NCBI GenBank assembly: GCA_942490825.1 | Contig: CALNYG010000005.1 | Coordinates: 198,240-262,239, forward strand | Source: Candidatus Moraniibacteriota bacterium | GTDB taxonomy: Bacteria > Patescibacteriota > Minisyncoccia > Moranbacterales > GCA-2747515 | Direction of reading: 5' to 3' | Length of the DNA stretch: 64,000 bases | Shown: piece by piece, positions 1 through 64,000 of the stretch | How positions within the stretch are numbered: position 1 is the first letter of the stretch | Layout of the letters: every line of letters begins with the position of its first letter | Notes under the pieces: generated by a model | What the model was told of the DNA's origin: nothing | What the model saw: the letters and a program-made list of their open reading frames with translations, nothing else | Database searches by the model: none | Made by a program: the position numbers and the translations under genes

Positions 1-260
1 CAACTCCTGTTGCTCGAGCGACAATAGCCGGTGAAAAAATTTCTCGAGGGTGGGTGATGGTTTGGCTGATTGTTCCAATCCCGACGACTTCTGCACCCAT
101 ACACCTTCCTCTGGAATCGACGAATAAAACGATCAAATGTTCTTTTTTCCAGTCGGTTATTAAGTCTTTGGCGATTTCAACAGCGTCTTCTGGAGAATCT
201 ATTTTTTTCTGTTCGTTGTTGAATTCTTTTTTTAGGGGGTTGTTAGGTTTGATCTTCATG
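1..260 (-). CDS. radC: RadC-like JAB/MPN domain protein, N-terminal part (C-terminus lies beyond window start)
   Basis: Not in the ORF track (no stop inside window). Reverse-strand translation from ATG at 260 gives MKIKPNNPLKKEF..EDAVEIAKDLITDWKKEHLIVLFVDSRGRCMGAEVVGIGTISQTITHPREIFSPAIVARATGV. This fits the RadC core pattern just upstream of the expected HNHPSG motif. Confidence 0.6.
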
Positions 261-345
261 CTTTTGCATTTTAGGTTTAAATAAACTTGCTTATTTGGCA
301 AATTTATTATATTATTATACTTTAATTTAATTATACAACAAATTG

Positions 346-1389
346 ATGAAAAAAACATCTTCTACTAATGAATCAGATTATAATCATGAAATAGAATACA
401 CTGAGGTTGAGCCTTGCGATGAATTTTATGAGACTTTTTCTGATGAGGAGATTTTGGATATTATTCGAAATCTAGAATCTTCGAGGGTAATTGATTTAAA
501 ATATACTTACTATGGTATTGGAGCTAAATATTGGAATTCTTTTGTAAATGATATAACTACTGCCTCTGCCGAGAGAGAATTGCTAGAGCATGTTTTTGAT
601 TTAATCTTACAACACATCAAAAAATTTGATATTGATCAAGTTAATTTAGTTGATATTGGAGTAGGTAATGCCTTACCTGTAAAGAAGCTTATACAAAAAC
701 TTCATAACAAAGAAATTTTGAATAAATACATAGGCTTGGATATTAGTCAAGAAATGTTTAAATATGCTGAAGAAAATATAAAAAAAATTATTCCAAAAAG
801 TAAGCTAATAATGTATAAATGTGATATTGAGAAGGATAATATTTATTCAAAACTTTATAAAAATAAAAAAAATTCTAAGAAAAAAGTGTGCAATATATTA
901 GTTGAGTTGGGTAAAACAATTGGTAATCATGGAAATGTACTCACTGTATTGGAGAATATTCATAATAGTTTAGATAAAGAAGATTTGTTTTTTGTTTCTG
1001 ATAAAATTTTACAAAAGCAAAACATTATTAATAGTTCTCAATTGTTTACTCCTGGAATTTTACAAATGTTTACTTGGATTTTACAATATACAGGAGTTGA
1101 AACAACCTCTTTAGATTTTTCTTATCATTATGATGAAGAAAAAAGTTTGCGTTATATAATAGCATCTTTAGATAAAAGCTATTCAATTTGTTTTAAGGTT
1201 TTTGGAACAACTCGAAAATTAGTTTTGCCCAAAGGAACTGAAATTAGAATTTTTAATCACTCCCCCCTTGATTATGCGGAGGTAATTAAATGGTATGAAA
1301 AAACAGGTCTTTTTTTGTCTTCCCTTAACACTACTTCAGATAAAAGAGAGGCTTTAGTAGGATTTTCTTTGGAAGTGAATGATGAGTAA
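346..1389 (+). CDS. SAM-dependent methyltransferase, EgtD/Methyltransf_33-like
   Basis: Track ORF 343..1389; first ATG at 346. Motif I-like LVDIGVGNALPVKKL, YIGLDISQEM, and ELGKTIGN resembling the FLGSTIGN block of histidine-specific methyltransferases. Confidence 0.5.
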   Translation: MKKTSSTNESDYNHEIEYTEVEPCDEFYETFSDEEILDIIRNLESSRVIDLKYTYYGIGAKYWNSFVNDITTASAERELLEHVFDLILQHIKKFDIDQVNLVDIGVGNALPVKKLIQKLHNKEILNKYIGLDISQEMFKYAEENIKKIIPKSKLIMYKCDIEKDNIYSKLYKNKKNSKKKVCNILVELGKTIGNHGNVLTVLENIHNSLDKEDLFFVSDKILQKQNIINSSQLFTPGILQMFTWILQYTGVETTSLDFSYHYDEEKSLRYIIASLDKSYSICFKVFGTTRKLVLPKGTEIRIFNHSPLDYAEVIKWYEKTGLFLSSLNTTSDKREALVGFSLEVNDE

Positions 1390-1413
1390 AAATTTTTAAA
1401 CTTTCTTGAATTT

Positions 1414-1445
1414 AAAAACCACCAAATATTTTTGGTGGTTTTTTT
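1414..1445. terminator. Bidirectional intrinsic terminator between convergent genes
   Basis: AAAAACCACCAAATATTTTTGGTGGTTTTTT: perfect stem flanked by an A-run and a T-run. Confidence 0.8.
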
Positions 1446-1468
1446 GTTTTTTGCAGATTTTTAAATTT

Positions 1469-4400
1469 CTATAAATCAGTAACCCGCCCAATCTCATTAA
1501 AACTCGTAGCCCCTTCCAAAACCTTCAAAACACCATCTTGCGTCATCGTCAACATACCATTCTCAATCGCCTTCTTTTTAATTACAGAAGCCATTTCATG
1601 ATGAGAAATCATTATTCGTAACTCATCATCCATTACAAAAATCTCACTAATAACAGTACGACCTTTATAACCAATTCCATTACATTTTTCACAGCCAACA
1701 GGTTCATATAAATAACTCATTTCAGGAATCGGAAAATCAATTTTTGGACTTAAAGTTTCAATAACTTTTTTTATAGCATTTTTTTGCTCATCAGTAATTG
1801 CAACTTTCTTTTTACAATCGCAAAGTTTTCGTATTAACCTTTGAGCGATGAACGCATTAACAGAAGTAGTAATATCATCGGTGCCAATTCCCAAATTTAA
1901 TAATCTTTGAATGGCTCCAACAGCGTCATTTGTATGTAGTGAAGAAATCAACAAATGCCCAGTTAAGGCGGCATTCACTGCAGTTTTAGCAGTTTCATCA
2001 TCACGAATCTCACCAACCAACATTATATCTGGATCTTGACGAAGAAGTGATCGCAAAGCGGACGCAAAAGTATAATCATTTTTCTTATCAATTTGAGTTT
2101 GTAAAATCCCGTCTAACTGATACTCAATTGGATCTTCAATCGTTATAATTTTAACTTCAGAATTTTGAATTTCTTTTAGCACACTGTAAAGAGTAGTGGT
2201 TTTACCAGAGCCAGTTGGTCCAGTATTTAAAATTATTCCATAAGGTTTTTTAGCTTCATTAATAATTTTTTTCAAATTATAATCTCTAATTCCAAGTTTG
2301 CGAATATTTAAATCCACAGTCTCTCTATTCAACAAACGCAATACAACTGTTTCACCAAATCCGCCAGCAATAATTGAAACACGAATGTCCATTTTAAAAT
2401 CATCTTCATCGATAGGTGTTTCATAAACAACTCGGAAACGACTGTCAGAAACTCCTTGCCGAACAGTAGTTGGAATATTACTTAATTCCTTAATCTTTCC
2501 AATTAGTGAAGGGTAGTTAATCAAAGGAATTTCTGCCATATCTTGCAAAACTCCATCAATCCTCATTCTAATAAAAACTTTTTCTTCTTGAGGCTCAATG
2601 TGAATATCACTAGCTCGTAAAAATTTTCCATAAGCGAAGATTAAGGGGAGCATGTCTTGATCGGTGGCACCATTAATTTTTTCATTAACAAAATCTTTTT
2701 TGTGAGATGGCTCTTGCGATATATTCTGTTTTTCAATATCAACAAAAACACCACGAGAAAGTGTTTGAAACATTAAGTCGTCATAAAGTTTTTTAATCAA
2801 ATCACTTTCAGAAGCTACTCGGAAAATTTCTTCCATCGAGGTTACTCCGTTAATAGCTTTTAAAATACCGTCTTGAGTCATGGTAATAAAACCTTCTTCG
2901 ATAGCAGCTCTCATAATTTCGGTTTCACTATCCATGTTTAAAATTAATTGTTCAATTTTTTCGCTAATTGTCAAAACTTCGAAAATACCAATTCGTCCTT
3001 TGTAGCCAGTGTTGTTACATTTTTTGCAACCTTTTGGTTTATACAAATTATAAACTGTTTTTGGAATAGCAACTTTAGCCTTTGGGGATATCAAAGTTAA
3101 CATTTGTAGTATGGTTTCAATAGTTTCTTGAGCAGGTTCATATTTTTCTTTGCAATCACATAGACGTCGAACTAGTCTTTGTGCCATAAAGATATTTGTA
3201 GCTGGTGGAATTAGGGTTGGTTTTACGCCTAACTCTAGTAGGCGGGAAACAGTTGCTGGTGCATTATTTGTATGCAAAGTGGAGAGTACTAAGTGCCCAG
3301 TTAAAGCAGCATTAATGGCTGTATCAGCGGTTTCATCATCACGAATCTCACCAACTAAAATTACATCAGGGTCTTGACGAACGATAGCACGAAGACCTTT
3401 GGAAAAAGTATAATTTTTATTTTTAGAAACTTCAGTTTGGGAAATTCCCTCTATTTCATACTCGATTGGATCTTCAATTGTTATAATTTTCAGATCAGGG
3501 GTTTTAATATAATTTACTAAAGTATAAAGGGTGGTAGTTTTACCAGATCCAGTTGGTCCAGTGGTTAGAATCATTCCAGTATTTTTAGTAGTAGCGTTTT
3601 GGACATCTTCAGCAGCTTTTCCAGTTAATCCTAATTCTGACATGTGAACGTTAACTGATGCATTATCTAAAAGACGCATCACAATTCCTTCAAATTTTTT
3701 TCCAGGAATTGTGCTCACACGAACATCAATGTTACGATGATTATTTATACTAAAAGAAAAGTGACCATCCTGAGCTTCTTTTTTAATATTAATTTTCATT
3801 TTGCTCATGAGTTTAATACGAGAAAGAGCAAGTTTGTAAGTTTTGTGGGGGAAGTTAACAATGTCTTGTAAAACACCATCAATTCTGTAGCGTAAACGCA
3901 CATCTTTTTTTTGTGGCTCAAGATGGATATCACTGACATTTAGTTTTATTGCAGCAGAAAAAAGGATATGTAAGAGTTCAGTGGTCGGCATTGAGTCAAT
4001 TTTATTTTTTAAATCAATCAACTTTCCGATTCCTTCATTAAAATTTTCTAATTCTTCACCAGTAAGCATTAAGCGCATCACATCAATTGAGTCGATAAAA
4101 TAAGCGCCACGGTATTGTCTCAGGGACTGTTCTAAAGATGAGGGAGAGATTACATATAATCTAATGTCCCAGTTGTTTGTTTCTTTTAGTTCATTTAAAA
4201 ATATTAGAGCCTCTTTATTCAATGGATCAGTTGTTCCAACTCGAATTAAACTTCCAGCTCTATAAAAAATTACCAAATTGTGTTTTTCAGAAAGTTCTTG
4301 TTTGATTAAAGATACATCATCACTGTTGATAGGTAATAAGTTTAAATCAGCATAGCCCAGTCCTAATTTTCTAGCAATTCGAGAAGCGTATTCTTCAGAG

Positions 4401-4489
4401 CCTTTGTCTTTTAGACGTTCTATTTCTCGTCGGGTCTCTTCTTCATGCAGCGGTTGCATTTTTTGAATTGGTTGTGTTACTTTTACCAT
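1469..4489 (-). CDS. pilB: Tandem-duplicated type II/IV secretion (PilB/GspE-family) ATPase, two complete ATPase modules in one 1006-aa chain
   Basis: N-terminal T2SSE_N-like region. Walker A GPTGSGKTTT occurs twice, Walker B/Asp box (ILVGEIRD / MLVGEIRD) twice, His box (TGHLVLSTLHTN / TGHLLISSLHTN) twice, and tetracysteine clusters (CDCK..CKKC / CDCK..CEKC) twice. Confidence 0.9.
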   Translation of the reverse strand: MVKVTQPIQKMQPLHEEETRREIERLKDKGSEEYASRIARKLGLGYADLNLLPINSDDVSLIKQELSEKHNLVIFYRAGSLIRVGTTDPLNKEALIFLNELKETNNWDIRLYVISPSSLEQSLRQYRGAYFIDSIDVMRLMLTGEELENFNEGIGKLIDLKNKIDSMPTTELLHILFSAAIKLNVSDIHLEPQKKDVRLRYRIDGVLQDIVNFPHKTYKLALSRIKLMSKMKINIKKEAQDGHFSFSINNHRNIDVRVSTIPGKKFEGIVMRLLDNASVNVHMSELGLTGKAAEDVQNATTKNTGMILTTGPTGSGKTTTLYTLVNYIKTPDLKIITIEDPIEYEIEGISQTEVSKNKNYTFSKGLRAIVRQDPDVILVGEIRDDETADTAINAALTGHLVLSTLHTNNAPATVSRLLELGVKPTLIPPATNIFMAQRLVRRLCDCKEKYEPAQETIETILQMLTLISPKAKVAIPKTVYNLYKPKGCKKCNNTGYKGRIGIFEVLTISEKIEQLILNMDSETEIMRAAIEEGFITMTQDGILKAINGVTSMEEIFRVASESDLIKKLYDDLMFQTLSRGVFVDIEKQNISQEPSHKKDFVNEKINGATDQDMLPLIFAYGKFLRASDIHIEPQEEKVFIRMRIDGVLQDMAEIPLINYPSLIGKIKELSNIPTTVRQGVSDSRFRVVYETPIDEDDFKMDIRVSIIAGGFGETVVLRLLNRETVDLNIRKLGIRDYNLKKIINEAKKPYGIILNTGPTGSGKTTTLYSVLKEIQNSEVKIITIEDPIEYQLDGILQTQIDKKNDYTFASALRSLLRQDPDIMLVGEIRDDETAKTAVNAALTGHLLISSLHTNDAVGAIQRLLNLGIGTDDITTSVNAFIAQRLIRKLCDCKKKVAITDEQKNAIKKVIETLSPKIDFPIPEMSYLYEPVGCEKCNGIGYKGRTVISEIFVMDDELRIMISHHEMASVIKKKAIENGMLTMTQDGVLKVLEGATSFNEIGRVTDL

Positions 4490-4668
4490 AGTTTTTTTTA
4501 TTTATTTTCTTTTAGTTTAACAGTTTTTAGGTTTAAATAAAAGGGAGGTTGATCTTTAATTAGACATTCTGTGATTGACTCGAGTCATTTTTAAAGCTAC
4601 AATTATATTCATAAAATTAAAATAGTTTACTTGTATATTTTTGCAAGTTTTAAAATTGACAAAAAATT

Positions 4669-5835
4669 ATGAAAAAAGAAATTATAGAAAAAATAGCTAT
4701 TGGAACAGGTGTAGTTTTTTTGACGGCTGTTGTTATGATCTTTTTGATATTGAAAAAAGAGAAAAATGATCTTCAGAATGAATTGGTTATTGATGAAATA
4801 AAGAGCGTTGAAATTGAAGAAGAAAATGATATTAATGAGACAGTAAATGTTGAAGAAGAAAGTGTTGATTCTAAAAAAGTTGGAGATAAAAAAGAATTTT
4901 TTGAAGAAGTTGAAAATTTAGCTAGTTTAGAAAAAGATATTGAACTCAGAGAAATTGAAGAATATGAAGATGAAAAGGAAGAGATAGAGAAAGAGAAAAA
5001 AACAGATAAAAAAGAGGAAAAAATAATAACAGATAATGTTTTAAAAGAAATTGTTAAAGATAAAGAAGGAAAAAGTGAAAAGATTTTGTTTTTCAAGACT
5101 TACTGTCAGACTTTTTATGGTGATAAGTGTACAAAATATCATACAGCCATTCATTCGTTTGACATTAGCGATGAAAGCGTGAAAGAAATATATGATTTTG
5201 GAGATATAGGAGACAAAGGCGGAGGTTTTTTGTTAGAGCCAGATGATAAAAAGGTATTTTTTCAAACCAAAAGTGGTGGAATAACAGAGTTGAATTTATC
5301 TAATAATAGTTTACGATCAATAATACAAATGAATTATCGGAGTAAAGTTACTGATATGCTAATTGAGGATGATAAATTTTTCTATTTATCAGGAAGCTGT
5401 GGGGAAACTGATAAGTCTGATTGCATTTTGCAATATATGGATATGTCTAATAATTTTTTTAATAAATTTATTGCTAGTGATATTAAAAGTAAAGAGCTGA
5501 GACTTAATACAACGGGTTCTATTACTTTAGGAAGTTATAATAAATCTAAAAAATCCTTATATTTTTTAAAGAGTAAAGTAAGGAATTCGATGGACGGTAG
5601 TTTATATAAAGTTAATATTGATAATGGTGATATAAAATTAGTAGGTAAATTTGGTGATGATGGATATGAAAAATCATTTAAGAAGCGTTATTCAATGGAA
5701 GCAGATGATGAACGTGAACATTGTGAAGATTTAGGTATTTCAATTGACTTAGATAAAATAGTTGATGTAAGTTCAAAGGGACGGGATGAGGGGCGGTATA
5801 CTTTCTATAATGTTCTTGGATGTGTTGAAGATTAG
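4669..5835 (+). CDS. Hypothetical membrane-anchored protein with E/K-rich low-complexity linker
   Basis: One N-terminal TM helix (IAIGTGVVFLTAVVMIFLIL), an acidic repeat-like linker, and a C-terminal globular part with no recognised motif. Confidence 0.5.
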   Translation: MKKEIIEKIAIGTGVVFLTAVVMIFLILKKEKNDLQNELVIDEIKSVEIEEENDINETVNVEEESVDSKKVGDKKEFFEEVENLASLEKDIELREIEEYEDEKEEIEKEKKTDKKEEKIITDNVLKEIVKDKEGKSEKILFFKTYCQTFYGDKCTKYHTAIHSFDISDESVKEIYDFGDIGDKGGGFLLEPDDKKVFFQTKSGGITELNLSNNSLRSIIQMNYRSKVTDMLIEDDKFFYLSGSCGETDKSDCILQYMDMSNNFFNKFIASDIKSKELRLNTTGSITLGSYNKSKKSLYFLKSKVRNSMDGSLYKVNIDNGDIKLVGKFGDDGYEKSFKKRYSMEADDEREHCEDLGISIDLDKIVDVSSKGRDEGRYTFYNVLGCVED

Positions 5836-5995
5836 ATTTTTAAAGAGCTTTTGATTTTGTGGGATTTTTTTATTTACGATTTTTAGTTTAATATACTTAA
5901 CGGTGATTGAAAAAATTGTTTTTATGACTTATAATTATTGGTTAGTTGTTGTTTAAAAATCTGATAAAAATAACCTAAAAAAAGAGGACTATCTA

Positions 5996-6736
5996 ATGAA
6001 AAAGACAGTTTTGGTTGTTGGTGCAAGTAAAGGTTTGGGTTTGGCAATAGTTAATTTTTTGAGAAAAGAATATGGAGAGGAGTTTCAAATTATTGGTGTT
6101 TCTCGAACAAGAGGAGATTTGCCAAAAGAGGTGATTCATCTGCCTTGTGATATTTGTGATGAAGAACAACAAAAAAAGACAATCGATTTAATCAAAAGTG
6201 CTTATCAGCAGATTGACTATTTTATTATGTCGGTTGGCGGAATTAGAGATGACGTTGATAAGGAGTATAAGTTAAATTATATAGCTCCTAAAAATTTCAT
6301 CAATGAGCTGCTAGGCATAGTTGATCATTACTTGGTGATTTCCTCTTTTTCTGCAAAAGATCCAAATAATTACCGTTTTAAGCAAGGTGGTTATAGTTGG
6401 GCGAAAGGCTGTTTATCTAGCTGGGTTTTTTATTTAGAAAAAGCAGGTATTGTCTCTGTGACTTTAGTTGAGCCAGCATTTTTTTATACTGAGCTTATGA
6501 AAAAAGTCAAGGATCCCTTTTTCCCAGCTCGTGTTGAGGTAGTTGCAAAAAGGTCAGTAAAGGCTATGTTAGACAAAAAGAAACATAGTTACCTTTCTTA
6601 TTTTACAGTAATTTTAGGAGTATCATCTTCTATATTGCCAAGATTTATGATGCGACCAACAGATTTTTTGTTAGTTCAAATTTATCGTTTGTCGGTAAAG
6701 ATAGTCAATTGGAAACTGAAAAATTTCAAGTTTTGA
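5996..6736 (+). CDS. Short-chain dehydrogenase/reductase (SDR) family protein
   Basis: N-terminal Rossmann motif VLVVGASKGLGLAI and a YxxxK-like YSWAK. Confidence 0.7.
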   Translation: MKKTVLVVGASKGLGLAIVNFLRKEYGEEFQIIGVSRTRGDLPKEVIHLPCDICDEEQQKKTIDLIKSAYQQIDYFIMSVGGIRDDVDKEYKLNYIAPKNFINELLGIVDHYLVISSFSAKDPNNYRFKQGGYSWAKGCLSSWVFYLEKAGIVSVTLVEPAFFYTELMKKVKDPFFPARVEVVAKRSVKAMLDKKKHSYLSYFTVILGVSSSILPRFMMRPTDFLLVQIYRLSVKIVNWKLKNFKF

Positions 6737-6761
6737 CTTTTAGGTTGAATGATGTTATAAT
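6733..6761 (+). promoter_or_regulatory. Sigma70-type promoter TTGACT-17-TATAAT overlapping the SDR stop codon
   Basis: TTGACT at 6733-6738, a 17-nt spacer, TATAAT at 6756-6761. Confidence 0.55.
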
Positions 6762-6773
6762 ATTAACATCGGG

Positions 6774-6810
6774 TGAGTAAATAGCTTTTAAAGCTGTTTA
6801 CTCATTTTTT
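6774..6810 (+). terminator. Intrinsic terminator-like hairpin plus T-tract, downstream of the 6733 promoter and upstream of the L,D-transpeptidase gene
   Basis: TGAGTAAATAGCTTTTAAAGCTGTTTACTCATTTTTT. Confidence 0.6.
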
Positions 6811-6834
6811 ATTGATAAAAATCATCTATCTCGT

Positions 6835-8124
6835 TTGTCGACAAAAAAGATAGAACAAAACAAAAACAAAATGTCTCAAATCCTTACTTTTCCAACAGAC
6901 AAAAATACCATTGAACAAGCTTTAAGCAGTGAATCCAATGGCTTTAAAGAAATAAAAAAAATAGTAACTTCTTTTTTTCGTAAAAAAGTGGTTTTGTTTG
7001 GTTTAATAATGTTACCAGTTGGCTCAGCTGGGGCAGGAATTACTTTGTATGTGGATGAAAATTCCAGTTCTGAATTTTCAAAGCCAGTTGTAATGAATGA
7101 GACTGTAGTAAATTTAGAAGAAGAAATAAACTTAGAGTTTTCAAATCCAATTTCTAAAGTTGAAGAATATGAAAAAAAGATTGCTGTTTATCCAAGTGAA
7201 AATTTGGTGTTTACTTGGGATCTTGAAAAAACTCATTTAAAAATTACTCCTGTAAATATTTGGCAACCTGAAACTGAATATACATTGTCAGTGCCTAAAG
7301 TTAGTCTTGAGGATAATACACCATCTTATTTATTTACTTTTAACACATTAGCTTATCCTAAAATTATAAAAACAACCCCAGCTGAAGGTGAACAAGGATT
7401 TGTTTTTGATCAAGATAATAAAGTTTCAATTCAGTTTGATAAAAATACTGATGATTTTGATATTCAAGTAGTTTCACGACCATTTATTGAAACAGAACAA
7501 AGCTATGATCCTGAAAACAAAACGTTGATTATTACGCCGTTAGAGGAAGTGAAAAATTTTGGTTCTCATACAATTACAGTATTTGTTAAACATAAGAAAC
7601 AAGAACAGCGTGATTTTTTTCCAATAGGAGCTTTGACATTCAGTACTCTTTTGCCAATGCCTGAGGAGTGGCCTGAACAGTATAAAGAAAGATTAGAAAT
7701 TGCACGTAAATCTACTGTGGCTAAAGTTAAAAAGGGTAAATATATTGATGTAAATTTAAATGCTCAAATAACTACTTTGTTCGAAGATGGAAAATTTGTT
7801 GAAAATTTCGTGTCTTCAACTGGTGCCACTGATACTCCAACTCCCACAGGAGAATTTCAGATCTACAATAAACATCCTTATGCTTTGTCTAATATGTTTC
7901 AAGTTTATATGCCTTATTGGATGGCTTTTACTCCGGATGGTTTGTATGGATTTCATGATCTACCTGTTTGGCCAGAGGGGCATCCTGATATGCCTGAGGG
8001 AGGCAAGGAGAGTATAAATAGTATTGGTTCTCCGGTTGGTCCTGGTTGTGTTCGGCACAATGCTCATGATTCTCAGGAGATGTACGAGTGGGCGGAAGTT
8101 GGAACCAAGGTTGTTATTTATTAA
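6835..8124 (+). CDS. L,D-transpeptidase (YkuD domain) with N-terminal Ig-like region
   Basis: C-terminal YkuD signature: TPTPTGEFQIYNK .. GFHDLP .. GSPVGPGCVRHNAHD (catalytic His/Cys context). TTG at 6835; the first ATG is at 6871, so the start is uncertain. Confidence 0.8.
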   Translation: MSTKKIEQNKNKMSQILTFPTDKNTIEQALSSESNGFKEIKKIVTSFFRKKVVLFGLIMLPVGSAGAGITLYVDENSSSEFSKPVVMNETVVNLEEEINLEFSNPISKVEEYEKKIAVYPSENLVFTWDLEKTHLKITPVNIWQPETEYTLSVPKVSLEDNTPSYLFTFNTLAYPKIIKTTPAEGEQGFVFDQDNKVSIQFDKNTDDFDIQVVSRPFIETEQSYDPENKTLIITPLEEVKNFGSHTITVFVKHKKQEQRDFFPIGALTFSTLLPMPEEWPEQYKERLEIARKSTVAKVKKGKYIDVNLNAQITTLFEDGKFVENFVSSTGATDTPTPTGEFQIYNKHPYALSNMFQVYMPYWMAFTPDGLYGFHDLPVWPEGHPDMPEGGKESINSIGSPVGPGCVRHNAHDSQEMYEWAEVGTKVVIY

Positions 8125-8563
8125 AATATTAAATAGAATATTTATGATTTATTGAGATTGTTAAGTTTATCTTTTGTGTAAAAAATGTATTATTTATTAT
8201 GCCATTCCTAATAAAATACTCCACACCTTAAATAAGAGATAATTTGTTTTTCTCTTCTTTTAAATAAAATAAAGATTGTGGAGAGATTTGTTGATTCTGA
8301 TATAACTAATTGTTTTTTTGCAGACAGGACTTCAAACCCTGTTTTTACAGGGGACGAATCCCTGTCTGCTAAGTTTTTCAATTCATCTCTAATACTTCTG
8401 ATACCATCTTTAATAAATTATTTTATACCTTAAATAAAGTATTGTTTGTTTGTTTTTTATTTTAAATAATAAAATTAAATCAGGATTATAGAAGATTTTG
8501 TTGGTTTTGGTGTTATAACTCCTAATTTAAAAACCACCAGTTAAACTGGTGGTCTTTTACTTC

Positions 8564-9685
8564 CTAAATAATTTTTTTAACAACGTTTTTATAATCATCC
8601 ATTTCCATGAGAAAAGAAATTGTTTTTGCTAATCTATTGCTATCATGTCGGATAAATGAGCGATTATCAGCAATTTCATCATTCTTTCTTTTTTTAGCGG
8701 CGGACGTTTTTAAAATATTTGCTAGGACAACTTGATAATTTCTTTTTTTTCTATCTTCTTTATTAAATTCAACAATCGATTTTTTGCCTTCACGTTTCTC
8801 ATATTTTTCAATTAAATTTTTTCGAGGTTTTTTATCGCTACAGATAACAAAGTCAATCCGTTTTTTTCCGAGATAACTATTAATGGAATCAACATAATCA
8901 TCTACGCTAAATTTTTCTGTTTGACCTTTTTTATTTGTTAAATTGCAATTGTAAATAACTTTGGCTTTTGATTTTTGGATTGCTTTTGAGATTCCTTCAA
9001 CTAATAAATTTGGGACTATTGATCCGTAATGATCACCAGGTCCGATGATGATTGCGTCTGCTTTTTGAATGGCTTGTAAAGCTTTTTTGTGAGTTTTTGC
9101 TTTTGGTTTTAAATAGACTTTGCTTACACTATACTTTCGGACATCTTTATTGTGATCGAGCCATTTTTCGCCAACTAAAACTTCTTTGTTTTTTAGTTTG
9201 ATACATAAATTCATTTCTTCTTCTGATACAGGTATTACTTTTCCTTTGATATTTAAGATGTCAGAGATATGTTCTACACCATTTAAAAATCCACCTTCTG
9301 TTTTTTCTAAAGCACTTAAAAATAAATTTCCGAAATTGTGTCCTTCTAGCTCGCCTTTTTCAAATCTGTAATTCATTAAATTTCTTAAAGTCTCAGAAGA
9401 ATTGGAAAGTGCGACTAAACATTGGCGGACATCTCCTGGGGGAAGTACACCTAATTCATCTCTTAATCTTCCGGTTGATCCGCCGTCGTCTGCCATGGAA
9501 ACGATTGCGGAAATGTTTAGGGGGTATTTTTTTAATCCTGAAAGTAAAGTAAAGCTTCCTGTTCCGCCTCCAATTGTGACTATGTTTTTCATTTTTTTAA
9601 ATTTAAAATTTAATGTTTCTAGTCTTTGATAAATTATAGTTTTTATGTGAGGATTTTGCAAGGGTTTAAGTTTCTTGTTTGACAT
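8564..9685 (-). CDS. yvcK: YvcK/GlmR-like UPF0052 (CofD-family) protein
   Basis: IVTIGGGTGSFTLLSGLK .. SAIVSMADDGGSTGRLRDELGVLPPGDVRQCLVALS. The likely true start is the internal MKNIVTIGGG (about 9592). Confidence 0.8.
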   Translation of the reverse strand: MSNKKLKPLQNPHIKTIIYQRLETLNFKFKKMKNIVTIGGGTGSFTLLSGLKKYPLNISAIVSMADDGGSTGRLRDELGVLPPGDVRQCLVALSNSSETLRNLMNYRFEKGELEGHNFGNLFLSALEKTEGGFLNGVEHISDILNIKGKVIPVSEEEMNLCIKLKNKEVLVGEKWLDHNKDVRKYSVSKVYLKPKAKTHKKALQAIQKADAIIIGPGDHYGSIVPNLLVEGISKAIQKSKAKVIYNCNLTNKKGQTEKFSVDDYVDSINSYLGKKRIDFVICSDKKPRKNLIEKYEKREGKKSIVEFNKEDRKKRNYQVVLANILKTSAAKKRKNDEIADNRSFIRHDSNRLAKTISFLMEMDDYKNVVKKII

Positions 9686-9993
9686 TATAATTTTTTGAAG
9701 TGATGTATTTATGGTTTTGTGATTTTTTGTGGGGGATTCTTCACTGCATAAATTTTTTTTATAAAAAATTTATTGCGTTCAGAATGACAGTAAATTTTTT
9801 AGAATTTAGAAAAAGGTTAAATGGTGAAAAGCCCGTGCGGCGAGCACTTTATTTATTTTATGAAATTTTAATGGAGGGGCTTGCGTAAATTTTAAAAATA
9901 GTTTACTATATAGAGAGTATTAATTAACTAATTCTCGCGTAGGGTGGTAGGGTGGTAATTTAGTTTACGACTTTATTGCAGGATTAAATATAT

Positions 9994-10266
9994 ATGTTAA
10001 CCAAAAGGCAAAAGGTAAATGCAACAAAAGAAGTAATTAGACATAAGACGGATACTGGGTCTCCAGAATATCAAATCGCTCTTTTTACGACACGGATTAA
10101 GAAATTAACGGCACACTTGAAGAAAAACATTCATGATTTTCATTCTCGACGTGGTTTGTTGAAGATGGTAGCTAAAAGGAAAAAACTTTTGGATTACTTG
10201 TCAAAAAATGAGCCTAAAACTTACAAGACAATTATCAAGAAGTTTGAGTTAAGAGAGCGCAAATAA
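9994..10266 (+). CDS. rpsO: 30S ribosomal protein S15
   Basis: 90 aa; TGSPEYQIALFTTRIKKLTAHLKKNIHDFHSRRGLLKMVAKRKKLLDYL is typical S15. Confidence 0.95.
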   Translation: MLTKRQKVNATKEVIRHKTDTGSPEYQIALFTTRIKKLTAHLKKNIHDFHSRRGLLKMVAKRKKLLDYLSKNEPKTYKTIIKKFELRERK

Positions 10267-10350
10267 TGCGCTTTTTTAATTGGTTTTGAAATTTGATATT
10301 ATTTTAATGAGGAGTTAAAAATTATTAAGTTGAGACAATTAGAAACGTTT

Positions 10351-10383
10351 CGGAATCAGTGGTCTTCGACACACTAATTCCGG
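10351..10383 (+). repeat. Palindromic intergenic element, CGGAAT(C/T)AGTGGTCTTCGACACACTAATTCCGG family
   Basis: 13-bp stem hairpin. A second copy lies at 12349-12382 and a third inside murE (41044-41136). All share the 5' flank (A/G)GAAA(C/T)GTT. Confidence 0.85.
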
Positions 10384-10413
10384 CAAATTAATTAAATTTA
10401 AAATAAAAAGTTT

Positions 10414-10911
10414 ATGAAACATAAGGATCAGCGAGTGGCGGTTTTGGTGGATATTCAAAATTTGTATTATAGTGCTCGTGTTTTGTATAAGAAAAAGGTG
10501 AATTTTAAGAACTTGCTTATGGAGTCTGTGGGTGATCGGAAATTGATTCGTTCGATTGGTTATGGGATTGCGACTGAAGAGGCGTCGGAGGATAAGTTTT
10601 TTGATGCTTTGGAAAAGGCGGGCTATGAGGTGAAGACTAAGGATTTGCAGATTTTTCCTGGTGGGCAGAAAAAGGGTGATTGGGATGTTGGGGTGGCGGT
10701 GGATGCGATTAAATTATCAAAGCATGTGGATGTGATTATTTTAGCTTCTGGTGATGGTGATTATATTCCTTTGGTGGAGTATTTGCAGGCGACGACTGGT
10801 TGTCGGGTTGAGGGGGTTAGCTTTGGGGAATCGACTAGCATGCGCTTGATTGAATCTTTGGATGATTTTTTGAATTTATCGGAGGATAAGAAAAAGTTTT
10901 TGATTCGGTAG
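10414..10911 (+). CDS. NYN/LabA-like (PIN-fold) domain protein
   Basis: RVAVLVDIQNLYYSA .. ILASGDGDYIPLVEYLQ pattern of PF01936-type proteins. Confidence 0.75.
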   Translation: MKHKDQRVAVLVDIQNLYYSARVLYKKKVNFKNLLMESVGDRKLIRSIGYGIATEEASEDKFFDALEKAGYEVKTKDLQIFPGGQKKGDWDVGVAVDAIKLSKHVDVIILASGDGDYIPLVEYLQATTGCRVEGVSFGESTSMRLIESLDDFLNLSEDKKKFLIR

Positions 10912-10935
10912 GAATTTTGTGAAATTTGGGCAAAT

Positions 10936-10967
10936 AAAAAACACCTCTTTTGTGGAGGTGTTTTTTT
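10936..10967. terminator. Bidirectional intrinsic terminator
   Basis: AAAAAACACCTCTTTTGTGGAGGTGTTTTTTT between convergent ORFs. Confidence 0.8.
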
Positions 10968-10970
10968 AAA

Positions 10971-11132
10971 TTAAGCGTTATCCATTTTTACAGCATGTTT
11001 GATATTCTCTTTTATTTCTCTTAACTCTTCCTTGATGGAAGTTAAGACTTCCAACTTTCTAGCAATTTCTTCTAGTGCTTCAGCAGTTCTTCGTCTCGTA
11101 TTTTCTTCATTATTTAAATCAAATGCTCCCAT
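10971..11132 (-). CDS. Small hypothetical coiled-coil protein (53 aa)
   Basis: Below the track size cutoff. MGAFDLNNEENTRRRTAEALEEIARKLEVLTSIKEELREIKENIKHAVKMDNA; ends at the bidirectional terminator. Confidence 0.35.
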   Translation of the reverse strand: MGAFDLNNEENTRRRTAEALEEIARKLEVLTSIKEELREIKENIKHAVKMDNA

Positions 11133-11142
11133 AATTATTTTG

Positions 11143-11505
11143 TTAGTTTTTTAAAAAAGGAATTTTTTCAAGATCATATTTACGTTGTCTTTCGAGCGGG
11201 GAAATTTTTTCTTTAAAAAATAATTCTTCTCGCCTACTTAGACCATCTATTACTCCTTGTGAAACACATTGTGATTCTATTTTTGTTATTTCGACATCTC
11301 TTTCTTCATATAGAGAAATAATTTTTTTCTCATTTTTATGAATTCTAATAAAAAGGTATGAAAAGTATATGAATCCAAAAAATAACATTATTTTCCATAA
11401 AGCATTCCAAGTATCAGTAAGGTTAGAAGATAATTGGAAAATAAAAACTCCTAAGAAAGCAATTTCTACAATCATTAAAATGTTTCCTATTTTGGTACAT
11501 TTCAT
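11143..11505 (-). CDS. Hypothetical membrane protein
   Basis: Two predicted TM helices. Its start codon lies 17 nt after the tRNA-Ser(GCU) 3' end. Confidence 0.5.
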   Translation of the reverse strand: MKCTKIGNILMIVEIAFLGVFIFQLSSNLTDTWNALWKIMLFFGFIYFSYLFIRIHKNEKKIISLYEERDVEITKIESQCVSQGVIDGLSRREELFFKEKISPLERQRKYDLEKIPFLKN

Positions 11506-11522
11506 AAAAGTTTTTTTAAATG

Positions 11523-11609
11523 CGGAGAGTGAGGGATTCGAACCCTCGAGACCCGTTAAGGTCTAACACCTTAGCAGGGTGCCCTATTCAACCACTCTAG
11601 CAACTCTCC
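11523..11609 (-). tRNA. tRNA-Ser (anticodon GCU)
   Basis: Reverse complement GGAGAGTTGCTAGAGTGGTTGAATAGGGCACCCTGCTAAGGTGTTAGACCTTAACGGGTCTCGAGGGTTCGAATCCCTCACTCTCCG. It has a 7-bp acceptor stem, anticodon loop CTGCTAA, a long variable arm and a GGTTCGAATCC T-loop. Confidence 0.9.
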
Positions 11610-11777
11610 AGTGTTTCTATATATTATTTCATTTTTTAAGAACGTTCACTTTTAGCAGTATATCATTTAATTTTATTCAAATCAATAGCGTGACACATGC
11701 GTAGAAACAAGGCAATGCCTTGTTTCTACAATAAGGCAGGGTTTGAAAAAAGCATTGAGTGTGTTAAATTTAAAGAT

Positions 11778-12209
11778 ATGAAAATGAAAATTGTTACAAT
11801 TGGAAAGCCGAAGCGGGAATTTGAAGGTTTGTTTAATGAATATTTAAAAAGACTTTCGGGTTTTTGTTCAGCTCAGGTTGTGCATATTAAAGAAGGGAAA
11901 AATAATGATGCTCAGATTTTGAGTGAGATTGAGGGTTTTTATTCTGTTTTTTTGGATGAAAAAGGTAAGCAATTTTCGTCGGTTAAATTTTCGGATTTTT
12001 TAGAGAAAAAAAAGAATGAGGGGAATTCTAATTTTGTGTTTGTGATTGGTGGTCCGGATGGTCATTCTGAGGAAGTTAAGAAAAAGGCGGATTTGATTTG
12101 GTCGTTGAGTGAAATGACGTTTCCGCATGATTTGGCGATGGTGATGTTGGCGGAGGGTCTTTATCGGGTGGTTACGATTGGGGCGGGACATCCTTATCAT
12201 CGGGAATAG
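11778..12209 (+). CDS. rlmH: 23S rRNA (pseudouridine1915-N3)-methyltransferase RlmH
   Basis: MKIVTIGKPK .. FVIGGPDGHSEEV .. LSEMTFPHDLAMVMLAEGLYRVVTIGAGHPYHRE. Track start 11697 runs through an intergenic hairpin and was trimmed to ATG 11778. Confidence 0.9.
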   Translation: MKMKIVTIGKPKREFEGLFNEYLKRLSGFCSAQVVHIKEGKNNDAQILSEIEGFYSVFLDEKGKQFSSVKFSDFLEKKKNEGNSNFVFVIGGPDGHSEEVKKKADLIWSLSEMTFPHDLAMVMLAEGLYRVVTIGAGHPYHRE

Positions 12210-12348
12210 ATTGGTAGACTTGTAGAATGTTAGATGGTTAGATTTGTAGAGATATTGTTCTGTAATGTTTTAGGTTGAGTGAAAATTTTTAATTTACGTT
12301 TTTCTGATGTTTTAGTAGTTTAAATAATTTTTCAGTTTGGAAACGTTA

Positions 12349-12382
12349 CGGAATTAGTGGTCTTCGACACACTAATTCCGGC
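12349..12382 (+). repeat. Second copy of the CGGAATTAGTGGTCTTCGACACACTAATTCCGG palindromic element
   Basis: Near-identical to 10351-10383. Confidence 0.85.
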
Positions 12383-12419
12383 GACAAAAACTTTAAGTTT
12401 TCTTAAATCTTAAAGTATA

Positions 12420-12487
12420 GATACCGGATAGACGAATTTAAATCAATCACTTCGTTCTTGAATAAATTCTGTCTTCCGGCATGACAT
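12420..12487 (+). repeat. Half-copy (right arm) of the ~195-bp MITE
   Basis: GATACCGGATAGACGAATTTAAATCAATCACTTCGTTCTTGAATAAATTCTGTCTTCCGGCATGACAT matches 47741-47808. Confidence 0.8.
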
Positions 12488-12543
12488 GTCTGGGAATGTT
12501 GTGAAATTTGTAGAATTTAAAAATTCTAAATTTATGTATCATA

Positions 12544-12560
12544 GCCCGTGCGGCGAGCAC
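12544..12560 (+). repeat. GCCCGTGCGGCGAGCAC box (dispersed 17-mer, 14 copies in window)
   Basis: Copies on + at 9831, 12544, 15864, 21404, 26817, 31395, 40359 (GCCTG variant), 47864, 58490 and 60616 (..CAGGCAC variants) and 63099. Copies on - at 29516, 48533, 62249. A degenerate copy sits near 56237. Confidence 0.9.
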
Positions 12561-12587
12561 TTTATTTATTTTTAAATTTAAAATTAT

Positions 12588-13334
12588 ATGAAAGATCAAG
12601 ATATTATTGAGCAGTTTCGGATTGGTCGGTATGGGAAGAGTGATGTTGTCGTAGTTGAGGGGATTCATGCTTTTAAACATGCTTATCGTTTTGGCGGGGA
12701 ATTTGTGGCGGTTTATAGTTCGAATAAAAGTAAAGTTGTTGCTTTGACGGAAAAAATTGCTAGTCCTGAGGAGGCGAAAATTTTAAGTGAAATGATTATT
12801 GAGGTTGATAAGGAATTGTTGGCGGAGTTTTCACCGCATCCGATTCGGACAGAATTAATTTCTTTGGTACGAAAACCTGAGCAGAAAAAAATTGAAGATT
12901 TGGATAATAATAAACCAATTGTTTTTTTGGAGGAGCCGCATGATACGAAAAATGTGGGAGCGACTGTGCGAGTGGCGGCGGCTTATGGTGTTGCGGCTTT
13001 GTGTGTGAGTGGAGAGATTAATCCTTGGCATGCTGGATGTATTAAGTCTGGTTCGGGTTTGCATTTTGCGATTCCGATTTTTAAGGTTGAGAATCTTGAG
13101 GAAATTTCTGAAGGACGGATGATGGTGGCTTGTGATGCGGATGGTGAGAATATGTATGAAACGGTTTTGCCGAAGGGTTCGGTTTTGGTTTTTGGGACGG
13201 AGCGGTATGGGATTACGGATGGGGTTAAAAAATTGGTTGATAAGACTATTTCGATTCCGATGATGGAGAATGTTTCGAGTTTGAATTTGGCGACTTCGGT
13301 TTCGGCGGTTTTGTTTGGTGGGAGGTTTAAGTAG
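12588..13334 (+). CDS. TrmH/SpoU-family RNA 2'-O-methyltransferase
   Basis: SPOUT motifs: EEPHDTKNVGATVRVAAAYG, LVFGTERYGI, IPMMENVSSLNLATSVSAVLF. Confidence 0.85.
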   Translation: MKDQDIIEQFRIGRYGKSDVVVVEGIHAFKHAYRFGGEFVAVYSSNKSKVVALTEKIASPEEAKILSEMIIEVDKELLAEFSPHPIRTELISLVRKPEQKKIEDLDNNKPIVFLEEPHDTKNVGATVRVAAAYGVAALCVSGEINPWHAGCIKSGSGLHFAIPIFKVENLEEISEGRMMVACDADGENMYETVLPKGSVLVFGTERYGITDGVKKLVDKTISIPMMENVSSLNLATSVSAVLFGGRFK

Positions 13335-13336
13335 AA

Positions 13337-13999
13337 TTATTTTATATAATGATAACCAATTATAGGATCTTTAGGGGCTAATCCTTTTAAGACTTTAATT
13401 CTTTTTAGCATTATTTTTTTAAATCCTTCTGCCGTTTCAGATGGTTTGAGTTTTGTGCCTACTCTATTTATCTCTTTATCGAAAATATTTTTTAAATCAG
13501 AATTATTTATATATAAATAATCAAATAGTAAAAAAGTTTTTTGTATAAACTCATCAGTTTCTTTAACTCCTAAATCAAAATATATATTTCCATGAATGCT
13601 TTCTGAATCTGAATGTGCCGAATATTTTTTTCTGGCTAATTCTATTTTTTGCCTTATTTTTCTATTTTCTTTTTTCCATTTATAAAAATTTTTTGACTCC
13701 TTTGAATTTTTATCTGAGAAGTGTTCCTTTATAAATGAAAATAAAGTAATGCTTTGTTGAAAGCTATCAGGATTAATTATTTTATGTATTTCAGTTATGG
13801 CATAGCTTATAAAAATATTTTTTGAAAATAGTAAAAAATTATCAAATTCATCTTTATAAGAAGGCATTATACATTTTTCATATAATTCTTGACTAGTTTC
13901 ATTTCCTGCTTCTTTTGTTGCAAAAATAAAACCGCTTATTTCATACATATCTAAAAGAGATCGATTTAAGTGTATCCATTCAACTTCTTTTTTATTCAT
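13337..13999 (-). CDS. Hypothetical protein with HEPN-like R-x5-H (RKKYSAHSD) motif; possible Abi-type RNase
   Basis: AT-rich orphan on the opposite strand to its neighbours. ELARKKYSAHSDSE resembles the R(N/K)KxxAHxD signature of Abi-associated HEPN domains. This is a motif-only call. Confidence 0.3.
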   Translation of the reverse strand: MNKKEVEWIHLNRSLLDMYEISGFIFATKEAGNETSQELYEKCIMPSYKDEFDNFLLFSKNIFISYAITEIHKIINPDSFQQSITLFSFIKEHFSDKNSKESKNFYKWKKENRKIRQKIELARKKYSAHSDSESIHGNIYFDLGVKETDEFIQKTFLLFDYLYINNSDLKNIFDKEINRVGTKLKPSETAEGFKKIMLKRIKVLKGLAPKDPIIGYHYIK

Positions 14000-14047
14000 A
14001 TTTTATATTTTTAAAAACAAAAAACCGTTTTTTCAATGACGGTTTTT

Positions 14048-14344
14048 TTAGTAGATGTTTTCGTAAGTTTCTTTACAGATATTTAATTGTAAATTAGTGT
14101 CATATCTGCAATTTTTTCCACATTCGCCATCAGTCATGTCAGGTTTTGTGGAATTATCTCTAAAAGAAGAAACGGTTTTTTGACATTCTTCAAGTGTTTT
14201 AAATTTTCCTACTTCTTTAAAAGAATCTAAGTTTTCATAGTTAGGATAATAAAAACCAGTATATTCATCTTTTGATTTTTTATTACATCCAATTAAGATA
14301 AAAGCAAAAAATATTATTGAACTTATAGCAAATATATTTTTCAT
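14048..14344 (-). CDS. Small lipoprotein, hypothetical
   Basis: Signal peptide with lipobox FILIGC. Start codon lies 16 nt after the tRNA-Ser(UGA) 3' end. Confidence 0.55.
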   Translation of the reverse strand: MKNIFAISSIIFFAFILIGCNKKSKDEYTGFYYPNYENLDSFKEVGKFKTLEECQKTVSSFRDNSTKPDMTDGECGKNCRYDTNLQLNICKETYENIY

Positions 14345-14360
14345 AAAATTTTTTTAAATG

Positions 14361-14447
14361 CGGAGGCGGAGGGATTCGAACCCCCGGGACCCGTGAAGGT
14401 CCTTTAGTTTTCAAGACTAATGCATTCGACCACTCTGCCACGCCTCC
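14361..14447 (-). tRNA. tRNA-Ser (anticodon UGA)
   Basis: Reverse complement GGAGGCGTGGCAGAGTGGTCGAATGCATTAGTCTTGAAAACTAAAGGACCTTCACGGGTCCCGGGGGTTCGAATCCCTCCGCCTCCG. Anticodon loop CTTGAAA and a long variable arm. Confidence 0.9.
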
Positions 14448-14601
14448 TTTCTAACACAATGCAATAAAACTATAATAACAGTTAGTAACAATTTTGTAAA
14501 TATGTTAAAATTGGAATAGATTGATAGATCTTTAGACGTATAGATTATCAGAGATAAAACTTGTAATGACCATTGTTAATTTAAAGCTTGGTGATTTTCT
14601 G

Positions 14602-14681
14602 TGGGGGATTCTTCACTGCATAAATTTATCTGCGATAAATTTATTACGCCTGTCTGCCGACAAAGGCAGGTTCAGAATGAC
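14602..14681 (+). repeat. GGGGATTCTTCAC / hairpin / TTCAGAATGACA intergenic module
   Basis: Core copies at 9731-9789, 14602-14681, 15773-15829, 21476-21531, 26677-26776, 31252-31330 and 60510-60590 (+), and at 29560-29640 and 60405-60462 (-). The central hairpin is ATAAATTTATC-TGC-GATAAATTTAT or ATAAATTTTTT-TTAT-AAAAAATTTAT, with pairing kept by compensatory changes. Confidence 0.85.
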
Positions 14682-14716
14682 AGGAAATTTTTAGAGAATT
14701 ACATAAAAACAAAAAT

Positions 14717-15589
14717 ATGAAAATAGATCTTAGAAACAATATGTTAGATGAGGCTCAGCAAAAAAAGAGTCAAAAAGTTGGAATGTTCAACGGTCTTTTT
14801 GGTAACAAAAAAAAGATAAAAAAATTAGAAACACATGTAGAGCCTCTTAAAAAAATAGAAGCACCTAAAAAAATAAAAAAACTTTTAGAGCCAGAAGATT
14901 CTTTTCAGTTAAGCGAAGATCCAGGGATCGGACAATCAGATTTTCAATCTAAAAAAGAAGTTCAACAAGAAGAACAATTGCAAGAGCAAGAGCAAACACA
15001 AGATCAAAATCAGGAAGAAGCTATTGGAGAAAAAAATTTTAATCAGACAAAAGGAACTATTGAGCAGGATTATCAGCGAGATGTTGAATATCCTTATCAG
15101 AAAAGTGATTATATAGAAGAGTCACCTGAAAAGATTTTGATTAAGTGGCAAGGACCAGATCATGAAAGTTATCCAAAGAGTAAGAGATGGTATACAATTG
15201 CGGGGTTTGTTTTGGCGAGTTTAGTGACTTATGCAGTACTTACTAACAGCCCACTAACGGCGATTGTTTTTATTTTGATTGGTATTGTTGGGTATATGTA
15301 TTTGGAGAGGGATCCACAACTGACTGATTTTGCAGTTAGTTATGATGGTGTTGTGATTGGTAATGAAGTTTATGAATGGGATGATATGGTTTCTTTTTGG
15401 ATTTTTTATGATCCGCCTCATACTCGAGTTATTAGTTTACATATGAAAGGGAAGTTGATGCCTTATATTCATATTCCTTTGCATCAGATTGATCCAGTTG
15501 ATGTTCGTGAAAAAATGATGGAGTTTGTGCCAGAGATTAAACAGGAGCAGGGAATGGTGGATGTTTTGGAGCGGTTGTTGCATATGTAG
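14717..15589 (+). CDS. Hypothetical membrane protein with Q/E-rich N-terminus
   Basis: Two adjacent TM helices (YTIAGFVLASLVTYAVL / LTAIVFILIGIVGYMYL). No recognised catalytic motif. Confidence 0.5.
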   Translation: MKIDLRNNMLDEAQQKKSQKVGMFNGLFGNKKKIKKLETHVEPLKKIEAPKKIKKLLEPEDSFQLSEDPGIGQSDFQSKKEVQQEEQLQEQEQTQDQNQEEAIGEKNFNQTKGTIEQDYQRDVEYPYQKSDYIEESPEKILIKWQGPDHESYPKSKRWYTIAGFVLASLVTYAVLTNSPLTAIVFILIGIVGYMYLERDPQLTDFAVSYDGVVIGNEVYEWDDMVSFWIFYDPPHTRVISLHMKGKLMPYIHIPLHQIDPVDVREKMMEFVPEIKQEQGMVDVLERLLHM

Positions 15590-15896
15590 GAAATAGATGA
15601 TTAGATTTGTAGAGACATTGCACTGCAATCTCTCTGAACGAGTGAAATTTTTTTAATATGTTTATGTTGGCAGATAGACTTTCAAAAAGTGCAACATGTT
15701 ATTGCGAGGGAAGTGGGGTAATCTTAGTAAGTTTTTTTGATATTTTATTTTTGAAGCTTTGTGAATTTTTGTGGGAGATTCTTCACTGCGTAAATTTTTT
15801 TACAAAAAATTGACTTCGTTCAGAATAACGGGAAACTTTCATAAAAAATTGAATCTTTAAAAAGCCCGTGCGGCGAGCACATTTATTTTTTTAATA

Positions 15897-15925
15897 TTGA
15901 CCAAATTGTTTTTTAGCGATATTAT
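15897..15925 (+). promoter_or_regulatory. Sigma70-type promoter for tRNA-Arg (TTGACC-17-TATTAT)
   Basis: TTGACC 15897-15902 and TATTAT 15920-15925, about 24 nt upstream of the tRNA 5' end and 17 nt downstream of a GCCCGTGCGGCGAGCAC box. Confidence 0.6.
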
Positions 15926-15948
15926 ATTTTTAGTTATGTAAATAAAAA

Positions 15949-16021
15949 GTCCTTGTAGCTCAGTGGATAGAGCGTTTGGTTGCGGTCCAAAAGGTCGTAG
16001 GTTCGACTCCTACCAAGGACA
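15949..16021 (+). tRNA. tRNA-Arg (anticodon GCG)
   Basis: GTCCTTGTAGCTCAGTGGATAGAGCGTTTGGTTGCGGTCCAAAAGGTCGTAGGTTCGACTCCTACCAAGGACA folds as a canonical 73-nt cloverleaf. Anticodon loop TTGCGGT. Confidence 0.9.
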
Positions 16022-16241
16022 CAAATGTTAGACTTTTAGAATGTAGACAGTTAGATAGTTATTAATTTTGAATTTTAAATTTCAATTGAATGTAATAATT
16101 CTAAAATTTTCAAAACTTGTAGAGACGTCGATTTATCGCGTCTCTAAATGATTATCGATTGCTGATGACTTTTTAAATTAAATCTAAATAACTTAAAGGT
16201 ATCAAAAAAACCGCTAGTAACATAGCGGTTTTTTTAAGGCT

Positions 16242-16967
16242 CTATTTTTCACACTCGTTACCTCTGCACATTTGTTTTTCGTGCTCTAGTTTTTCATCAG
16301 CTTCTTGAACAGATTTTTCGGCGAAAGTTCTTTTGGTGTATAAATTCATTAATGAGAACATAACCATTGCGGATAAAACGATTCCAGCGATATTTATTAA
16401 GAGCATGGTTAATGCACTGGAGATTAAACTCATTTTAAAATGAGCGAGACCGATTCCAATGGTGGCTAGTGGTGGTACTAAAGTTATAGCGATGGCGGTT
16501 CCTGGTAGGGCTTCGTTTAAATCTGGTTTTACTCGGGCGAAGGCGGTAGTTGCTCCAGCGATGACGGCGATTAGTAGATAAGCTATAGATGGACTGGTTA
16601 GGAAATCTATTTGGGAATTGACGACATATTCTTTTCCTCCGCTAGCCCAGAGTAGCCAAGTTAGGACGAAAGATATTCCAATACTAAAAGCGATTGATTT
16701 TAGTAATACGTAAAATGATCGGGATATTAGTTTTCCATCGTTCATGATTATTCCTAAGGCAAGGGAAAGGATGGGGGATAATAATGGTGCGATTAGCATT
16801 GAGGCGATTAGTACGGCGGTGTTGTTGATTATTAATCCACAGGTTGCCATGGATACGGACATGATTACGAGAAAGAAGAACGATGGTCGTGGGGTTGAAT
16901 CTTCGATTAGGTCTTTTATTGCATCAACTTTATTTTCTTCGTGGATGTTTTCGAATAGTAGGCTCAT
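16242..16967 (-). CDS. DUF389/TIGR00341-like hydrophobic membrane protein
   Basis: FFFLVIMSVSMATCGLIINNTAVLIASMLIAPLLSPILSLALGI pattern; multiple TM helices. Confidence 0.65.
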   Translation of the reverse strand: MSLLFENIHEENKVDAIKDLIEDSTPRPSFFFLVIMSVSMATCGLIINNTAVLIASMLIAPLLSPILSLALGIIMNDGKLISRSFYVLLKSIAFSIGISFVLTWLLWASGGKEYVVNSQIDFLTSPSIAYLLIAVIAGATTAFARVKPDLNEALPGTAIAITLVPPLATIGIGLAHFKMSLISSALTMLLINIAGIVLSAMVMFSLMNLYTKRTFAEKSVQEADEKLEHEKQMCRGNECEK

Positions 16968-16999
16968 TTTATTTTTTATAAATATTATTTAAGTTATTC

Positions 17000-17371
17000 T
17001 TAAGGTTTTAATTTAAAAATAGAGGCAGCTGATAATAAACATAATATTAATATTGGAGTAAAATTGTTTTGCCAAAGTCCTAGGGTTAAACCAAAAATAC
17101 TTATACTTGAAAGTGACATAATCTGAAAGTATTTTATTTGACTTATTTCATTATTCTTCATAATTTCTGGAATATATGAGTATGAAATAAAAATTATTAT
17201 TAAGGATAGGGTGAAAACTATGGCAAAGGGTATGTTGAATAAACTGTTAAAGTTTAAGGAAATGGGTATATTTTGTTGACTTATTGTAGAATATCCAACA
17301 ATGATATACATTATTGGAGCTATTATAGAGGCAAACCATAAGTGTTTAATTGGCATTTTTTGTTTATTCAC
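17000..17371 (-). CDS. Hypothetical small membrane protein
   Basis: Four predicted TM segments; AT-rich. Confidence 0.45.
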   Translation of the reverse strand: MNKQKMPIKHLWFASIIAPIMYIIVGYSTISQQNIPISLNFNSLFNIPFAIVFTLSLIIIFISYSYIPEIMKNNEISQIKYFQIMSLSSISIFGLTLGLWQNNFTPILILCLLSAASIFKLKP

Positions 17372-17482
17372 TTTTTTATTTTTAAATTGGTTACTTTTTT
17401 ATTATATCATAATTAGTTAAAAAAAATGTAATTAAATAATTTTTTAAGAATATCCAAGGGGTGGTCATTTAGTTAAAGAATG

Positions 17483-17510
17483 TTGACAAAACCTCATTTG
17501 TGCGTATAAT
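17483..17510 (+). promoter_or_regulatory. Sigma70-type promoter TTGACA-16-TATAAT
   Basis: TTGACA 17483-17488 and TATAAT 17505-17510, upstream of the surface-protein/sortase pair. Confidence 0.6.
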
Positions 17511-17560
17511 TTAACTTAATCTCTTTTATGGGATTTTTAATTTAGTTAATGATAGTTATC

Positions 17561-18562
17561 ATGAAAAAGGTTTTATTTTCAGGAATGATGTGTGCGGTAA
17601 TGATTGTTTTTTCGTTTGTGATTTCTCAGAAAGATGCTCAAGCTGGAGGTGGTTGGTCTGTTGAAAGTCGTTGCACTGTAGATGGTTGGCAGATGACTCA
17701 GTGTCCAAACCCAATTACAGATATTTTTTCAGATTGTTTTATTTTTTCTGGAGATGTTTTTAATCGAGGGGATCTAGTTTTAATTGTGGATACTATAAAT
17801 GGTGAGTGTCCTGTCTGCAGTAATAAAGTTATTGAAGAGTCAGAGGAGTGTGACGATGGAAATTTGCTAGATGACGACGGTTGTGATTCTGAATGTCAGT
17901 TGGAGCCTTTTTGTGGAGATGGTTATCTTGACGATAATGAAAAATGTGACGATGGAAATATAAATGACGGAGATGGATGTAATTCAACTTGTGAGATTGA
18001 AGAAGTCCTAGAAATTCCAGAAATTCCAGAAATTCCAGAAACTTTAGAAACTCTAGAAATTCCAGAAACTTTAGAAACTCTAGAAATTCCAGAAACTTCA
18101 GAAGATAATGATAAAAACAAGGACAAGGACAAAGACAAGGACAAGGACAAAGACAAGGACAAAAATAAAGAAGGCGACTTTCGAGTAAAAATCAAAACTT
18201 ATGATTGTAATGGAAATGAAGAAAGTAAAAAGATCCAAGGTTCAAAAGTAAAACTATATAAAAGTAGTGGAAAAAAAGCAGATGAAGATAAAACTAATTT
18301 TAAAGGAGAATCTAATTTTTACGATGTCAAAGAAGGGAAATACGAAGTAAAATGTGAAGTTCCTGGATACGTTAGTTTAAAAGATCGAAGTAAAGATTAT
18401 TACAAATCTGGATCAGAAAAAGTTAAAGATGGAAAAAGAGCTCATGAAACTTGTCATCTTATTAAGGCGAGTTGTGATGCAAATGTAAAAGTTGAAAAAT
18501 TAGCACAAACAGGTGGAAGCGTTAAAGATTTAATTCTAAGTATGTTTAATTTTATATTCTAA
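17561..18562 (+). CDS. Secreted Cys-rich-repeat surface protein with C-terminal LAQTG sortase signal
   Basis: Signal peptide MKKVLFSGMMCAVMIVFSFVISQKDAQA. Two CDDGN..DGC..C repeats of the Myxococcus cysteine-rich repeat type, then PEIPE/TLETLEIPE and DKDK tandem repeats. C-terminal LAQTG is followed by a hydrophobic tail. Track start 17549; the second ATG at 17561 is preferred. Confidence 0.7.
   Translation: MKKVLFSGMMCAVMIVFSFVISQKDAQAGGGWSVESRCTVDGWQMTQCPNPITDIFSDCFIFSGDVFNRGDLVLIVDTINGECPVCSNKVIEESEECDDGNLLDDDGCDSECQLEPFCGDGYLDDNEKCDDGNINDGDGCNSTCEIEEVLEIPEIPEIPETLETLEIPETLETLEIPETSEDNDKNKDKDKDKDKDKDKDKNKEGDFRVKIKTYDCNGNEESKKIQGSKVKLYKSSGKKADEDKTNFKGESNFYDVKEGKYEVKCEVPGYVSLKDRSKDYYKSGSEKVKDGKRAHETCHLIKASCDANVKVEKLAQTGGSVKDLILSMFNFIF
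18011..18165 (+). repeat. In-frame tandem repeats (GAAATTCCA / GAAACTTTAGAAACTCTAGAAATTCCA units, then AAGGACAAGGACAAAGAC units)
   Basis: Direct reading. They encode the EIPEIPEIPETLETLEIPETLETLEIPE and DKDKDK.. tracts. Confidence 0.9.
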
Positions 18563-18590
18563 ATAAAATTTTATATATACAAAATGCCCC

Positions 18591-19367
18591 GTGAATTTTT
18601 TTAAGTTTGCGGGGCGTTTGTTTAAAAGTATTAATATTAAAAATATGTTTAAAATTTTAAATATTAAAAAAATTAATCTAAAAAGTTTTAAAAATAATAA
18701 ATTTATTTTTGCTTTATTTTCAATTTTTATTATAACTATTTCTTTTTTGTTATGGAAAAACATTGATGATAAAAGATTTGAAGAAGAAAAAACGGATAAT
18801 ATTAAACAGGAAAGAATTTTATTAGAAGAAGAATTGAAAAAAGCGGAAGAAATAGAAATAAAAAAAGAAGAATTAAAAAGAGAAGAAATAGAAGTTAGAG
18901 GTGAAGAAGAAACAGTTTATGGGGAATTGGGAGATTTTTGGATAGAAATTGATACGGATGATTTGAAAATTAAAGCTCCAATATTTGAAGGGATAAGTGG
19001 GACAAATAAAAATAAGGACAATAATATTTTAGATAAGGGCGTTGGTCATCATACTACAACTGCTTTTCCAAATGGGGAAAGCGGAAATGTGGTTCTCTCG
19101 GGTCATCGTTGGTTTCCGGGTGATCTTCCGGCGAGAACGGTTTTTATAGATTTGGATAAGTTGAAAGTTAATGATCGAGTTAGATTGTATTTTGATGGGG
19201 AGGAATTTGTGTATAGAATTACTGGTCAAAAAGTGATTAAGGATACTGAAACGTATATTTTGGATCAAACGGAAAAGGCTACGATTACTATTTATACTTG
19301 TACGCCGAAATATCCTTTGGTTACGCCGACTGATAGATTGGTTTATTTTGGGGAATTGGTTAAGTAG
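18591..19367 (+). CDS. Sortase (transpeptidase) with N-terminal membrane anchor
   Basis: Catalytic triad context: VVLSGHRW (His), ITIYTCTP (TLxTC-like Cys), TDRLVY (Arg). Lies immediately downstream of the LAQTG protein. Confidence 0.8.
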   Translation: MNFFKFAGRLFKSINIKNMFKILNIKKINLKSFKNNKFIFALFSIFIITISFLLWKNIDDKRFEEEKTDNIKQERILLEEELKKAEEIEIKKEELKREEIEVRGEEETVYGELGDFWIEIDTDDLKIKAPIFEGISGTNKNKDNNILDKGVGHHTTTAFPNGESGNVVLSGHRWFPGDLPARTVFIDLDKLKVNDRVRLYFDGEEFVYRITGQKVIKDTETYILDQTEKATITIYTCTPKYPLVTPTDRLVYFGELVK

Positions 19368-19473
19368 GTTATTTTAGTTTTCTTGAAGTTTTTGTGTGGG
19401 GAATATTTCTGGGTTTGGGAATTTGTGGAAATAAAAAGCTATCATTAATTCGATAGTTTTTTGTTTTATGGGC

Positions 19474-19622
19474 TTGACAAGGTTTTTATTCTGTGCTATT
19501 ATTTGGTGTTACGGTATGAGATTGATTAATTTCTATTGGGATGGAAATATGGTTTTTTCTTAATTTTGCAAACTGTCAGATATTATTTAGAGCTTGACAA
19601 AATTAATAAGATATGCTATAAT
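19474..19622 (+). promoter_or_regulatory. Cassette 1 tandem promoters P1 (TTGACA-17-TATTAT) and P2 (TTGACA-17-TATAAT with TGC extended -10)
   Basis: P1 19474-19502; P2 19594-19622. A near-identical copy is at 20386-20534 and a diverged copy at 30939-31086 (-). Confidence 0.75.
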
Positions 19623-19815
19623 ATTTTTATACGATAAGAAATTAAATGTGATTTGTAATTGTAATGTTGTTCTTTGAGATATTTTCATTTTTTCTTCTAT
19701 TTTATTGATTTTTTTGTTCTATATTCAGAAAGTTAAGTTTTAGTTTTTTGAGTTATAGGACAGAAAACAATGATAAATGCAGTGAGATAATATCAATATA
19801 CTGCGGAGAGAAAAG

Positions 19816-20130
19816 ATGAAAGATATTATTATCGATCAACATCTAGGAAAAACAGATTTAAATGAACTTTTGGTTGATTTTATGACCAAAGTTCATGAAA
19901 AGATGTTTAAGGACAATGGCAGGCCAGATGATCTGCGATTTCAGCTTCCCGTTGATGAGACGGGATGCACGGCTGAGCATATTTTAGGGATGCTTCAGTC
20001 CCTTGTAAATCAAGGGCATATCGCTCTTGTTGAGGACGGTGATGACCAGGAAAAAATGCAGAAATTGGCTATAGAAATGGCAACATTTGCGGCTGTTCTG
20101 TATGATCGAGCAGCTGCGAATTTTGAATGA
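19816..20130 (+). CDS. Cassette 1 cargo: hypothetical acidic 104-aa protein
   Basis: RBS GGAGAG 7 nt upstream of ATG. No family recognised. Confidence 0.6.
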   Translation: MKDIIIDQHLGKTDLNELLVDFMTKVHEKMFKDNGRPDDLRFQLPVDETGCTAEHILGMLQSLVNQGHIALVEDGDDQEKMQKLAIEMATFAAVLYDRAAANFE

Positions 20131-20385
20131 GCCGTTTTTAACCTTGTCGTAGGGAACACAATACAAGGAAAGTTCTTTTTGAAAAAAAATAGTTATGGAG
20201 ACCTACGCCATGACTACTCACTTTTTTACTAATCTTAAAAAAATTAGTAAAAAAGTTAAACTTTAAGGTTGAATCAATGTCAATGTACGATTCAACCTTA
20301 GTAATTAAGCATTTCAAATTAAATTTTGGAATATTTATAATAATAAAAAACTATCATTTATTTGGTAGTTTTTTGTTTTATGGGC

Positions 20386-20534
20386 TTGACAAGGTTTTTA
20401 TTCTGTGCTATTATTTGGTGTTACGGTATGAGATTGATTAATTTCTATTGGGATGGAAATATGGTTTTTTGTTAATTTTGCAAACTGTCAGATATTATTT
20501 AGAGCTTGACAAAATTAATAAGATATGCTATAAT
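20386..20534 (+). promoter_or_regulatory. Cassette 2 tandem promoters P1 and P2
   Basis: P1 TTGACA 20386-20391 / TATTAT 20409-20414. P2 TTGACA 20506-20511 / TGC-TATAAT 20526-20534. Confidence 0.75.
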
Positions 20535-20723
20535 ATTTTTATACGATAAGAAATTAAATGTGATTTGTAATCGTAATATTGTTCTTTGAGATATTTTCAT
20601 TTTTTCTCTGGTTTATTGATTTTTTTGTTCTATATTCAGAAAGTTAAGCTTTAGTTTTTTGAATAATAGGACAGAAAAATAAACAATAAAAAGTGCGGTT
20701 GAAATACACTGCGGAGAGAAAAA

Positions 20724-21131
20724 ATGGGACGTTGGTGTCATAGTGGTGGAAACTCGGATGGATACGATGAGATTTCTTTCAAAGAGCTTGGAAATGGGGT
20801 TTCTATTTCCATTGACTCTTTTGAGGGTGCTGTTTCTCCCAATTACGGGTGCAGAGAAGATGTTACGCAACAAATGTTGCATATAGTAAATTCTCTGGGA
20901 AAAAATCGGTTGAGAGCAGAGGATTGGCCTTCTCGTATGGAATGTATGATGAAGGCTGTCATGAAATATTGGTTTTTGCCTACGGTAGATCGGGCGTTGT
21001 ATCAAGCTACTGGATGTGGCTACGACACCGGAATGGGTAGAAGCATAAAAAGATGTCCAAAATGTCGATCTCTTTGGAAAAATAGGGATCGAAAAATATT
21101 TGAGCATCAGCGAAAGACATATGTAGGATAA
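20724..21131 (+). CDS. Cassette 2 cargo: hypothetical 135-aa Cys/Trp-rich protein with C-terminal CPKC motif and basic tail
   Basis: Same RBS block ACTGCGGAGAGAAAA as cassette 1. Preferred over the overlapping ORFs on both strands because of the RBS and promoter orientation. Confidence 0.55.
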   Translation: MGRWCHSGGNSDGYDEISFKELGNGVSISIDSFEGAVSPNYGCREDVTQQMLHIVNSLGKNRLRAEDWPSRMECMMKAVMKYWFLPTVDRALYQATGCGYDTGMGRSIKRCPKCRSLWKNRDRKIFEHQRKTYVG

Positions 21132-21743
21132 CCCTACTTAACAGGAGGACGGAACTCAACGAAGTATCGTTCCTCCTCCTCACTTTCTTACTAATCCTAA
21201 AAAGATTGGTCAAAAAGTTGAGAATAAAAAACTATCATTTATTTGGTAGTTTTTTGTTTTGGTTGGGATTGTATTTATAGTTTTCTTAAAATTTCAAAGT
21301 GAAGATTTCGGATAAATTAATTTCTATCTATAAAACGCGATAAATCGACGTTTCTACAAAAAAATATATTTTCCGGAATGACAGGGATGAGAGATGATGA
21401 AAAGCCCGTGCGGCGAGCACTTTTTAAAATATTAGAAAAATTTATACTGTATTTGTAGTATCAGAAAAACTTACTGGGATTCTTCACTTCATAAATTTAT
21501 CTGCGATAAATTTATTACGTTCAGAATGACGTGGTGGGAGAAATTGACTTTTCTGCTTTAAAATGCGAAAATTAAAATAGTAATTTATTAATTAGAGAAA
21601 TTAGTTTTTTGGCTATGAAGATACATATGCGTTTCATTTAATTTTATTAGAAAATGTATATGTAGATTTATAGCGATTCGTTTAATTTAGAAACGCGATG
21701 AATCGCGTTTCTACAGAAATAAAAATTATTTTTCTTAACAAAT

Positions 21744-23873
21744 ATGGTAGAACAAAAAAAATGGTCACTTGAGGTGGCGGGGCGAGAACTTATTGTGGAA
21801 ACAGGTAAGTTGGCAAAGCAAGCGGGTGGAGCAGTAACAGTACGTTACGGTGACACGCAGATTTTAGCAACAGCAGTGATGAGTAAACGTAAAGGTTTTA
21901 CAATGGGATATTTTCCATTGATGGTTGATTACGAAGAGCGATATTATGCAGCAGGGAAAATTAAAGGTTCACGTTTTATTAAAAGAGAAGGACGACCAAG
22001 TGACGAGGCAGTTTTAACTGGACGAGCAGTTGACCGAACAATTCGTCCACTTTTCGATATGCGAATGCGAAATGAAGTTCAGGTTGTTATTTCTGTGCAA
22101 TCAATTGATGGAGAAAATGATCCGGATATTATTTCAATTATTGCGGCTTCACTGGCGCTTTCTATTTCTGATGTGCCGTGGAATGGTCCTGTGGCAGCGG
22201 TAAAGGTTGCATTGATTGATGGTGAATTGGTTATTAATCCTACAAGAGAGCAGGGAGAAGAAACTTCATTGAGTCTTACTTTAGCAGGAACAGAAGGGAA
22301 AGTTAATATGATTGAGGCTGATGCAAAGGAATCTTTGGAAGAAGATGTTGTTCGAGCGTTTGAGGCTGGTCATGCTGAGATTGCGAAAATGGCTAAATTT
22401 ATTAGTGATATTAAAGCTGAGGTTGGTAAAGAAAAACGAGAGCCGATTTTATTGGTGGGAAGTGAGGAGACTGAAAATGCGATTAAAGAATCTTTGATTG
22501 AAAATGGTTTAGAAAAAGCTTTGTACGGAAATAAGGAAGAGATTGAAAGTCAGACTTCTGAGGTTAAGGAAAAAGCGAAAGAACAACTTTTGGAAAAATT
22601 AGCTGAAGAGGATTTATCAAATTTTGATGATGTTTTAGGATTAATTTTCGATGAGGTTTGTGATGGAATTGTTCATAAAAATATTTTGGACAGTGATAAG
22701 CGTCCGGATGATCGGAAGCCAGAAGAGATTCGACAAATTACTTGTGAAACTGGTCTTTTGCCTCGAACACATGGTTCAGGTTTATTTACTCGGGGAGAGA
22801 CTCAGGCTTTGACTGTTACGACTTTGGGAGCTCCTGGTGATCACCAGATTATTGATACGATGGAAGTTGATGAAAAGAAAAGTTATATTCATCATTATAA
22901 TTTTCCTCCTTTTTCAGTGGGTGAAGTTAAATTTATGCGTGGGCCGGGACGACGAGAGATTGGACATGGTGCTTTGGCTGAAAAAGCTTTGGTTCCGGTT
23001 CTTCCTCCAACGGAAAAATTCCCGTACACTATTTTGTTAGTTTCTGAAATTTTGGAATCAAATGGTTCCTCTTCAATGGCGGCAACTTGTGGCTCTACTT
23101 TGTCTTTGATGCATGCTGGTGTTCCGATTATTCGACCAGTTAGTGGTATTGCGATGGGTATGATGAGTGATGATTCTGGAAAGTATAAGGTTCTTTCTGA
23201 TATTCAGGGTGCTGAGGATCATTATGGTGACATGGATTTGAAAGTGGCTGGAACTGAAAAGGGTATTACTGCTTTGCAAATGGATGTGAAAATGGAAGGT
23301 ATTGATGTGGAAATGTTTAAGGCGACTTTGAGTCAGGCGAAAGAGGGACGTGCTCATATTCTTGGTAAAATGTTAGAGACTATTGCTGAGCCGAGTAAGG
23401 AAATGTCTCCTTATGCTCCACGGATTATTACGATGAAGATTGATCCGGAAAAGATTCGAACTGTGATTGGACCCGGCGGTAAGATGATTAATGAAATTAT
23501 TGAAAAGACTGGTGTGAACATTGATATTGAGGATGATGGTTCTGTATTTATTACTGCGGTTGAGGCTAAGGGAGGTGATGAGGCTCAGAGGATTATTCAT
23601 GATCTTACTCGTGAGATTGAGGCTGGGGAAATTTTTGATGGGACTGTTGTTCGTTTGATGGACTTTGGTGCTTTTGTCGAGGTTTTGCCTGGTAAGGATG
23701 GTCTTGTTCATATTAGTGAAATGGCACATGAGCGTGTTGCTAAGGTTGAGGATGTGGTGAAGATTGGTGATAAGGTTAAGGTGAAAGTTAAGGAGATTGA
23801 TAGTCAGGGTAGGATTAATCTTTCTATGAAGGCTCTGATTGAGAGGAAAGCGGTTGTTGAAAAAGAGGCTTAA
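21744..23873 (+). CDS. pnp: Polyribonucleotide nucleotidyltransferase (PNPase)
   Basis: 709 aa with two RNase PH domains, a KH domain (IRTVIGPGGKMINEI) and an S1 domain (GEIFDGTVVRLMDFGAFVEVLPGKDGLVHISE). Confidence 0.97.
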   Translation: MVEQKKWSLEVAGRELIVETGKLAKQAGGAVTVRYGDTQILATAVMSKRKGFTMGYFPLMVDYEERYYAAGKIKGSRFIKREGRPSDEAVLTGRAVDRTIRPLFDMRMRNEVQVVISVQSIDGENDPDIISIIAASLALSISDVPWNGPVAAVKVALIDGELVINPTREQGEETSLSLTLAGTEGKVNMIEADAKESLEEDVVRAFEAGHAEIAKMAKFISDIKAEVGKEKREPILLVGSEETENAIKESLIENGLEKALYGNKEEIESQTSEVKEKAKEQLLEKLAEEDLSNFDDVLGLIFDEVCDGIVHKNILDSDKRPDDRKPEEIRQITCETGLLPRTHGSGLFTRGETQALTVTTLGAPGDHQIIDTMEVDEKKSYIHHYNFPPFSVGEVKFMRGPGRREIGHGALAEKALVPVLPPTEKFPYTILLVSEILESNGSSSMAATCGSTLSLMHAGVPIIRPVSGIAMGMMSDDSGKYKVLSDIQGAEDHYGDMDLKVAGTEKGITALQMDVKMEGIDVEMFKATLSQAKEGRAHILGKMLETIAEPSKEMSPYAPRIITMKIDPEKIRTVIGPGGKMINEIIEKTGVNIDIEDDGSVFITAVEAKGGDEAQRIIHDLTREIEAGEIFDGTVVRLMDFGAFVEVLPGKDGLVHISEMAHERVAKVEDVVKIGDKVKVKVKEIDSQGRINLSMKALIERKAVVEKEA

Positions 23874-23906
23874 GATTTTTTGTGAATTTTGGGTTTTAGG
23901 GAAAAT

Positions 23907-23941
23907 TAAAAACACCTTGGCGGGAGCTGAGGTGTTTTTTT
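23907..23941 (+). terminator. pnp intrinsic terminator
   Basis: AAAAACACCTTGGCGGGAGCTGAGGTGTTTTTTT. Its T-tract is part of the IS target duplication. Confidence 0.75.
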
Positions 23942-23948
23942 GATTGAC

Positions 23949-25401
23949 TGTCACTTACCAATGATAATGTCATACCAGGTTACCAATAGAAATGTCATAC
24001 CTATTAAAATTATGTTAGTTTTACATGTTAACATTTAAAAAACATGAAAAACTATGCAAGATACAATAATCATGACAAATAAGGAATCTCAAAGGTATGA
24101 AATCATAAATAATTTAATAAACAATAAGATAAACGGAACACAAGCATTCAGACAATTAAATTTATCAGTCAGACAAACTAAAAGGTTAAAAGCTAAAGTA
24201 AACAGAAAAGGAATACAAGGAATAATTCATAAAAGCAGGGGGAAAGAAAGTAATAGAAAATTAGATGAAAAATTAAAAAAGAAAATCATAAAAACAATCA
24301 AAGAAAACTATTCAGATTTTTCATCACAATTAACTTATGAAAAATTAAATGAAGTTCATGAAATTAAAATAAGTTACACTTCGACGAGAAGAATTAGAAT
24401 AAACGAAGGTTTAAGTACAGTCAAAAAAAGAAAACAAAATAAAAAATACTTCTCACAAAGAGAAAGAAAAGAACATTATGGAGAATTAGTTCAATTCGAT
24501 GGTTCATATCATGATTGGCTTGAAAATGAAGAAGAGCAATGCCTGTTACTTGCAGTAGACGATGCTACTAGCGAGATAACTCCAGAACTTGATAAAAATG
24601 AAGGTATACAAGCAGTATTTAATTTTTGGAAAGAATACGTACAAGAAAAAGGAAGACCATTAGCTATTTATCTAGATAAATTCAGTACTTACAAAGTAAA
24701 TCACAAAAATGCAACGGACAATCAAGAATTCAAGACACAATTTCAAAGAGCTATGAAAGAATTAGATATACAAGTAATTTTTGCTAATACGCCTCAAGCC
24801 AAGGGAAGAGTAGAAAGAATGAACGAAACTTTACAAGACAGAATGATCAAAGAAATGCGACTAGCTAAAATAAATAGTATCGAACAAGCCGATGAATTTA
24901 TTAAAGAAAAATTTACTCCAGAATTTAATAAAAAATTCAATGTTCCCGCAAAGAAAAAAGGAGACCTACACAGAAAACTAACTAAGCAAGAAAAAGATAA
25001 ATTAAATAATATTTTCTCAATTAAAAGCACTAGAAAAATAAGGAATGATTTTGTAGTTCAATATAAAAATAGATATTTTCAATTAAATGAAATACAACCA
25101 ACTACAGTTTACAAAAAGGATGAAGTAATTATAGAAGAACATTTAGATGATTCAATTCATATTTCTAAAAAAGATAAATATTTAAGTTTTAAAGAATTAC
25201 CACATAAACCCAAAAAAGAAAATGAACTAAAATTACCAGCTATCACTAAAAGAAAATCAGATTACACTCCACCAGCAGATCATCCTTGGAGAAGCTACCA
25301 ATTTAAAAAAGAAAAATTAAAAGCTCAAAAATTAATTAAATTCTAAAGGTATGACATTTCTAAAGAAAACAAAGGTATGACATTTCTATTGGTAGTTGAC
25401 A
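23949..25401 (+). mobile_element. Intact insertion sequence, ISNCY/IS1202-like (rve-type DDE transposase), 1453 bp
   Basis: Terminal IRs TGTCACTTACCAAT / TGTCAACTACCAAT (12/14). Subterminal repeats AATGTCATACC occur twice at each end. A perfect 15-bp direct repeat GTTTTTTTGATTGAC flanks it at 23934-23948 and 25402-25416. Confidence 0.85.
24054..25346 (+). CDS. DDE (rve/integrase-core) transposase with N-terminal HTH
   Basis: LVQFDGSYHDW (D), IYLDKFSTY (D), AKGRVERMNETLQDR (E). Confidence 0.85.
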   Translation: MQDTIIMTNKESQRYEIINNLINNKINGTQAFRQLNLSVRQTKRLKAKVNRKGIQGIIHKSRGKESNRKLDEKLKKKIIKTIKENYSDFSSQLTYEKLNEVHEIKISYTSTRRIRINEGLSTVKKRKQNKKYFSQRERKEHYGELVQFDGSYHDWLENEEEQCLLLAVDDATSEITPELDKNEGIQAVFNFWKEYVQEKGRPLAIYLDKFSTYKVNHKNATDNQEFKTQFQRAMKELDIQVIFANTPQAKGRVERMNETLQDRMIKEMRLAKINSIEQADEFIKEKFTPEFNKKFNVPAKKKGDLHRKLTKQEKDKLNNIFSIKSTRKIRNDFVVQYKNRYFQLNEIQPTTVYKKDEVIIEEHLDDSIHISKKDKYLSFKELPHKPKKENELKLPAITKRKSDYTPPADHPWRSYQFKKEKLKAQKLIKF

Positions 25402-25514
25402 GTTTTTTTGATTGACTTTAAGTGAGTTGTTTGATAAGTTTAAATATCTGGCAATCTGGTCAGATATGGTTAAGGACGTTATTTAAATTTAAATATGTTT
25501 GTGAGAGGATAATT

Positions 25515-25730
25515 ATGAAGATAAGTCTCAATAATTATGTTTTTGTTCAACTTACTGATTATGGTAAATCAGTTTGTAGGGATTATTATAATAAGTATGG
25601 GCAAAAAGCGCCCAGTCTTGAAGGAAAAGTTAAGTTTCTTTTATGGGAGCTTATGAAAATTTTTGGTGAAAAATGTTATCAAGGCAATACTAATGTGTTT
25701 AAAGACTGTTTAATTGAAATTGAAAATTGA
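25515..25730 (+). CDS. Small hypothetical protein (71 aa)
   Basis: ATG at 25515 preceded by GAGAGGA. The track's longer 25422 start lacks support. Followed by terminator hairpin ATTCCGCAA..TTGCGGAATTTTTT (about 25755-25800). Confidence 0.45.
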   Translation: MKISLNNYVFVQLTDYGKSVCRDYYNKYGQKAPSLEGKVKFLLWELMKIFGEKCYQGNTNVFKDCLIEIEN

Positions 25731-25843
25731 GATTGGCAGTTTCAAAGAATGTAAGATTCCGCAATTTTTAGTTAAGAATTTGCGGAATTTTTTGTTTTTT
25801 AGAAATGAAATTTTATAACAAACCATGCTATAATTAAAAGATT

Positions 25844-26524
25844 ATGGAAAAAACTACACAACAATTAAAGAAAGAATATCCACCAAAAGTCTATAAAATA
25901 AAAGACAAAATAAATTTTGTTATAACTGCAATATTATTATTAGAAATAGTATTCGCACTTTTTCGAACTGAATGGATGGTATTATTTATCACAACAATAA
26001 CTCTAATCCTAACTCTGTCAGTTCAACTGGTTACCAAAAAAACCAGTAGTTTTATCTATATTCCCGAAGAACTTCAAATAGCAACTGTTCTTTTTATTTT
26101 CGCAACTTTATTTCTCGGAGAAATTCACGGATATTACGAATCATTTTGGTGGTGGGATTTAGTTTTACATGCAGGTTCGGCAATTGTTTTTGGATTTATT
26201 GGGTTTATAATTTTACTAGTTTTACAAAGAGGAGGGCGAGTCGAAGCAAAAGCATTTTGGTTGGCAATTTTTTCTTTTAGTTTTGCGATGGCAATTGGTG
26301 TTGTGTGGGAGATTTTTGAATTTACTGCTGATCAACTCTTTGATTTCAACATGCAAAAGTCAGGCTTAGTTGATACGATGTGGGATTTGATTGTTAATTC
26401 ATTGGGCGCTTTATTTGCGTCATTTTTTGGATTCTTATATTTAAAAGGAGAGGATAAGTTTTCTTTTGCTGTATTGATGAGCGAGTTTATTAAAAAGAAT
26501 CCACGATTTTTTCGAGATAGATGA
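25844..26524 (+). CDS. Hypothetical polytopic membrane protein
   Basis: About six TM helices; WWWDLVLHAGSA and WEIFEFTADQ motifs. Family not confidently recognised. Confidence 0.5.
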   Translation: MEKTTQQLKKEYPPKVYKIKDKINFVITAILLLEIVFALFRTEWMVLFITTITLILTLSVQLVTKKTSSFIYIPEELQIATVLFIFATLFLGEIHGYYESFWWWDLVLHAGSAIVFGFIGFIILLVLQRGGRVEAKAFWLAIFSFSFAMAIGVVWEIFEFTADQLFDFNMQKSGLVDTMWDLIVNSLGALFASFFGFLYLKGEDKFSFAVLMSEFIKKNPRFFRDR

Positions 26525-26596
26525 ATAGATCGGTAGACTTTTAGAATATAGACAGTTAGATTGTGTAGAGACATTGCACTGCAATGTCTTGGAAAT
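26521..26596 (+). repeat. 3'-end module: TAGA-rich tract plus GTAGA-flanked palindrome (GTAGAGACATTGCACTGCAATGTCT)
   Basis: Starts at the stop codon of the upstream gene. Related copies begin at about 12207, 15587, 16024, 31100, 39795, 53815, 56072, 57681, 59314 and 60299. Confidence 0.85.
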
Positions 26597-26722
26597 AGGC
26601 AAAAAATTTTCAATCTCCGATGGGACTCGAAGACATGTTTACGAATTTATAATTTTAAAGTTTTATGATTTTCTGTGGGGGATTCTTCACTTCATAAATT
26701 TATCTGTGATAAATTTATTACG

Positions 26723-26764
26723 CCTGTCTGCCCTGTCTGCCGACAGGCAGGCGACAAAGGCAGG
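26723..26764 (+). repeat. Self-nested mini-hairpin CCTGTCTGC[CCTGTCTGCCGACAGGCAGG]CGACAAAGGCAGG
   Basis: Single copies lie at 14648-14669, 29571-29595 (-) and about 60556-60580. It is inserted at other positions at 31261-31280 and 62367-62387. A larger relative is at about 8324-8374. Confidence 0.8.
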
Positions 26765-26925
26765 TTCAGAATGACATGATACTTATAGAGTTTCAAAAAA
26801 TGTTGAATGGTGAAAAGCCCGTGCGGCGAGCACTTTTTATCTTTCTGACTAATTTTATATTTTTTAAGAAAGAATATGCTATAATAATAATATTAAAAAA
26901 TATTCTTAAAAACTAAAATAAAAAT

Positions 26926-28203
26926 ATGCCAAAGCCAAACGAATTTGAAGTCCATACTATGGGAGGTAACATGTCTGGAGGTAACCAGGTTTCAGATAAG
27001 TCTCAAGGTATATCAAATGATCCAATGCAAGCGTCACAAGATGCACCATCACAACAAGCACCTTTTTCGTCACAGTTATCTAAATCTAGTTCTATGGGTG
27101 GTGGTATCAGCGGAGGGCAATCGCAGGGTGGACCAAGTCAACCGTTTACAGGAGCGCCAACTTCTTCAAACTTAGGTAATTCAAACGGGAATATCGGAAA
27201 GGCAGGAAATGGCTCAGGTATACAAACTATGGGTGGAATAATGCAAGAAGATGACCTATCTGGAGGTTCATCTAAAAAATTATTAAAAATATTTATAGGA
27301 GTTTTTGTAGTTATTGTTTTGGTGGGGGGAGCTATTTTCGGTGTATCTATGTTAAAAGATAAAGAAGATTTAGCGTCTGGCGACTTAACTGAAGAAGTTG
27401 TTGAAGAAGACTTAGGTTTAAACACTGAAGTAGCTGACTCTTCTACAACTGAAGTATTAGTTGAAACTGAACCTAAAACGACAACTACGAAGGTTCGATA
27501 TTCTGATGAGTTACTTAATTATTTATCAATAGATGTTGAAAGTGAGAGTGTTTTCACAGATATTGAAAATGAGTTAGATATCATAAGAAAAAATTTGCCA
27601 TCGCAGAATTTTTCGGAGCCAATTACTTTTATTATAACCAATAAACAAAATAAACCTATTTCTTTTAGCGATTTTTCTGTGAAGGCTAATATGAATATTC
27701 CAGGGGATGTTTTGTTAGCTTTGGATGATAGATTTGAACTATATGCTTTTAATGATTTTAGTGCTGGAGTACGTTTTGGTTTTCGAGTTGATGTTAAAAA
27801 TGAAACAGCTTTACTAACAGCTTTAGAAGCTGAATCTTCAGCTATTCCTGCAACTACTATGGTTTTCTTTAAAGATTTTAAATTAGACGATGCTTCAGAA
27901 ATGACTTTTAAGGACGGTACTTATAAAGAATATTCTGTTAAATATTTAAATTTAAATGCGACGGAGACTAATTCAGTTGATTATGTGATTGATGGTGATC
28001 AGTGGGTTTTGGGAACAAGTCAGAAGACTTTAAGATCTATCCTAGATAAGTTAGATAAAAATAAAGAATCTTCCACTGCAGTTGATGGCGAAGAAATTGT
28101 TGATGCTGAAGCAGATAAGGATGTGGCTTCTTCTACAAAATCAGAAAGTTCAAGTGATGAAGACTTAACTACTCAAAGCGATGAGTCCAAAATGATTAAT
28201 TAG
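26926..28203 (+). CDS. Hypothetical single-pass membrane protein with G/S/Q-rich N-terminus
   Basis: Low-complexity N-terminus, TM helix LLKIFIGVFVVIVLVGGAIFGV, extracytoplasmic domain of unknown family. An extended -10 promoter (TGCTATAAT, 26877-26885) lies upstream. Confidence 0.5.
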   Translation: MPKPNEFEVHTMGGNMSGGNQVSDKSQGISNDPMQASQDAPSQQAPFSSQLSKSSSMGGGISGGQSQGGPSQPFTGAPTSSNLGNSNGNIGKAGNGSGIQTMGGIMQEDDLSGGSSKKLLKIFIGVFVVIVLVGGAIFGVSMLKDKEDLASGDLTEEVVEEDLGLNTEVADSSTTEVLVETEPKTTTTKVRYSDELLNYLSIDVESESVFTDIENELDIIRKNLPSQNFSEPITFIITNKQNKPISFSDFSVKANMNIPGDVLLALDDRFELYAFNDFSAGVRFGFRVDVKNETALLTALEAESSAIPATTMVFFKDFKLDDASEMTFKDGTYKEYSVKYLNLNATETNSVDYVIDGDQWVLGTSQKTLRSILDKLDKNKESSTAVDGEEIVDAEADKDVASSTKSESSSDEDLTTQSDESKMIN

Positions 28204-28301
28204 AAATCTTATTACACAAAATAAAAAAGAGTTAGTTTTAATGACTAGCTCTTTTTATTTTTTTAAATTCTAACTAAAACGGATTGTAGTTTTTGAAAAA
28301 A

Positions 28302-29435
28302 TTAAATATTATCTTTAATTTTTTCTTGAATAAGACTGTAGGCGTTTTTCTTTGCTTTGGTGTCTAAAGTTGTTTTGTAGATTCCATCTGAAATTGGTTC
28401 TCCAAATTCTTTTTCAGAAAGACCGCCAATTTTTTCAGCGTCAATAATGGCGGTGTAATTATTCTCTAAATCTTCGTAAAGTATAATGTAAATTTTTCCG
28501 TCGGAATAATTTTGTTTTATTTTCTTTAAAACTGTGTAAAGATCGTTTGTTTGTGAATTGGTTGATTTAATTTCTTCTTGACTTAAAATTGTCCAGATCA
28601 AATCATTTTTATCATCATTATTTAAATTTGCCATTGCTTTTCCCCATAACTTAATTAAAGAAAGAGGTTGGGTTTTATAAAGATGTTGAACAATTTTTTG
28701 TTGATCAGCTCCTTTTTCTATTAAATAACTGGCTAGGTTCATTGAATTTGGTGTGGTGTTTTGTTTTTGAAAACTGTGAGTGGCACTAATTATTCCTGTC
28801 AGCAAACAGTCGGCACAAGGTTTTGAAATACTTTTTTCGTCAACAGATTGGACTAATTCTCCGATCATTTCGGAAATTGAGGAAGCGGTTATTTTTACGA
28901 TATTTAATTGTCCATATTGGGAATTGTCGTTTTTATTGTCGATATTAATTATGGGAATTTCGTAAAATAGATCAGGGGCTTCGTCATGTATTTTTCCTGC
29001 GGATTCTCGTTCTGACATTCCTAAGGTTATGATTAAGTCATAAGGTGATTTTGCAGGCATGAAAGAGAAGTCTCGTGAATCCACCATTCCTTTTTCAGGA
29101 GTGATATAGACGCGAAATTCGTCTTCAACTCGTTCTGTTCGTGTTTCTAAAATGTCATTGTATTTTGTTTTGAAAGCTAAGATTAATTCTCGGGAGCCTG
29201 CAATGGAATGGGTTATTTTTGTGTTTTGTGGTTCTTCGAGAAAACTGATGGATTTTTGGTTTTCTTGTAGGTCGATATAGGCAAGGGTGGCCTGGATGTT
29301 TTTGTTGTTGCAGAAGTGGGATAATCCTAAGCCTGAACTTAGGGTGTCAAAGTTTGGGTTTTCGGGGAGGATTATTATGACATGTGTGCTTTTGAGTAGG
29401 AGTTTGCTGAATTGTTCGGTGTGGTTTTTTTTCAT
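28302..29435 (-). CDS. NrnA/DHH-DHHA1-like protein with degenerate catalytic motifs
   Basis: Colinear with NrnA-type DHH phosphoesterases, but the motifs are replaced: ILPENPNFDTLSSGLGL for DxD/DGD, IDNKNDN for DHH, GIISATHSF for GxxTDTGxF. The track start 29543 runs through the repeat box and was trimmed to ATG 29435. Confidence 0.45.
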   Translation of the reverse strand: MKKNHTEQFSKLLLKSTHVIIILPENPNFDTLSSGLGLSHFCNNKNIQATLAYIDLQENQKSISFLEEPQNTKITHSIAGSRELILAFKTKYNDILETRTERVEDEFRVYITPEKGMVDSRDFSFMPAKSPYDLIITLGMSERESAGKIHDEAPDLFYEIPIINIDNKNDNSQYGQLNIVKITASSISEMIGELVQSVDEKSISKPCADCLLTGIISATHSFQKQNTTPNSMNLASYLIEKGADQQKIVQHLYKTQPLSLIKLWGKAMANLNNDDKNDLIWTILSQEEIKSTNSQTNDLYTVLKKIKQNYSDGKIYIILYEDLENNYTAIIDAEKIGGLSEKEFGEPISDGIYKTTLDTKAKKNAYSLIQEKIKDNI

Positions 29436-30004
29436 TCGGTTGTTTGTAAAGGGTAATAGGTAATGGTAACACTGGGTTTTTTTTGTGTCAAATTTTTTTA
29501 TTTTTAATGTTTTTTGTGCTCGCCGCACGGGCTTATGATACATAATTTTAAAAACTTCCTGTCATTCTGAACCTGCCTTTGTCGGCAGACAGGCGGATTT
29601 ATTTTTTTGTTAGAAAAAATAAAGAAGTGAAGAATCCCCTACGGATTATCATAAATCTTTAAAATTAAAATATCAGAAAAACTTATTGAGATTGCCACGT
29701 CTCTCCTTATAGTCGTTCCTCGCAATGACGTGTATAAAAACAAAAAACCACTGACTTTATGTTAGTGGTTTTTTATACTCTATTAAAATTCAAATTAGTT
29801 TAAATTTTAAATTGAGTGGCTTTATCTATATCGTGTTAGATAAAGCCGTGATGAATCTTTGTTCATCGTTGATTTTTTGCGTTTACACGTAACGCTTTTC
29901 TCTCTAATTTTTTTAAGAATTAGAGAGTGGGTGAGAGGAGAACATATAACAAATAATTATCATCCTCTTCCTCTCCTTTGTTTTTTGAAAAGAGTTTAAG
30001 AGAT

Positions 30005-30733
30005 TTAAACTTGGAACTTTCTAGTCCGTTTATCGCGTCGCAGTCTTTTACAACATGTAGCACAAGAGCCTTTTTTCCCGCCAGCATTTTCTTTCTTACA
30101 AGTAGGACAAAAAGTTCTGGGAATTATCCGAGTTATTTTGTAGCCTCCTTCAGAATATAAAATTTCAGCTGTTCCTCTGGTGGATTTCCCCGTCGCCCTC
30201 CAGATACTGCCGTTAGGTAGTGAAAAAGTTTTATTTCCTTCATACCTCGTAACCCACCCATACCTGACGGTACTATAGGAAGTGTCTTCCAGTCCGTGTG
30301 CGAGAGCGACCTCTAATGTTGGCTTGTTCATTGAATCGAGTGACTCGATGAACTTGATACTGTTCTCCACAACCTGCCTTGGTAGGGTGGAATACCAGTT
30401 TCCGCAAGCTGCAGCTAACATGATGATAGTTCGCCCTTTCTCTGCGTCCTTTTCGGTTATCTCTCCGGAGGCTATTTTTCTTTCAGCCACTGCTTTGGCG
30501 ACTTTGTTCACATTAATGCTGAAGCAAAGTCCAACGACTGAGCCTTTTTCGTTTTGGTATTTTTTCCTTATTTCTCTTTCTTCTTGAGGAGGAAAAATTT
30601 CTAAGGCAAATCTCAGAAGCGGAATAATCTTTTTGTGTGGTCTCAGGGAGACTGCACAAAAATAATTTCCAGACATATCGTTGTGGGCTCTACAGCTTTT
30701 TTTCAAAAAATTTGATACGATGGTTCCTCTCAT
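30005..30733 (-). CDS. Cassette 3 cargo: hypothetical 242-aa protein with C-terminal CPTC..CATCC zinc-ribbon-like motif and basic tail
   Basis: RBS GGAGGA upstream of ATG 30733. No family recognised. Confidence 0.6.
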   Translation of the reverse strand: MRGTIVSNFLKKSCRAHNDMSGNYFCAVSLRPHKKIIPLLRFALEIFPPQEEREIRKKYQNEKGSVVGLCFSINVNKVAKAVAERKIASGEITEKDAEKGRTIIMLAAACGNWYSTLPRQVVENSIKFIESLDSMNKPTLEVALAHGLEDTSYSTVRYGWVTRYEGNKTFSLPNGSIWRATGKSTRGTAEILYSEGGYKITRIIPRTFCPTCKKENAGGKKGSCATCCKRLRRDKRTRKFQV

Positions 30734-30938
30734 TGTTGTTCCTCCTGCGGAATTTTAACATATTTTATTGACAAGGATTTGCTTGATTTTCATCTAAAAA
30801 ACCAACAAAGTTAGTTACTTAAAGAAAACCAAGTCATAAATTCATCAATAAAACAAAAGAAAAACTCTCTTAATCTCTCTAATTTTTAAGAAACAATTAC
30901 GATTACAAATCTCAATGAATTTCTTATCGTATGAACAT

Positions 30939-31086
30939 ATTATAGCATATCTTATTAATCTTGTCAAGTCTTGAAAATAATCCTCAAAACTTATAAAAAT
31001 TAACAAATAACTATAATTGCTACAATTCAGTTTTGAATAACTTCATTGCAACACCAAATAATAGCACGAAATAAAAATCTTGTCAA
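30939..31086 (-). promoter_or_regulatory. Cassette 3 tandem promoters P1 and P2 (minus strand)
   Basis: P2 is TTGACA (rc 30962-30967), a 17-nt spacer and TGC-TATAAT (rc 30939-30947). P1 is TTGACA (rc 31081-31086), a 17-nt spacer and TATTAT (rc 31058-31063). The 5' leader block ATACGATAAGAAATT..GATTTGTAATCGTAAT is conserved with cassettes 1 and 2. Confidence 0.7.
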
Positions 31087-31542
31087 GCTTTGAAAATAGA
31101 CGTTTAGTATTTTAGATGGGTAGACTTTTAGACAATTAGATTTGTAGAGACATTGCACTGCAATGTTTTTGGGTAGATTGATAATTTTATGTAACGAAGA
31201 ATTTCAGTGAGTTTTTCTAATATTTAATTTTCAAGTTTTGTGATTCTCTGTGGGGGATTCCTGTCTGCCGACAGGCAGGCTTCACTGCGTAAATTTTTTT
31301 TATAAAAAATTTACTTCGTTCAGAATGACAGAAAATTTTTTAGGGGTTCGCAGTAGAAATGAATTGCAATTCATTTCTATAGATGTGTATCATAGCCCGT
31401 GCGGCGAGCACTTTATTAATTTTTAAAATTTTCATTTATCATACGGATAGGCACGAGACATTATTTTAAAATTTATTTTGAAAGTTTTGATTAAATGTTA
31501 TACTTTTAAAGTAACTATAATTTTTTCAATTTTAATAAAATC

Positions 31543-34191
31543 ATGACAAAAAATAAACCAAAAAAATTACTTCTTCTTGATGGTAACGCAATTATTCATC
31601 GGGCTTTTCACGGAATTCCACCGCTCACTAATCAGGCGGGAATACAATTAAATGCCGTTTACGGATTTGCGGCTACTTTTCTTAATGTTTTAGAAAAATT
31701 TCAACCGGATTATATTGTGGCTACTTTTGATTTGCCGGGAAAAACATTTCGGCATGAAAAATTTTCTGATTATAAGGGAAATCGAAAAGAAACGGCTGAT
31801 GATTTGATTCCGCAATTTTCTTTAGTGAAAGACGTGATGAAAGCTTTTAATATCCCGATTTTAGAAAAAGCGGGATTTGAGGCTGATGATATTATTGGGA
31901 CATTATCTGTTCAGGCGAGCGAGAAAAATTTGGAAACTATTATTGTTACCGGAGATAAAGATACTTTTCAGCTTGTTGATGATAAGGTGAAAGTTTTTAC
32001 CATGTCGCGTGGGTTGAATGATATGTTACTTTACGATCGAGAAATGGTGAAAGACAAAATGGGAGTTTTGCCAGAGCAAGTGATTGAATATAAGGGTTTG
32101 CGTGGTGATGCGAGTGATAATATTCCTGGGGTAAAAGGTGTGGGTGATAAAACGGCTTTGACTTTGTTGCAAGAATATCCGACGTTGGAAAAAATTTACG
32201 AAAATTTAGACAATATTAAAGAGAGTGTTCGGAAGAAATTAATTGCTGATGAGAAAAAAGCTTTTTTGTCTCGGGAGTTGGGAATTATTTTAACGAATGT
32301 TTCAGTGAAACTTGATTTGAAAAAAGCGGATATTGAGCAGATTTCATTTGATGGTGCACGGAAAATTTTTCAAGAATTTGAATTCAAGCGATTATTAAAG
32401 AGATTACCTGACAATGTTGAGTTTGAAGAAAAAAATAAAAATGCTAATCAGTTTGCTGTTTTGGATTCTTCTAATTATAAACAAGGGGTCATGACCCCTT
32501 GTTCAATGGGTGTTTTTCCAGATGTGGAAGATTCTATTTTTTACGGTTTAGGTTTGGCGACGGAAAAAGAAAATTTTTATTTACCTTTCGATAAAAAAAA
32601 TAAAGAAATTTTTCAGGAATTTTTGTTTGATGAAAAAATTAAAAAAACTTTTTTTGATGTGAAAAATTTATTGCACATTCTTGATAAAAATGATTTAACT
32701 TTAGAAAAAATTGATGCGGATGTTTTGTTGGAAGCTTACGTTTGTCGTACGGGGAAGAAAATTATGTTGGATGATTTGATCTTTGAAGTTACGGGGCGAG
32801 TGGTTAGTCCTGAAAAGAAAAATAATCAGATGGCTTTGAATTTGCGAGATGAGAAAAAAGCACAGCAGGAAACTTCTCAGAAAGCGAAAGATATTTTATT
32901 GATTCACAATTTTTTTACGCAAGAAATCGAGTCTATTATTGCAAAACAAGACAAAAAAAATAATGTTAAAACTTTATTGGAAAAACTGGAAATGCCATTG
33001 GTGCAAATTTTATTTAACATGGAAAAAAATGGGGTGGCTTTTGATAAAAATATTTTTGAAGAAATTGCAAAAGATTTCAATAAAAAAATTAGCGGATTGG
33101 AAAAGGATATTTATGAAATGGCGGGCGAGGAGTTTAATATTAATTCGACAAAACAGTTGCGAGTGATTCTTTTTGAAAAATTGAAAATTGATACGACTAA
33201 TATTAAAAAAACAAAAACGGGTTTTTCTACGGCTTCAAATGAGTTGGAAAAAATTAAATTGATGCACCCGATTGCTCAAAAGATTGAGGAGTATCGGGAA
33301 TTGTTTAAATTGAAAACGACTTATGTTGACGCGTTACCAAAATTAGCTGATGAAAATAATCGGATTCACACGACTTTTAATCAGGCGATTACAGCAACGG
33401 GTCGACTTTCATCTTCTGAACCGAATTTACAAAATATTCCGATTCGAACTGAGACTGGGCGACGTTTGCGAAAAGGTTTTGTGGCGGAAAAGGGTTATAA
33501 ATTGGTGAGTGCTGATTATTCTCAAATTGATTTACGATGTATTGCACATGTTAGTCAGGACAAAAATTTGATAGAGGCTTTTCAAAATAACATGGACATT
33601 CATACTTTTACAGCGGCGACGGTGAGGGGAAAGGATGTTTCTGAAGTTAGTAAAACTGAGCGAAGTGCGGCGAAGGAGTTGAATTTTGGTTTGATTTACG
33701 GAATGGGTTCTTTTGGTTTTGCGCGGGCGGCGGATATTAGTGTTGAAGAGGCGAAAAATTTTATTAAAAAATATTTTGAGAAATTTCCTGAGGTGAAAAA
33801 TTATATTGAGGAGACTAAAAGGGAAGTTGAGGAGAATGGTTTTGTGGAAACTGAATTGGGACGGCGACGAAATGTTCCGGAAATTAAATCGAAGAATTTT
33901 CAGTTGCGGGCGATGGGGGAACGGATGGCGGTGAATATGCCGATTCAGGGTTTGGCGGCGGATATTATGAAGTTGGCGATGATTGGTGTTGCTGATTATT
34001 TACGAGATAATTTTAAATCAGCTGAAGCGAGGATGATTTTGCAGATTCATGATGAGGTTATTTTGGAGGTTCAGGATGATTTGGTTGAAGTGGTTTCGGA
34101 AGAGATTAGAAAGATTATGGAGGGGGTTTATGTTTTTTCTGTTCCTTTGGTGGTTGATGTTGCGGTGGGGGTTGATTGGGGAGAGTTGTAA
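31543..34191 (+). CDS. polA: DNA polymerase I
   Basis: 882 aa. 5'-3' exonuclease N-terminus (LLLLDGNAIIHRAFH, GDKDTFQL); polymerase motifs A (LVSADYSQIDLRC), B (RSAAKELNFGLIYG) and C (LQIHDEV). Confidence 0.97.
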   Translation: MTKNKPKKLLLLDGNAIIHRAFHGIPPLTNQAGIQLNAVYGFAATFLNVLEKFQPDYIVATFDLPGKTFRHEKFSDYKGNRKETADDLIPQFSLVKDVMKAFNIPILEKAGFEADDIIGTLSVQASEKNLETIIVTGDKDTFQLVDDKVKVFTMSRGLNDMLLYDREMVKDKMGVLPEQVIEYKGLRGDASDNIPGVKGVGDKTALTLLQEYPTLEKIYENLDNIKESVRKKLIADEKKAFLSRELGIILTNVSVKLDLKKADIEQISFDGARKIFQEFEFKRLLKRLPDNVEFEEKNKNANQFAVLDSSNYKQGVMTPCSMGVFPDVEDSIFYGLGLATEKENFYLPFDKKNKEIFQEFLFDEKIKKTFFDVKNLLHILDKNDLTLEKIDADVLLEAYVCRTGKKIMLDDLIFEVTGRVVSPEKKNNQMALNLRDEKKAQQETSQKAKDILLIHNFFTQEIESIIAKQDKKNNVKTLLEKLEMPLVQILFNMEKNGVAFDKNIFEEIAKDFNKKISGLEKDIYEMAGEEFNINSTKQLRVILFEKLKIDTTNIKKTKTGFSTASNELEKIKLMHPIAQKIEEYRELFKLKTTYVDALPKLADENNRIHTTFNQAITATGRLSSSEPNLQNIPIRTETGRRLRKGFVAEKGYKLVSADYSQIDLRCIAHVSQDKNLIEAFQNNMDIHTFTAATVRGKDVSEVSKTERSAAKELNFGLIYGMGSFGFARAADISVEEAKNFIKKYFEKFPEVKNYIEETKREVEENGFVETELGRRRNVPEIKSKNFQLRAMGERMAVNMPIQGLAADIMKLAMIGVADYLRDNFKSAEARMILQIHDEVILEVQDDLVEVVSEEIRKIMEGVYVFSVPLVVDVAVGVDWGEL

Positions 34192-34192
34192 T

Positions 34193-34921
34193 ATGTCATT
34201 ATTTTTTAAAAACAAAAATGAACAACGAGATTATATATCTAAAAAATTAAAATTACATTATCCTAATTTTAATTCAGGTTGTTATTTTTTAAAATATTTT
34301 TTAGATAAAAGTATTAATATAAATTGTATAATTTTAGATGCTGGTTGTGGAGAAAATGGAATTGTTTCGAAAATGAAACATAAAGTTAAATTAATTATAG
34401 GTGTAGATTTAGATAAAAAATCTTTGTTAAATAACAAAATTGTTGATAAAAAAATATTATCTAATTTAGAGCTTTTACCCTTAGAAAATAATTCGATTGA
34501 TGTTATAGTTTGTGAATTTGTATTAGAACATTTGAAAAATCCAGAATCTGTTTTAAAAGAGTTTTTTAGAGTTTTAAAACCAGGAGGATCTTTTATTTTT
34601 ATAACTTCAAATATTTTAAATCCAGTAATGTTTTTTAGCAAAATTTTACCTTATTTTTTTCATGAATTTTTAAGAGAGAAATTTTTAAAAAATCTAGATA
34701 AATCTTATCCTACCTATTATAAAATTAATACATATAAAAAAATATTACATCTATTTGATAAAGCAGGTTTTTATAAAATTAATTTGAAAAGAGCTGGAAA
34801 TCCTGAATACATAGGATTTTGTAGAGTATTTGTTCCAATTTCAATTTTGTTTGAAAAATTTATTGATAACAGATTTTTAAGTTTTTTAAAGATGTATTTA
34901 ATTGGTTTTTTTAAAAAATAG
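34193..34921 (+). CDS. Class I SAM-dependent methyltransferase (Methyltransf_11-like), AT-rich
   Basis: ILDAGCGENG (motif I), LKPGGSFIF. ATG lies 1 nt after the polA stop. The track start 34049 overlaps polA and was trimmed. Confidence 0.7.
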   Translation: MSLFFKNKNEQRDYISKKLKLHYPNFNSGCYFLKYFLDKSININCIILDAGCGENGIVSKMKHKVKLIIGVDLDKKSLLNNKIVDKKILSNLELLPLENNSIDVIVCEFVLEHLKNPESVLKEFFRVLKPGGSFIFITSNILNPVMFFSKILPYFFHEFLREKFLKNLDKSYPTYYKINTYKKILHLFDKAGFYKINLKRAGNPEYIGFCRVFVPISILFEKFIDNRFLSFLKMYLIGFFKK

Positions 34922-34986
34922 ACTTTCTTGCATTTATTCTTTTCTATGCTAGAATTAAAAAAGTTAATTAAATTATAAAATAAATT

Positions 34987-36261
34987 ATGCAACTATCGAA
35001 AAATTATATAAAGCTAGCAATAATAGCTTTGATTTTTATAGTAGTTATAACAGTTGTCGGATGTAGTCGCGGATGTCAAAAGAAAGAAGAAATAGTTAAA
35101 GATGAAGTTGAAGAAGAGATGGAAAAGATGGAATTCATTCCATATGAAGCACCAGAAAATGCCAGTTCGATAACAGGATTATCATGTGATAATTACCAAA
35201 AAAGATCTTTCGGAGTGATGTATAGTGGAAATGTTTCTACTAGCGGAAATAAAGAAGCGAGAGATTATTGGAAAAACTTAGACAAAGCAGATTTCATTTT
35301 AGAAATGCCACATCGACCTATGCATAATGAACCACGTTTATTAGCAGTTTTTCAATGTAATGTTCCTGATGAAGCTGGGCCAATGAGAAGTGGTCGTGTA
35401 GATCATATGGGAGTAGCTGACGCATTGGGAGCAGTATTTGTTACTTGGGGAAAATCAGCAGTTGCAGGAGCGGCTATGAGAAAAGGACTTGTAGATAATT
35501 TAGAAATTGGAAATGGTAGCTCTTCTTCAGATGGAACTCGCGCAGGATTTATTGATCCAAAAATTCATTTTGCGAGTGCAAATTCTGCTTATTCTGATTT
35601 AAATGGTGTAATTAAGATGTCTCAAGAAAAAGATTATAGTAGTGATAATCTTTTTGAAGGATTTAAACATCAAGGAGAAATAGCGATGGAGGAGCGACCA
35701 GATCATGGGATGGTTGATGTAAAATTTGACAGTTCTACATATCGACTTAAATATCAATATGATAAAGAAACTAATACTTATAAAAGATTTAACAGTAAAG
35801 GTGAGCCGAGTATAGATTATATAAGCGGTGAGCAATATGCACCAAAAAATATTATTGGTATAGTGACAAAAAGAGATGGTTGGTTGATAGATAGAGATTA
35901 TACAGGAGAAGGTTTGTTAGATCCATGGGATGGAGTTGATGAAGAAGAGAAAAAAACTCTTAATAATCAGTATCCAAATATGCAGTTAGGAGATCCTTGG
36001 TTCGATACAAAGTTTGAAGGTGATGCAGAATTTTATATGAATGGTCAGGAAATTAAGGGAACATGGAAGAGAGAAAAGGGAGAAGGAAATCCATTTAAAT
36101 TCTATTATGAAAATGGTGAAGAAGTAAGATTTGTTCCAGGTCAGATTTGGATGCATGTTTTGCCTCACGGACAAAAAGTTGGTTATGAAGATGAAGAAGA
36201 ATATCAAGATCGATTGAAGGATGAGGCAGAGGCAGCAGCGACTGGAACGATACAACAATAA
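34987..36261 (+). CDS. DUF3048 (YerB-like) lipoprotein
   Basis: Lipobox VVGC. LDKADFILEMPHRP..RLLAVFQ..GPMRSGR resembles the DUF3048 core (KADIVYE..GITRFLAIF..GPVRSAR). Confidence 0.55.
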   Translation: MQLSKNYIKLAIIALIFIVVITVVGCSRGCQKKEEIVKDEVEEEMEKMEFIPYEAPENASSITGLSCDNYQKRSFGVMYSGNVSTSGNKEARDYWKNLDKADFILEMPHRPMHNEPRLLAVFQCNVPDEAGPMRSGRVDHMGVADALGAVFVTWGKSAVAGAAMRKGLVDNLEIGNGSSSSDGTRAGFIDPKIHFASANSAYSDLNGVIKMSQEKDYSSDNLFEGFKHQGEIAMEERPDHGMVDVKFDSSTYRLKYQYDKETNTYKRFNSKGEPSIDYISGEQYAPKNIIGIVTKRDGWLIDRDYTGEGLLDPWDGVDEEEKKTLNNQYPNMQLGDPWFDTKFEGDAEFYMNGQEIKGTWKREKGEGNPFKFYYENGEEVRFVPGQIWMHVLPHGQKVGYEDEEEYQDRLKDEAEAAATGTIQQ

Positions 36262-36283
36262 AGTTGTAATTTCTAGAGATTTT

Positions 36284-36314
36284 AAAAGACAGGTTTTGTA
36301 AGCCTGTCTTTTTT
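36284..36314 (+). terminator. Intrinsic terminator
   Basis: AAAAGACAGGTTTTGTAAGCCTGTCTTTTTT. Confidence 0.8.
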
Positions 36315-36482
36315 GTGGCTTAGTACATGATTTTTAATTACTTTTTACATTTATATTTAATTTGTTATAGTCTTTTAGTTTTTGTAGATACAAGATAATG
36401 TCTTGTTTTTGTAATGTTTAGGAGAAAATTATAATTTTAATTATGTTATAATGTCAGTAGTTTTAATACTTATTGAAAAATA

Positions 36483-37439
36483 ATGATTATATTTTTTTAC
36501 GGAGAAGAAGACTTTTTAGCTGAGCAGGAAGTTAAAAAATTAAAAGATAAATTTTTATTAAAAAATCCAACAGGTAGTGGATTACATGTTTTTGAATTTG
36601 AAGAAGAGATAAAACTTCAGGAGTTAACTGATAATTTTTCTGAGCAAAATTTATTTTCTGAAAATAAATTAATTATTGTAAAAGATTTTTTTGCTAATAC
36701 AAAAGCTGATGATCAAAATGATTTACTGGATGTTTTGAAAAAAACAGAATTAAGTGATATTTTGGTTTTTTCTGAAAAAATTCAGCCACGGAAAAATGGA
36801 CGTCTTTTCAAATGGCTAAATAAAAATGCAAAAATTTCTAAAGAATTTGCTAAATTGCAAGGCACGCAACTTTCAAATTGGATTAAGAAACAGCTTAATG
36901 AAATTGATAAAAATGTTTCTATTGAGAACAAGGCTTTGCAGGAAATTATTTTTTTGACAAGTGGGGATTTGTGGAAGATCGATATTGAGCTTAATAAGTT
37001 GGCGAATTATGTTGGTGATGGTGAAATAAGTTTGGAAGATGTTCATAAATTGACAGCGGTGAAAGTTGAGGCGGATATTTTTCAAACGATTGAATTGGTT
37101 TTTCGAAATGATAAAAAGAGGGCGATTCTTTTACTTAAACAACAGTTGGCGAAGGGTGACGATCCTTTCTATATTTTTTCGATGTATGTTTATCAGATTC
37201 GAGTTCTTCTTAAGATTGTTGGTTGTGTGGAACAACAAAATAATGCGAATGAATATTCTATTGCGAAAGAGGCAAAACTTCACCCTTTTGTGGTTAAGAA
37301 GTCTTTGATGTTGGTTAGAAATTTGTCGTCTAAAAAATTGTTAAAAGTGCATAAACTTTTGTTGAAATTGGATGGGGAAGTTAAATTGGGAAAAAGGAAG
37401 ATTGAAAGTGCTTTGGATAGTTTTGTGATGGGAGTTTAA
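36483..37439 (+). CDS. holA: DNA polymerase III subunit delta
   Basis: N-terminal IIFFYGEEDFLAEQEVKKLKDKF and LFSENKLIIVKDF pattern; size about 318 aa. Confidence 0.75.
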   Translation: MIIFFYGEEDFLAEQEVKKLKDKFLLKNPTGSGLHVFEFEEEIKLQELTDNFSEQNLFSENKLIIVKDFFANTKADDQNDLLDVLKKTELSDILVFSEKIQPRKNGRLFKWLNKNAKISKEFAKLQGTQLSNWIKKQLNEIDKNVSIENKALQEIIFLTSGDLWKIDIELNKLANYVGDGEISLEDVHKLTAVKVEADIFQTIELVFRNDKKRAILLLKQQLAKGDDPFYIFSMYVYQIRVLLKIVGCVEQQNNANEYSIAKEAKLHPFVVKKSLMLVRNLSSKKLLKVHKLLLKLDGEVKLGKRKIESALDSFVMGV

Positions 37440-37507
37440 TTTAATTTAAAATTTTGTCATTCTTGTAGATAACGCACATGTGCGTTCTCTACAGAGTAAT
37501 ATAAAAC

Positions 37508-37539
37508 AAAAAACTTCCGAGTTAATCGGAAGTTTTTTT
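37508..37539. terminator. Bidirectional intrinsic terminator between holA and rpsT
   Basis: AAAAAACTTCCGAGTTAATCGGAAGTTTTTTT. Confidence 0.8.
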
Positions 37540-37554
37540 GTAAAGTTTTTAGTT

Positions 37555-37827
37555 TTAAGCTTCTTGCTTTGTTTTTTTAACTAATTTGTTCAATCTTGAT
37601 TTTTTTCTTGCACAAGTATTTTTCTTAAGTGCGTTTTTCTGTACGGCTTTATCTAAGGCTTTTTGTGATTGGCTTAGTAATTCGTCCATTGCTTTTGTGT
37701 CTTTTTCTGCAACGGCAACCATTAGGTTTTTGATTGCACTTCGGAAAGCTCCTCGTGTTTTTCGGTTTTCTTCAGTCTTTTTGCTTGTGACTTTGATGTA
37801 TTTCTTTGCTGAATCTTTGATTGGCAT
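37555..37827 (-). CDS. rpsT: 30S ribosomal protein S20
   Basis: MPIKDSAKKYIKVTSKKTEENRKTRGAFRSAIKNL.. is a typical S20 N-terminus; 90 aa, basic. Confidence 0.9.
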   Translation of the reverse strand: MPIKDSAKKYIKVTSKKTEENRKTRGAFRSAIKNLMVAVAEKDTKAMDELLSQSQKALDKAVQKNALKKNTCARKKSRLNKLVKKTKQEA

Positions 37828-37945
37828 ATTATTGTTTACTTATTTATTGATAATTTACGAGCATGTATTTTATCAGACTAGTTTCTTATTTATATCATGG
37901 GCGGGGGATTTTGTAAAGGAAGAGGATTTTTAAAGTGATATGAAT

Positions 37946-38764
37946 TTAATATCTCATTTTTAAATATTTAGTTACTTCAAAGTATAAAGAAGGCTCTTTA
38001 TGGCAACAATCCATTAAATTAAAATAACATTCTTTTGCAAATTTATTTTTTATTTCTTTTGGATATTTAAATTTATGAGCTTGGAGTCCGAGTTGTTTGT
38101 TATAATAGTGGGTTATTGATTTTTTATGCTCAGATTGTAAATAATAAAATAAGCCCCATCTTATGTTATTTAAAAATTCTGCAATAGTACTACTATGATA
38201 TACTATTATATCATTATGAAACCAATCATAAAAACTATTTAAAGATAGCAATATTTTCTCATTACTGGCATCAATATTATTTTCTAAAAGAATAGATTTC
38301 ATTTCTTCAACTACTCCAGAAAGTCTTGTAAAATTGTGTTTTGAGATATTTCCACAAATTTTAATAAAATCAATCCTTTTTAGGATTAAATTTTTTTCTA
38401 TATTTATTGGATATAAATTTATATCTTTTATTAAAACTTTTTTAGTTAACCATTTTCTAAAATCAGAAGTGGTATTTTTTAAACTTTTTACGGAGTTGTT
38501 TGTATTAAAATTAGGACTATTACATATTTTACTTAGAGCTTGTAAATAAGGAACTTGTTCTCCGGTAATTTTATTATCAGAACAAGATAAAAAATCTACT
38601 AATATTATACTAAAAAATTTTTGATGAGTTATTGAATTAAAACTAATGTTGGTATCTGGATTATCTCCCCATATTTTCATTACTTCCATATTTACCATTT
38701 CATCAATAAAATTTTTTATTGCAAATAGATAAATTACCTCTTTTTCAATATTGTTTAAATTCAT
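37946..38764 (-). CDS. Hypothetical AT-rich orphan protein
   Basis: 272 aa, no recognised family. CGNISKHNFTRL loosely resembles xNxxKH HEPN-type motifs but lacks the Arg. Confidence 0.4.
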   Translation of the reverse strand: MNLNNIEKEVIYLFAIKNFIDEMVNMEVMKIWGDNPDTNISFNSITHQKFFSIILVDFLSCSDNKITGEQVPYLQALSKICNSPNFNTNNSVKSLKNTTSDFRKWLTKKVLIKDINLYPINIEKNLILKRIDFIKICGNISKHNFTRLSGVVEEMKSILLENNIDASNEKILLSLNSFYDWFHNDIIVYHSSTIAEFLNNIRWGLFYYLQSEHKKSITHYYNKQLGLQAHKFKYPKEIKNKFAKECYFNLMDCCHKEPSLYFEVTKYLKMRY

Positions 38765-38843
38765 TTAATTATTATTTGTAGTTATTTTTACATTATAACA
38801 AAAAACCTTTGAAAAAACACGAAATTCCTTTATAATACAGGAT

Positions 38844-39806
38844 ATGAATAAACAAAACATTAAACAACCAGAAGGCGGATTGCTCCAGTCAAAAAATTGG
38901 GCAGATTTTTTACGTGCTGAAAAAAAAGAAGTTGTTGAAATTGGAGAAGAAGAAAAACTTTTTGGTGTGGCGAATAAATTGCCTGTAGCAGGAGAATATT
39001 TATACATTCCACGATTAACTTTCCAAAATAATTCAAATCCTGAAAAAACTTTGCGAGAAATTGAGAAAAAAGTTTTAGAAAAAAAATTTGGTTGGTTGCG
39101 AACGGATCTTTTGAATAAGAATGATTTGAAAAGAGTTAAAGAAAATTTAAATTATAAAGTTATCAAAGCACCACATGATATGCAGCCGAAGGATCATTTT
39201 ATTATTGATGTTTCTTTTTTGGGTGAAGAGGAATTGTTAAAAAACATGAAATCGAAAACTCGTTATAATATTAGATTGGCGGAGAAAAAAGGTGTAAAGA
39301 TTTTTGCTAGTCGAGATAAGAATCATTTGCGAGATTTTTTTAATTTAGTGAATAAAACAGCTAAAAGAAAAAATGTTAATTTTCATGATTTTAAACATTA
39401 TGAAAAAATGTTTGATGAATTACCTGAAGATTGTATTGAGCTTTATTTAGCGGAGTATGAGGGAAAAATTATTGTGGCAAATATTGCGACTTTTTATAAT
39501 GGTGTGGCGACTTATTTGCATGGCGGGATGGATGGGGAATATCGTAAATTGATGGCACCGTTTTTGTTGCAATGGAGAATGATTCGGGATGCGAAAGAAG
39601 AGGGTTGTGTGTGGTATGATTTTGGTGGTGTTTTTCCTGATTCTGATGACAGTGGAAAGAGTGGAATCACTAGATTTAAAATGAGTTTTTCTCCGAAGAT
39701 GGAAGTTTTTGAAACGATGGGGACTTATGATGTTGTTTTTTCTCCGGTTAAATATTGGATTTATAAGTTTTTGCAGAGAGTTAAGGGATTAATTGGTAGA
39801 TTGTAG
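38844..39806 (+). CDS. FemAB-family peptidoglycan interpeptide-bridge aminoacyltransferase
   Basis: KSKTRYNIRLAEKKGV, YLAEYEGKIIVANIATFYNGVATYLHGG, LLQWRMIRDAKEEGCVWYDFGGV. Confidence 0.8.
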   Translation: MNKQNIKQPEGGLLQSKNWADFLRAEKKEVVEIGEEEKLFGVANKLPVAGEYLYIPRLTFQNNSNPEKTLREIEKKVLEKKFGWLRTDLLNKNDLKRVKENLNYKVIKAPHDMQPKDHFIIDVSFLGEEELLKNMKSKTRYNIRLAEKKGVKIFASRDKNHLRDFFNLVNKTAKRKNVNFHDFKHYEKMFDELPEDCIELYLAEYEGKIIVANIATFYNGVATYLHGGMDGEYRKLMAPFLLQWRMIRDAKEEGCVWYDFGGVFPDSDDSGKSGITRFKMSFSPKMEVFETMGTYDVVFSPVKYWIYKFLQRVKGLIGRL

Positions 39807-39902
39807 ATACATTGCATTGCAATGTCTTAGGTTGGGTAAAAAATTTTCAATTTACGAATTTACAATTTTCAAACAATTTTTAATGATTTATTTAATAAAG
39901 AT

Positions 39903-40349
39903 ATGAATAATTTAAAACCAGGAAAAGATTATATTGGGATGGGAGCAGGAGTGATGATTTTAGATGAAAAAAATGAAAAAATATTATTGATGAAAAGAGG
40001 TAATAAATGTAAAAATGAAGCTGGGTATTGGTCAGAGCCTGGCGGAGAAGTTGAATTTGGTGAAACAATTGTTGAATCTATGAAGAGAGAAATGAAAGAA
40101 GAACTTAATGTTGAAGTTAAAATCTGGGGATGCTCGGTTTATGTGGATCATATCATTGAAGTGGAAAGTCAACATTGGGTTTCAGTAAGTCTTATTGGTA
40201 ATATTTCAAGGGGAGAGCCAGAAATTATGGAAGTAACCAAATGTTCAGAAATTAAGTGGTTTGAATTAGAAAAATTACCAGAAAAAATTACGCAAGCTAC
40301 TAAGGAACCAATAGAAAATTATTTAGCTGGAAGATTCGTAAAGTTGTAA
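39903..40349 (+). CDS. NUDIX hydrolase
   Basis: Nudix box GGEVEFGETIVESMKREMKEELNV. Confidence 0.9.
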   Translation: MNNLKPGKDYIGMGAGVMILDEKNEKILLMKRGNKCKNEAGYWSEPGGEVEFGETIVESMKREMKEELNVEVKIWGCSVYVDHIIEVESQHWVSVSLIGNISRGEPEIMEVTKCSEIKWFELEKLPEKITQATKEPIENYLAGRFVKL

Positions 40350-40404
40350 TTTTAAAAAGCCTGTGCGGCGAGCACTTTTATTTTTTAAATTAAAATTAAT
40401 CATC

Positions 40405-41817
40405 ATGGAAATTATTTTGGCTTATGTTAAAAAATTGATTCCGAAGAAGTTGTTTAAAAAATTACAACCGATTTATCATTATGTTTTTAACTTTTTGGCA
40501 GCGGTGGTTTATGGTTTTCCGTCTAATAAATTGATTGTGGTTGGGGTTACGGGGACGACGGGGAAGACGACGACGACTTTTATGATTGCGGAAATGTTGA
40601 AAAATGCTGGGGTGAAGGTGGGGTATACTTCGACGGCGATGTTTGGTGATGGGGAGACGGAGCGATTGAATGATAAGAAAATGACGATGTTGGGGCGGAT
40701 GTTTACGCAGAATATGATTTCGCGGATGGTGCGGAATGGTTGCGAGGTGGCGATTATTGAGACGACTTCGGAGGGGGCGGTGCAGTTTCGGCATCGGTTT
40801 ATTAATTATGACATGATGGTTTTCACGGGGATTTATCCTGAGCATATTGAATCGCACGGAAGTTTTGAGAATTATAAAAAAGCGAAAATTGAAATTTTTA
40901 AGCACTTGAAGATTTGCGGAAAGAAGGACTTGAATTTGTTAAATGGTAGTGAAGAGAAAATTAAAAAGACTTCTATCATTGATGGTGATGATGAATTTGC
41001 TGGGGAATTTTTGGAACCTTGGGCGGAGGAGAAAATTGTTTTTAGAAATGTTGCGGAAGCAGTGGTCTGTCGACACACTACTTCCGGCGAAAATTCCCGG
41101 GTTGAAAATTTCCAACCCCTACAGGATAATGACGTGTCTTTTGTGAATTATAAATTTAGGGAAATTAATAATGTTGGGGTTAAATTTGATTTTGATGGTG
41201 AGGAGATTCAGATGAAAATTTTGGGTGATTTTAATTCTAAAAATGCGACGATTGCTGGTGCGGTTGGTTTGGCTTTAGGATTGAATAAAAGGCAAATTAG
41301 GTCTGGATTGGAAAAAGTTGTGGGGATTCCTGGGCGTTTGGAACGGATTGATGAGGGTCAGGATTTTACGGTGATTGTGGATTATGCGTTTGAACCGGTG
41401 GCGGTTGGTAAGCTTTATGATATGGTTGGGAATTTGGATCATGAAAAAATTATTCATGTTTTGGGTAGTGCGGGTGGGGGTCGTGATATGGCTCGGCGGG
41501 AGATATTGGGTAAGTTGGCTGGTGAAAAAGCGGATTTTGTGATTGTTACGAATGAGGATCCGTATGATGAGGATCCGATGGAAATTATTAAAATGGTAGC
41601 GGATGGTGCGAGAAACGTTGGTAAGGTTGAAGATGATAATTTATTTTTAATTGAGGATCGTGGAGAGGCGATTGAAAAGGCGATTGGTTTGGCGAGGGAA
41701 GGTGATGTGGTTTTGATTACGGGGAAGGGTTCGGAACAGGCGATTGTGGTTGGGAATGGGAGGAAGGTTATGTGGGATGATCGGGATGTTGTTAGGGAAG
41801 TTTTGAGAAAGATGTAA
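40405..41817 (+). CDS. murE: Mur ligase, MurE-type (UDP-MurNAc-L-Ala-D-Glu : diamino acid ligase)
   Basis: P-loop VGVTGTTGKTTT, FNSKNATIA, DYAFEP (DYAHTP equivalent), NEDPYDEDP (DNPRxEDP equivalent). The track start 40363 runs through the repeat box and was trimmed to ATG 40405. Confidence 0.85.
   Translation: MEIILAYVKKLIPKKLFKKLQPIYHYVFNFLAAVVYGFPSNKLIVVGVTGTTGKTTTTFMIAEMLKNAGVKVGYTSTAMFGDGETERLNDKKMTMLGRMFTQNMISRMVRNGCEVAIIETTSEGAVQFRHRFINYDMMVFTGIYPEHIESHGSFENYKKAKIEIFKHLKICGKKDLNLLNGSEEKIKKTSIIDGDDEFAGEFLEPWAEEKIVFRNVAEAVVCRHTTSGENSRVENFQPLQDNDVSFVNYKFREINNVGVKFDFDGEEIQMKILGDFNSKNATIAGAVGLALGLNKRQIRSGLEKVVGIPGRLERIDEGQDFTVIVDYAFEPVAVGKLYDMVGNLDHEKIIHVLGSAGGGRDMARREILGKLAGEKADFVIVTNEDPYDEDPMEIIKMVADGARNVGKVEDDNLFLIEDRGEAIEKAIGLAREGDVVLITGKGSEQAIVVGNGRKVMWDDRDVVREVLRKM
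41044..41136 (+). repeat. Intergenic-type palindromic repeat inserted in frame inside murE
   Basis: AGAAATGTTGCGGAAGCAGTGGTCTGTCGACACACTACTTCCGGCGAAAA.. aligns with the intergenic copies AGAAACGTTTCGGAATCAGTGGTCTTCGACACACTAATTCCGGC (10341-10384) and 12340-12384. It encodes RNVAEAVVCRHTTSGENSRVENFQPLQDNDV. Confidence 0.8.
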
Positions 41818-41883
41818 ATTTTTTTATATAAAATAAACGCCTAATCCGATGAATTAATCGATTTAGGCGTTAAGGTAGTATGA

Positions 41884-42339
41884 CTATTCAGATAGAAGCA
41901 AGCCGGACTCTTCAAATGCCGTTATTAAATTTCCGATAAAATGGTGATAGTTTTGAATAAATGGATCATATTCACATATTGCTATATTTAGCCATTTAAA
42001 CTTTCGCGACAACCATGTTCTTTTGCAATATACTTTAATTTCAGAGGGTTTGGAAATTTCTGTTTTGATGTGTATTTCTACAATCATTCCCATAAATCTG
42101 AAATTTAAATCATCATTATTTGTAGGCTCTATATTTTCGTTGGGAAAATATTTTTTCATCACCCTAATGATAATTTCCTCTATTTCTTCTCTACCCGTTT
42201 GATTTAACTTTAATTCATATTTTTCCACGGTTATTTCTCCTATTTTCACATTTAAAGAACGAACTACCCAACTAGGATAAGGGTAATTTAAAACTTTATT
42301 AAAGTCAAGTAATTTAGGCTCTTTAACATCTTTGGGCAA
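41884..42339 (-). CDS. Hypothetical protein; 5' end uncertain because of the ISL3 insertion
   Basis: The track ORF starts with TTG inside the IS terminal repeat (42317-42339). Its native promoter-like sequence TTGACT..TACCCT abuts the insertion point. Confidence 0.4.
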   Translation of the reverse strand: MPKDVKEPKLLDFNKVLNYPYPSWVVRSLNVKIGEITVEKYELKLNQTGREEIEEIIIRVMKKYFPNENIEPTNNDDLNFRFMGMIVEIHIKTEISKPSEIKVYCKRTWLSRKFKWLNIAICEYDPFIQNYHHFIGNLITAFEESGLLLSE

Positions 42340-43612
42340 AGCTAAGTATTGAAATTTGTTAAATTCTATGCTTAAATATTAAGTTATTTTAATAATTTAA
42401 TATTTTAAAAATGCAAAAAAAAGAGATTAAAAAAATATTCAATTTAGAAGGATATATTTTAGATAAATTTGAAGAAAAAAATGATAAAATAATTTTACAT
42501 TGTCATTTACAAAAAGAATTCATTTAAATTAATAAAAGAGCTAAGTCAAATAATTAATAATAACAGATATAGAATAATTGCTCATTCTATGTTTGAAAAT
42601 ATAATAGTTTTTATAGCTATGACTCAAAGAAGATTTTATTTTTCTAAACATAAAAAGAAACTTCGGGAATCTTTACCTCAAGTTAAAAAAGGGCAACAAA
42701 TGAGCACAGCTTTTAAAAAACTCTGTCATAGAATTAAGAGAAACCACATATAGCGGACTAGCTAGATCTAGACAGATAAGCATTATGTCGGCTCTGAGAA
42801 TGATTGATGAAATGGTAAATACTTCATTAATTTGAGATAAATCTATTCAAAGAATTGGAATGGATGGCAAAGGAGTTAGCAAAAGAAAACAAGTTTTTAA
42901 CATTACTAATTTAATTGATAATGAGGTGATAGGTGTTCTACCAAATTTATCACAAAAAGAATTGCTGAAAGAATTATTAAAAATTGATTTAAAATTTAGA
43001 TTAGCAGTTAAAGAAGTATGTATTGATATGGACTCTTTTTTTCCAGCTATTATTAAAGAATGTTTTCCTAATGCGGTTATTGTGATTGATCATTTTCATA
43101 TAATTCAGTGGGCTGTCTTTTTATTAAAAGAACAAAAGAAAGTTTTTCAAGACATCAACAATGAATCTTATAAAATAAATAAATTACTGATGATACCTAC
43201 ACACAAATTAACAATTGAAGAATTTAATAAATTAGAAAAAGTTTTTGTTAAAGTTCCTAAGTTAAAACAAAGTTGGAAAATAATTCATCAACTCAGAAAA
43301 GTATATTGGAAAAATAACAGAAAAGAAGCTCAAAAACAATTAAAATATGTCATCAGTCTTTGTAAAACTTCAGAATCAAAATATATGAAAGATTTGGCTA
43401 ATACATTAACAAGATGGTTTGATGAAATATTAAATTATTATTTATCTAAAACAACTAATGCTTATACTGAAGGAATTCATAATCATTTTGAAAGAATTAA
43501 AAGGAATCATTTTGGGATTAGAAATGTTGAACGTTTTTGTAAAAGATTATTATTTTGTGTTCTTCCGATGACAATTTTCTTAAATTTAGTTGCCCAAAGA
43601 TGTTAAAGAGCC
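42317..43612 (+). mobile_element. ISL3-family insertion sequence, copy A (decayed), 1296 bp
   Basis: 23-bp perfect terminal IR GGCTCTTTAACATCTTTGGGCAA. 8-bp target duplication GTAATTTA at 42309-42316 and 43613-43620. Confidence 0.9.
42412..43606 (+). pseudogene. ISL3 transposase pseudogene (copy A)
   Basis: The N-terminal part is broken by stops and frameshifts (MQKKEIKKIFNLEGY..QKEFI*). The C-terminal 248 aa are intact (42860-43606) with VIVIDHFHIIQ and TNAYTEGIHNHFERIKRNHFGIRNVERF motifs. Confidence 0.85.
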
Positions 43613-43617
43613 GTAAT

Positions 43618-44502
43618 TTATCTCAATTCCAAAACATCAATCACAGGCGGAACACCAAGTCGCATCGGTAAACCAACTTCACCAATTCCAGTGGAAATAA
43701 AAAGTTTACCAAAAATATTTTCAGATAATCCACGATCAAAATTACCATCGCAGGGAATCGCTTTTTTATAAAAATAAGGCAACCGAATTTGTCCGCCGTG
43801 GGTGTGTCCAGAGATGGTTAAATCAGGAATTGAATTTTTATAATTTAAAGTGGTATCTGGATTATGAGTGATGACAATTAAATTATCACTTTCCGAAAAA
43901 TTATTTATTTGGGTTATGTCATCTTCTCTTGCCCAATTATCGCCAAGTCCTAAAATATTAATATTTTTCTCTTTCAAAACACTGCTTTCATTATCGAGAA
44001 AAATAACATTATTATTTTCTAAAGCTTTTTTTAATTCTTCTTGAATGGGTGGTCCAGGTTTTTCATCATCATGATTTCCTAAAATTCCATAAACTGGAAC
44101 TTTTAGATCTTTCAACGGATAAAATAAATTTTCTAAATTTTCGTTTGGATAATAGGTGAAGTCTCCTGGAATTAAAACTGCATCAACATTTTCAATTTTA
44201 TTTATTTTTTCGACAACTCTTTTTAAGAATTTATCATTTTTATAAACGCCTAAATGTATATCAGAAATTACAACTATTTTTGCATTGAAACCAACTTCAA
44301 TTTCGGTTGTTTCTGTTTTAATAATATTTCTTTCTATGAATCGGGAATAGATGAAAGATAGGGTTAATAGAAATAGAAAGATGATTACTATTAAGGATCT
44401 TTTACTTTTTTTAACAGACCTTTTTCTTTTTATCGAAATTATTATTAATAAAATTAAAAAAGGAAAAGATAGGTGTGAAAAATAGAAAATTAAACTATGC
44501 AT
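43618..44502 (-). CDS. Membrane-anchored calcineurin-like metallophosphoesterase (COG1408/YkuE-like)
   Basis: VVISDIHLG, IPGDFTY, ILGNHDD, ITHNPD, SGHTHGGQ; two N-terminal TM helices. Confidence 0.85.
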   Translation of the reverse strand: MHSLIFYFSHLSFPFLILLIIISIKRKRSVKKSKRSLIVIIFLFLLTLSFIYSRFIERNIIKTETTEIEVGFNAKIVVISDIHLGVYKNDKFLKRVVEKINKIENVDAVLIPGDFTYYPNENLENLFYPLKDLKVPVYGILGNHDDEKPGPPIQEELKKALENNNVIFLDNESSVLKEKNINILGLGDNWAREDDITQINNFSESDNLIVITHNPDTTLNYKNSIPDLTISGHTHGGQIRLPYFYKKAIPCDGNFDRGLSENIFGKLFISTGIGEVGLPMRLGVPPVIDVLELR

Positions 44503-44579
44503 GAAATTATACGTGAATTATTACAGATAAATTATCAGAGTAAGAATAATTTAAGATTTTATTTAAGTCAAGTGAATTG

Positions 44580-45871
44580 GGCTCTTTAACATCTTTGGGC
44601 AACTAAATTTAAGAAAATTGTCATCGGAAGAACACAAAATAATAATCTTTTACAAAAACGTTCAACATTTCTAATCCCAAAATGATTCCTTTTAATTCTT
44701 TCAAAATGATTATGAATTCCTTCAGTATAAGCATTAGTTGTTTTAGATAAATAATAATTTAATATTTCATCAAACCATCTTGTTAATGTATTAGCCAAAT
44801 CTTTCATATATTTTGATTCTGAAGTTTTACAAAGACTGATGACATATTTTAATTGTTTTTGAGCTTCTTTTCTGTTATTTTTCCAATATACTTTTCTGAG
44901 TTGATGAATTATTTTCCAACTTTGTTTTAACTTAGAACTTTAACAAAAACTTTTTCTAATTTATTAAATTCTTCAATTGTTAATTTGTGTGTAGGTATCA
45001 TCAGTAATTTATTTATTTTATAAGATTCATTGTTGATGTCTTGAAAAACTTTCTTTTGTTCTTTTAATAAAAAGACAGCCCACTGAATTATATGAAAATG
45101 ATCAATCACAATAACCGCATTAGGAAAACATTCTTTAATAATAGCTGGAAAAAAAGAGTCCATATCAATACATACTTCTTTAACTGCTAATCTAAATTTT
45201 AAATCAATTTTTAATAATTCTTTCAGCAATTCTTTTTGTGATAAATTTGGTAGAACACCTATCACCTCATTATCAATTAAATTAGTAATGTTAAAAACTT
45301 GTTTTCTTTTGCTAACTCCTTTGCCATCCATTCCAATTCTTTGAATAGATTTATCCCAAATTAATGAAGTATTTACCATTTCATCAATCATTCTCAGAGC
45401 CGACATAATGCTTATCTGTCTAGATCTAGCTAGTCCGCTATATGTGGTTTCTCTTAATTCTATGACAGAGTTTTTTTAAAAGCTGTGCTCATTTGTTGCC
45501 CTTTTTTAACTTGAGGTAAAGATTCTAAAGTTTCTTTTTATGTTTAGAAAATAAAATCTTCTTTGAGTAATAGCTATAAAAACTTTTTATTTTCAAACAT
45601 AGAATGAGCAATTATTCTATTTCTTTTTTGATTAATTTTTTTACTTACCTCATTTTTTAATTTAAATGAATTCTTTTGTAAATGACAATGTAAAATTATT
45701 TTATCATTTTTTTCTTCAAATTTATCTAAAATATATCCTTCTAAATTGAATATTTTTTTAATCTCTTTTTTTTGCATTTTTAAAATATTAAATTATTAAA
45801 ATAACTTAATATTTAAGCATAGAATTTAACAAATTTCAATACTTAGCTTTGCCCAAAGATGTTAAAGAGCC
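44580..45871 (-). mobile_element. ISL3-family insertion sequence, copy B (decayed, inverted relative to A), 1292 bp
   Basis: Same terminal IRs as copy A. Own 8-bp target duplication GTGAATTG at 44572-44579 and 45872-45879. Confidence 0.9.
44586..45777 (-). pseudogene. ISL3 transposase pseudogene (copy B)
   Basis: Split into three ORFs: 45777-45574, 45406-44927 and 44807-44586. Confidence 0.85.
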
Positions 45872-45944
45872 GTGAATTGTCATAATTTTATCTAAATTCC
45901 AAAACATCAATTACAGGTAAAACGCTGAATTTCAAAGAAAAAAA

Positions 45945-46913
45945 TTAAACCTCACTTATAACATCAAAACCTTTTACACTTCCAGTCAAAGCATAACCAT
46001 AAACTTTTTTAGCAATTTTAACCTTCTTTATTTTACAAGAGACCTGATTAAGTGTCGCCCCTGATCCTAAAGCATCATCTATTAACAAAACATTTTTATA
46101 AATATTATTTTCATCTACAAAGATAGTATTATCAGCATTTTCTATACGATCTTGTAATTTGTTTAAAGTTTTTTGTGGTGTCATAATTTCTGTTTGCACT
46201 TTCACTATTTTTATTTTTGGTAATGAAAGTTTTAAATTTTGCTCTAAAATTTTCATAAATTGCACTTGTCGTTTGACTGTAGGAGGGATAAAGCCTATGG
46301 CATCAACTTTGTTTTTTTTAATTAAATTTTTGACATCTGATTCAATATTTTCTATGACTTCTTTCATTATTTTTTTGTTTTGACTTTGTTTTGCGTACAA
46401 GAGTAATTGACCTAATTTTGTTTTACCAAAAATTTCCCAAGCATAAAAATCGGAAATAAAAACATCATCTAGACAAGTATTTTTTTTAAAAGTTTCTTCC
46501 AGCTTGTGTTTTGCTGAAATTATATTATTTTTTTTAAAAGCTAAATATTTATCATGTGTTTTTTTATATTCTTTGGATTTATTAATTGGTTCAAAATTTC
46601 TTTTTTCACACCATAAAACAAAGCCTTCTATTCCATTAAACCTTTTTCCTTGTGGAGAAATATATATAAAGTTATTTTCTATAATTTTTTCTATTTTTTT
46701 ATCAAAGGTAAAATCTTTTTTTCTATTTTTTTTAGATAAAGTGTAAAAAACTATCGGAGCAGAACCTATTTTTTGAATTTGTTTTTCTGCTAGTAAATTT
46801 TTTAAATGTCTATGCGTCATTTGAGATGAAATCCCTATTTTTTCGGAAATCTCTTTTACGGTTTGTTGCTCGCTTTTTTTGATAAGTGCAATTATTCTAT
46901 CTTTAGTGTTCAT
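45945..46913 (-). CDS. Winged-HTH / ComF-like phosphoribosyltransferase fusion protein
   Basis: N-terminal wHTH (TVKEISEKIGISSQMTHRHLKNLLAEKQIQKIG). ComF-like core with PRTase motif VLLIDDALGSGATL. It lacks the usual ComF N-terminal CxxC finger. Confidence 0.6.
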   Translation of the reverse strand: MNTKDRIIALIKKSEQQTVKEISEKIGISSQMTHRHLKNLLAEKQIQKIGSAPIVFYTLSKKNRKKDFTFDKKIEKIIENNFIYISPQGKRFNGIEGFVLWCEKRNFEPINKSKEYKKTHDKYLAFKKNNIISAKHKLEETFKKNTCLDDVFISDFYAWEIFGKTKLGQLLLYAKQSQNKKIMKEVIENIESDVKNLIKKNKVDAIGFIPPTVKRQVQFMKILEQNLKLSLPKIKIVKVQTEIMTPQKTLNKLQDRIENADNTIFVDENNIYKNVLLIDDALGSGATLNQVSCKIKKVKIAKKVYGYALTGSVKGFDVISEV

Positions 46914-47088
46914 AAATTTATAAATAATATAGATTATACTATTTGTAGTTTACTATAAACTATAAACTATGTCAATATTATTTTTTTATTTTATAAATTT
47001 TTTAGAAACGTTTCAAATAGTTTATAAAGCTCGTTCGTGAAAAATGTCCGTTCGTGCAAAGATTGTAATTTATAAATTTAAAAATATT

Positions 47089-47547
47089 TTAACTAATCAA
47101 TTCAACTAATTTAATTAAACTAAAGCTCAAAATAGCTCCAATTATAATTCCACCTGCCACTTCGTTAGTATAATGACCAACATGTTCTTTTAGGTGAGGA
47201 AATTTCTTTTTATCAACTCCTAATTCTTTTATTAAGTTATTTAAGGTTTTTCCTTGAATACCGATTTGCATTCTGATTCGCATTGCATCGTAAATAGTGA
47301 TAAAAGCAAAACACATTGCAATGGCAAATTCACTGGAATGAGAATTGTCACCAGAATAAACGCCAACGCAAATTACTAGGGAAGTTACGAAGGCACTGTG
47401 GGCACTTGGGAAATGTCCTGGTTCGAAGATGTTGTTCCAATTGAATCCGTATTTTATTGCTAGTCGAGTGAATTTTATTAGTTGAGTTGCTAATATTATA
47501 ATAACTGGAATTATGAATATTTTGTGTTCGAGGATTAGTTCTAACAT
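47089..47547 (-). CDS. Divergent PAP2 family (YuiD/DUF212-like) membrane protein
   Basis: GHFPSAHSAFVTSL and YDAMRIRMQIG motifs. Confidence 0.75.
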   Translation of the reverse strand: MLELILEHKIFIIPVIIILATQLIKFTRLAIKYGFNWNNIFEPGHFPSAHSAFVTSLVICVGVYSGDNSHSSEFAIAMCFAFITIYDAMRIRMQIGIQGKTLNNLIKELGVDKKKFPHLKEHVGHYTNEVAGGIIIGAILSFSLIKLVELIS

Positions 47548-47613
47548 ATTTTTATTGGGAAGAATTATTTTTTTAGTGATTTTATTATAGCATAAGCAAA
47601 AAAGTCTAAATGT

Positions 47614-47808
47614 ATGTCATCTCGGAAAATATATTTTCTTTTCGAGTGTGGCGAGAAATTAGAAAATAATTTATCCGTGATCCAGAAATTTTAAAATCAT
47701 AATTAAATTTTGGAGTTTAGTTTTTTGCTGGTAGTTTCTGGATACCGGATAGACGAATTTAAATCAATCGCTACGCTCTTGAATAAATTCTGTCTTCCGG
47801 CATGACAT
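47614..47808 (+). mobile_element. ~195-bp MITE, copy 1 (termini ATGTCAT..ATGACAT)
   Basis: Aligns over its full length with 48803-48999 (+) and 62316-62530 (-). Imperfect terminal IRs ATGTCATCTCGGAA / ATGTCATGCCGGAA. Confidence 0.8.
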
Positions 47809-47942
47809 GTCTGGGAGTTGACTATGAATTATTGTAGGAATTCAAAATGCTGAATGGTGAAAAGCCCGTGCGGCGAGCACTATTTTTTTATTTAATTTTT
47901 TAAACATGTTATAATTTAACTGTAATTTAATAAAATAAAACT

Positions 47943-48524
47943 ATGGGTATTTTTGGTTTATTGATCGGAGGAATCGTTTTATTGGCGGTTTTTGTGGCGG
48001 TGATTTATAATGGTTTGGTGAAATTGCGGATGCGGGTGAATGAGGGGTGGAGTGATATTGAGGTGCAATTGAAACGGCGGTATGATTTGATTCCGAATTT
48101 GGTGGAGACGGTGAAGGGCTATGCGAAACATGAGTCGGAGACTTTGAAGGGTGTGATGGAGGCGCGATCGAAGGCGACGCAGATTTCGATTGATCCGAGT
48201 AAGGCGACGGCTGAGGATATGGCGGCTTTTTCTTCTGCTCAGGAGGGTTTGTCTGGGGTTTTGGGACGGCTTTTTGCGGTTTCGGAGAATTATCCGGATT
48301 TGAAGGCTAATCAGAATTTTATGCAATTGCAGAATGATTTGACTGATACGGAGGATAAGATCCAGGCGTCTCGGCGGTTTTATAATGGGACGGTGAAGGA
48401 TTTTAATACGAAGGTTGAGTTGTTTCCGAGTAATGTTATTGCGGGGATGTTTAGTTTTGGGAAGCGGGAGTTTTTTGAGATTAGTGATGAAAAGGAAAGG
48501 GAGAATGTTAAGGTTAGTTTTTAG
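47943..48524 (+). CDS. lemA: LemA family protein
   Basis: N-terminal TM helix, YNGLVKLRMRVNEGWSDIEVQLKRRYDLIPNLVETVKGYA, ENYPDLKANQNF, RRFYNGTVKDFN. Confidence 0.92.
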   Translation: MGIFGLLIGGIVLLAVFVAVIYNGLVKLRMRVNEGWSDIEVQLKRRYDLIPNLVETVKGYAKHESETLKGVMEARSKATQISIDPSKATAEDMAAFSSAQEGLSGVLGRLFAVSENYPDLKANQNFMQLQNDLTDTEDKIQASRRFYNGTVKDFNTKVELFPSNVIAGMFSFGKREFFEISDEKERENVKVSF

Positions 48525-48591
48525 TTATTTTTGTGCTCGCCGCACGGGCTTTTTGGGAGGGGAGTTTTAAGCAATAATTTAAAAAATATTT

Positions 48592-48759
48592 ATGGAATCA
48601 TCGTATGTAATAATTTTTTGTTTGGTTATTATAGCTGGATTTTTATTTGATATTAAAAAAATCATTAAAGAATATTGTGATAAAATGGAAGGAAATTTAG
48701 AATACAATATTGAACAAGCTATTAGAAAAAGTAGAAAAAATGATGAATATGATTTGTAA
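48592..48759 (+). CDS. Small hypothetical membrane protein (55 aa)
   Basis: Below the track cutoff. MESSYVIIFCLVIIAGFLFDIKKIIKEYCDKMEGNLEYNIEQAIRKSRKNDEYDL; lies between lemA and htpX. Confidence 0.3.
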   Translation: MESSYVIIFCLVIIAGFLFDIKKIIKEYCDKMEGNLEYNIEQAIRKSRKNDEYDL

Positions 48760-48802
48760 TTTTTAAATAAAAAATTCAGTTATTTTCTGAAGTCTTTTAA
48801 AT

Positions 48803-48999
48803 ATGTCATCTCGGAAAATATATTTTCTTTTCGAACGGAGTGAGAAACTAGAAAATAATTTATCCGTGATCCAGAAACTTTAAAATTATAATTAAATTTT
48901 GGAGTTTAGTTTTTTTCTTGTAATTTCTGGATACCAGATAGACTAATTTGTATTCAATCGCTGTCGCTCTTGAACAAATTATGTCTTCTGGTATGACAT
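48803..48999 (+). mobile_element. ~195-bp MITE, copy 2
   Basis: See copy 1. Its right end reads AATGTCATACCAG on the opposite strand. Confidence 0.8.
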
Positions 49000-49056
49000 T
49001 ACGGGAGATTTTTTAAAATAAAAACATTCTAATTTCTCAATTCTAAATTCACCAAA

Positions 49057-49941
49057 ATGGCAACACTATATACTCAAAGCACAAAAAATATACGAAACAC
49101 TTGGATATTACTAACATCCTTTTTTGCTTTAATAATTGCATTAGGGTATGTCTTTTCAATTGTTCTGGAGCGACCAGATATTATAATTATTGCAGTGGTT
49201 GTCGCAGTATTTTCCAGTGTTGGAACATATTGGTTTTCCGATAAAATGGTTTTATCCATGACAGGAGCAAAAGAGGTAACTCGAGAAAATGCTCAAGAAA
49301 TTTATAATATTGTGGATAATTTAACAATTGCGGCTGGATTGCCGACACCGAAAATTTATGTTATTGATGATCAAGCGATGAATGCTTTTGCCACAGGACG
49401 AGATCCGAAACATAGCGTTATCGCTTTTACTCGTGGATTATTAGAAAGATTAGATAAGGAAGAAATTCGTGGAGTGGCGGCACATGAACTTTCTCACATT
49501 GGAAATCGGGATATGTTGATTGGAACAATGGCGGTGGTTCTGGCGGGCGTGGTGGCGATTGCTTCTCGATTTATGTTTAATTCGATGCTTTTTGGCGGAG
49601 GTTCTCGAGAGAAAAAAGATAATCCTGCGATTTTGATTTTATCTTTACTTTTAATTTTGGTGGCTCCGCTTTTTGCGACTCTTTTGCGGTTGGCGGTTTC
49701 TCGGAAACGTGAATTTTTAGCGGATTCTTCGGCGGCTTTATTGACTCGTTATCCTGAAGGTTTGGCGTCGGCTTTGGAAAAGATCAGCGGTGATAATTTG
49801 GTTTTGGAAAAAAATAATCGATCGGTGGCTCATTTATTTATTAGTAATCCGTTGAAAGGTAAAAAAGTTTCTAAGTTATTTTCTACTCATCCGCCAGTTG
49901 AAGAGAGGATTGCAAAGTTGCGGGAGGCAGACAAAGGGTAA
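49057..49941 (+). CDS. htpX: Zinc metalloprotease HtpX (M48)
   Basis: HELSHIGNRD (HExxH), four TM segments, EFLADSSAA, STHPPVEERI. Confidence 0.93.
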   Translation: MATLYTQSTKNIRNTWILLTSFFALIIALGYVFSIVLERPDIIIIAVVVAVFSSVGTYWFSDKMVLSMTGAKEVTRENAQEIYNIVDNLTIAAGLPTPKIYVIDDQAMNAFATGRDPKHSVIAFTRGLLERLDKEEIRGVAAHELSHIGNRDMLIGTMAVVLAGVVAIASRFMFNSMLFGGGSREKKDNPAILILSLLLILVAPLFATLLRLAVSRKREFLADSSAALLTRYPEGLASALEKISGDNLVLEKNNRSVAHLFISNPLKGKKVSKLFSTHPPVEERIAKLREADKG

Positions 49942-50393
49942 TTTACAATTTTCAATTTAAAATTTTCAAACAATGCTTAATTAAATAATGTTTTAAATTT
50001 AGAATGTATGCAGTATGATTTGCAGGAGAGAACTACACAATTTAGTAAGGATATGATTGCTTTAATTAAGAGTTTAAAAATTAATTTTTTGAATCGTAAT
50101 ATTTTGGATCAATTAATACGTTCGGCGACGAGTGTGGGCGCGAATTATTGTGAGGCAAATGGAGCGAGTTCAAAAAAAGATTTTCGTAATAAGATTCATA
50201 TTTGTAAAAAAGAAATTCAGGAAACTAAATATTGGCTTGAATTACTGGGTGAGGTGGTTGATGAAAAACAAAAGAATGATGTTAGAATTTCATGGAAAGA
50301 GGCACATGAATTAACATTAATTTTTAATAAGATATCAGGATCATTAAAGAATTAGAAATTGTTTGAAAATTTTAAATTGAAAATTGTAAATTA
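49939..50393. repeat. 36-bp perfect inverted repeat pair bracketing the four-helix-bundle gene
   Basis: TAATTTACAATTTTCAATTTAAAATTTTCAAACAAT at 49939-49974; its exact reverse complement at 50358-50393. Confidence 0.9.
50008..50355 (+). CDS. Four-helix-bundle protein (23S rRNA intervening-sequence protein family, TIGR02436-like)
   Basis: QLIRSATSVGANYCEANGASSKKDFRNKIHICKKEIQETKYWLELL. Confidence 0.85.
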   Translation: MQYDLQERTTQFSKDMIALIKSLKINFLNRNILDQLIRSATSVGANYCEANGASSKKDFRNKIHICKKEIQETKYWLELLGEVVDEKQKNDVRISWKEAHELTLIFNKISGSLKN

Positions 50394-50402
50394 TATTATA
50401 TT

Positions 50403-50825
50403 ATGCAGTGGAAATTTCCGGAGAATACGGATAAATATTATTGGACGGGGCATGCGAAGTTAAAAATGCGGCATTATGGTTTGTCAGCTCAGCGGATTAA
50501 GCGGGTGCTTTTGCGACCGATGAGGACTGAGGAGGGGATTGCGGAAAAGACTATTGCAGTGATGCAGCCACAGTCGACTCGGCGAGGTGAAAATGGTGAG
50601 AAGGATTGGAAGAGCGAGATTTGGGTGATGTATCGGATGAAGTCGAAAAATTCTAAAAAGGATTTTGGTGGTGTGAAAGTTGATAATGATTTTTCAAAAA
50701 TGTCGAGTGGTTTTAAAAGTGGGCAAACTGTGATTATTAGTGCTTGGCGGTATCCTGGAAAGACGAAAGAAGGCGAAGGTTTGCCTGATGGGATTTTGAA
50801 TGAGATTGGGGAATGTGAGGTTTGA
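50403..50825 (+). CDS. Hypothetical protein, DUF4258-like N-terminus (possible toxin-fold)
   Basis: YYWTGHAKLKMRHYGLSAQRIKRVL resembles the HAxxRMxxRGI..V pattern of DUF4258. Motif-level only. Confidence 0.35.
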   Translation: MQWKFPENTDKYYWTGHAKLKMRHYGLSAQRIKRVLLRPMRTEEGIAEKTIAVMQPQSTRRGENGEKDWKSEIWVMYRMKSKNSKKDFGGVKVDNDFSKMSSGFKSGQTVIISAWRYPGKTKEGEGLPDGILNEIGECEV

Positions 50826-50856
50826 ACTTTTGACGGATTTAATTTAAAAAATAATT

Positions 50857-51165
50857 ATGAGTGAAAATATGCAACAAGAAAATGAAATATTTGAAAAATT
50901 TAAAGAAATTAAAAGAAAACAATACATTGTAACCGCCCCAATAATATTAGTTTTTATTTTATTGATGATTTTATATGAAAATCCAGATTTTGAAATATTT
51001 GGTTTAGGTGAAAATATTTTGCTGCCGATTGCGATAGTTGGTGTAGTTGCAGGTCTTATTTTTTCTTTAATAAATTGGAGGTGCCCAGCTTGTAATGGTT
51101 ATTTTAGAAAAGAAATTAATCCTAAATTTTGTGCGAAGTGCGGGGTTAAATTGCGAGAAAATTAA
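50857..51165 (+). CDS. Small membrane protein with C-terminal zinc ribbon
   Basis: Two TM helices, then CPACNG..CAKCG. Confidence 0.5.
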   Translation: MSENMQQENEIFEKFKEIKRKQYIVTAPIILVFILLMILYENPDFEIFGLGENILLPIAIVGVVAGLIFSLINWRCPACNGYFRKEINPKFCAKCGVKLREN

Positions 51166-51275
51166 AAATTTTACAATAAATATTATTTATAAAATTTTCC
51201 CAAAAATAAAAAATACTGTTATAATTAAATTGTAGCGGTATTTTTTAAACTTTATAATTAATTAAAAGTAAAACC

Positions 51276-51674
51276 ATGGAAGAAAACAAAACACAAGGTG
51301 AAGAAGTTGAAGCAGAAAAAGTTGTTTCTGAAGAACAACAAAATTCATCTTCATCAGAAAATGCAGAACAAAGTGATGCAGAAAAAAATAAAGGGATGGC
51401 TATAGTATCTTATTTTATATTTTTTTTACCGTTATTAACAGATGCGAAAGATAGTCCATTTGCAAAATTTCATGCAAATCAAAGTTTAGTGTTATTTTTA
51501 TTTATGATTATAGTTAATTTTCTTGGAGCATTTATTCCGTTATTGGGATGGTTTTTAATATGGCCAATTGGTTTAGTTATGGGAATGGTATTTTTTATTT
51601 TAGGAATAATTAATGCGAGCAATGAAGAAATGAAAAAATTACCATTGATTGGTGGAATTAATATTATTACTTAA
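51276..51674 (+). CDS. DUF4870-like membrane protein, paralog 1
   Basis: KNKGMAIVSYFIFFLPLLTDAKDSPFAKFHANQSLVLFL. Confidence 0.65.
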   Translation: MEENKTQGEEVEAEKVVSEEQQNSSSSENAEQSDAEKNKGMAIVSYFIFFLPLLTDAKDSPFAKFHANQSLVLFLFMIIVNFLGAFIPLLGWFLIWPIGLVMGMVFFILGIINASNEEMKKLPLIGGINIIT

Positions 51675-51794
51675 TTTAAATTTATTATTATAAAATAGTC
51701 TATGCAGATGGACTGTTTGTGTTTTTTAATGTATAATCCAAAGTATATTTTTTAAAATGAATATATAATAAAATTAGAAAAGGAGGTGAAAAAT

Positions 51795-52118
51795 ATGGAA
51801 GAACAAAATGTAAATATGGAAGATGTAAAGAAAAATAAAATGATGGCAATTGTTGCCTATTTTTTGTTTTTTGTGCCGTTATTAACAGATGCAAAAACAA
51901 GTCCATTTGCTAGGTTTCATGCAAATCAGGGATTGAATTTGTTGATTTTTTCTGTTGTAGTTAATATTGTCGCTGGCTTTTTGGCTTTTATTCCTTTTAT
52001 CGGATTAATTGTCTATGTAGCAACATTGGCACTTTTAGTTATAGGAGTGATGAATGCTAATAAAGGTGAAATGAAAAAATTACCAGTAATTGGTGGAGTA
52101 TTTAATTTTATCAAATAA
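51795..52118 (+). CDS. DUF4870-like membrane protein, paralog 2
   Basis: KNKMMAIVAYFLFFVPLLTDAKTSPFARFHANQGLNLLI. ATG 51795 is preceded by AAGGAGG; the track GTG start 51786 overlaps the RBS. Confidence 0.65.
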   Translation: MEEQNVNMEDVKKNKMMAIVAYFLFFVPLLTDAKTSPFARFHANQGLNLLIFSVVVNIVAGFLAFIPFIGLIVYVATLALLVIGVMNANKGEMKKLPVIGGVFNFIK

Positions 52119-52347
52119 TTTTTTATTTGATAATTTGCAATTTAGGCAGGTTGTTCTTTTGAACAATCTGTTTTTTTGTTCTATAATAAAAATAAGTGAA
52201 TATAATAATATAAAAAGATTTGCAAAAAATATATTTGCAGAATTGATTTAAATTTATTGTAATTTAAAAGCTTTGTGATTTTCTATAAATTATTTTATTT
52301 ATAATAATAGGAAGTTTGAAAGTTGTTAATTTGCTAAAAATAATAAA

Positions 52348-53793
52348 ATGAATATAGATATAAAGAGAACAAAAATTGTAGCAACTATTGGACCAGCTTC
52401 GGAGGATACAGATACATTAAAACATATGATTGAGAGTGGGATGAATGTGGCTCGATTTAATTTTTCTCATGGAGAACATGAATGGCATAAGCGAGTAATG
52501 AAAAATGTACGAAAAGTTTCTCGGAAATTAAATAAACCGATAGCAATTGTTGCGGATTTGCAAGGGCCTCGGGTGAGAACTTTAGTTAAGGACTCAATTA
52601 AAATTAAAAAGGGTGATGTAGTTAGGGTTTTTGATGTTAGTACTATATCGAAAGAAAAATCTATTAATGAAGAGGAAGATAAAGTTGTTACTTTGGACTG
52701 TCCAGGGATTTTAAAATTTTTGTCAGTTGGAAGTGAAATTTTAATTGAAGATGGAATTATAAAAATCAAAGTTATAGATGTGGTGGATACGCATATTTTA
52801 GCGGAAGTAATTAATGGTGATGAAATAAAAAATCATAAAGGTGTTAATATTCCAGACGTTGATATTCCATTGCCGACTTTGACTAGAAAAGATTATCAGG
52901 ATTTGGAGTTTGCTCTGGGGCAAGACGTTGATTATATTGCTATGTCATTTGTTAGGAACGCGGAAAGTTTGATAGAAGCCCGAAAGTATATGAAAAAAAT
53001 TTTGGGAGAGTTTTATAAAATTCCGAAAATTATTTCTAAAATTGAAGCAAAGCAAGCGATAAAAAATTTAGATGAAATTATTAAAGTATCAGATGCGATC
53101 ATGGTGGCTCGAGGTGATTTGGGTATTGAAGTAAGTCAGCATCGAGTTTCTTTGCTATCAAAGGAGATTATTAAAAAATCAAGGAGCTATTTAAAACCGG
53201 TTATTGTGGCAACTCAAATGTTAGCTAGTATGGAGAAGAATGCACGGCCAACTCGAGCAGAGATATCGGATGTTACTAATGCAGTAGTTGATCATGCTGA
53301 TGCGGTTATGTTATCAGCAGAATCAAGTGTTGGTGATTATCCAATTGAGTCAGTGGGGACAATGGCGGAGATTGCAATGGAGACAGAAGTTTCTACTTTT
53401 GATGATTTAAAGAATTTTGCCCCGATTGGTTTTGTATCAGATGAGGTAAAAATTTCGCAAAGTGCCTATTTATTTGCTAGAGAAATGGATGCAAAGGCTA
53501 TAGTTCTTTTTTCTGAGACAGGTTATACTGCAAGGTTAATTTCTCATTTTCGTCCAGATTTTTTAATTTTATCGGCCACAGATAACATGAAAACTTATCA
53601 GCAACTTTCTCTAGCATGGGGTATTCGTCCGTATCTTTGTGATAATTTTGAGAGTCGTAAAGATGCAATTAAAGATTTAATTAGTAAAACTAAAGATTCT
53701 CGTTTGCTAAGTAAAAATGATTTAGTTATTTCAGTTGCAGGTTCGACTAAAAGCGGTAAAGAATTAAAATTGACAGGTTCTAGAATTATTTAA
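52348..53793 (+). CDS. pyk: Pyruvate kinase
   Basis: KRTKIVATIGPAS, MNVARFNFSHG, DLQGPRVR, MVARGDLGIEV, VATQMLASM. Confidence 0.95.
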   Translation: MNIDIKRTKIVATIGPASEDTDTLKHMIESGMNVARFNFSHGEHEWHKRVMKNVRKVSRKLNKPIAIVADLQGPRVRTLVKDSIKIKKGDVVRVFDVSTISKEKSINEEEDKVVTLDCPGILKFLSVGSEILIEDGIIKIKVIDVVDTHILAEVINGDEIKNHKGVNIPDVDIPLPTLTRKDYQDLEFALGQDVDYIAMSFVRNAESLIEARKYMKKILGEFYKIPKIISKIEAKQAIKNLDEIIKVSDAIMVARGDLGIEVSQHRVSLLSKEIIKKSRSYLKPVIVATQMLASMEKNARPTRAEISDVTNAVVDHADAVMLSAESSVGDYPIESVGTMAEIAMETEVSTFDDLKNFAPIGFVSDEVKISQSAYLFAREMDAKAIVLFSETGYTARLISHFRPDFLILSATDNMKTYQQLSLAWGIRPYLCDNFESRKDAIKDLISKTKDSRLLSKNDLVISVAGSTKSGKELKLTGSRII

Positions 53794-53925
53794 AAATAAA
53801 TTTTCAAATCTTCAAACATTTAGACTTTGTAGAGACATTACATGGTAATGTCTCTTGGTGAATAATAATTCTAAATTTTCAAATATTTTATTTTTGACAA
53901 GAAAATTACTAGTTATTAATTTTTC

Positions 53926-53954
53926 TTGATATTTTCTTGATGAATTGTTAATAT
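53926..53954 (+). promoter_or_regulatory. Sigma70-type promoter for tRNA-Ser(GGA): TTGATA-17-TAATAT
   Basis: TTGATA 53926-53931 and TAATAT 53949-53954, 9 nt upstream of the tRNA 5' end. Confidence 0.55.
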
Positions 53955-53963
53955 GATTGAGAC

Positions 53964-54050
53964 GGAAGCGTGCCTGAGTGGTTTAAAGGGCTTGCTTGGA
54001 AAGCAAGTGTGTCGTTTTCGGCACCGAAGGTTCGAATCCTTTCGCTTCCG
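53964..54050 (+). tRNA. tRNA-Ser (anticodon GGA)
   Basis: GGAAGCGTGCCTGAGTGGTTTAAAGGGCTTGCTTGGAAAGCAAGTGTGTCGTTTTCGGCACCGAAGGTTCGAATCCTTTCGCTTCCG. Anticodon loop TTGGAAA and a long variable arm. Confidence 0.9.
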
Positions 54051-54076
54051 CATAAATCTTTCTAAGCTATAAAATA

Positions 54077-54538
54077 ATGGAAAATATTTTATCAATTGTA
54101 GTAGAAAATAAAAATTTATTTTTATTTGGAGCATCAATTTTAATATTGAAATTAGTTTCTTATTTTATTTATAATATTTTGAAAGTAGGTGTTGTTTTTC
54201 CAGAAGATAAACTTATTGAATCAGAAAAGATATTAGTTAATTCCTCCTTAAGAAAAATGATAAGTTCTGGAGGTTTTAGATTTTCTATTTCAAAAACATA
54301 TTTATTAATTACAAATAAAAGAATAATTTTGGCATTTAATATCTTCAGTTTTTGGACTTATAAATTTTTTATGAGCATCTGGTTTGATAAAAATGATTCA
54401 TTAAACGAAAAAAGTCGCTTTGCTGAAAATGTTAGACTAGGTAAAAATAATGATTCTTTACTATTTAATTGGAAGAATGAAAAAGTGAAAATTTTTATAA
54501 AAAATTCTTCTGAAATTTTAGAAAAAATTGGTAAATAA
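54077..54538 (+). CDS. Hypothetical membrane protein, AT-rich
   Basis: One N-terminal TM helix; no recognised motif. Confidence 0.4.
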   Translation: MENILSIVVENKNLFLFGASILILKLVSYFIYNILKVGVVFPEDKLIESEKILVNSSLRKMISSGGFRFSISKTYLLITNKRIILAFNIFSFWTYKFFMSIWFDKNDSLNEKSRFAENVRLGKNNDSLLFNWKNEKVKIFIKNSSEILEKIGK

Positions 54539-54671
54539 TAGATTGACTTTAAAGAACTCTTGTAATGAGCCCTATTTATTTTTTAAAAGTTAAATTTAGA
54601 GTTTGTGAAAACTTTGTTTAACTTATTCAAAATGCTATAATAAAAACAATAAACAAAAATAAAATAAACTT

Positions 54672-56069
54672 ATGAAAAAAATTATTTCAATTTTTTTAAT
54701 TTTTACCTTCATTGTCTTTTCAGGTTTTGGCTGTAAAGAAAAACCAATTCAGTATAGTACCAACTTAGAAATTTGGGGAATGTTTGATGATTCTCATGAG
54801 TATGCTAATATTTTTAAATCTTATAAAGAAACACATCCTTATGTAACAGGTATTAATTATCGTAAAATATCAGGTGAAGAAAATTATAAGAGAGAATTGT
54901 TAAATTATTTGGCAGAAGGACGAGGTCCAGATATTTTTATGATTCATAATACTTGGTTGCCAGAGTTTAAAAATAAAATAGCTCCAGTGCCATATGGTTT
55001 GATTAGCGAGATTGAGTTTAAAGACAATTTTGTTGATGTGGTAGCAGATGATTTTTATGTGGATGGAGATATTTATGGCGTACCGCTTTCTGTAGATTCT
55101 TTGGCTTTATATTATAATAAAGATATTTTTAATGCAGCGGGAATTATTGATCCGCCAAAAACTTGGGCAGAAATTGATGATATTACCCAGAGATTAACGT
55201 CTATAGATCAATATGGAAATATAGATCAAAGTGCGATTGCTTTAGGAACTTATGAAAATATTAATCGTTCAACAGATATTTTGTCTTTAATGATGATGCA
55301 GTTAGGATCAGAGATGTCGAATAGGGAAGCAGGGATGGCAACTTTCGATGAGCCAGTTTCTATCAATGGGGTAGTTCGCTCACCAGCTAAAGATGCTTTG
55401 GAGTATTATACAGCTTTTGCACAGGGTGATCAGCCAATTTATACTTGGAATGCGGATATGGATTATTCCATTGATGATTTTTATGAGGGGGATACAGCAA
55501 TGATGTTGAATTATGCTTATAATTATGATTTGATTGAAGCTAAAAATGCAAAATTAAATTTTGGTGTTTCGGAGGTTCCGCAATTTTCATTAAATCAAAT
55601 TGGTGGTCAGGTAAATTATGCAAATTATTGGGTTTTTGTGGTTGCTAAAAATAAAGAAGGACAAATCACTAAAGAAGGTTTGAATATTACAAAGGACATG
55701 CGAATTTCAGAGTCTTGGCAATTTTTAAAAGCTTTGACTTTTCCTACAGCGGAACAACCAATGACTTTTTATAATGTGGTAAATGATCAACCTTTTTCTT
55801 TGATCTTTGAAAATGATTTAAGTGAAATGTATTTAAATGTAAAGAATAAACCAGCAGCTCGAAAAGATTTGATCAAGATGCAACAAACTGATATTAAATT
55901 GCGACCATTTGTTTTGGGTAATTTGATTGCGCACAGTTGGTATCAAGTTGATTCTAAGGATGTTGAAAAGCATTTGGGTGAGATGATCGAGAGCGTGCAA
56001 TTAGGACGTTCATCAGTTAGCGATGCTATTGAGTTGGCAGCGAATCGGATAACACAGTTAATGAAGTAA
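54672..56069 (+). CDS. ABC transporter substrate-binding lipoprotein (family 1, sugar-type), orphan
   Basis: Lipobox SGFGC. LEIWGMFDD..YKRELLNYLAEGRGPDIFMIHNTWLPEF is typical of the SBP_bac_1 N-lobe. No permease or ATPase genes are adjacent. Confidence 0.65.
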   Translation: MKKIISIFLIFTFIVFSGFGCKEKPIQYSTNLEIWGMFDDSHEYANIFKSYKETHPYVTGINYRKISGEENYKRELLNYLAEGRGPDIFMIHNTWLPEFKNKIAPVPYGLISEIEFKDNFVDVVADDFYVDGDIYGVPLSVDSLALYYNKDIFNAAGIIDPPKTWAEIDDITQRLTSIDQYGNIDQSAIALGTYENINRSTDILSLMMMQLGSEMSNREAGMATFDEPVSINGVVRSPAKDALEYYTAFAQGDQPIYTWNADMDYSIDDFYEGDTAMMLNYAYNYDLIEAKNAKLNFGVSEVPQFSLNQIGGQVNYANYWVFVVAKNKEGQITKEGLNITKDMRISESWQFLKALTFPTAEQPMTFYNVVNDQPFSLIFENDLSEMYLNVKNKPAARKDLIKMQQTDIKLRPFVLGNLIAHSWYQVDSKDVEKHLGEMIESVQLGRSSVSDAIELAANRITQLMK

Positions 56070-56306
56070 ACAGGTAGATTTTTAGAGTAGTAGATAATTA
56101 GACCTGTAGAGACATTGCACTGTAATGTTTTGAGATGGGAGAATAATTTACAAATTTGCAATCTTCAAATAGTGTGACTTGCTATTTTAAAATGACAGTA
56201 GATTTTTTAGGATTTCAAAAAATGTTAAATGGTGGAAAGCTTATGCGACGAACACGTTTATTTTTATAAATTTAATTTTTTATTTTTAAATAAATCCTGC
56301 TAGTGA

Positions 56307-57404
56307 ATGATTGCTAGTTATGGATTACTGATTTTTATGCTCAAGAAAATATTATTTAGTTTAGTTGCGGGGTTTTTGATTTTTATTATTCAGGCACAGA
56401 GTGTTGATGCATCAGGGCTTGTTCCTTGTGGAGGTACCGGTGAGGACCCATGTACCTTTTGTCATCTGATTGTTGGAATAAAGGGTTTGATCGACATTAT
56501 AACAGGGACTTTATTGGTTGTGGCTGCTTTGTTTGTTATTACTGTGGCTGGGGTTATGTGGATAACTGGCGATAGTTTTGGTTTGATAAATCAGGCTAAA
56601 AGTGCAATTAAAAATGCTTTGGCGGGGATTGTGGTTGTGTTGACGGCTTGGTTGATGGTTATTGGGATTTTGAATTTATTGTCAGCTAAGGATTTTGTAA
56701 GTACAGAAACAGGTGATGTTATTTTGAGTAAAACAGGTGTATTTGGTTTTGAGTGTTCGACAAAGTCTTTTGTTGGGGGTGAGGTTGAGGGTTCTAGTGG
56801 TTCAAGCAGTAACCCAAGCAGTAACCCAAGCAGTAACCCAAGCAGTAACCCAAGCAGTAACCCAAGCAGTAACCCAAGTTCTTCTACAACGAGTGGATAT
56901 AAAACAGCGGAGGAAGAAAAAAAAGAAAAGGAGGTTAGGGATAGAGTGGAGGAACAAGGGATGGAAATTAATAAACCAGCTTGTAAATATTATGGACAAA
57001 CAGATTGTACAGATATGGGAGGATTGACAGAAAATTCTATTTCTGGATTAGAGAGATTTAATAGTGATTATCAAAAATGGGCAAAAGAAAATAATAAATC
57101 TACTAAAGTTACTGTGAATGGAGGATCAGAATCTAATAAAATACATCAAGGTAGTAGTAATCCCAATTCAGAATCTCATGCTAATGGACGAAAAGTTGAT
57201 ATAGATGATGGTAATTCTGATTTAAATGATTTTCTTTATGGAAATAAAAAAAAAGGAATTGATCCTTATCTTACTGATACTGGGAAAATTTGGACAAAAA
57301 GTAAAACAAAACTTTATAAGGATCCATATGGAAAAATTTGGGCTAAAGAGAGTAGTCATTCAGATGTGTGTCTTGATTGTCCAACAACAAATGCAAGATA
57401 TTAA
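56307..57404 (+). CDS. Pilin-like (TrbC/VirB2-type, CPR T4SS-pilin-like) N-terminal domain fused to a LAS/peptidase-M15-like C-terminal domain
   Basis: Signal peptide (probable start MLKKILF at 56337), then LVPCGG..DPCTFCHL and two TM helices as in the downstream pilin paralogs, then an (SSNP)x6 linker. The C-terminus has VTVNGGSES..SESHANGRKVDIDD (SxHxxGxxxD) and SSHSDV (HxD), resembling hedgehog/DD-peptidase-fold wall hydrolases. Confidence 0.55.
   Translation: MIASYGLLIFMLKKILFSLVAGFLIFIIQAQSVDASGLVPCGGTGEDPCTFCHLIVGIKGLIDIITGTLLVVAALFVITVAGVMWITGDSFGLINQAKSAIKNALAGIVVVLTAWLMVIGILNLLSAKDFVSTETGDVILSKTGVFGFECSTKSFVGGEVEGSSGSSSNPSSNPSSNPSSNPSSNPSSNPSSSTTSGYKTAEEEKKEKEVRDRVEEQGMEINKPACKYYGQTDCTDMGGLTENSISGLERFNSDYQKWAKENNKSTKVTVNGGSESNKIHQGSSNPNSESHANGRKVDIDDGNSDLNDFLYGNKKKGIDPYLTDTGKIWTKSKTKLYKDPYGKIWAKESSHSDVCLDCPTTNARY
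56805..56876 (+). repeat. Six perfect 12-nt tandem repeats AGCAGTAACCCA (SSNP linker)
   Basis: Direct reading. Confidence 0.95.
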
Positions 57405-57413
57405 AATAATTTT

Positions 57414-57683
57414 ATGTTAATAGAAATAGTACAAGCAGGGATAATTGATGATGCGCCGACCATTTATGAGTTGTTAGTTATAACGATACAAAAGGTATTA
57501 ACTTTTGTAAGTAGTGTAGCAATTTTGGGAGTTGTTGGTTCAGGGATAATTTATATGGTGTCCTCAGGAAATAGAGAACAACAAGAATATGCAAAAACTG
57601 TTTTGAAAGGAAGTGTGATTGGTTTGATTATTGCGTTAACTTCTTTAGTTTTAGTAGGTGCAATTACAGGGATTTTTGAATAG
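57414..57683 (+). CDS. Pilin-like two-TM protein (TrbC/VirB2-type)
   Basis: 89 aa; VAILGVVGSGIIYMVSSGNREQQEYAKTVLKGSVIGLIIALTSLVLVGAITGIF. Confidence 0.65.
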   Translation: MLIEIVQAGIIDDAPTIYELLVITIQKVLTFVSSVAILGVVGSGIIYMVSSGNREQQEYAKTVLKGSVIGLIIALTSLVLVGAITGIFE

Positions 57684-57953
57684 ATGGGGAGATCATTAGA
57701 TTTTTAGAGGAGTAGAATTTTTTAAATTAAATAAAGATTTAATTTTTGTGTAGAAAGAATTGATTGCTTATGGTAGAGTATTAGAAATACGAGGTAGGTG
57801 ATCTTTAATATGTTGATTCCGATGTATAATTTAGTTACTAGTTACAGATTATTGATTACTAGTTACTAACTTACTATTTACCAAAGTTTTAAAATATGAG
57901 ATAATAAAAAGGTAAAAAAGAAAAATAAAAATTATGAAAGGAGGTGTTTATAA

Positions 57954-58355
57954 ATGACGATAAAAATTCAAAAATTCGTGATGATGTTTGTTTTAGGTAT
58001 GATGGTTGTTTCACCAATGGTTGTTGATGCTGCGGATACAAAAAAAGTTAGCACAAAAAAGGCAGAAGATTCAAGTGAAGGTTTAGTGAAGCCTGATACA
58101 CCTAAAGGGATTAAGGACAATACAGATTTGAAAGCGATGTTGAAGATTGTAATTGAAGCAATTCTATATATTATAGGAACTCTTTCATTATTGATGATTG
58201 TAATTGGTGGTGTAATTTATGTTACTGCTGGTGATTCAGGAAGAGCTGATATGGCAAAGGCTTATATTACCTATGCTATTATTGGTTTAGTGGTTGCTCT
58301 AGTTGGATTATCTATAATTAACTTAGTAATTGATAAATTAGGAGCTACTACTTAG
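57954..58355 (+). CDS. Pilin-like two-TM protein with signal peptide
   Basis: GTLSLLMIVIGGVIYVTAGDSGRADMAKAYITYAIIGLVVALVGLSIINLV; strong RBS AAAGGAGG. Confidence 0.65.
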   Translation: MTIKIQKFVMMFVLGMMVVSPMVVDAADTKKVSTKKAEDSSEGLVKPDTPKGIKDNTDLKAMLKIVIEAILYIIGTLSLLMIVIGGVIYVTAGDSGRADMAKAYITYAIIGLVVALVGLSIINLVIDKLGATT

Positions 58356-58546
58356 GAGCTTAAGTTATTTTTAGGTTTTTTATAAAAAAGCACTTTTTAT
58401 AAGGTGCTTTTTTATTTTTTATTTTTTAGTGCTATAATAGTTATATAAATTTATTAACTTATATTTGAATTTTAAAATTGTGTATCATAGCCCGTGCGGC
58501 AGGCACCTTCATTTTTTAATCTAATAATTACTAAACTAAAACAAAT

Positions 58547-59026
58547 ATGAAATTTTTTTTAAAAACTTTTTTAGCAGTATTTATGCTATTTTTTATTTTT
58601 TCAAATAATAATGTTTTAGCTCAACCTGCTGAAAATACTGGAACATCTTCAATCAAGACTATTACTCCAGGTGAAAATAGAAAAACTAAACCTCCAACTA
58701 AAAAAGTTGCTCCAAATTCAGCTCAAGCTTCATCAACTACCACTACTAAAGGTGGCGTGAAAGTTCCAACAAGCGACGACTTGGGAGGTCTTTCTGACAA
58801 AGATATAAAAGGAACACTTGAAACAGTAATAGATACAATATTGGCTATCGTTGGAACTCTTTCATTGTTGATGATTGTTGTGGGTGCGGTGATATTTATT
58901 GTTGCGGGAGATAATAGAGATTTAGCAGAGACAGCACAGAGTATGATTACTTATGCTATTGTAGGATTAGTAGTTTCATTGCTTAGTTATGCTGTGGTGA
59001 TATGGGTATTTGATGCTTTGAGTTAA
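58547..59026 (+). CDS. Pilin-like two-TM protein with signal peptide and T/S/P-rich variable region
   Basis: GTLSLLMIVVGAVIFIVAGDNRDLAETAQSMITYAIVGLVVSLLSYAVV. Confidence 0.65.
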   Translation: MKFFLKTFLAVFMLFFIFSNNNVLAQPAENTGTSSIKTITPGENRKTKPPTKKVAPNSAQASSTTTTKGGVKVPTSDDLGGLSDKDIKGTLETVIDTILAIVGTLSLLMIVVGAVIFIVAGDNRDLAETAQSMITYAIVGLVVSLLSYAVVIWVFDALS

Positions 59027-59037
59027 AAGTAAAATTT

Positions 59038-59316
59038 ATGAATAATTTTGGAACAAAAAATTTAGGATTAGAAAAAGAGGTGATCGCTCAAGAAATTTTT
59101 TTGAAATTTGCGGCAGGGGCTTTGAGTTTTGTTTTTATTGGAGCGTTTTTGATGGGAGTGGTTGGAGCGGTGATCTGGGTAACTTCAGGAGGAAATGAGG
59201 ATAGAAATGATAGTTCTTCTATGATGATAAAGTCATCATTGGTTGGGATGATCGGATCGTTTATTGGTTACGTGGCATTGAGAATTTATGCAAATGTGAT
59301 TGGGGTAGATTTTTAG
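59038..59316 (+). CDS. Pilin-like two-TM protein (short form)
   Basis: FIGAFLMGVVGAVIWVTSGGNEDRNDSSSMMIKSSLVGMIGSFIGYVAL. Confidence 0.6.
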   Translation: MNNFGTKNLGLEKEVIAQEIFLKFAAGALSFVFIGAFLMGVVGAVIWVTSGGNEDRNDSSSMMIKSSLVGMIGSFIGYVALRIYANVIGVDF

Positions 59317-59512
59317 AAGAATAGATTTGTAGACAGGTAGATAAGTAGACTTTTAGATGTTGTTAGTTCAATCTTGTAGATTGAATCTAGTGTTTGTGCC
59401 AATTTAAAGTTTTTATAAAACTTGAAAAATTGAGTGATTTTTAAAGTTTGATATAAACGAATGGTTCAATCAGAATGATTGAACCAACAGTAATTACTAA
59501 ATTAAAACAAAT

Positions 59513-60301
59513 ATGAAATTTTTTTTTAAAACTTTTTTAGCAGTATTCATGCTATTTTTTATTTTTTCAAATAATAATGTTTTAGCTGAACCAGCTCAAC
59601 CAGCTGGAGCAGGTTCTAATCCAAGTTCAGTTAGTGTTCCAAGGACAGGTCCAGCGACTGGAAATGCTGGAGGAGCTTCAACTAAATTTCCAGATCCAGC
59701 TTCAGCTTCAACTAAAAAAGTTGCTCCAAAACCATTAGATAAACCCACAACAAACACTTCTACGAAACCAAATTTAACTGCTAATTCTTCAGGAAATAAA
59801 TCAATTGAGTTTAAAAATCCAATAAGTAAAAATACCGTTGAGGATCTTTTGATAAGTGCAATGGCGGTTATTCGAAATGTAGTGGCGGCTTTGGCGATTT
59901 TGATGATAGTGATTGGGGCGGTGATGTGGATTTTGTCAGGAACAACAGGACAGACAGAAAAAGCAAAAACTGTTATTCAGTCGGCAGTAATTGGATTGGC
60001 GATTGCGTTGGCGGCACCGACATTTATTGGTGAAATTTATGGTGTTTTAGGTAAAGATACGCCAGAAGTTGAAGGTGCTGACTTTAGTTTGAGTGTTTAT
60101 GATATTGCTGTAAATATAACTAATTTAATTTTAGGATTTATTGGGGTATTATCGATTTTGATGATTATTGTAGGCGGAGTAATGTGGATGACAAATCAAA
60201 GTGATGTAGCTAAGAAGATGGTTAAGGCAGCAGTTATTGGTTTGGTTATTGCGTTGACTTCTTTGGTTATTGTGAAAGCAATTGTAGGGATTTTTGGGTA
60301 A
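59513..60301 (+). CDS. Pilin-like protein with two tandem pilin domains
   Basis: The signal peptide is nearly identical to that of 58547. Domain 1: LAILMIVIGAVMWILSGTTGQTEKAKTVIQSAVIGLAIALA. Domain 2: LSILMIIVGGVMWMTNQSDVAKKMVKAAVIGLVIALTSLV. Confidence 0.65.
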   Translation: MKFFFKTFLAVFMLFFIFSNNNVLAEPAQPAGAGSNPSSVSVPRTGPATGNAGGASTKFPDPASASTKKVAPKPLDKPTTNTSTKPNLTANSSGNKSIEFKNPISKNTVEDLLISAMAVIRNVVAALAILMIVIGAVMWILSGTTGQTEKAKTVIQSAVIGLAIALAAPTFIGEIYGVLGKDTPEVEGADFSLSVYDIAVNITNLILGFIGVLSILMIIVGGVMWMTNQSDVAKKMVKAAVIGLVIALTSLVIVKAIVGIFG

Positions 60302-60641
60302 GATAGAAGAATAGATTTTTAGAGATGTAGACAATTAGATTTTGTAGAGATATTGCATTGCAATGTCTTGTGAATAAGTAATTTTTAATTTTCAAATAAT
60401 ACAGCCTGTCATTCTGAGTGGAATGAAATTTTTGTAAAAAATTTTATGTAACGAAGAATCCCAATAAGTTTTTCTGATATTTTAGTTTTTAAGTTTTGTG
60501 ATTCTCTTTGGGAGATTCTTCACTTCATAAATTTATCTGCGATAAATTTATTACGCTTGTCTGCTGACAAAGGCAGGTTCAGAATGACAGGAAAATTTTA
60601 AAATTATGTATCATAGCCCGTGCGGCAGGCACTTTATTTAT

Positions 60642-60671
60642 TTGACAGTTAGGGCTGAAAAATGGTATTAT
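60642..60671 (+). promoter_or_regulatory. Promoter TTGACA-18-(TGG)TATTAT upstream of nusA
   Basis: TTGACA 60642-60647 and extended -10 TGGTATTAT 60663-60671, 10 nt downstream of a GCCCGTGCGGCAGGCAC box. Confidence 0.6.
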
Positions 60672-60692
60672 GCTTATGTTGATGAATGAAAG

Positions 60693-60720
60693 ATTCGGGT
60701 CTGAGAGACGCGAATTTTTT
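60693..60720 (+). terminator. Terminator/attenuator hairpin in the nusA leader
   Basis: ATTCGGGTC-TGAGA-GACGCGAATTTTTT: 8 bp with one mismatch, then a T-run. About 20 nt after the predicted TSS and 95 nt before the nusA ATG. Confidence 0.55.
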
Positions 60721-60815
60721 AATTTTAGTAGCTATTTATAAGTAATCAGTTATTATTTTAAAAAAATAATTTCATTTAGAATTTTAAGTTTATAATCAAT
60801 AATTAAATTAAAAAT

Positions 60816-62246
60816 ATGAGTAAAAAAACAGAAAAAAATCCATTTAGTGATTTTGCTGGAGCGATGAGTGCAGTTGCTGATGAAAAAGGAATCGATAAAG
60901 ATAAGATTTTGGAAACTGTTGAGGCAGCGATTGCGGCGGCATATAAAAAGGAATATGGTAAACGTGGACAAAACATTCGAGCAGAATTGAATGTTGTTTC
61001 AGGTGATATGGATTTCTTTTTAGTTAAAGAAGTGGTGGATGATAGCGTTCGAGAATTTGTGGAATTTGATGAGGAGGAGGAAGGAAAGGTTGAGGAGAAA
61101 AAAACTGAAGAAGAATCAAAGAAATACAAAGAGGAAAAACGAGTTGATGAGAGTGAGGCTGGAGATGAAAATGAAGAAGATAGAAAATCTAGGTTTAATC
61201 CGGAAAGAGATATTATTTTAGAAGAGGCATTGGAACGAGATGTAGATGCTAAAGTTGGTGATTTTCTTGAGGAAGGATTGCCATCTTACAGTGATTTTGG
61301 TCGAGTGGCGGCACAGACTGCGAAACAAGTTATTATTCAGCGGATCCGAGAAGCAGAACGGGAGTCAATGTTTGAAGAATATAAAGAAAAAGAAGGTGAG
61401 GTAATTACTGGAACTGTACAAAGAGTTGAAGGTCGAGTGGTTTATGTTGATTTAGGCAAGTCTGTTGGTGTGCTTTTCCCACGAGAACAAGTTCGAGGTG
61501 AATTTTATAATGCTGGTCAAAGAATTAAGGTCTTTTTGGAGAGCGTAGAGTCTGATGTGAGAGGTCCTGGAATTAAACTTTCTCGTGTTCATCCTGAATT
61601 GGTGCGTTGTTTGTTTGAAAATGAAGTGCCAGAAATTTTTACAGGAACTGTTGAGATTAAGGCAATTGCTCGTGAGGCCGGTTCTCGAACTAAGATCGCA
61701 GTTTATACTGAAGATGAGAGCATTGATCCGATTGGTTCATGTGTTGGTCAGCGAGGTGCTCGTGTTACTACTATTATTGATGAGTTGGGTGGGGAAAAAA
61801 TTGATATTATTGAGTGGAATGAGGATTTGGAAGATTTTATTGCAGCAGCTTTGTCTCCAGCTCAAGTGTTAAAGGTTACGTTAAATGAAGAAGATAAGAA
61901 AGCCTCTGTTTTGGTGCCAGATGATCAATTGTCTTTGGCGATTGGTAAACAGGGTCAGAATGTTCGGTTGGCGGTTAAATTGACTGGATGGGATTTGGAT
62001 GTGGAGAGTGCGAGTAGCAAGAAGGAAGAAGGTGACAAAACTAAAGGTAAAAATGAAAAAGTTGAGAAAGATTTGAAAGAAGAAGGAGAAAAAATTTCTG
62101 AAACTGAGTCAAAAGAGGAAGTTAAAAAAGAAGTTGAAGAAAAAACTGAAAAAGTTGTTGAAGAAAAAGAAGAAAAAGTTTCAGAAGATAAAAAAGAGTC
62201 TAAAAAAGATGATAATAAAAAAGAAGAGACTTCAGAAGAAAAATAA
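60816..62246 (+). CDS. nusA: Transcription termination/antitermination factor NusA with acidic insertion and K/E-rich C-terminal tail
   Basis: NTD (ADEKGIDKDKILETVEAAIAAAYKK), S1 (GEVITGTVQRVEGRVVYVDLGK), KH1/KH2 (GSCVGQRGARVTTIIDELGGEKIDIIEW; LSLAIGKQGQNVRLAVKLTGWDLDV). Confidence 0.95.
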   Translation: MSKKTEKNPFSDFAGAMSAVADEKGIDKDKILETVEAAIAAAYKKEYGKRGQNIRAELNVVSGDMDFFLVKEVVDDSVREFVEFDEEEEGKVEEKKTEEESKKYKEEKRVDESEAGDENEEDRKSRFNPERDIILEEALERDVDAKVGDFLEEGLPSYSDFGRVAAQTAKQVIIQRIREAERESMFEEYKEKEGEVITGTVQRVEGRVVYVDLGKSVGVLFPREQVRGEFYNAGQRIKVFLESVESDVRGPGIKLSRVHPELVRCLFENEVPEIFTGTVEIKAIAREAGSRTKIAVYTEDESIDPIGSCVGQRGARVTTIIDELGGEKIDIIEWNEDLEDFIAAALSPAQVLKVTLNEEDKKASVLVPDDQLSLAIGKQGQNVRLAVKLTGWDLDVESASSKKEEGDKTKGKNEKVEKDLKEEGEKISETESKEEVKKEVEEKTEKVVEEKEEKVSEDKKESKKDDNKKEETSEEK

Positions 62247-62315
62247 AAGTGCTGCCGCACGGGCTTTTTGGGTTCAAGATTTTAAATTCTTACAAAATTG
62301 CACAAATTTTTAATC

Positions 62316-62530
62316 ATGTCATACCAGAAGACAGAATTTATTCAAGAGCGTAGCGATTGATTTAAACCTGCCTGTTCGGCAGACAGGTTCGTCTGTCTGG
62401 TATCCAGAAATTAACAGAGAAAAATAAACTTTAAAATTTAGTTATATTCTTAAAGTTTCTGGATCACGGATAAATTATTTTCTATTTCATCGCTACACTT
62501 TGAAAGAAAATATATTTTCCGAGATGACAT
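62316..62530 (-). mobile_element. ~195-bp MITE, copy 3 (inverted), carrying a nested 21-nt mini-hairpin insertion
   Basis: Colinear with copies 1 and 2 except for CCTGCCTGTTCGGCAGACAGG at 62367-62387. Confidence 0.8.
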
Positions 62531-62565
62531 ACGTGGGTTTATGAATATTTTTTTAAATTAATTTT

Positions 62566-63069
62566 ATGACTGAAAATAATCAATTGGAAAAACAGGAAAT
62601 TAAGAGACCTTGGCAGGGAAATATTTTGTTGGTTATAGAAACCTTTGTTACTTTCCTAATTTTATCAATTCCGCTTTCTCAACTGTCGAATTATTTTTAT
62701 ATTTTTGAAAATTTGTTTGATTTTATAATAGCAAGAACTTTTTCTGTTGGTATTTTTTTAAATTTTGTTCCTGATTTTCTTTTATATAATTACTTAAATT
62801 TTATTAGTGAATTATATATTGTTGTTTTTTCTATTTTTTTAAACTTACTTTTTATTGTCAGTTTTTTAAAAGGAAAAAAATGGTCAATTTATTTAATTTT
62901 TATTATAGAATTAATTACATTAATAGTTTTTATTTTTGATCTTTATTCTATTGAATATCCTATTAAAAATGAGTTAAGAATTATTTATTCACTGATTGAA
63001 TTTTTTATTTTATATCTTTCAATAATTTGTCTAAAACATCCATTTTATAATCAGAAAAAAGTTAAGTGA
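62566..63069 (+). CDS. Hypothetical polytopic membrane protein, AT-rich
   Basis: Four to five TM helices; no motif recognised. Confidence 0.45.
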   Translation: MTENNQLEKQEIKRPWQGNILLVIETFVTFLILSIPLSQLSNYFYIFENLFDFIIARTFSVGIFLNFVPDFLLYNYLNFISELYIVVFSIFLNLLFIVSFLKGKKWSIYLIFIIELITLIVFIFDLYSIEYPIKNELRIIYSLIEFFILYLSIICLKHPFYNQKKVK

Positions 63070-63143
63070 ACAATGGATTGCAACCCATTGTTCAAAAAGC
63101 CCGTGCGGCGAGCACAATTTTCTTAATCATTAAAACTAAAATT

Positions 63144-64000
63144 ATGAAACATATAATTGGACATCGAAATCCTGATACAGATACAATTTGTAGTGCGATG
63201 GGTTATCAGAATTTTTTAAAAAATAAAAAAATCGAAAGTAAAGCTTTTGCTTTAGGAGATCTTAACAATGAAACAAAATTTGTTTTGGATTATTTTGATA
63301 TGGAGTTGCCGGATCAAATTTCTGAGTTTCCGCATGGGACTGAAATTATTTTGATGGATCATAATGAAGAAGGACAAAGCATTGAAAATATAAATGATTT
63401 GGATGTTGTTGAGATTATTGATCATCATAAAGTTAAATTTCAAACGGATAAACCAATTCGGATTCACATTGAGCCGTTGGGGTCTTCTTGTTCTATTGTG
63501 GCGAAAAAGTTTTTTGCGAAAGGTTTTGAGATTCCGAAAGGAGTTGCTGGAATTTTAATGGCAGGAATTATTTCTGATACTTTATATTTTCGATCTCCAA
63601 CGACTACTGATAAGGATCGAGAATTGGTTAAAAAATTAAATGAAATTGTTGGCATTGAAAATCTTGAAGAATTTAGTATGAAAATGTTTGATGCTAAAAG
63701 TGATGTAAGTGAAATTTCTACTGAAGATTTGGTGAAATTGGATTATAAACTTTTTGATTTTGGTGGTGAGAATTATGGAATTGGTGTGATGGAAACTACG
63801 AATAAGGATTTTGGATTAGAGCGGAAAGATGAGATTTTGGAGAATTTGAAGAAGATTAAAAAAGAGGATAATTTGAAAGGCGTTTTTCTTTCAATCATTG
63901 ATATTTTGAAGAAAGAGAGTTATACTATTTGTTCAGGTGATGAGGAAACTGAATTGTTTAAAGAGATGTTTGATGTTGAGGATCGGGATGGTGTTTTGTT
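63144..64000 (+). CDS. ppaC: Manganese-dependent inorganic pyrophosphatase (family II, DHH), 3' end beyond window
   Basis: Not in the track (no stop inside window). MKHIIGHRNPDTDTICSAMGY, ILMDHNE, IIDHHK, GIISDTLYFRSPTTT, DYKLFDFGG. Confidence 0.9.
   Translation, partial: MKHIIGHRNPDTDTICSAMGYQNFLKNKKIESKAFALGDLNNETKFVLDYFDMELPDQISEFPHGTEIILMDHNEEGQSIENINDLDVVEIIDHHKVKFQTDKPIRIHIEPLGSSCSIVAKKFFAKGFEIPKGVAGILMAGIISDTLYFRSPTTTDKDRELVKKLNEIVGIENLEEFSMKMFDAKSDVSEISTEDLVKLDYKLFDFGGENYGIGVMETTNKDFGLERKDEILENLKKIKKEDNLKGVFLSIIDILKKESYTICSGDEETELFKEMFDVEDRDGVL

Follow-up and report, generated by a model that had tools for sequence, protein, structure and literature searches.

A polar, BIME-like mosaic of REP-type repeats as probable hairpin punctuation between transcription units of a CPR bacterium

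The BIMEs of Enterobacteria are extragenic mosaics located between transcription units, in which alternating palindromic REP units are joined by conserved linkers. Roles in transcription attenuation, mRNA 3′-end protection and topological insulation have been published for them. Pneumococcal BOX elements (boxA-boxB(n)-boxC) and neisserial Correia elements are likewise short intergenic sequences with ordered modules or foldbacks, able to affect transcript ends. Among REPs, the GTAG-tagged and the CGTC/TGTC-tagged repeats are described superfamilies (PMC3733652). Di Nocera et al. found GTAG REPs adjoining the 3′ ends of ORFs, with the TAG sometimes supplying or overlapping the stop codon, and reported them from eight phyla, CPR not being among these (PMC3733652). 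REPIN–RAYT systems have been treated by Bertels and Rainey in 2011 (PMC3116915).

We analysed the intergenic repeats of a 64-kb window, the whole stretch of Moranbacteria DNA under study, together with related genomes. Judged by sequence, the spacer repeats fit as relatives of the REP and BIME repeats known from E. coli and other bacteria, and we consider it probable, though well short of certain, that the cassette is composed of REP-type palindromic repeats in a polar, BIME-like mosaic, which would serve as hairpin punctuation between transcription units. As in BIMEs, the REP units occur in alternating orientation, with conserved linkers, and are extragenic. Unlike BIMEs, the spacers (i) show no sequence relationship to them beyond the GTAG tag, (ii) string two REP superfamilies and a 17-nt box, the J box, in one fixed polarity, (iii) have loops expanded by nested hairpins and (iv) place a tandem 8-nt TAGA tract before the first hairpin. 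Head-to-tail series in the same orientation, rare in published REP families, are seen here. Repeated DNA makes up ~7% of the window, and the repeat families D2–D18 were recovered independently. CPR/Patescibacteria genomes are usually called streamlined. Much of this repeated DNA consists of REP-type hairpin repeats with fixed polarity. If our reading is correct, the GTAG and CGTC REP superfamilies reach into CPR. A literature search returned no paper that deals with repeats of Moranbacteria or of the CPR/Patescibacteria at large, nor one quoting the shell sequence of the middle unit; we found no prior description of such a repeat mosaic for CPR bacteria.

The anatomy of the cassette can be followed in the flagged spacer (26521-26925). 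A (TAGANNNN)x7 tract (26518..26564, plus strand) overlaps the TGA stop (26522-26524) of a DUF2238 gene and runs into module B (26565..26589, plus strand), the GTAG-tagged palindrome GTAGAGACATTGCAcTGCAATGTCT, which forms a REP-like hairpin of -13 kcal/mol (z = -3.3). Further on lies the linker block AAAAAATTTTCAAT (26601..26614, plus strand); a weakly conserved 'ATTTTCAAATAAT' 3′ of B recurs in several copies and in both relatives. The beta linker TTTTATGATTTTCTGTGG (26661..26678, plus strand) is the conserved 5′ flank of the right-hand unit, a TGTC-tagged REP unit that extends from GGGATTCTTCAC to TTCAGAATGACA (26679..26776, plus strand) and whose better-folding, tagged strand is the minus strand. 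Inside this unit, the nested hairpin F1 (26691-26722) follows GGGATTCTTCAC, and a cluster of inserted mini-hairpins (about 26723-26764) lies between F1 and TTCAGAATGACA. The I1 linker AATGTTGAATGGTGAAAA (26799..26816, plus strand), with an A-run at its end, leads into the J box GCCCGTGCGGCGAGCAC (26817..26833, plus strand; stem GTGC/GCAC, loop GGCGA). Outside the repeat, TGCTATAAT (26877..26885, plus strand) is an extended -10-like promoter, followed by a gene with its ATG at 26926.

From this and the other copies, the cassette can be divided into three parts. On the left, tandem (TAGANNNN)n repeats lead up to a GTAG-tagged hairpin, a GTAG REP. The second part is one TGTC/CGTC REP unit or a head-to-head pair, with loops enlarged by nested hairpins and 20-nt mini-hairpin insertions; the pair forms a 130-190-bp REPIN/MITE-like foldback with terminal inverted repeats. 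The third part starts with a TAG-tagged element, either a short hairpin or a linker, and continues through an A-run to the 17-nt J box.

At least one module is present in 15 of the 41 window spacers of at least 100 bp. Six spacers had been singled out in the first-pass annotation, and the modules it named are present where it had placed them; beyond these, the window holds further cassettes and partial cassettes, single J boxes, a reversed J and single palindromes. On the plus strand, a beta-E-hairpin-H-I1-J cassette (9716..9847) occupies a divergent spacer upstream of rpsO. A variant cassette (12207..12560, plus strand) begins with TAGAx6, a B variant and further hairpin repeats; these are followed by the right half of a TGTCAT..ATGACA element of 190 nt, by a GTAG mini-hairpin and by I2 and J, which lies 27 nt before the SpoU ATG. 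It is followed by a partial cassette without J (TAGAx4, beta, E-F1-G-H; 14517..14682, plus strand) and by one (15590..15880, plus strand) with B, a short CGTC-type left unit, alpha/beta, E-F2-H and J, after which come the promoter and gene of a tRNA-Arg. The pnp leader carries a permuted copy, H2 and J and then alpha (reversed)-E-F1-H (21370..21530, plus strand). Upstream of polA (31097..31411, plus strand), the cassette reads TAGAx7, B, the end of a left unit, alpha/beta, E, F2, H, GTAG mini-hairpin, I2 and J, with the G hairpin inserted within E at GGGATTC^TTCAC. A 190-nt TGTCAT..ATGACA foldback element (D17), followed by I1 and J, stands upstream of the LemA gene (47613..47880, plus strand), and a reversed J (48533..48549, minus strand) lies 9 nt past the LemA stop, where the gene strand reads GTGCTCGCCGCACGGGC+TTTTT and is terminator-like. 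A degenerate cassette (56075..56255, plus strand) retains TAGAx5, B, a linker, I1 and a decayed J (GCTTATGCGACGAACAC). The fullest one, upstream of nusA (60304..60632, plus strand), has TAGAx6 and B, a head-to-head REP pair, I2 and a J variant (GCCCGTGCGGCAGGCAC); its REP pair (60404-60589) is bounded by the 13-bp terminal inverted repeat CCTGTCATTCTGA. Single J boxes were found at 40359, 58490 and 63099, and single palindromes at 39803 and 53829.

The order of the modules is fixed. Across the 64-kb window and ~250 kb of a syntenic related genome, the block TTTGTGATT..GGGATTCTTCAC-hairpin-TTCAGAATGACA (beta-E-hairpin-H) lies 5′ of J and is co-oriented with it at 17 of 18 loci (p = 8e-10 against an expectation of 25%), which bears out the first-pass annotation's claim of a non-random order and polarity. 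Its further claim that the cassette follows gene orientation also stands: in 44 of 54 cases J is directed like the gene downstream of it, and the lone minus-strand cassette, a complete one with CGTC left unit, alpha, E, hairpin, G, H, I2 and J (29516..29730), is located between two minus-strand genes, upstream of the promoter of a DHH gene. Five cassettes of the window lie in divergent spacers, and these share a single orientation. As 79% of genes follow the GC skew, local skew could not tell an alignment with genes from one with replication.

Fixed polarity of this kind could also mark a purpose-built terminator-insulator-promoter unit that is reused between operons, terminator first and promoter elements last, and a hairpin at the stop-codon end, the co-orientation of J with the downstream gene 0-60 nt upstream of promoter-like hexamers and the perfect conservation of J at three orthologous sites agree with such a unit. 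We nevertheless regard it as quite unlikely: the sequence after J is unrepeated and differs between copies, the distance to the promoter is variable, 26 of the 41 spacers carry no module at all, the central unit is a cross-phylum repeat, and modules are gained, lost, swapped and nested. The promoter, which had been taken for the last module of the unit, belongs to the gene and lies outside the repeat. At the spacer orthologous to the flagged one, E-J is present in the window, absent altogether from L016/L071 and reduced to I2 and a degenerate J in L074, whereas the TGnTATAAT promoter is kept in all three genomes, with or without E-J.

The left part of the cassette agrees with published GTAG REPs in tag and structure. 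In an alignment of 14 copies of module B from the window and related MAG loci, G4 T5 A6 G7 are invariant, the stem measures 10-11 bp, within the 5-13 bp that define GTAG REPs, and the loop is very short. Its structure is conserved: 96.8% of the cells of 11 pairs are paired, against 32-51% when the alignment is slid, four pairs (11 cells) have changes on both sides, and an orthologous module B in a relative carries three compensatory pairs. The hairpin folds stably (z = -3.3 to -4.6), and G-U pairs, which occur at five pair positions, are numerous on the sense strand; that the first module is a hairpin of this kind supports the first-pass interpretation. Complementary stem changes between subfamilies, with G-T pairs, are likewise shared with GTAG REPs, and about half of the tracts also resemble them in lying close to ORF 3′ ends, the TAG sometimes supplying or overlapping the stop. 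By tag, stem and loop, the 'GTAGA-flanked palindrome' of the first reading thus classes as a GTAG-tagged REP; further subfamilies of GTAG plus hairpin occur at 11701, 31353, 37465 and 12510. Unlike published GTAG REPs and REPINs, the tag is here reiterated as (TAGANNNN)4-8, the units are mostly single and co-oriented instead of forming dimers, and the host is a CPR bacterium. Eight (TAGANNNN)>=4 tracts are found in the window, compared to 0.1 in shuffles, and their 8-nt period puts TAG in all three frames. The proposed association of the tract with stop codons holds for 10 of 19 tracts, which begin at most 18 nt from a co-oriented stop codon; tracts are found in divergent spacers too, and in 6 of 19 the ORF on the upstream side is on the opposite strand. 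Since the hairpin is often followed by just 2-5 T, its terminator activity is uncertain.

The middle unit, E-H, resembles the CGTC/TGTC REPs, which include neisserial dRS3 and rickettsial RPE-4/RPE-6. On the reverse strand, the 31 local copies read TGTC/CGTC-ATTCTGAA...TGAAGAAT-CCC, that is, a (T/C)GTC tag, a stem starting with AT, a loop and a 3-nt CCC tail, in keeping with the published family, whose stems of 8-9 bp likewise start with AT. The tagged strand is the better-folding one in 92 of 118 copies and in 25 of 31. Further points in common are a wide phyletic spread, the existence of intragenic copies and pairing head to head at distances of 20-100 bp. By these features the middle block reads as a single TGTC/CGTC-tagged REP or a head-to-head pair of them with nested hairpins in the loops; at least eight such pairs with conserved alpha/beta linkers were found, and single right-hand units are at least as common. 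The 'GTAACGAAGAAT' block, which had been counted as a module of its own, is the end of an inverted E-H copy. Three features set E-H apart from the published repeats. The loops of the local copies span 25-75 nt and each contains a nested hairpin, compared to 4-5 nt in published REPs, and the minimal versions encountered, with 4-5-nt loops, all come from other metagenome contigs such as L098 and L102; the stem has a tandem G-A mismatch, read from the sequence; and E-H is joined, in a fixed order, with a J box specific to the lineage. The insertion point of the mini-hairpins differs between copies. The shell spreads across phyla: at least 120 metagenome contigs, ranging from 31 to 68% GC, contain it, and the hairpin inside differs from one to the next. 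REP loops could be landing pads for nested hairpins, should our reading prove right. Viral contigs gave three matches for the shell and one for J, which is uninformative.

Another alternative takes the whole cassette, or beta-E-H-I-J alone, for small structured RNA genes of one family, with a promoter in the alpha/beta centre and an end at J and its T-run. The nested hairpins are conserved, the beta linker keeps a -10-like TATGAT/TGTGAT, a promoter scan gives CTGATA-17-TATGAT in one copy, J variants keep the GTGC/GCAC stem with one compensatory GTAC/GTAC and with G-U pairs on the J-sense strand, and 32 of the 56 J copies have a T-run 3′ of the box. The strand preference speaks against this alternative, as in 25 of 31 local copies E-H folds better on the strand opposite to the one that such a gene would transcribe. 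Moreover, the -35/-10 spacing is unconserved among copies and no convincing conserved internal promoter was found, the J hairpin is no stronger than shuffles (z = -0.1 to -1.0 for J alone), the shell occurs elsewhere without beta or J, and in Rfam scans (gathering score; E <= 1) tRNAs alone reached gathering, with no cassette match at E <= 1. We therefore consider RNA genes very unlikely. Integron attC sites, CRISPR repeats, sigma-54 promoters, ribozyme cores and K-turns (C/D-like CUGA/GUGAAGA) were weighed and dropped, a consensus match not having been established.

Comparison of orthologous spacers reveals turnover of the modules. The first-pass annotation had asked whether related species share them: they do occur in the related genome, but at orthologous spacers they are gained, lost and swapped. 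One orthologous cassette differs in its inner hairpin, F2 versus F1, and the pnp leaders of three genomes hold three different inserts inside one GGGATT..AATGA(C/T) shell. Terminal inverted repeats, a length below 500 bp, non-coding sequence and presence or absence at orthologous spacers, the hallmarks of MITEs, are all found. The contention that the cassette is not random MITE debris is thus not sustained in this form: with terminal inverted repeats, nested insertions, presence/absence and swapping, the modules are REP/MITE-type repeat DNA. In the three-way comparison of orthologous spacers with alignable module boundaries, no target-site duplication or clean empty site could be defined. The transposase genes of the window are ISL3 fragments only, and a motif-level search (HUH...Y) of the 319 kb of window and relatives, part of the genome, yielded no Y1/RAYT ORF, a weak test of this difference from REPIN-RAYT systems. 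BOX and Correia elements share with the cassette a short, non-coding, intergenic nature and ordered modules or foldbacks, but differ from it in host phylum and show no sequence similarity; BOX modules are no tagged REP hairpins, and the TA target duplications, defined promoter and IHF sites of Correia elements were not found in the cassette.

For the J box, chance is excluded: the window contains 13 matches to GCCCGTGCGGCGAGCAC at no more than three mismatches, including 10 exact ones, whereas 100 shuffles gave 0.00. J is intergenic in 55 of 56 cases, is preceded by an A-run in 45 of 56 copies and lies 27 to 340 nt from the start codon. Three orthologous sites, those preceding SpoU, DHH and pnp, have retained exactly the same J, in agreement with the first-pass view of a conserved last box; because the 5′ flanks differ at these three sites, J must be either constrained or homogenised. 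The exactness of J copies from the related genomes is subject to ascertainment bias, as these were retrieved by exact J match, and of five orthologous sites two have lost J or keep a degenerate one.

These properties suggest a further alternative, in which J is the functional element, a sequence-specific DNA site read by a protein, and the rest is repeat DNA accumulating beside it. J might bind a global regulator, or a roadblock, ahead of promoters; other candidates are a recognition hairpin for a recombinase or transposase and a DNA-uptake-type signal. The GTGC-N5-GCAC dyad, the exact window copies, the strong orientation bias and the identity at orthologous positions in up to three genomes, where genes are just 75-88% identical and 5′ flanks unalignable, all suit a binding site, and among the matches listed J is multi-copy in one species representative only. 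The spacing of 0 to ~60 nt to the -35 leaves no fixed-geometry operator, however, and no candidate binding protein was found. Reversed copies hug stop codons in a terminator-like manner, and the losses at orthologous sites also count against a binding site. DNA uptake sequences occur in both orientations and also in genes, whereas J, though over-represented, is strongly oriented and intergenic. We judge this alternative unlikely. A -35 element or fixed activator site was rejected on account of the variable spacing to promoter-like hexamers. An archaeal BRE/TATA promoter formed by J and TTTATTTA was likewise rejected, as PolA, PNPase and NusA mark the genes as bacterial and start codons lie at variable distances from J, over the range given above; that idea had arisen from the tRNA-Arg(GCG) and the 27-nt distance to one ATG.

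In the mosaic of REP-type repeats that we favour, the pieces would persist and spread as non-autonomous repeat DNA, via a trans-acting enzyme and/or gene conversion between copies, and those retained would serve as hairpin punctuation between transcription units. In sense RNA, the GTAG hairpin may act as a 3′-end hairpin or attenuator. On its reverse strand, J reads GCUCG-CCGCA-CGGGC followed by a U-run, and a terminator scan flags this strand (five pairs, four GC, T-run); such a short GC stem with a U-tract could halt backward transcription from the downstream promoter region. Reversed J lies 5-19 nt past stop codons in seven cases, with T4-5 following, and such copies might terminate a gene directly. 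Hairpin B and J together would then insulate the spacer from both sides. We tentatively extend this to a proposal that is rather unlikely to hold as a whole: that J is a cis element of the whole lineage, dependent on orientation and held by purifying selection immediately upstream of Moranbacteria promoters, and a candidate stop for backward (divergent or antisense) transcription or site of a global DNA- or RNA-binding factor, while (UAGANNNN)n by the GTAG hairpin is a multimeric protein-binding array that, in the manner of HutP/TRAP, tunes termination at many gene ends. If the mosaic reading is true, it offers a tractable 17-nt box that remains identical at orthologous sites while the sequence 5′ of it turns over, and that could show how tiny genomes punctuate transcription. 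For annotators, such spacers and in-frame insertions would have to be treated as repeat DNA; a Mur ligase gene carries one such in-frame insertion.

The spacer cassette is a real feature of this genome. The motifs described for six spacers in the first-pass annotation were found in all six, and independent repeat finding recovered the same families. Repeated DNA makes up ~4.5 kb of the 64-kb window, and at least one module occurs in 15 of its 41 spacers of ≥100 bp. Further cassettes lie at 9716–9847, 14517–14682, 47613–47880 and, in permuted order, 21370–21530; a complete minus-strand cassette (29516–29730) is flanked by two minus-strand genes. The proposed fixed order and polarity are confirmed, because the series of linker beta, E, hairpin and H is followed by a co-oriented J, a 17-nt box, at 17 of 18 loci in the window and a related metagenome-assembled genome (MAG; p = 8e-10). 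We consider it probable that the cassette is a polar, BIME-like mosaic of REP-type repeats, non-autonomous and serving as hairpin punctuation where it is kept.

The TAGA tract that opens the cassette is a tandem repeat of TAGANNNN (4–8 units), and its 8-nt unit places TAG in all three frames. Tracts of at least four units number eight in the window, compared to 0.1 per shuffle, and 19 in ~300 kb with the relative included. The tract was earlier said often to begin at or overlap the stop codon; 10 of these 19 start ≤18 nt from a co-oriented stop, but the others do not, and some of them lie in divergent spacers. The tract leads into GTAG and a 10–11-bp palindrome with a 1-nt centre (module B). 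In fourteen aligned copies from the window and the related-MAG loci, GTAG does not vary, 96.8% of stem cells are paired (32–51% with the partner slid), four pairs show double-sided changes, and G-U occurs at five pair positions, every one on the gene-sense strand. An orthologous copy in the relative differs at three compensatory pairs (AACGTAGCAaTGCTACGTT versus GACATTGCAcTGCAATC/GTC), and the folding energy of single copies is −12 to −13 kcal/mol (z −3.3 to −4.6). Other GTAG-plus-hairpin subfamilies in the window have different stems. The GTAG tag, paired stem, compensatory changes and G-U pairs define the GTAG-tagged REP superfamily and liken module B to its members, which are reported to adjoin ORF 3′ ends and supply TAG stop codons (PMC3733652). 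The tract can also occur inverted, since the third relative, a 7.4-kb Logan contig (L074), carries an opposite-orientation TAGA-type copy (..CTATCTACTAGTCTAAAAATCCAACCATCTATTCC..) at 7230–7290 on the reverse strand, between J and the DHH promoter.

In the middle of the cassette, the supposedly separate block GTAACGAAGAAT is actually the end of an inverted GGGATTCTTCAC-hairpin-TTCAGAATGACA unit. This is clearest in the fullest cassette, where two such E–H units stand head to head (60404–60589) around an asymmetric linker (alpha, AATAAGTTTTTCTGATATTTTA; beta, TTTTGTGATTYTCTGTGG) and end in a 13-bp inverted repeat, CCTGTCATTCTGA. On the other strand the unit reads (T/C)GTC-ATTCTGAA...TGAAGAAT-CCC. 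With its TGTC/CGTC tag, AT-initial stem, 3-nt tail and head-to-head pairing it resembles the CGTC-tagged REPs, which include neisserial dRS3 and rickettsial RPE-4/6 and have published loops of 4–5 nt, whereas the local units enclose a nested hairpin of 25–75 nt. The shell GGGATTCTTCAC-N25-55-TTCAGAATGAC matched at least 120 metagenome contigs; among the matches listed, GC ranges from 31% to 68%, the inner hairpin is different in each, and some contigs have only a 4–5-nt loop. Such breadth makes the E–H unit a repeat shared across phyla, not one devised in the window genome. Folding favours the tagged strand in 92 of 118 metagenomic copies, among the matches listed, and in 25 of 31 local copies; judging from base complementarity, tandem G-A pairs can let its helix run uninterrupted, with pyrimidine mismatches on the other strand. 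An sRNA gene running from the alpha/beta centre to J is very unlikely, given that the strand opposite to such a transcript folds the body better, that −35 spacing is not conserved and that the cassette has no Rfam match.

A 20–22-nt mini-hairpin (CCTGTCTGCCGACAGGCAGG) is inserted at varying points, inside GGGATTC^TTCAC at 31260 and before TTCAG at 14649, 26723, 29,59x and 60556, always directly 5′ of TTCA; no duplication was visible at these sites. Repeat hairpins also form an in-frame cluster (41004–41110) within a Mur ligase ORF (40363–41817), comprising the CGGAAG..CTTCCG hairpin family, a reversed GTAG hairpin (GGGTTGAAAATTTCCAACCCCTAC) and AATGACG, and resembling the reported intragenic REP/RPE insertions of Rickettsia; the Mur_ligase_M match spans 240 residues for a 200-position profile. 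Around LemA (47613–49000), a ~190-nt foldback with ATGTCATCTCGGAA...TTCCGGCATGACAT ends is present in two direct copies, 91% identical, and partial copies lie at 12390–12490 and 62239–62531.

J (GCCCGTGCGGCGAGCAC) has 13 matches at ≤3 mismatches in the window, 10 of them exact, and none in 100 shuffles. All but one of 56 copies are intergenic, and in 44 of 54 cases J points the same way as the downstream gene (p = 3e-6), in line with the non-random orientation that had been proposed. Promoter-like hexamers follow at a variable 0–60 nt. Seven oppositely pointing copies lie 5–19 nt past a stop codon; on the gene strand a reversed J reads A-run, GTGCTCGCCGCACGGGC, T4-5, and a simple terminator scan flagged exactly the J reverse strand. 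An A-run stands 5′ of 45 of the 56 copies, one A being imposed by the search pattern in copies from the relative, and a T-run 3′ of 32. J alone folds no better than shuffles; its GTGC/GCAC stem is kept in every variant, with a compensatory GTAC/GTAC in L074. In a genome scan, J was multi-copy in only one species representative among the matches listed, the others being single occurrences in GC-rich genomes, as expected by chance. LemA (47943–48524) lies between inverted J boxes at 47864+ and 48533−. The exact 18-mer AGCCCGTGCGGCGAGCAC also occurs as tandem duplicates within local repeats of three unrelated genomes (L005 3150–3240, L044 7180–7270, L064 200–290; Oscillospiraceae, Propionibacteriaceae and an Actinomycetota MAG), with TGTCA directly 3′ in both actinobacterial cases; these matches may be fortuitous, the DNA being GC-rich, or may belong to a distantly related repeat family that has the motif in common.

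J is 17/17 identical 5′ of SpoU (two genomes), 5′ of the DHH gene (three genomes) and in the pnp leader (two genomes), while its 5′ flanks at these sites consist of different repeat modules or are unalignable. As the genes are only 75–88% identical, J must be either under purifying selection or homogenised among copies. Such conservation would fit a DNA site read by a protein, with the other repeats as passengers, but this leaves both the reversed copies hugging stop codons and the variable promoter distance unexplained, and we regard it as unlikely.

Comparison of orthologous spacers shows how the modules come and go. The flagged spacer (26521–26925) carries TAGAx7, B, beta, E, F1 (a nested hairpin type), G, H, the linker I1 and J; its MAG counterpart has TAGAx8, B and the linker block that follows B and lacks E–J, and in L074 the tract is short, the palindrome is missing, and I2 stands with a degenerate J. 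A TGnTATAAT promoter and leader are common to all three. The cassette 3′ of a 290-aa gene is present in both window and MAG with different nested hairpins (F2 versus F1). In the MAG (L016 ~660–760) its J is cut to AAAGCCCGT and tRNA-Arg is absent; in the window tRNA-Arg(GCG) (15949–16022), with a TTGACC-17-TATTAT promoter, comes after J. Inside the shared pnp-leader shell GGGATT...AATGA(C/T), the three genomes have inserts unrelated to one another. The relatives share modules with the window, and these are gained, lost and swapped at orthologous sites. These comparisons show turnover of the repeats and the strongest constraint on J. The AT-rich promoter, formerly counted as the last module, belongs to the gene, since it is kept in the MAG spacer without E–J. 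The suggestion of a designed terminator-insulator-promoter unit fails for the same reason, the promoter lying outside the repeat and surviving without it, and we hold it to be very unlikely.

The REP-type mosaic would instead persist as non-autonomous repeat DNA whose retained copies provide hairpin punctuation. The G-U pattern suggests that the GTAG hairpin would fold in the sense transcript. J on the opposite strand would give a short stem with a U-tract and halt backward transcription from the promoter region, and a reversed J would terminate the gene, so that the spacer would be shielded from either side. This role would be of the same kind as attenuation, 3′-end protection and insulation, the roles published for BIME/REP elements. 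No mobilising enzyme came to light: a motif search for Y1/RAYT across 319 kb gave no match, and the window's only transposase genes are fragments of ISL3 type. No target duplications were definable for the cassette modules. The gene orientation of cassettes is confounded with replication strand, so a strand-specific insertion mechanism is possible. The building blocks come from repeat superfamilies that are already known, and our literature search turned up no account of repeats of this sort from CPR/Patescibacteria. What appears to be new is the variation: a head-to-tail polarity that is fixed, a TAGA tag reiterated as a tandem tract, and expanded loops with a lineage-specific J box. J is the piece most deserving of experiment.

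The host belongs to Candidatus Moraniibacteriota, a phylum within the Patescibacteria/Parcubacteria (CPR) group. The window has ~30% GC, strongly positive GC skew and most genes on the plus strand, encodes bacterial proteins (PolA, PNPase, NusA, SpoU methylase, T4SS-pilin-like proteins) and is syntenic with contig JAGLWU010000020 of the MAG, 'Candidatus Moraniibacteriota bacterium RS_12_31', at 75–88% DNA identity. The DUF2238 membrane protein 5′ of the flagged spacer (25844–26524) is 83–84% identical to two Moranbacteria relatives, the 84% being to a protein from 'Candidatus Moranbacteria bacterium'; beyond these, its closest homologues (~50–55% identity), many of the source-named ones labelled archaeal (Pacearchaeota, Woesearchaeota, Nanoarchaeota), hint at CPR–DPANN gene exchange. 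Between pnp and DUF2238, the window (24054–25730) has unrelated plus-strand ORFs where the MAG (L071 8107–9887) has minus-strand genes for a restriction enzyme of Eco47II type and for a DNA methylase, and 4.4 kb of the window (16968–21402) is missing in the MAG. The stretch 42423–45830 (GC 24–27%, skew reversed) probably represents the decayed remains of a composite IS or an island: ISL3-family DDE transposase fragments in opposite orientation (ORFs 42860–43606, plus; 44927–45406, minus) are accompanied by long inverted repeats (42423+/45765−), with a metallophosphatase gene between. A 294-nt direct repeat of 93% identity (19421–19714 and 20333–20626) brackets a 104-aa ORF, each copy bearing a pair of sigma-70-like promoters that are at or near consensus (TTGACA-17-TATAAT and TTGACA-17-TATTAT). 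In-frame minisatellites lie at 17977–18112 in ORF 17549–18562 (period 9 nt, ..CCAGAAATT..) and at 56791–56898 in the T4SS-pilin-like ORF 56307–57404 (period 12 nt, CAAGCAGTAACC).

Follow-up and report, generated by a model that had tools for sequence, protein, structure and literature searches.

GTAG-framed hairpins and 8-nt TAGA arrays at gene ends in a Candidatus Moranbacteria genome: a candidate REP-like repeat system

Introduction

Just past the holA stop codon of an uncultured Candidatus Moranbacteria (CPR) genome lies a palindrome framed by GTAG and CTAC:

37464 to 37493, + strand: GTAG..CTAC-framed palindrome, arms TGTAGATAACGCACA and TGTGCGTTCTCTACA, 25 nt past the holA stop

The question that it raises is whether it belongs to a REP-like repeat family, as a preliminary description of this DNA had proposed, or is an intrinsic terminator. 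The host is small, with a G+C content of 31%, and its lineage is episymbiotic with genomes of ~1 Mb; Patescibacteria/CPR have small, compact genomes. To our knowledge, no REP-like repeat system has been described in the group.

In GTAG-type REPs, a fully paired basal stem of 7-20 nt carries a loop of 2-5 nt, and GTAG or GTGG stands 0-2 nt away from the stem, on its 5' side (PMC6006769). According to PMC3733652, REPs are high-copy, extragenic and predominantly downstream of coding regions, and inverted dimers, head-to-head or tail-to-tail (HH/TT, REPINs), dominate most GTAG families, being common and not universal.

Sequences Compared

The DNA examined comprises a 64-kb stretch (the window) and ~150 kb from relatives (loci L264, L002, L004, L125, L127 and L128), 216 kb in total. 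The window and relatives together carry 155 called genes, 46 of them on the - strand. All sampled loci represent one syntenic, same-strand part of the chromosome, so that orientation by replication and orientation by transcription are only weakly separable. Statistics on hairpin feet refer to 27 hairpins with at least nine pairs, including at least two G-C pairs. Because the hairpins were picked for being hairpins, pairing statistics are inflated, and only ortholog comparisons and within-family variants carry weight.

Results and Discussion

The two arms of the holA hairpin are 15 nt each and have a single T/C mismatch between them; the folding energy is -16.7 kcal/mol (z = -5.7). A canonical bidirectional terminator stands 14 nt downstream, at 37508-37539. 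Palindromes with the same core occur in L264 at 21590 (GTAGTGAACGCACATGTGCGTTCACTAC) and 16400, both non-orthologous sites, and the hairpin is absent from the orthologous holA 3' site of L002. A Phe_leader match at 37438-37542 in Rfam 15 is sub-threshold (30.6 bits, where gathering requires 55; E = 0.44); it spans both the hairpin and the terminator, and we take it as chance.

The window contains eight copies of one hairpin family, about eight framed palindromes and 12 tracts rich in TAGA, all of them intergenic and the majority directly 3' of + strand genes. Its intergenic regions hold at least four short repeat families in ordered mosaics. Module A (array plus hairpin) mostly stands at the head of such a mosaic, joined by repeats B (a palindrome) and C (GCCCGTGCGGCGAGCAC). 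The tracts and the hairpins next to them are as follows:

12207 to 12250, + strand: TAGA tract of six units; its first TAG is the stop of rlmH (11697-12209)
12245 to 12274, + strand: tract-adjacent hairpin, decayed copy GAGATATTGT..TGTAATGTTTT, which pairs only if five G·U are allowed
14517 to 14544, + strand: TAGA tract of four units, no hairpin, intergenic and flanked by the divergently oriented tRNA-Ser (-) and gene at 14717 (+)
15587 to 15637, + strand: stop TAG(G), three TAGA units and hairpin TGTAGAGACATTGCAcTGCAATCTCTC, after the 290-aa gene 14717-15589; the orthologous sites in L264 and L004 hold other hairpin variants
16029 to 16055, + strand: TAGA tract of four units, directly 3' of tRNA-Arg
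26518 to 26593, + strand: seven-unit TAGA tract and family hairpin, overlapping the TGA stop of gene 25844-26524
31097 to 31172, + strand: six-unit TAGA tract (one unit degenerate, TAGT) and family hairpin, in the divergent region upstream of polA
39797 to 39831, + strand: two TAGA units and hairpin TGTAGATACATTGCAtTGCAATGTCTT at the 3' end of the FemAB-family gene 38844-39806; the second TAGA is both the TAG stop of that gene and the 5' foot of the hairpin
53821 to 53857, + strand: two TAGA units and hairpin GTAGAGACATTACatgGTAATGTCTCT, between pyk and tRNA-Ser
56067 to 56134, + strand: stop TAA in register, five TAGA units and family hairpin, after the SBP gene 54672-56069; L125 has a tract and a hairpin with a different stem at the orthologous site, L127 and L128 have neither
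57681 to 57716, + strand: TAGA tract, no hairpin, one unit degenerate (GAGA); its first TAG is the stop of the pilin-like gene 57414-57683
59306 to 59357, + strand: seven-unit TAGA tract without family hairpin; its second TAG is the stop of gene 59038-59316; the L125 ortholog is a five-unit tract with different spacers
60304 to 60372, + strand: six-unit TAGA tract and family hairpin, starting 2 nt past the TAA of the pilin gene 59513-60301 and heading a ~350-nt A-B-C mosaic upstream of nusA

Further hairpins, mostly framed palindromes, stand apart from these tracts:

11701 to 11729, unstranded: perfect framed palindrome GTAGAAACAAGGCAaTGCCTTGTTTCTAC, -19.9 kcal/mol, between tRNA-Ser (-) and rlmH
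16120 to 16146, + strand: framed palindrome TAGAGACGTCGAT..ATCGCGTCTCTA, followed by a canonical terminator
21686 to 21715, + strand: framed hairpin TTTAGAAACGCGATgaATCGCGTTTCTACA, situated in the pnp leader and also conserved in L004 at the orthologous site
31354 to 31379, unstranded: perfect framed palindrome, arms TAGAAATGAATTG and CAATTCATTTCTA, between modules B and C in the mosaic upstream of polA
36383 to 36413, + strand: hairpin TGTAGATACAAGAtaatgTCTTGTTTTTGTA, partly held by G·U, in a ~100-nt insertion relative to L002, upstream of holA

The hairpins are genuine and not random. All nine listed in the preliminary description are present, displaced by at most 2 nt. TAGA stands at the 5' foot of 10 of the 27 GC-containing hairpins, against 0.88 expected (P = 7e-9), and ranks first among the 4-mers enriched at hairpin feet, with GTAG second. 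The two-sided GTAGA..TCTAC frame that had been proposed holds only in about seven full palindromes (11701, 12509, 16120, 21686, 31354, 37464 and 59377). The eight tract-adjacent copies lack its 3' half, TCTA(C); their 3' arms end in GTCTT, GTTTT or CTCTC. The strict pattern GTAGA-N14-34-TCTAC has two matches in the window, against 0.36 expected.

The hairpins that had been listed at 15609, 26566, 31146, 56107 and 53829 are copies of one alignable family, not independent ones. This family (15608, 26564, 31143, 56105, 12245, 39802, 53828 and 60343) can be aligned past the hairpin; its repeat is TGTAGAGACATTGCA-c-TGCAATGTCTy, with a 3' arm that decays to U-rich G·U pairing. The copies read TGTAG followed by AGACATTGCA-c-TGCAATGTCT, with a stem of 10-11 bp, GTAG at 0 nt and a loop of 1-3 nt. 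Flanks are alignable for 46-84 nt past the stem among near-identical copies, and whole mosaics over ~300 nt. Stand-alone GTAG..CTAC-framed palindromes, such as that at 37464-37493, are relatives of the module A hairpins and of the same kind.

Two known classes of repeat were rejected. Integron attC sites have outer R''/R' boxes, RYYYAAC..GTTRRRY, that enclose an imperfect palindrome behind each cassette ORF. As read from the sequences, the frames here, TAGAAAC..GTTTCTA, have GTT followed by pyrimidines, and their neighbours are housekeeping genes (polA, pnp, pyk and holA), not cassettes. CRISPR/Cas12a-type repeats (TCTAC..GTAGA) have the opposite arm order; the cores here are palindromic and there are no spacers.

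Database scans added little. Only four tRNAs scored above the Rfam 15 gathering thresholds, and the tracts, the hairpins, B and C were unmatched there at E <= 1 except for Phe_leader. One chance match to the family hairpin (TAGAGACATTGCACTGCAAT), in a cyanobacterial MAG, was found among the GTDB representatives, which do not include this species. Element C, taken as a + strand RNA hairpin, folds no better than shuffles, and only its reverse complement is terminator-like; its 15 matches in a viral scan are all chance, in G+C-rich coding sequence encoding CPCGEH.

The hairpin variants differ by compensatory changes. Among aligned copies, 93.8% of stem cells are paired, against 36-49% when partner columns are slid; both sides have changed in 6 of the 11 stem pairs; and the covariation score (0.411, against 0.264 +/- 0.027 for shuffled data) was reached by none of 500 shuffles. 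This bears out the earlier claim that the inner stems vary and stay complementary. A tally by hand over 14 of the 16 aligned copies gave 30 G·T and no A·C pairs, with the fully framed hairpins L128 9177 and L125 14770 left outside it, whereas other same-strand repeats show 28 wobble-making and 36 A·C-making transitions. Many G·T and no A·C in the stems point to selection acting on the sense transcript (or on single-stranded + strand DNA).

Turnover between close relatives is rapid. Over the last 208 nt of an orthologous gene, the window and L264 differ by ~7% (a hand estimate from the alignment), as against 9 of 23 positions in the hairpin at that gene, with pairing kept. Each stem variant recurs at other loci, and different variants occupy orthologous sites. 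Tracts and hairpins are confined to the closest relatives, always on the same strand, and presence/absence comparisons at orthologous sites show modules gained, lost and exchanged.

We favour, with moderate confidence, the view that these modules are a lineage-specific, REP/BIME-like duplicative repeat whose hairpin acts in the sense transcript as a gene-end structure. The modules would have been copied to new sites and would not have evolved in place. Copying would most plausibly have been a single-stranded DNA process on the lagging-strand template, with TAGA/GTAG as target or guide, which would account for a TAG-A stop being so often the first array unit. The hairpin would have been kept for a role at the end of the sense transcript, as a terminator or a protector of the 3' end, and such a role is supported by the G·U-only decay and by positional equivalence with a canonical terminator.

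That equivalence is seen in the spacer between pyk and tRNA-Ser, where L127 has a canonical terminator (AAAAGAACGTT..GACGTTCTTTTGG) and the window and L128 (GTAGAAACGTAGCacaGCTACGTTTCTAC) have GTAGA-framed hairpins at the same position. It also lends some weight to a rival reading, which we consider rather improbable, in which the hairpins are ordinary intrinsic terminators or 3' stabilisers evolving in place, GTAGA(A/G)A..TYTCTAC is local pairing of an A-tract with a U-tract, the similarity of copies is convergence or occasional gene conversion, and the arrays are slippage products. As in intrinsic terminators, the stem-loops stand at gene 3' ends, just past the stop codon, and their pairing is conserved while their sequence is not; the G·U-only decay fits an RNA structure; and a purine-rich 5' flank (GTAGAAA) pairs with a pyrimidine- or U-rich 3' flank (UUUCUAC, GUUUU), as in terminators with paired A- and U-tracts. 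An intrinsic terminator has a G+C-containing stem-loop with a U-rich tract of about 7-9 nt directly behind it. Variants in L002 and L264 end in 4-7 U, the L002 polA copy having seven T's at its end, and copies in L125 and L264 show such a tract weakly (GUUUUGAA). Most window copies lack a U-run (CUUGG, CUCUG), and a consensus terminator scan of the window called no family copy. The hairpins at 37464 and 16120 have a canonical terminator downstream anyway, and framed palindromes also sit in 5' regions and within mosaics.

Two further observations speak against terminators evolving in place. None of the 46 reverse-strand genes is followed by a framed hairpin; those genes use canonical terminators. 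Moreover, the repeats form a sequence family in which near-identical copies share their 46-84 nt flanks and stem variants have been swapped at orthologous sites despite only ~7% difference in the adjacent coding sequence. Slippage, for its part, would yield identical units, but the arrays have a fixed TAGA and nearly random spacers. The preliminary description had set plain intrinsic terminators without a conserved frame against its own REP reading; the L127 terminator at the orthologous site partly bears out the terminator part, as regards function, but a conserved frame does exist. Position at the gene end has been kept together with compensatory change at the 3' ends of the SBP gene and the 290-aa gene, where two to three genomes carry different stems. 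A literature search on CPR terminators found nothing.

The 'TAGA-rich tracts' that had been noted in front of the hairpins are present and were underrated, as they prove to be (TAGA-Y-N-D-K)n arrays with a period of exactly 8 nt and n = 2-8. TAGA-to-TAGA spacings of 8 number 38 on the + strand of the window and 0 on the - strand, and by this count TAGA comes top of all 4-mers, though it is four times rarer than the runners-up. The relatives agree (+/-: L125 16/0, L264 14/0, L002 3/0, L004 2/0, L127 2/0). About 20 tracts of at least three units lie on the + strand only, for which (109/155)^20, worked out by hand, is ~9e-4. Over a set of 61 units, TAGA stays fixed while the spacers differ, C never occurring at positions 7 or 8 and CT/TT being enriched at positions 5-6; orthologous tracts keep TAGA and the period and differ in spacers and unit number.

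The arrays are tied to translation stops. Around 16 of the 19 gene-following tracts have the upstream stop codon as a tract TAG or within 5 nt, among them those of polA and holA in L002, pyk in L125 and a DHH-family gene in L127; four TAG-A stop codons have no tract. Because 8 = 2 mod 3, three or more units put UAG in all three frames, so that no ribosome would translate into the hairpin. Two tracts lie in divergent regions and one after a tRNA gene, where a 'ribosome stop' role is inapplicable. The last array unit (TGTAGA) forms the 5' foot of the 10-13 bp hairpin. We know of no described counterpart of such a TAGA run.

These properties allow a tentative and, in our judgement, unlikely suggestion: selection may maintain the 8-nt TAGA array as a signal in itself, a new form of punctuation of gene ends within one CPR lineage. 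A putative oligomeric factor or an enzyme of the HUH type would recognise it on the sense strand, either as RNA or as lagging-template ssDNA. Arrays would arise from TAG-A stops and, with UAG present in every frame, would link the end of translation to the formation or turnover of the GTAG-tagged hairpin.

Another reading, to which we give little credence, makes the array a platform for a putative oligomeric protein that contacts one TAGA per 8 nt, either on RNA (TRAP/HutP-like, competing with the hairpin and tuning termination or mRNA decay) or on DNA (MetJ/omega-repressor-like). HutP and TRAP target sites consist of UAG/GAG triplets set at short, constant intervals beside a terminator. The arrays resemble them in having UAG-containing units at a fixed short spacing, on one strand, that directly precede a hairpin at a termination point and overlap it; they differ in period (8 nt, against 7 for HutP and 5-6 for TRAP) and in lying behind many unrelated genes and not in one leader. 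An exact period, an invariant 4-mer and free spacers, within and between orthologous arrays, are what such a platform would show; the strict strandedness fits reading of RNA or ssDNA; and since the last unit also forms the 5' arm of the hairpin, binding would preclude folding and vice versa. On the other hand, arrays of 2-8 units behind unrelated housekeeping genes suggest no regulon, the clade is very narrow with quick gain and loss, and no candidate binding protein was identified. True met-box arrays were rejected: MetJ is gammaproteobacterial, and AGACGTCT tandems read TAGACGTC, whereas the window units are not palindromic. Oriented octamers of the KOPS or Chi type were likewise rejected, these being dispersed single motifs and not arrays at stop codons.

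How far, then, are the hairpins REPs? They have GTAG 0 nt from stems of 10-13 bp, and they are multi-copy, intergenic and mostly 3' of genes. The likeness to GTAG-tagged REPs and BIMEs, known from Proteobacteria and further phyla (Di Nocera et al. 2013, PMC3733652), extends to short hairpins with stems of 6-13 bp and GTAG at the 5' foot, to tens of intergenic copies mostly downstream of genes, to sub-families with complementary stem changes and species-specific variants at the same sites, and to frequent G·T pairs, suggesting RNA function, and ordered mosaics with other motifs. Unlike REPs, the GTAG here is paired with CTAC in full palindromes and does not stay free as a tag; up to eight tandem copies of the tag follow one another at 8-nt intervals, starting from the stop codon; and the host is a CPR bacterium with 31% G+C. 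The tract-adjacent copies are all co-oriented on the + strand, without inverted partners, and the window has no inverted dimers or REPINs. The earlier REP-like reading is partly supported: by GTAG-tagged structure, copy number, compensated stems and turnover between relatives, and not by REPINs.

A strict REP reading, which we judge unlikely, would make the hairpins non-autonomous ssDNA elements moved by a RAYT (TnpA-REP, Y1 HUH) from a single-copy gene in another part of the genome, with GTAG as guide and the TAGA-YT units as target or cleavage sites accumulated by insertion and excision. All copies are carried by the G-rich (leading) strand, which is the lagging-strand template (positive GC skew), as expected for IS200/IS605-type transposition, whose orientation is tied to that template (PMC6006769). 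GTAG 0 nt 5' of variable, compensated stems also fits, and so do sites with a tract only and stem variants swapped at orthologous sites, which could reflect excision and re-insertion. RAYTs cleave at CT or CA near the REP, at a site selected by GTAG (PMC8266576); the enrichment of CT/TT at unit positions 5-6 is circumstantial evidence. The same paper reports that G·T pairs and mismatches, present in many copies here, lower RAYT cleavage in vitro, and the HH/TT dimers or REPINs dominant in most GTAG families (PMC3733652) are missing.

The enzyme itself did not appear. The absence of a RAYT-like gene from the window, noted in the preliminary description, was confirmed, as none of the 59 window ORFs has a Y1_Tnp domain against Pfam, nor do the precomputed Pfam lists of the relatives (~150 kb, a fraction of each genome), and tblastn with IS200 TnpA and E. 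coli RAYT sequences gave nothing below E = 4 in 216 kb. This absence is a weak negative, since RAYTs are usually single-copy (PMC5581495). A non-exhaustive literature search found no report of RAYTs in Patescibacteria. With no RAYT gene in 216 kb, the hairpins are REPs by structure and at most putative ones in the strict sense.

Non-autonomous elements derived from IS200/IS605 would have two different subterminal hairpins, one at the left and one at the right end, defined cleavage tetranucleotides and sharp borders against empty sites. Ends of IS200/IS605 elements and of their gene-less derivatives share with module A a tetranucleotide guide or target in front of a subterminal hairpin, and the lagging-strand-template orientation (PMC6006769); insertion 3' of the tetranucleotide without duplication would keep a TAG-A stop intact. 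Comparisons of filled and empty sites differ from this picture in showing one hairpin type only, on the 5' side, with no right-end hairpin and no 3' boundary; target-site duplications and sharp element ends were not seen, and no TnpA or TnpB was found. Gene-less IS200/IS605 derivatives are known as PATEs, and the IS200/IS605 target motif is not known to occur in tandem arrays. No mobilising enzyme tied to the repeats, HUH/Y1 or other, was found in the 216 kb; transposases of the ISL3 type and rve-like DDE transposases are present, and as footprints of these the repeats were rejected, no link to hairpins or tracts having been found.

The reading in the preliminary description leaves the most unusual feature, 8-nt TAGA arrays abutting stop codons, unexplained. 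We know of no REP family with its tag in tandem arrays, and tandem tag arrays starting at a stop codon are not reported in the consulted sections of two REP papers (PMC3733652 and PMC8266576).

If the hairpins are mobilised by an HUH enzyme, long-term 'domesticated' mobile DNA of the REP-RAYT type would extend to an episymbiotic lineage with ~1-Mb genomes, and the tag arrays would be a readable record of insertion and excision. If the arrays are a functional signal, they would offer a compact way of setting a stop codon in each frame right before a 3' hairpin, and a handle on transcription-unit punctuation in organisms not yet genetically tractable. Either way, the signature of TAGA octamers and GTAG hairpin is a simple, searchable clade marker.

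Metagenome and viral scans for three TAGANNNK units followed by TAGA gave matches that, among those listed, were mostly 8-mer microsatellites. A start at a stop codon was not enriched among the listed variable-spacer tracts (6/31, against 67/247 for uniform tracts), and only L048 and L055 among the listed matches resemble the window arrays. L048, a Bacteroidota-like metagenome contig, carries a TAGA array of nine units with variable spacers whose start coincides exactly with a stop codon, a hint that such arrays may also occur outside this clade.

TAGA-octamer arrays

The most unusual feature of the window is a strand-specific array of TAGA octamers anchored at stop codons. The preliminary description had spoken of TAGA-rich tracts; these are present, and proved to be arrays with an exact 8-nt period. 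TAGA-TAGA spacings of 8 occur 38 times on the + strand versus 0 on the - strand, the top count of all 4-mers. Twelve arrays lie in the window, each with 2-7 units, and 61 units from window and relatives give the logo T-A-G-A-Y-N-D-K: TAGA does not vary, the spacers are almost unconstrained, and positions 7 and 8 lack C. The final unit forms the 5' foot of the hairpin; the first is very often the upstream gene's stop codon.

Positions of + strand arrays relative to genes
12207: stop codon of rlmH is a unit
15587: stop codon of a 290-aa gene is a unit
39804: stop codon of a FemAB-family gene is a unit
57681, 59314: stop codons of pilin-like genes are units
26518, 56067: stop codon inside the array or in register
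60304: array starts 2 nt past the stop
14517, 31097: divergent intergenic regions
16029: after tRNA-Arg

Since 8 = 2 mod 3, three units give TAG in all three frames. A stop codon is not an absolute requirement, because two arrays are divergent-intergenic and one lies behind tRNA-Arg.

Homologues of PolA, SBP and PNPase place the window in Candidatus Moranbacteria (CPR/Patescibacteria), and syntenic loci from relatives formed the comparison set.

Relatives, protein identity and period-8 TAGA spacings (+/-)
GCA_030630955.1 (loci L002, L125): PolA 89%; L002 3/0, L125 16/0
GCA_023133275.1 (L264): PNPase 96%; 14/0
L004: PolA 77%; 2/0
L127: SBP 77%; 2/0
L128: SBP 70%; 1/0
L266 (1.5-Mb genome): PNPase 81%; 0/1

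In the loci sampled, the array/hairpin system is limited to a narrow clade and always uses the same strand, which is the G-rich strand and lagging-strand template. Every one of the ~20 arrays with 3 or more units is on the + strand, although the - strand has 46 of the 155 genes called at these loci; a hand estimate for this outcome is (109/155)^20 ~ 9e-4. Genes on the reverse strand have canonical terminators at their ends in place of arrays.

TAGA octamers were also seen elsewhere. In an unrelated organism, metagenome contig L048 (Ga0079224_100021277; 34% G+C; Bacteroidota-like genes) has a 9-unit array with variable spacers at 6164-6235, which begins precisely where the gene for a 592-aa TPR protein has its TAG stop and is followed by no hairpin; metagenome contig L055 has a similar stop-codon start. 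Among the matches listed, inverted pairs (TTAGAnGn)n ... (nCnTCTAA)n occur in metagenome contigs L074, L108, L124 and L055 and viral contigs L198 and L235, with GTTTAGC(T/G)AAAC-like centres in L074, L198 and L235 and other centres in the rest. These contigs have 32-50% G+C, and their architecture is unlike that of the window.

Two groups of hairpins

All nine hairpins listed in the preliminary description are present. TAGA stands at the 5' foot of 10 of 27 hairpins with 9 or more pairs, 2 or more of them G-C (0.88 expected, P = 7e-9), with GTAG the second-ranked 4-mer there. The proposed GTAGA..TCTAC frame thus holds at its 5' foot, but the strict two-sided pattern has only 2 occurrences. The hairpins fall into two groups.

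Hairpin groups in the window
11701, 12509, 16120, 21686, 31354, 37464, 59377: full palindromes, framed on both sides
12245, 15608, 26564, 31143, 39802, 53828, 56105, 60343: tract-adjacent family, eight copies of TGTAGAGACATTGCA-c-TGCAATGTCTy, 3' arm ending in GTCTT or GTTTT with G·U pairing

The palindrome at 37464-37493 (TGTAGATAACGCACA and TGTGCGTTCTCTACA; 15+15 nt, one mismatch) folds at -16.7 kcal/mol (z = -5.7). It begins 25 nt past the stop of holA (36483-37439), and 14 nt downstream of it lies a textbook bidirectional terminator (37508-37539) that also serves rpsT on the opposite strand. In L264, palindromes GTAGTGAACGCACATGTGCGTTCACTAC and GTAGGAAACGCATATATGCGTTCCCTAC share its core at non-orthologous sites; their left flank, TTTTGTGATTTTYTGTAG, also precedes module B (below). 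The framed hairpin at 21686-21715, ~30 nt 5' of the pnp start, keeps its sequence at the orthologous site of L004 (~1800-1832; PolA 77% identity), and may be a pnp leader structure instead of a mobile copy.

Stem variation and the strand on which the hairpin is maintained

Stem variants of the tract-adjacent hairpins can be arranged in a graded series.

Stem variants
Window: GAGACATTGCA/TGCAATGTCTC
L264 14839: GAAATGTTGCA/TGTAACGTTTT
L125 10809: GAAATGTAGCA/TGCTACGTTTT
L002 12684, L264 8278: GAA(G/A)CGTAGCA/TGCTACGTTTT
L128 9177: GAAACGTAGC-aca-GCTACGTTTC

In an alignment of 16 sequences, 93.8% of cells pair, versus 36-49% with partner columns slid; both sides have changed in 6 of 11 stem pairs, and the covariation score is 0.411 versus 0.264 +/- 0.027 for shuffles, none of which reached it. 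These copies are related and were preselected as hairpins, so the weight rests on ortholog comparisons. Between the window and L264, adjacent coding sequence differs by ~7%, while 9 of 23 hairpin positions differ with pairing kept, and both variants recur at other places. The stems vary and stay paired, as first described; a swap for another member of the family is a far likelier cause than compensation one position at a time.

A hand count over 14 of the 16 copies, leaving out two fully framed ones (L128 9177, L125 14770), gave 30 G·T pairs, 0 A·C and four other mismatches. Other same-strand repeats show 28 wobble-making versus 36 A·C-making transitions; therefore, mutation bias does not explain the asymmetry. 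The wobbles fall at 6 or more distinct pair positions, so that counting as few events as possible still yields ~0.44^6 = 0.007. The strand on which the hairpin is maintained is thus the + (sense) strand, in keeping with an RNA structure, as Di Nocera et al. (PMC3733652) argued for GTAG REPs. A single-stranded DNA hairpin on the lagging-strand template, tolerant of G·T, is a possible alternative.

Gene ends and turnover

In the pyk-tRNA-Ser spacer, L127 has a canonical terminator, AAAAGAACGTT..GACGTTCTTTTGG, with the shared 3' flank TTGG.GAAT; the window has GTAGAGACATTAC..GTAATGTCTCTTGG there and L128 GTAGAAACGTAGC..GCTACGTTTCTACGG. The polA copy in L002 ends in seven U's. Judged from these two sites, the simplest function for the hairpins would be one at gene ends, as terminators or as protectors of the 3' end. 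Most window copies have no U-run and drew no call from a consensus terminator scan, and separate canonical terminators lie downstream of two.

Orthologous sites differ in content even between close relatives. At the polA 3' end, L002 has array and hairpin, and the window and L004 have neither; all three proteins end in GEL, with stop TAG in L002 and TAA in the others. At the holA 3' end, L002 has a 4-unit array and the window has the 37464 palindrome, and 5' of holA the window alone has a ~100-nt insertion with a hairpin at 36383. Behind SBP, the window and L125 share array, hairpin and mosaic, where L127 and L128 have a plain 60-100 nt spacer. Where the arrays themselves are orthologous (SBP, pilin-like gene), TAGA and the period are constant, and the spacers and the number of units differ.

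Intergenic mosaics

Intergenic regions are mosaics in the order A-B-C, and full mosaics align across ~300 nt. Rfam has no family matching any module.

Modules
A: array, hairpin and ~40 nt downstream
B: ~60-nt palindrome, GGGGGATTCTTCAC..GTTCAGAATGACAGG, with nested CCTGTCTGCCGACAGGCAGG in some copies; 9733-9790, 14605-14690, 15775-15835, 21476-21535, 26679-26780, 31255-31330, 60512-60600; reverse, 60405-60460
C: G+C-rich 17-mer GCCCGTGCGGCGAGCAC, ~14 occurrences; + strand, 9831, 12544, 15864, 21404, 26817, 31395, 40359, 47864, 58490, 60616, 63099; reverse, 48533, 29516, ~62252

Several B copies contain a small palindrome, CCTGTCTGCCGACA(AA)GGCAGG, duplicated once; its two different positions within B suggest a separate tiny mobile hairpin. 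Element C, in a window of 31% G+C, is kept in L004, L125, L127 and L264. Its forward copies lie 7-120 nt 5' of promoters, and this version folds no better than shuffles; the reverse copies, directly behind LemA and NusA genes, read GCUCG-ccgca-CGGGC-UUUUU and are terminator-like.

A MITE-like repeat (12400-12495, 47730-47815; L125 8280-8450), which has ATGTCATTCCGG...CCGGCATGACAT as its inverted ends, also occurs in relatives, adjoining TAGA tracts. Runs of AATTTTCAAA / AATTTACAA-like motifs spaced ~8-9 nt (39835-39885, 49945-49990, 50360-50400; L125 ~6700) sit behind several hairpins and gene ends, and perhaps belong to module A as its 3' portion.

Comparison with REP elements

Structurally, the hairpins fall under the operational REP definition (PMC6006769), and share many traits with GTAG REPs and BIMEs (PMC3733652). 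The original observation was largely right, and its REP analogy is apt in structure but tentative as to mechanism. Inverted dimers, a REP trait, do not occur in the window, and no description of a tandem tag array was found in excerpts of the REP literature (PMC3733652, PMC8266576). Strict membership needs a RAYT; as had been stated, the window's scanned ORFs include none, nor did relatives' gene tables or tblastn over 216 kb with approximate queries, a weak negative for a single-copy gene.

RAYTs cleave close to the REP, at CT or CA, with GTAG as guide (PMC8266576), and unit positions 5-6 are rich in CT/TT. By analogy with IS200/IS605, we infer that insertion may occur 3' of a TAGA target. 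Such insertion would not disrupt a TAG-A stop codon, and would make the arrays clusters of targets. It would account for arrays seeded at stop codons, for sites with a tract only and for the variation in spacers.

Other elements in the window

Behind the pnp terminator sits a 430-aa transposase (24054-25346; weak HTH_32 and rve_3 matches), flanked by direct repeats TTTTTTTGATTGAC and absent from the same L264 site. Two fragments of ISL3-family transposases are oppositely oriented (42860-43606, 44927-45406), with 32-nt palindromes nearby at 42374 and 45783. In each of two 294-nt direct repeats (19421-19714, 20333-20626; 93% identical), a TTGACA-17-TATAAT and a TTGACA-17-TATTAT promoter, both of the sigma-70 consensus type and with TG extensions, precede small ORFs. 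In-frame tandem repeats occur in a DUF4215/SdrD-like surface protein gene (17977-18112; 9-nt unit CCAGAAATT and variants) and a pilin-like protein gene (56791-56898; 12-nt unit CAAGCAGTAACC).

Follow-up and report, generated by a model that had tools for sequence, protein, structure and literature searches.

The described elements closest to the one reported here are the Rickettsia palindromic elements (RPEs), palindromic stem-loop repeats that occur both between genes and, in frame, inside conserved genes (Ogata et al., 2000, as related in PMC2229807 and PMC10969869). In the accounts given by these two sources, RPEs are 105–146 bp long, fall into ten families, account for dozens of coding insertions and occur only in Rickettsia. 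In-frame fusions to host genes have been documented for RPEs, including that of an active guanylate kinase, and for bacterial MITEs with intragenic copies, namely ERIC/IRU, the 107-bp Correia element, YPAL/RU-2 and the QMITE1 of Coxiella (PMC2229807, PMC10969869). These MITEs measure 100–200 bp and typically show terminal inverted repeats related to those of insertion sequences (IS), TA termini and target-site duplications, and YPAL inserts beside or across dyad symmetries. A further term of comparison is provided by REPs and REPINs. REPs are normally excluded from coding sequence and their cognate RAYT gene is often flanked by the repeats.

Here, we examine a segment of murE, a presumably essential gene, in a 64-kb stretch of DNA (the window, meaning the whole stretch that was analysed) from a Moraniibacteriota-like member of the Patescibacteria. 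A short hairpin repeat of about 47–54 nt, specific to this lineage, very probably inserted into the gene after its split from the closest sampled relatives. As in RPEs, the element is palindromic and is found both between genes and within the reading frame of a conserved housekeeping enzyme, where the protein fold can accommodate it and where, in this single coding case, the host gene is under selection. It differs from RPEs in its size (a unit of about 47 nt and an insert of 54 nt vs. 105–146 bp), in its host, which, going by the names of the MurE homologues and of a genome sharing another repeat module, belongs to the Patescibacteria and not to Rickettsia, and in having one coding copy among the three seen. 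The parallel had already been drawn by a first-pass annotation of this DNA and is useful as a statement of how the element works; as a statement of membership it does not hold, the element being of about 50 nt, from an unrelated organism and with a single coding copy. By analogy, the murE element would thus work like an RPE while differing from one in host, length and family, and we set it apart on the basis of these described traits, no kinship in sequence being expected.

The resemblance to REPs and REPINs lies in an imperfect hairpin of about 33 nt, with a bulge, within a unit of about 47 nt, in a mainly extragenic position (two copies), in the single orientation of the copies and in the fact that no target-site duplication was found. 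Unlike REPINs, the copies of the murE family are singlets and not inverted doublets, and no RAYT gene was seen in the window. With the MITEs named above the element shares the nature of a small non-coding repeat with open frames, which can be fused in frame to host ORFs, and its insertion point adjoins a dyad, as in YPAL; instead, IS-related terminal inverted repeats, TA termini and target-site duplications were not found for it. In particular, it lacks 5'-TA-3' termini and is not A+T-rich (GC of the insert 0.52, of the genome 0.32).

The insertion in murE and its empty site

The features of the gene referred to below are the following.

40405–41817, plus strand: murE, encoding UDP-MurNAc-tripeptide synthetase of 470 aa (Pfam domains, database match, AlphaFold2/PDB matches)
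41046–41099, plus strand: in-frame insertion of 54 nt, or 18 codons, residues N215–R232 (NVAEAVVCRHTTSGENSR), defined by the gap in orthologues
41091–41099, plus strand: 9 nt at the right end of the insert (AAATTCCCG), without counterpart in the two intergenic copies of the repeat
41099–41118, plus strand: native dyad GGGTTGAAAATTTCCAACCC, directly 3' of the insertion point (alignment, folding)

The start of murE is the ATG at 40405, vs. the GTG at 40363 listed for the ORF 40363–41817, and the product is 100% identical to a 470-aa database protein (P0001, by BLASTP). Pfam recognises in it Mur_ligase_M (residues 48–287) and Mur_ligase_C (residues 310–442), and the best PDB matches of its AlphaFold2 model are the MurE structures 2wtz, 4bub, 4c13 and 1e8c. 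Within the 64-kb window no Mur-ligase paralogue was found. The dN/dS values of the gene against three orthologues are 0.13–0.19, in the same range as those among the orthologues themselves, and the columns that are invariant in an alignment of 120 sequences are all present in the window MurE, by construction. With these ratios and a reading frame that is preserved, as originally proposed, the insert-bearing murE is intact and still subject to purifying selection.

The three closest orthologues (P0002, P0003 and P0004, of 454 aa each) are 78–85% identical to the window MurE in BLASTP and 81–89% in multiple alignments, and the genes are 82–88% identical as DNA. When the nucleotide sequences are aligned, the orthologous genes L001, L004 and L005 show one clean gap of 54 nt with conserved flanks on both sides. 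The insert splits an ancestral AGG codon for arginine as AG/G, as can be seen by comparing the filled site of the window (...GTTTTTAG / AAATGTTGCGGAAGCAGTGGTCTGTCGACACACTACTTCCGGCGAAAATTCCCG / GGTTGAAAATTTCC...) with the empty site of L004 (...GTTTTTAG / GGTTGAAAATTTTC...). The G at the junction is shared, so that the boundaries of the insertion are ambiguous by 1 nt; beyond this ambiguity the comparison of empty and filled site reveals no direct repeat at the junctions, the ends of the element being themselves uncertain with three copies. The insert has a GC content of 0.52, vs. 0.41 for the whole murE and 0.32 for the window. Furthermore, the columns that it occupies are empty in all of the other 119 MurE homologues examined (in alignments of 20 and of 120 sequences), in agreement with the lineage-specific insertion that the first-pass annotation had predicted. 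These alignments indicate that the 54 nt were gained in the lineage of the window and not lost elsewhere.

The same annotation, which quoted and translated the segment correctly, had given it an extent of about 93 nt, or 31 codons, vs. the 54 nt and 18 codons indicated by the gap in the orthologues, about 47 nt of which are homologous to the repeat. The difference lies in the tail, which had been compared with another intergenic module. The 37 nt after the insert (VENFQPLQDNDV; TTGAAAATTTCCAACCCCTACAG...GATAATGACGTG) align with the sequence of the orthologues (in L004, TTGAAAATTTTCAACTCCTACAGAATTATGGTAATGATGTA) and are therefore native murE, so that their likeness to the TTCAGAATGAC module is coincidental. 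The dyad directly downstream of the insertion point is native as well, and its counterpart at the empty site of L004 is the perfect palindrome GTTGAAAATTTTCAAC. At the other side, the homology among the three repeat copies (GAAAYGTT) and the insertion share their left edge. The 9 nt at the right end may represent either a variable end of the element or filler.

As for the protein, the insert (residues 215–232) falls inside the central Mur-ligase domain defined by Pfam. The position had been described as short and variable in homologues, which is the case, and as lying between the central and C-terminal domains, which is not, since it is inside Mur_ligase_M (48–287). The loop between the conserved residues F213 and Y249 ranges in fact from 9 to 47 residues among homologues, with a median of 17, and has 35 in the window MurE. 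The AlphaFold2 model, built from the 120-sequence alignment (mean pLDDT 90.5, pTM 0.89), has block pLDDT values of 47 for residues 221–230 and 53 for residues 231–240, between flanking strands at 209–215 and 244–254; given this low confidence between two strands, the insert is modelled as a disordered excursion of a β-hairpin in the central domain. This β-hairpin presumably belongs to the small antiparallel sheet of the MurE central domain. According to the model, which places the insert in a low-confidence loop as anticipated, 18 residues have been added to a floppy surface loop of MurE.

The repeat family and its hairpin

The insert is related to two intergenic sequences of the window.

10341–10388, plus strand: intergenic copy 1, with its hairpin at 10351–10382 (covariance model, 73.7 bits)
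12339–12388, plus strand: intergenic copy 2, with its hairpin at 12349–12380 (covariance model, 75.9 bits)
41045–41090, plus strand: murE copy, the part homologous to the repeat, made up of GAAATGTTG, the hairpin and GCGA (alignment)
41054–41086, plus strand: hairpin of the murE copy, CGGAAGCAGTGGTC / GAC-A-CACTACTTCCG, with a 4-nt loop that includes an extra G (folding)

Copy 1 lies between rpsO (9994–10266) and a gene for a NYN-domain protein (10414–10911), and copy 2 between rlmH (11697–12209) and a SpoU methylase gene (12588–13334). The repeat unit, of about 47 nt (GAAACGTTWCGGAATYAGTGGTCTTCGACACACTAATTCCGGCRA), begins with GAAAYGTT and finishes with CCGGCRA; first comes a short palindrome (GAAACGTTTC, without mismatch in copy 1), then the hairpin, whose stem of 14–15 pairs with one bulged A extends, loop included, over about 33 nt. 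The blocks originally listed as common to the three copies, AGAAA(C/T)GTT, GGAA(T/G)(C/T)AGTGGTCT and CGACACACTA(A/C)TTCCGGC(G/A)A, are real and are recovered in the alignment. Identity is 95% between the intergenic copies and about 89% between these and the murE copy, which shows 5–6 substitutions and one indel.

The similarity persists in formal nucleotide comparisons. By blastn, the 46-nt copy at 10341 matches the murE segment with 40/45 identities (E = 4.8e-7), and an HMM trained on nothing but the two intergenic copies retrieves 41041–41094 at E = 1.2e-11; the 19-nt core that includes the extra loop base has a single occurrence, vs. 0.02 expected. The covariance model R2 assigns 75.0 bits to the murE copy (41044–41093), and both nhmmer and R2, the latter with filters off, detect exactly three copies in the window, each on the plus strand; the next R2 match (63055–63098, 16.5 bits) corresponds to another hairpin. 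Each copy is a singlet, and the flanks of the three are unrelated. The window is dense with short modular intergenic repeats, and in a comparison of the window with itself murE is its only coding sequence with an intergenic repeat module in the interior.

The hairpin has been retained in the coding copy. Fold energies are –15.0 kcal/mol for copy 1 (z –3.9), –20.5 for copy 2 (z –4.8) and –20.2 for the murE copy (z –2.9), and in the alignment of the three sequences 91% of the cells are base-paired, vs. 24–38% in slid registers. A double change, at columns 16/38, replaces the U-A of the intergenic copies with G-C in murE; with three sequences a single compensatory pair is not significant, being reached by 179 of 500 shuffles. 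The extra G in the loop of the murE hairpin, absent from the intergenic copies, brings the insert from 53 to 54 nt, and without it the frame would therefore be shifted. Upstream of this G, murE (RNVAEAVV) and the intergenic copy (RNVSESVV) are read in the same frame, and downstream of it RHTTSG in murE corresponds to RHTNSG in the other open frame of the intergenic copy.

Other identities were considered for the intergenic hairpins. As intrinsic terminators they were rejected: no terminator-like site is present in 9700–12700 and the sequence after the hairpins is A-rich, with no T run. As members of a known RNA family they were likewise rejected, only four tRNAs in the window reaching the gathering score of Rfam 15, and permissive Rfam searches with copy 2 and with the murE segment gave nothing credible.

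Outside the window, exact-core scans found no match to the hairpin core in GTDB species representatives, JGI metagenomes or IMG/VR. A pattern restricted to the stem, with a free loop, returned seven metagenome matches, each a palindrome without relation to the repeat, on contigs with a higher GC. The congeneric MAG ‘Candidatus Moraniibacteriota bacterium RS_12_31’, whose syntenic proteins are 83–96% identical to those of the window, also carries a further module of the window, AGCCCGTGCGGCGAGCAC. No copy of the repeat was found by nhmmer in 447 kb of related loci, including 326 kb of RS_12_31 outside the piece orthologous to 9–14 kb of the window, where both intergenic copies lie, and no hairpin copy is present on the contigs of the murE orthologues. 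Given the 95% identity of the intergenic copies and the lack of copies found in relatives, the family looks young and lineage-specific.

How the repeat may have reached murE

The direction of the transfer was presumably from the intergenic family to murE. Once inserted, the element would have been tolerated, and would have survived, because its 54 nt are divisible by three, the frame used contains no stop codon and it fell in a disordered, length-tolerant loop between two β-strands; the 18 extra residues of MurE are most likely neutral passengers.

For the copying itself, we tentatively favour, at somewhat less than even confidence, a hairpin-directed mechanism acting on single-stranded DNA. 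The element would be non-autonomous, and an enzyme acting in trans would move it after recognising its hairpin in single-stranded form, much as in REP/RAYT or IS200/IS605 systems. The lack of a target duplication, the single orientation of the three copies and the dyad beside the target fit this mechanism. A search of the window ORFs of 110 aa or more detected no Y1/HUH transposase domain.

These same features also fit template switching at hairpins.

An origin as a MITE derived from ISL3, the only clear IS in the window, was considered and rejected, the arms of the repeat being unlike the ISL3 terminal repeat GGCTCTTTAACATCTTTGGGCAA.

Template switching during replication, or short-patch recombination or gene conversion from an intergenic hairpin, is our second choice; it is possible, at a lower probability than enzyme-mediated movement, and under it the family would not be a mobile element but sequences that recombination has spread. 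It would account for the 1-nt microhomology at the junction next to the native dyad that adjoins the insertion point, and for the fact that neither a target-site duplication nor terminal TA was found at the murE site, nor a linked transposase in the window; the 9 unshared nt at the right end look like filler and fit it slightly better. However, homology and insertion begin at exactly the same position on the left, which is what a discrete unit would give, and three dispersed copies share a common unit of about 47 nt within unrelated flanks.

That the hairpin has instead been adopted for a function in the murE mRNA (to be cut by an RNase or processed, to pause translation or to bind a regulator), or that the 18 residues form a new interaction surface, seems improbable. 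The stem has been kept despite 5–6 substitutions, including the U-A to G-C change, which is non-synonymous at both positions, and the intergenic copies are located in untranslated regions between co-oriented genes, where a role at the RNA level is conceivable; in addition, GAAACGTTTC, the palindrome before the hairpin, looks like the binding site of a dimeric protein. Yet the compensatory pair is one among three sequences and, as reported above, not significant, the source may have been a copy of a G-C subfamily, and sites resembling GAAACGTTTC are not above chance (5 found vs. 3.2 expected). Moreover, the hairpins are not terminator-like and matched no Rfam family, and the peptide, disordered in the model, is missing from every relative examined.

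An assembly artefact, in which the repeat was wrongly spliced into murE, comes to mind because the source is probably a metagenome assembly and the insert-bearing protein is found on one NCBI contig only, of 374 kb; it is very improbable, as native murE on both sides, together with an exact multiple of three, is not what a mis-join at a repeat would produce, and the murE copy differs from the other two at 5–6 positions plus an indel. Finally, although loop length differs greatly from one homologue to another and the alignment there is inherently uncertain, a similarity due to chance or composition, or an ancestral peptide lost elsewhere, is effectively refuted by the E-value of 1.2e-11 obtained with an independent model, by the 119/119 homologues without the insert and by the clean 54-nt gap with conserved flanks in the three nearest orthologues, and ancestry would leave the identity to intergenic DNA unexplained.

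Palindromes in MurE loops of other Patescibacteria

The DNA of the same loop was inspected in other Patescibacteria, and palindromes were found in four further genes. In L064 (P0014) the loop contains CCCTGTTAAAACTTTAACAGGG and a 14-nt direct repeat; in L073 (P0087) it contains GCGCCTGTCTGC-GCAGGCTG-GCAGACAGGCGC, and the whole loop segment of 99 nt folds at –33 kcal/mol; in L075 (P0104) it contains CCCTCTCCTAAATAGGAGAGGG, and in L076 (P0106) two hairpins. These palindromes are mutually unrelated, and unrelated to the repeat of the window. In codon-shuffling comparisons the loop of the window has a z of –3.1 and those of the four other genes have –2.8, –3.9, –2.7 and –3.3, while –2.5 is reached by only 2.4% of 124 equally long windows taken as controls from the same genes; the choice of L075 and L076 was made once their peptides had been seen, and the enrichment is therefore biased upward. 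The long loops of L065 and L074 are not palindromic, and no second copy of the palindromes of L064, L073, L075 and L076 was found on their short contigs. A link between the L073 palindrome and the CGCCTGTCTGCC module of the window was rejected, as it consisted of one shared 11-mer, unreported by blastn at E ≤ 0.05 and treated as chance.

At the level of sequence, these observations suggest that the MurE loop repeatedly acquires palindromic inserts. A wider reading is that of a general process in Patescibacteria, by which unrelated palindromic repeats would insert in frame in the MurE loop and probably in comparable loops of other core enzymes, possibly directed to dyads by a hairpin-recognising enzyme. 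We hold this reading to be doubtful; if it were true, proteins encoded in genomes of the candidate phyla radiation would evolve in length by a route like that of RPEs.

The phenomenon itself is known from Rickettsia and a few other bacteria, and what is new is its example in the candidate phyla radiation; a literature search returned no description of palindromic-repeat or MITE elements of such kind in the Candidate Phyla Radiation or the Patescibacteria. Such inserts can mislead the alignment, the annotation and the structure prediction of core genes, and they offer a possible explanation for part of the variation in loop length seen in the proteins of Patescibacteria. The murE site provides a datable pair of empty and filled sites for studying the movement of repeats in unculturable organisms, and it indicates that, in the reduced genomes of the candidate phyla radiation too, the gene of a core enzyme has been colonised in frame by a small palindromic repeat, in this case with a unit of only about 50 nt.

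Repeats of the window

The window (64 kb, from a genome of 32% GC) contains 13 copies of a G+C-rich 18-nt motif, AGCCCGTGCGGCGAGCAC, after which a T-rich tract usually comes.

Copies of AGCCCGTGCGGCGAGCAC in the window
9830, 12543, 15863, 21403, 26816, 31394, 40358, 47863, 58489, 60615, 63098: + strand
29516, 48533: - strand

Most of these copies lie 28-180 nt upstream of genes on the + strand, one of them 30 nt ahead of the murE ATG. The motif also turns up in each of the 46 loci retrieved from a related MAG, Moraniibacteriota RS_12_31. It could be a promoter-associated, terminator or REP-like element.

The window also holds TAGAnnnn tracts with an 8-nt period, one of which immediately follows the rlmH stop codon (12207-12209) while the others occupy further intergenic stretches; the hairpin module TGTAGAGACATTGCACTGCAATGTCT often comes next. 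In composite intergenic arrays, the modules GGGATTCTTCACTGCATAAATTTATCTGCGATAAATTTATTACG, CGCCTGTCTGCCGACAAAGGCAGG and TTCAGAATGACA recur in varying combinations and orientations, an architecture like that of BIME mosaics. Longer dispersed repeats (113-294 nt, 86-93% identity) are found in direct and inverted orientation.

Tracts, arrays, other repeats and a repeat-flanked gene in the window
12203-12250, 14513-14552, 31105-31152, 56063-56106, 57677-57716, 59305-59357, 60304-60343: TAGAnnnn tracts
9678-9860, 14550-14693, 15720-15895, 21351-21519, 26624-26848, 29534-29696, 60457-60651: composite module arrays
19421-19714 / 20333-20626 and 30896-30968: longer dispersed repeats
47612-47760 / 48802-48949 / 62420-62532: longer dispersed repeats
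17977-18112: coding tandem repeat, 9-nt period
56791-56898: coding tandem repeat, 12-nt period
50008-50355: '23S rRNA intervening sequence protein' gene (PF05635)

The coding tandem repeats are of a 9-nt period (PEI/PET...), within a DUF4215/SdrD-like surface protein adjoined by a sortase gene, and of a 12-nt period, within ORF 56307-57404. At 49939-50393, inverted repeats of 52 nt, 88% complementary, stand on both sides of the '23S rRNA intervening sequence protein' gene.

An ISL3-family pair downstream of murE

Shortly downstream of murE, a metallophosphatase gene is enclosed by two ISL3-family copies, 98% identical and inverted relative to each other, with the terminal repeat GGCTCTTTAACATCTTTGGGCAA and a separate 8-bp target duplication at each copy (GTAATTTA and CAATTCAC).

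ISL3-family copies in the window
42315-43612: first copy
44580-45871: second copy

In L005, the locus of a close murE orthologue, the metallophosphatase gene is present and IS-matching sequence is lacking on both sides. The layout resembles a composite transposon of recent formation.

The murE insertion point and the MurE loop

Immediately 3' of the murE insertion point, native dyad symmetry is found at 41099-41118, and its counterpart in the orthologous locus L004 (693-708) is a perfect 16-nt palindrome within coding sequence (VENFQ). This native dyad may be a target feature or the relic of an older insertion. A lone TTTTTAGAAACGTTTC at 47000-47014, between the - strand ORFs 45945-46913 and 47089-47547, shares its left flank and palindrome with the repeat and is similar to the murE junction TTTTTAGAAATGTT; no hairpin follows it, and palindromes of this kind are not above chance number in the window.

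Palindromes are also encoded by the MurE loop, the length-variable loop of the central domain that carries the insert, in four other Patescibacteria genes.

Palindrome-encoding MurE loop DNA
L064: 10622-10783
L073: 10679-10777
L075: 3077-3193
L076: 1662-1781

These palindromes are strong (codon-shuffle z -2.7 to -3.9) and bear no relation to one another. A z of -2.5 was reached by only 2.4% of the 124 equally long control windows in the same genes, an enrichment biased upward since L075 and L076 were picked after their peptides had been seen. A 10-residue indel within the loop separates P0014, the L064 protein, from P0017. The MurE loop may be a landing site used recurrently by hairpin repeats.
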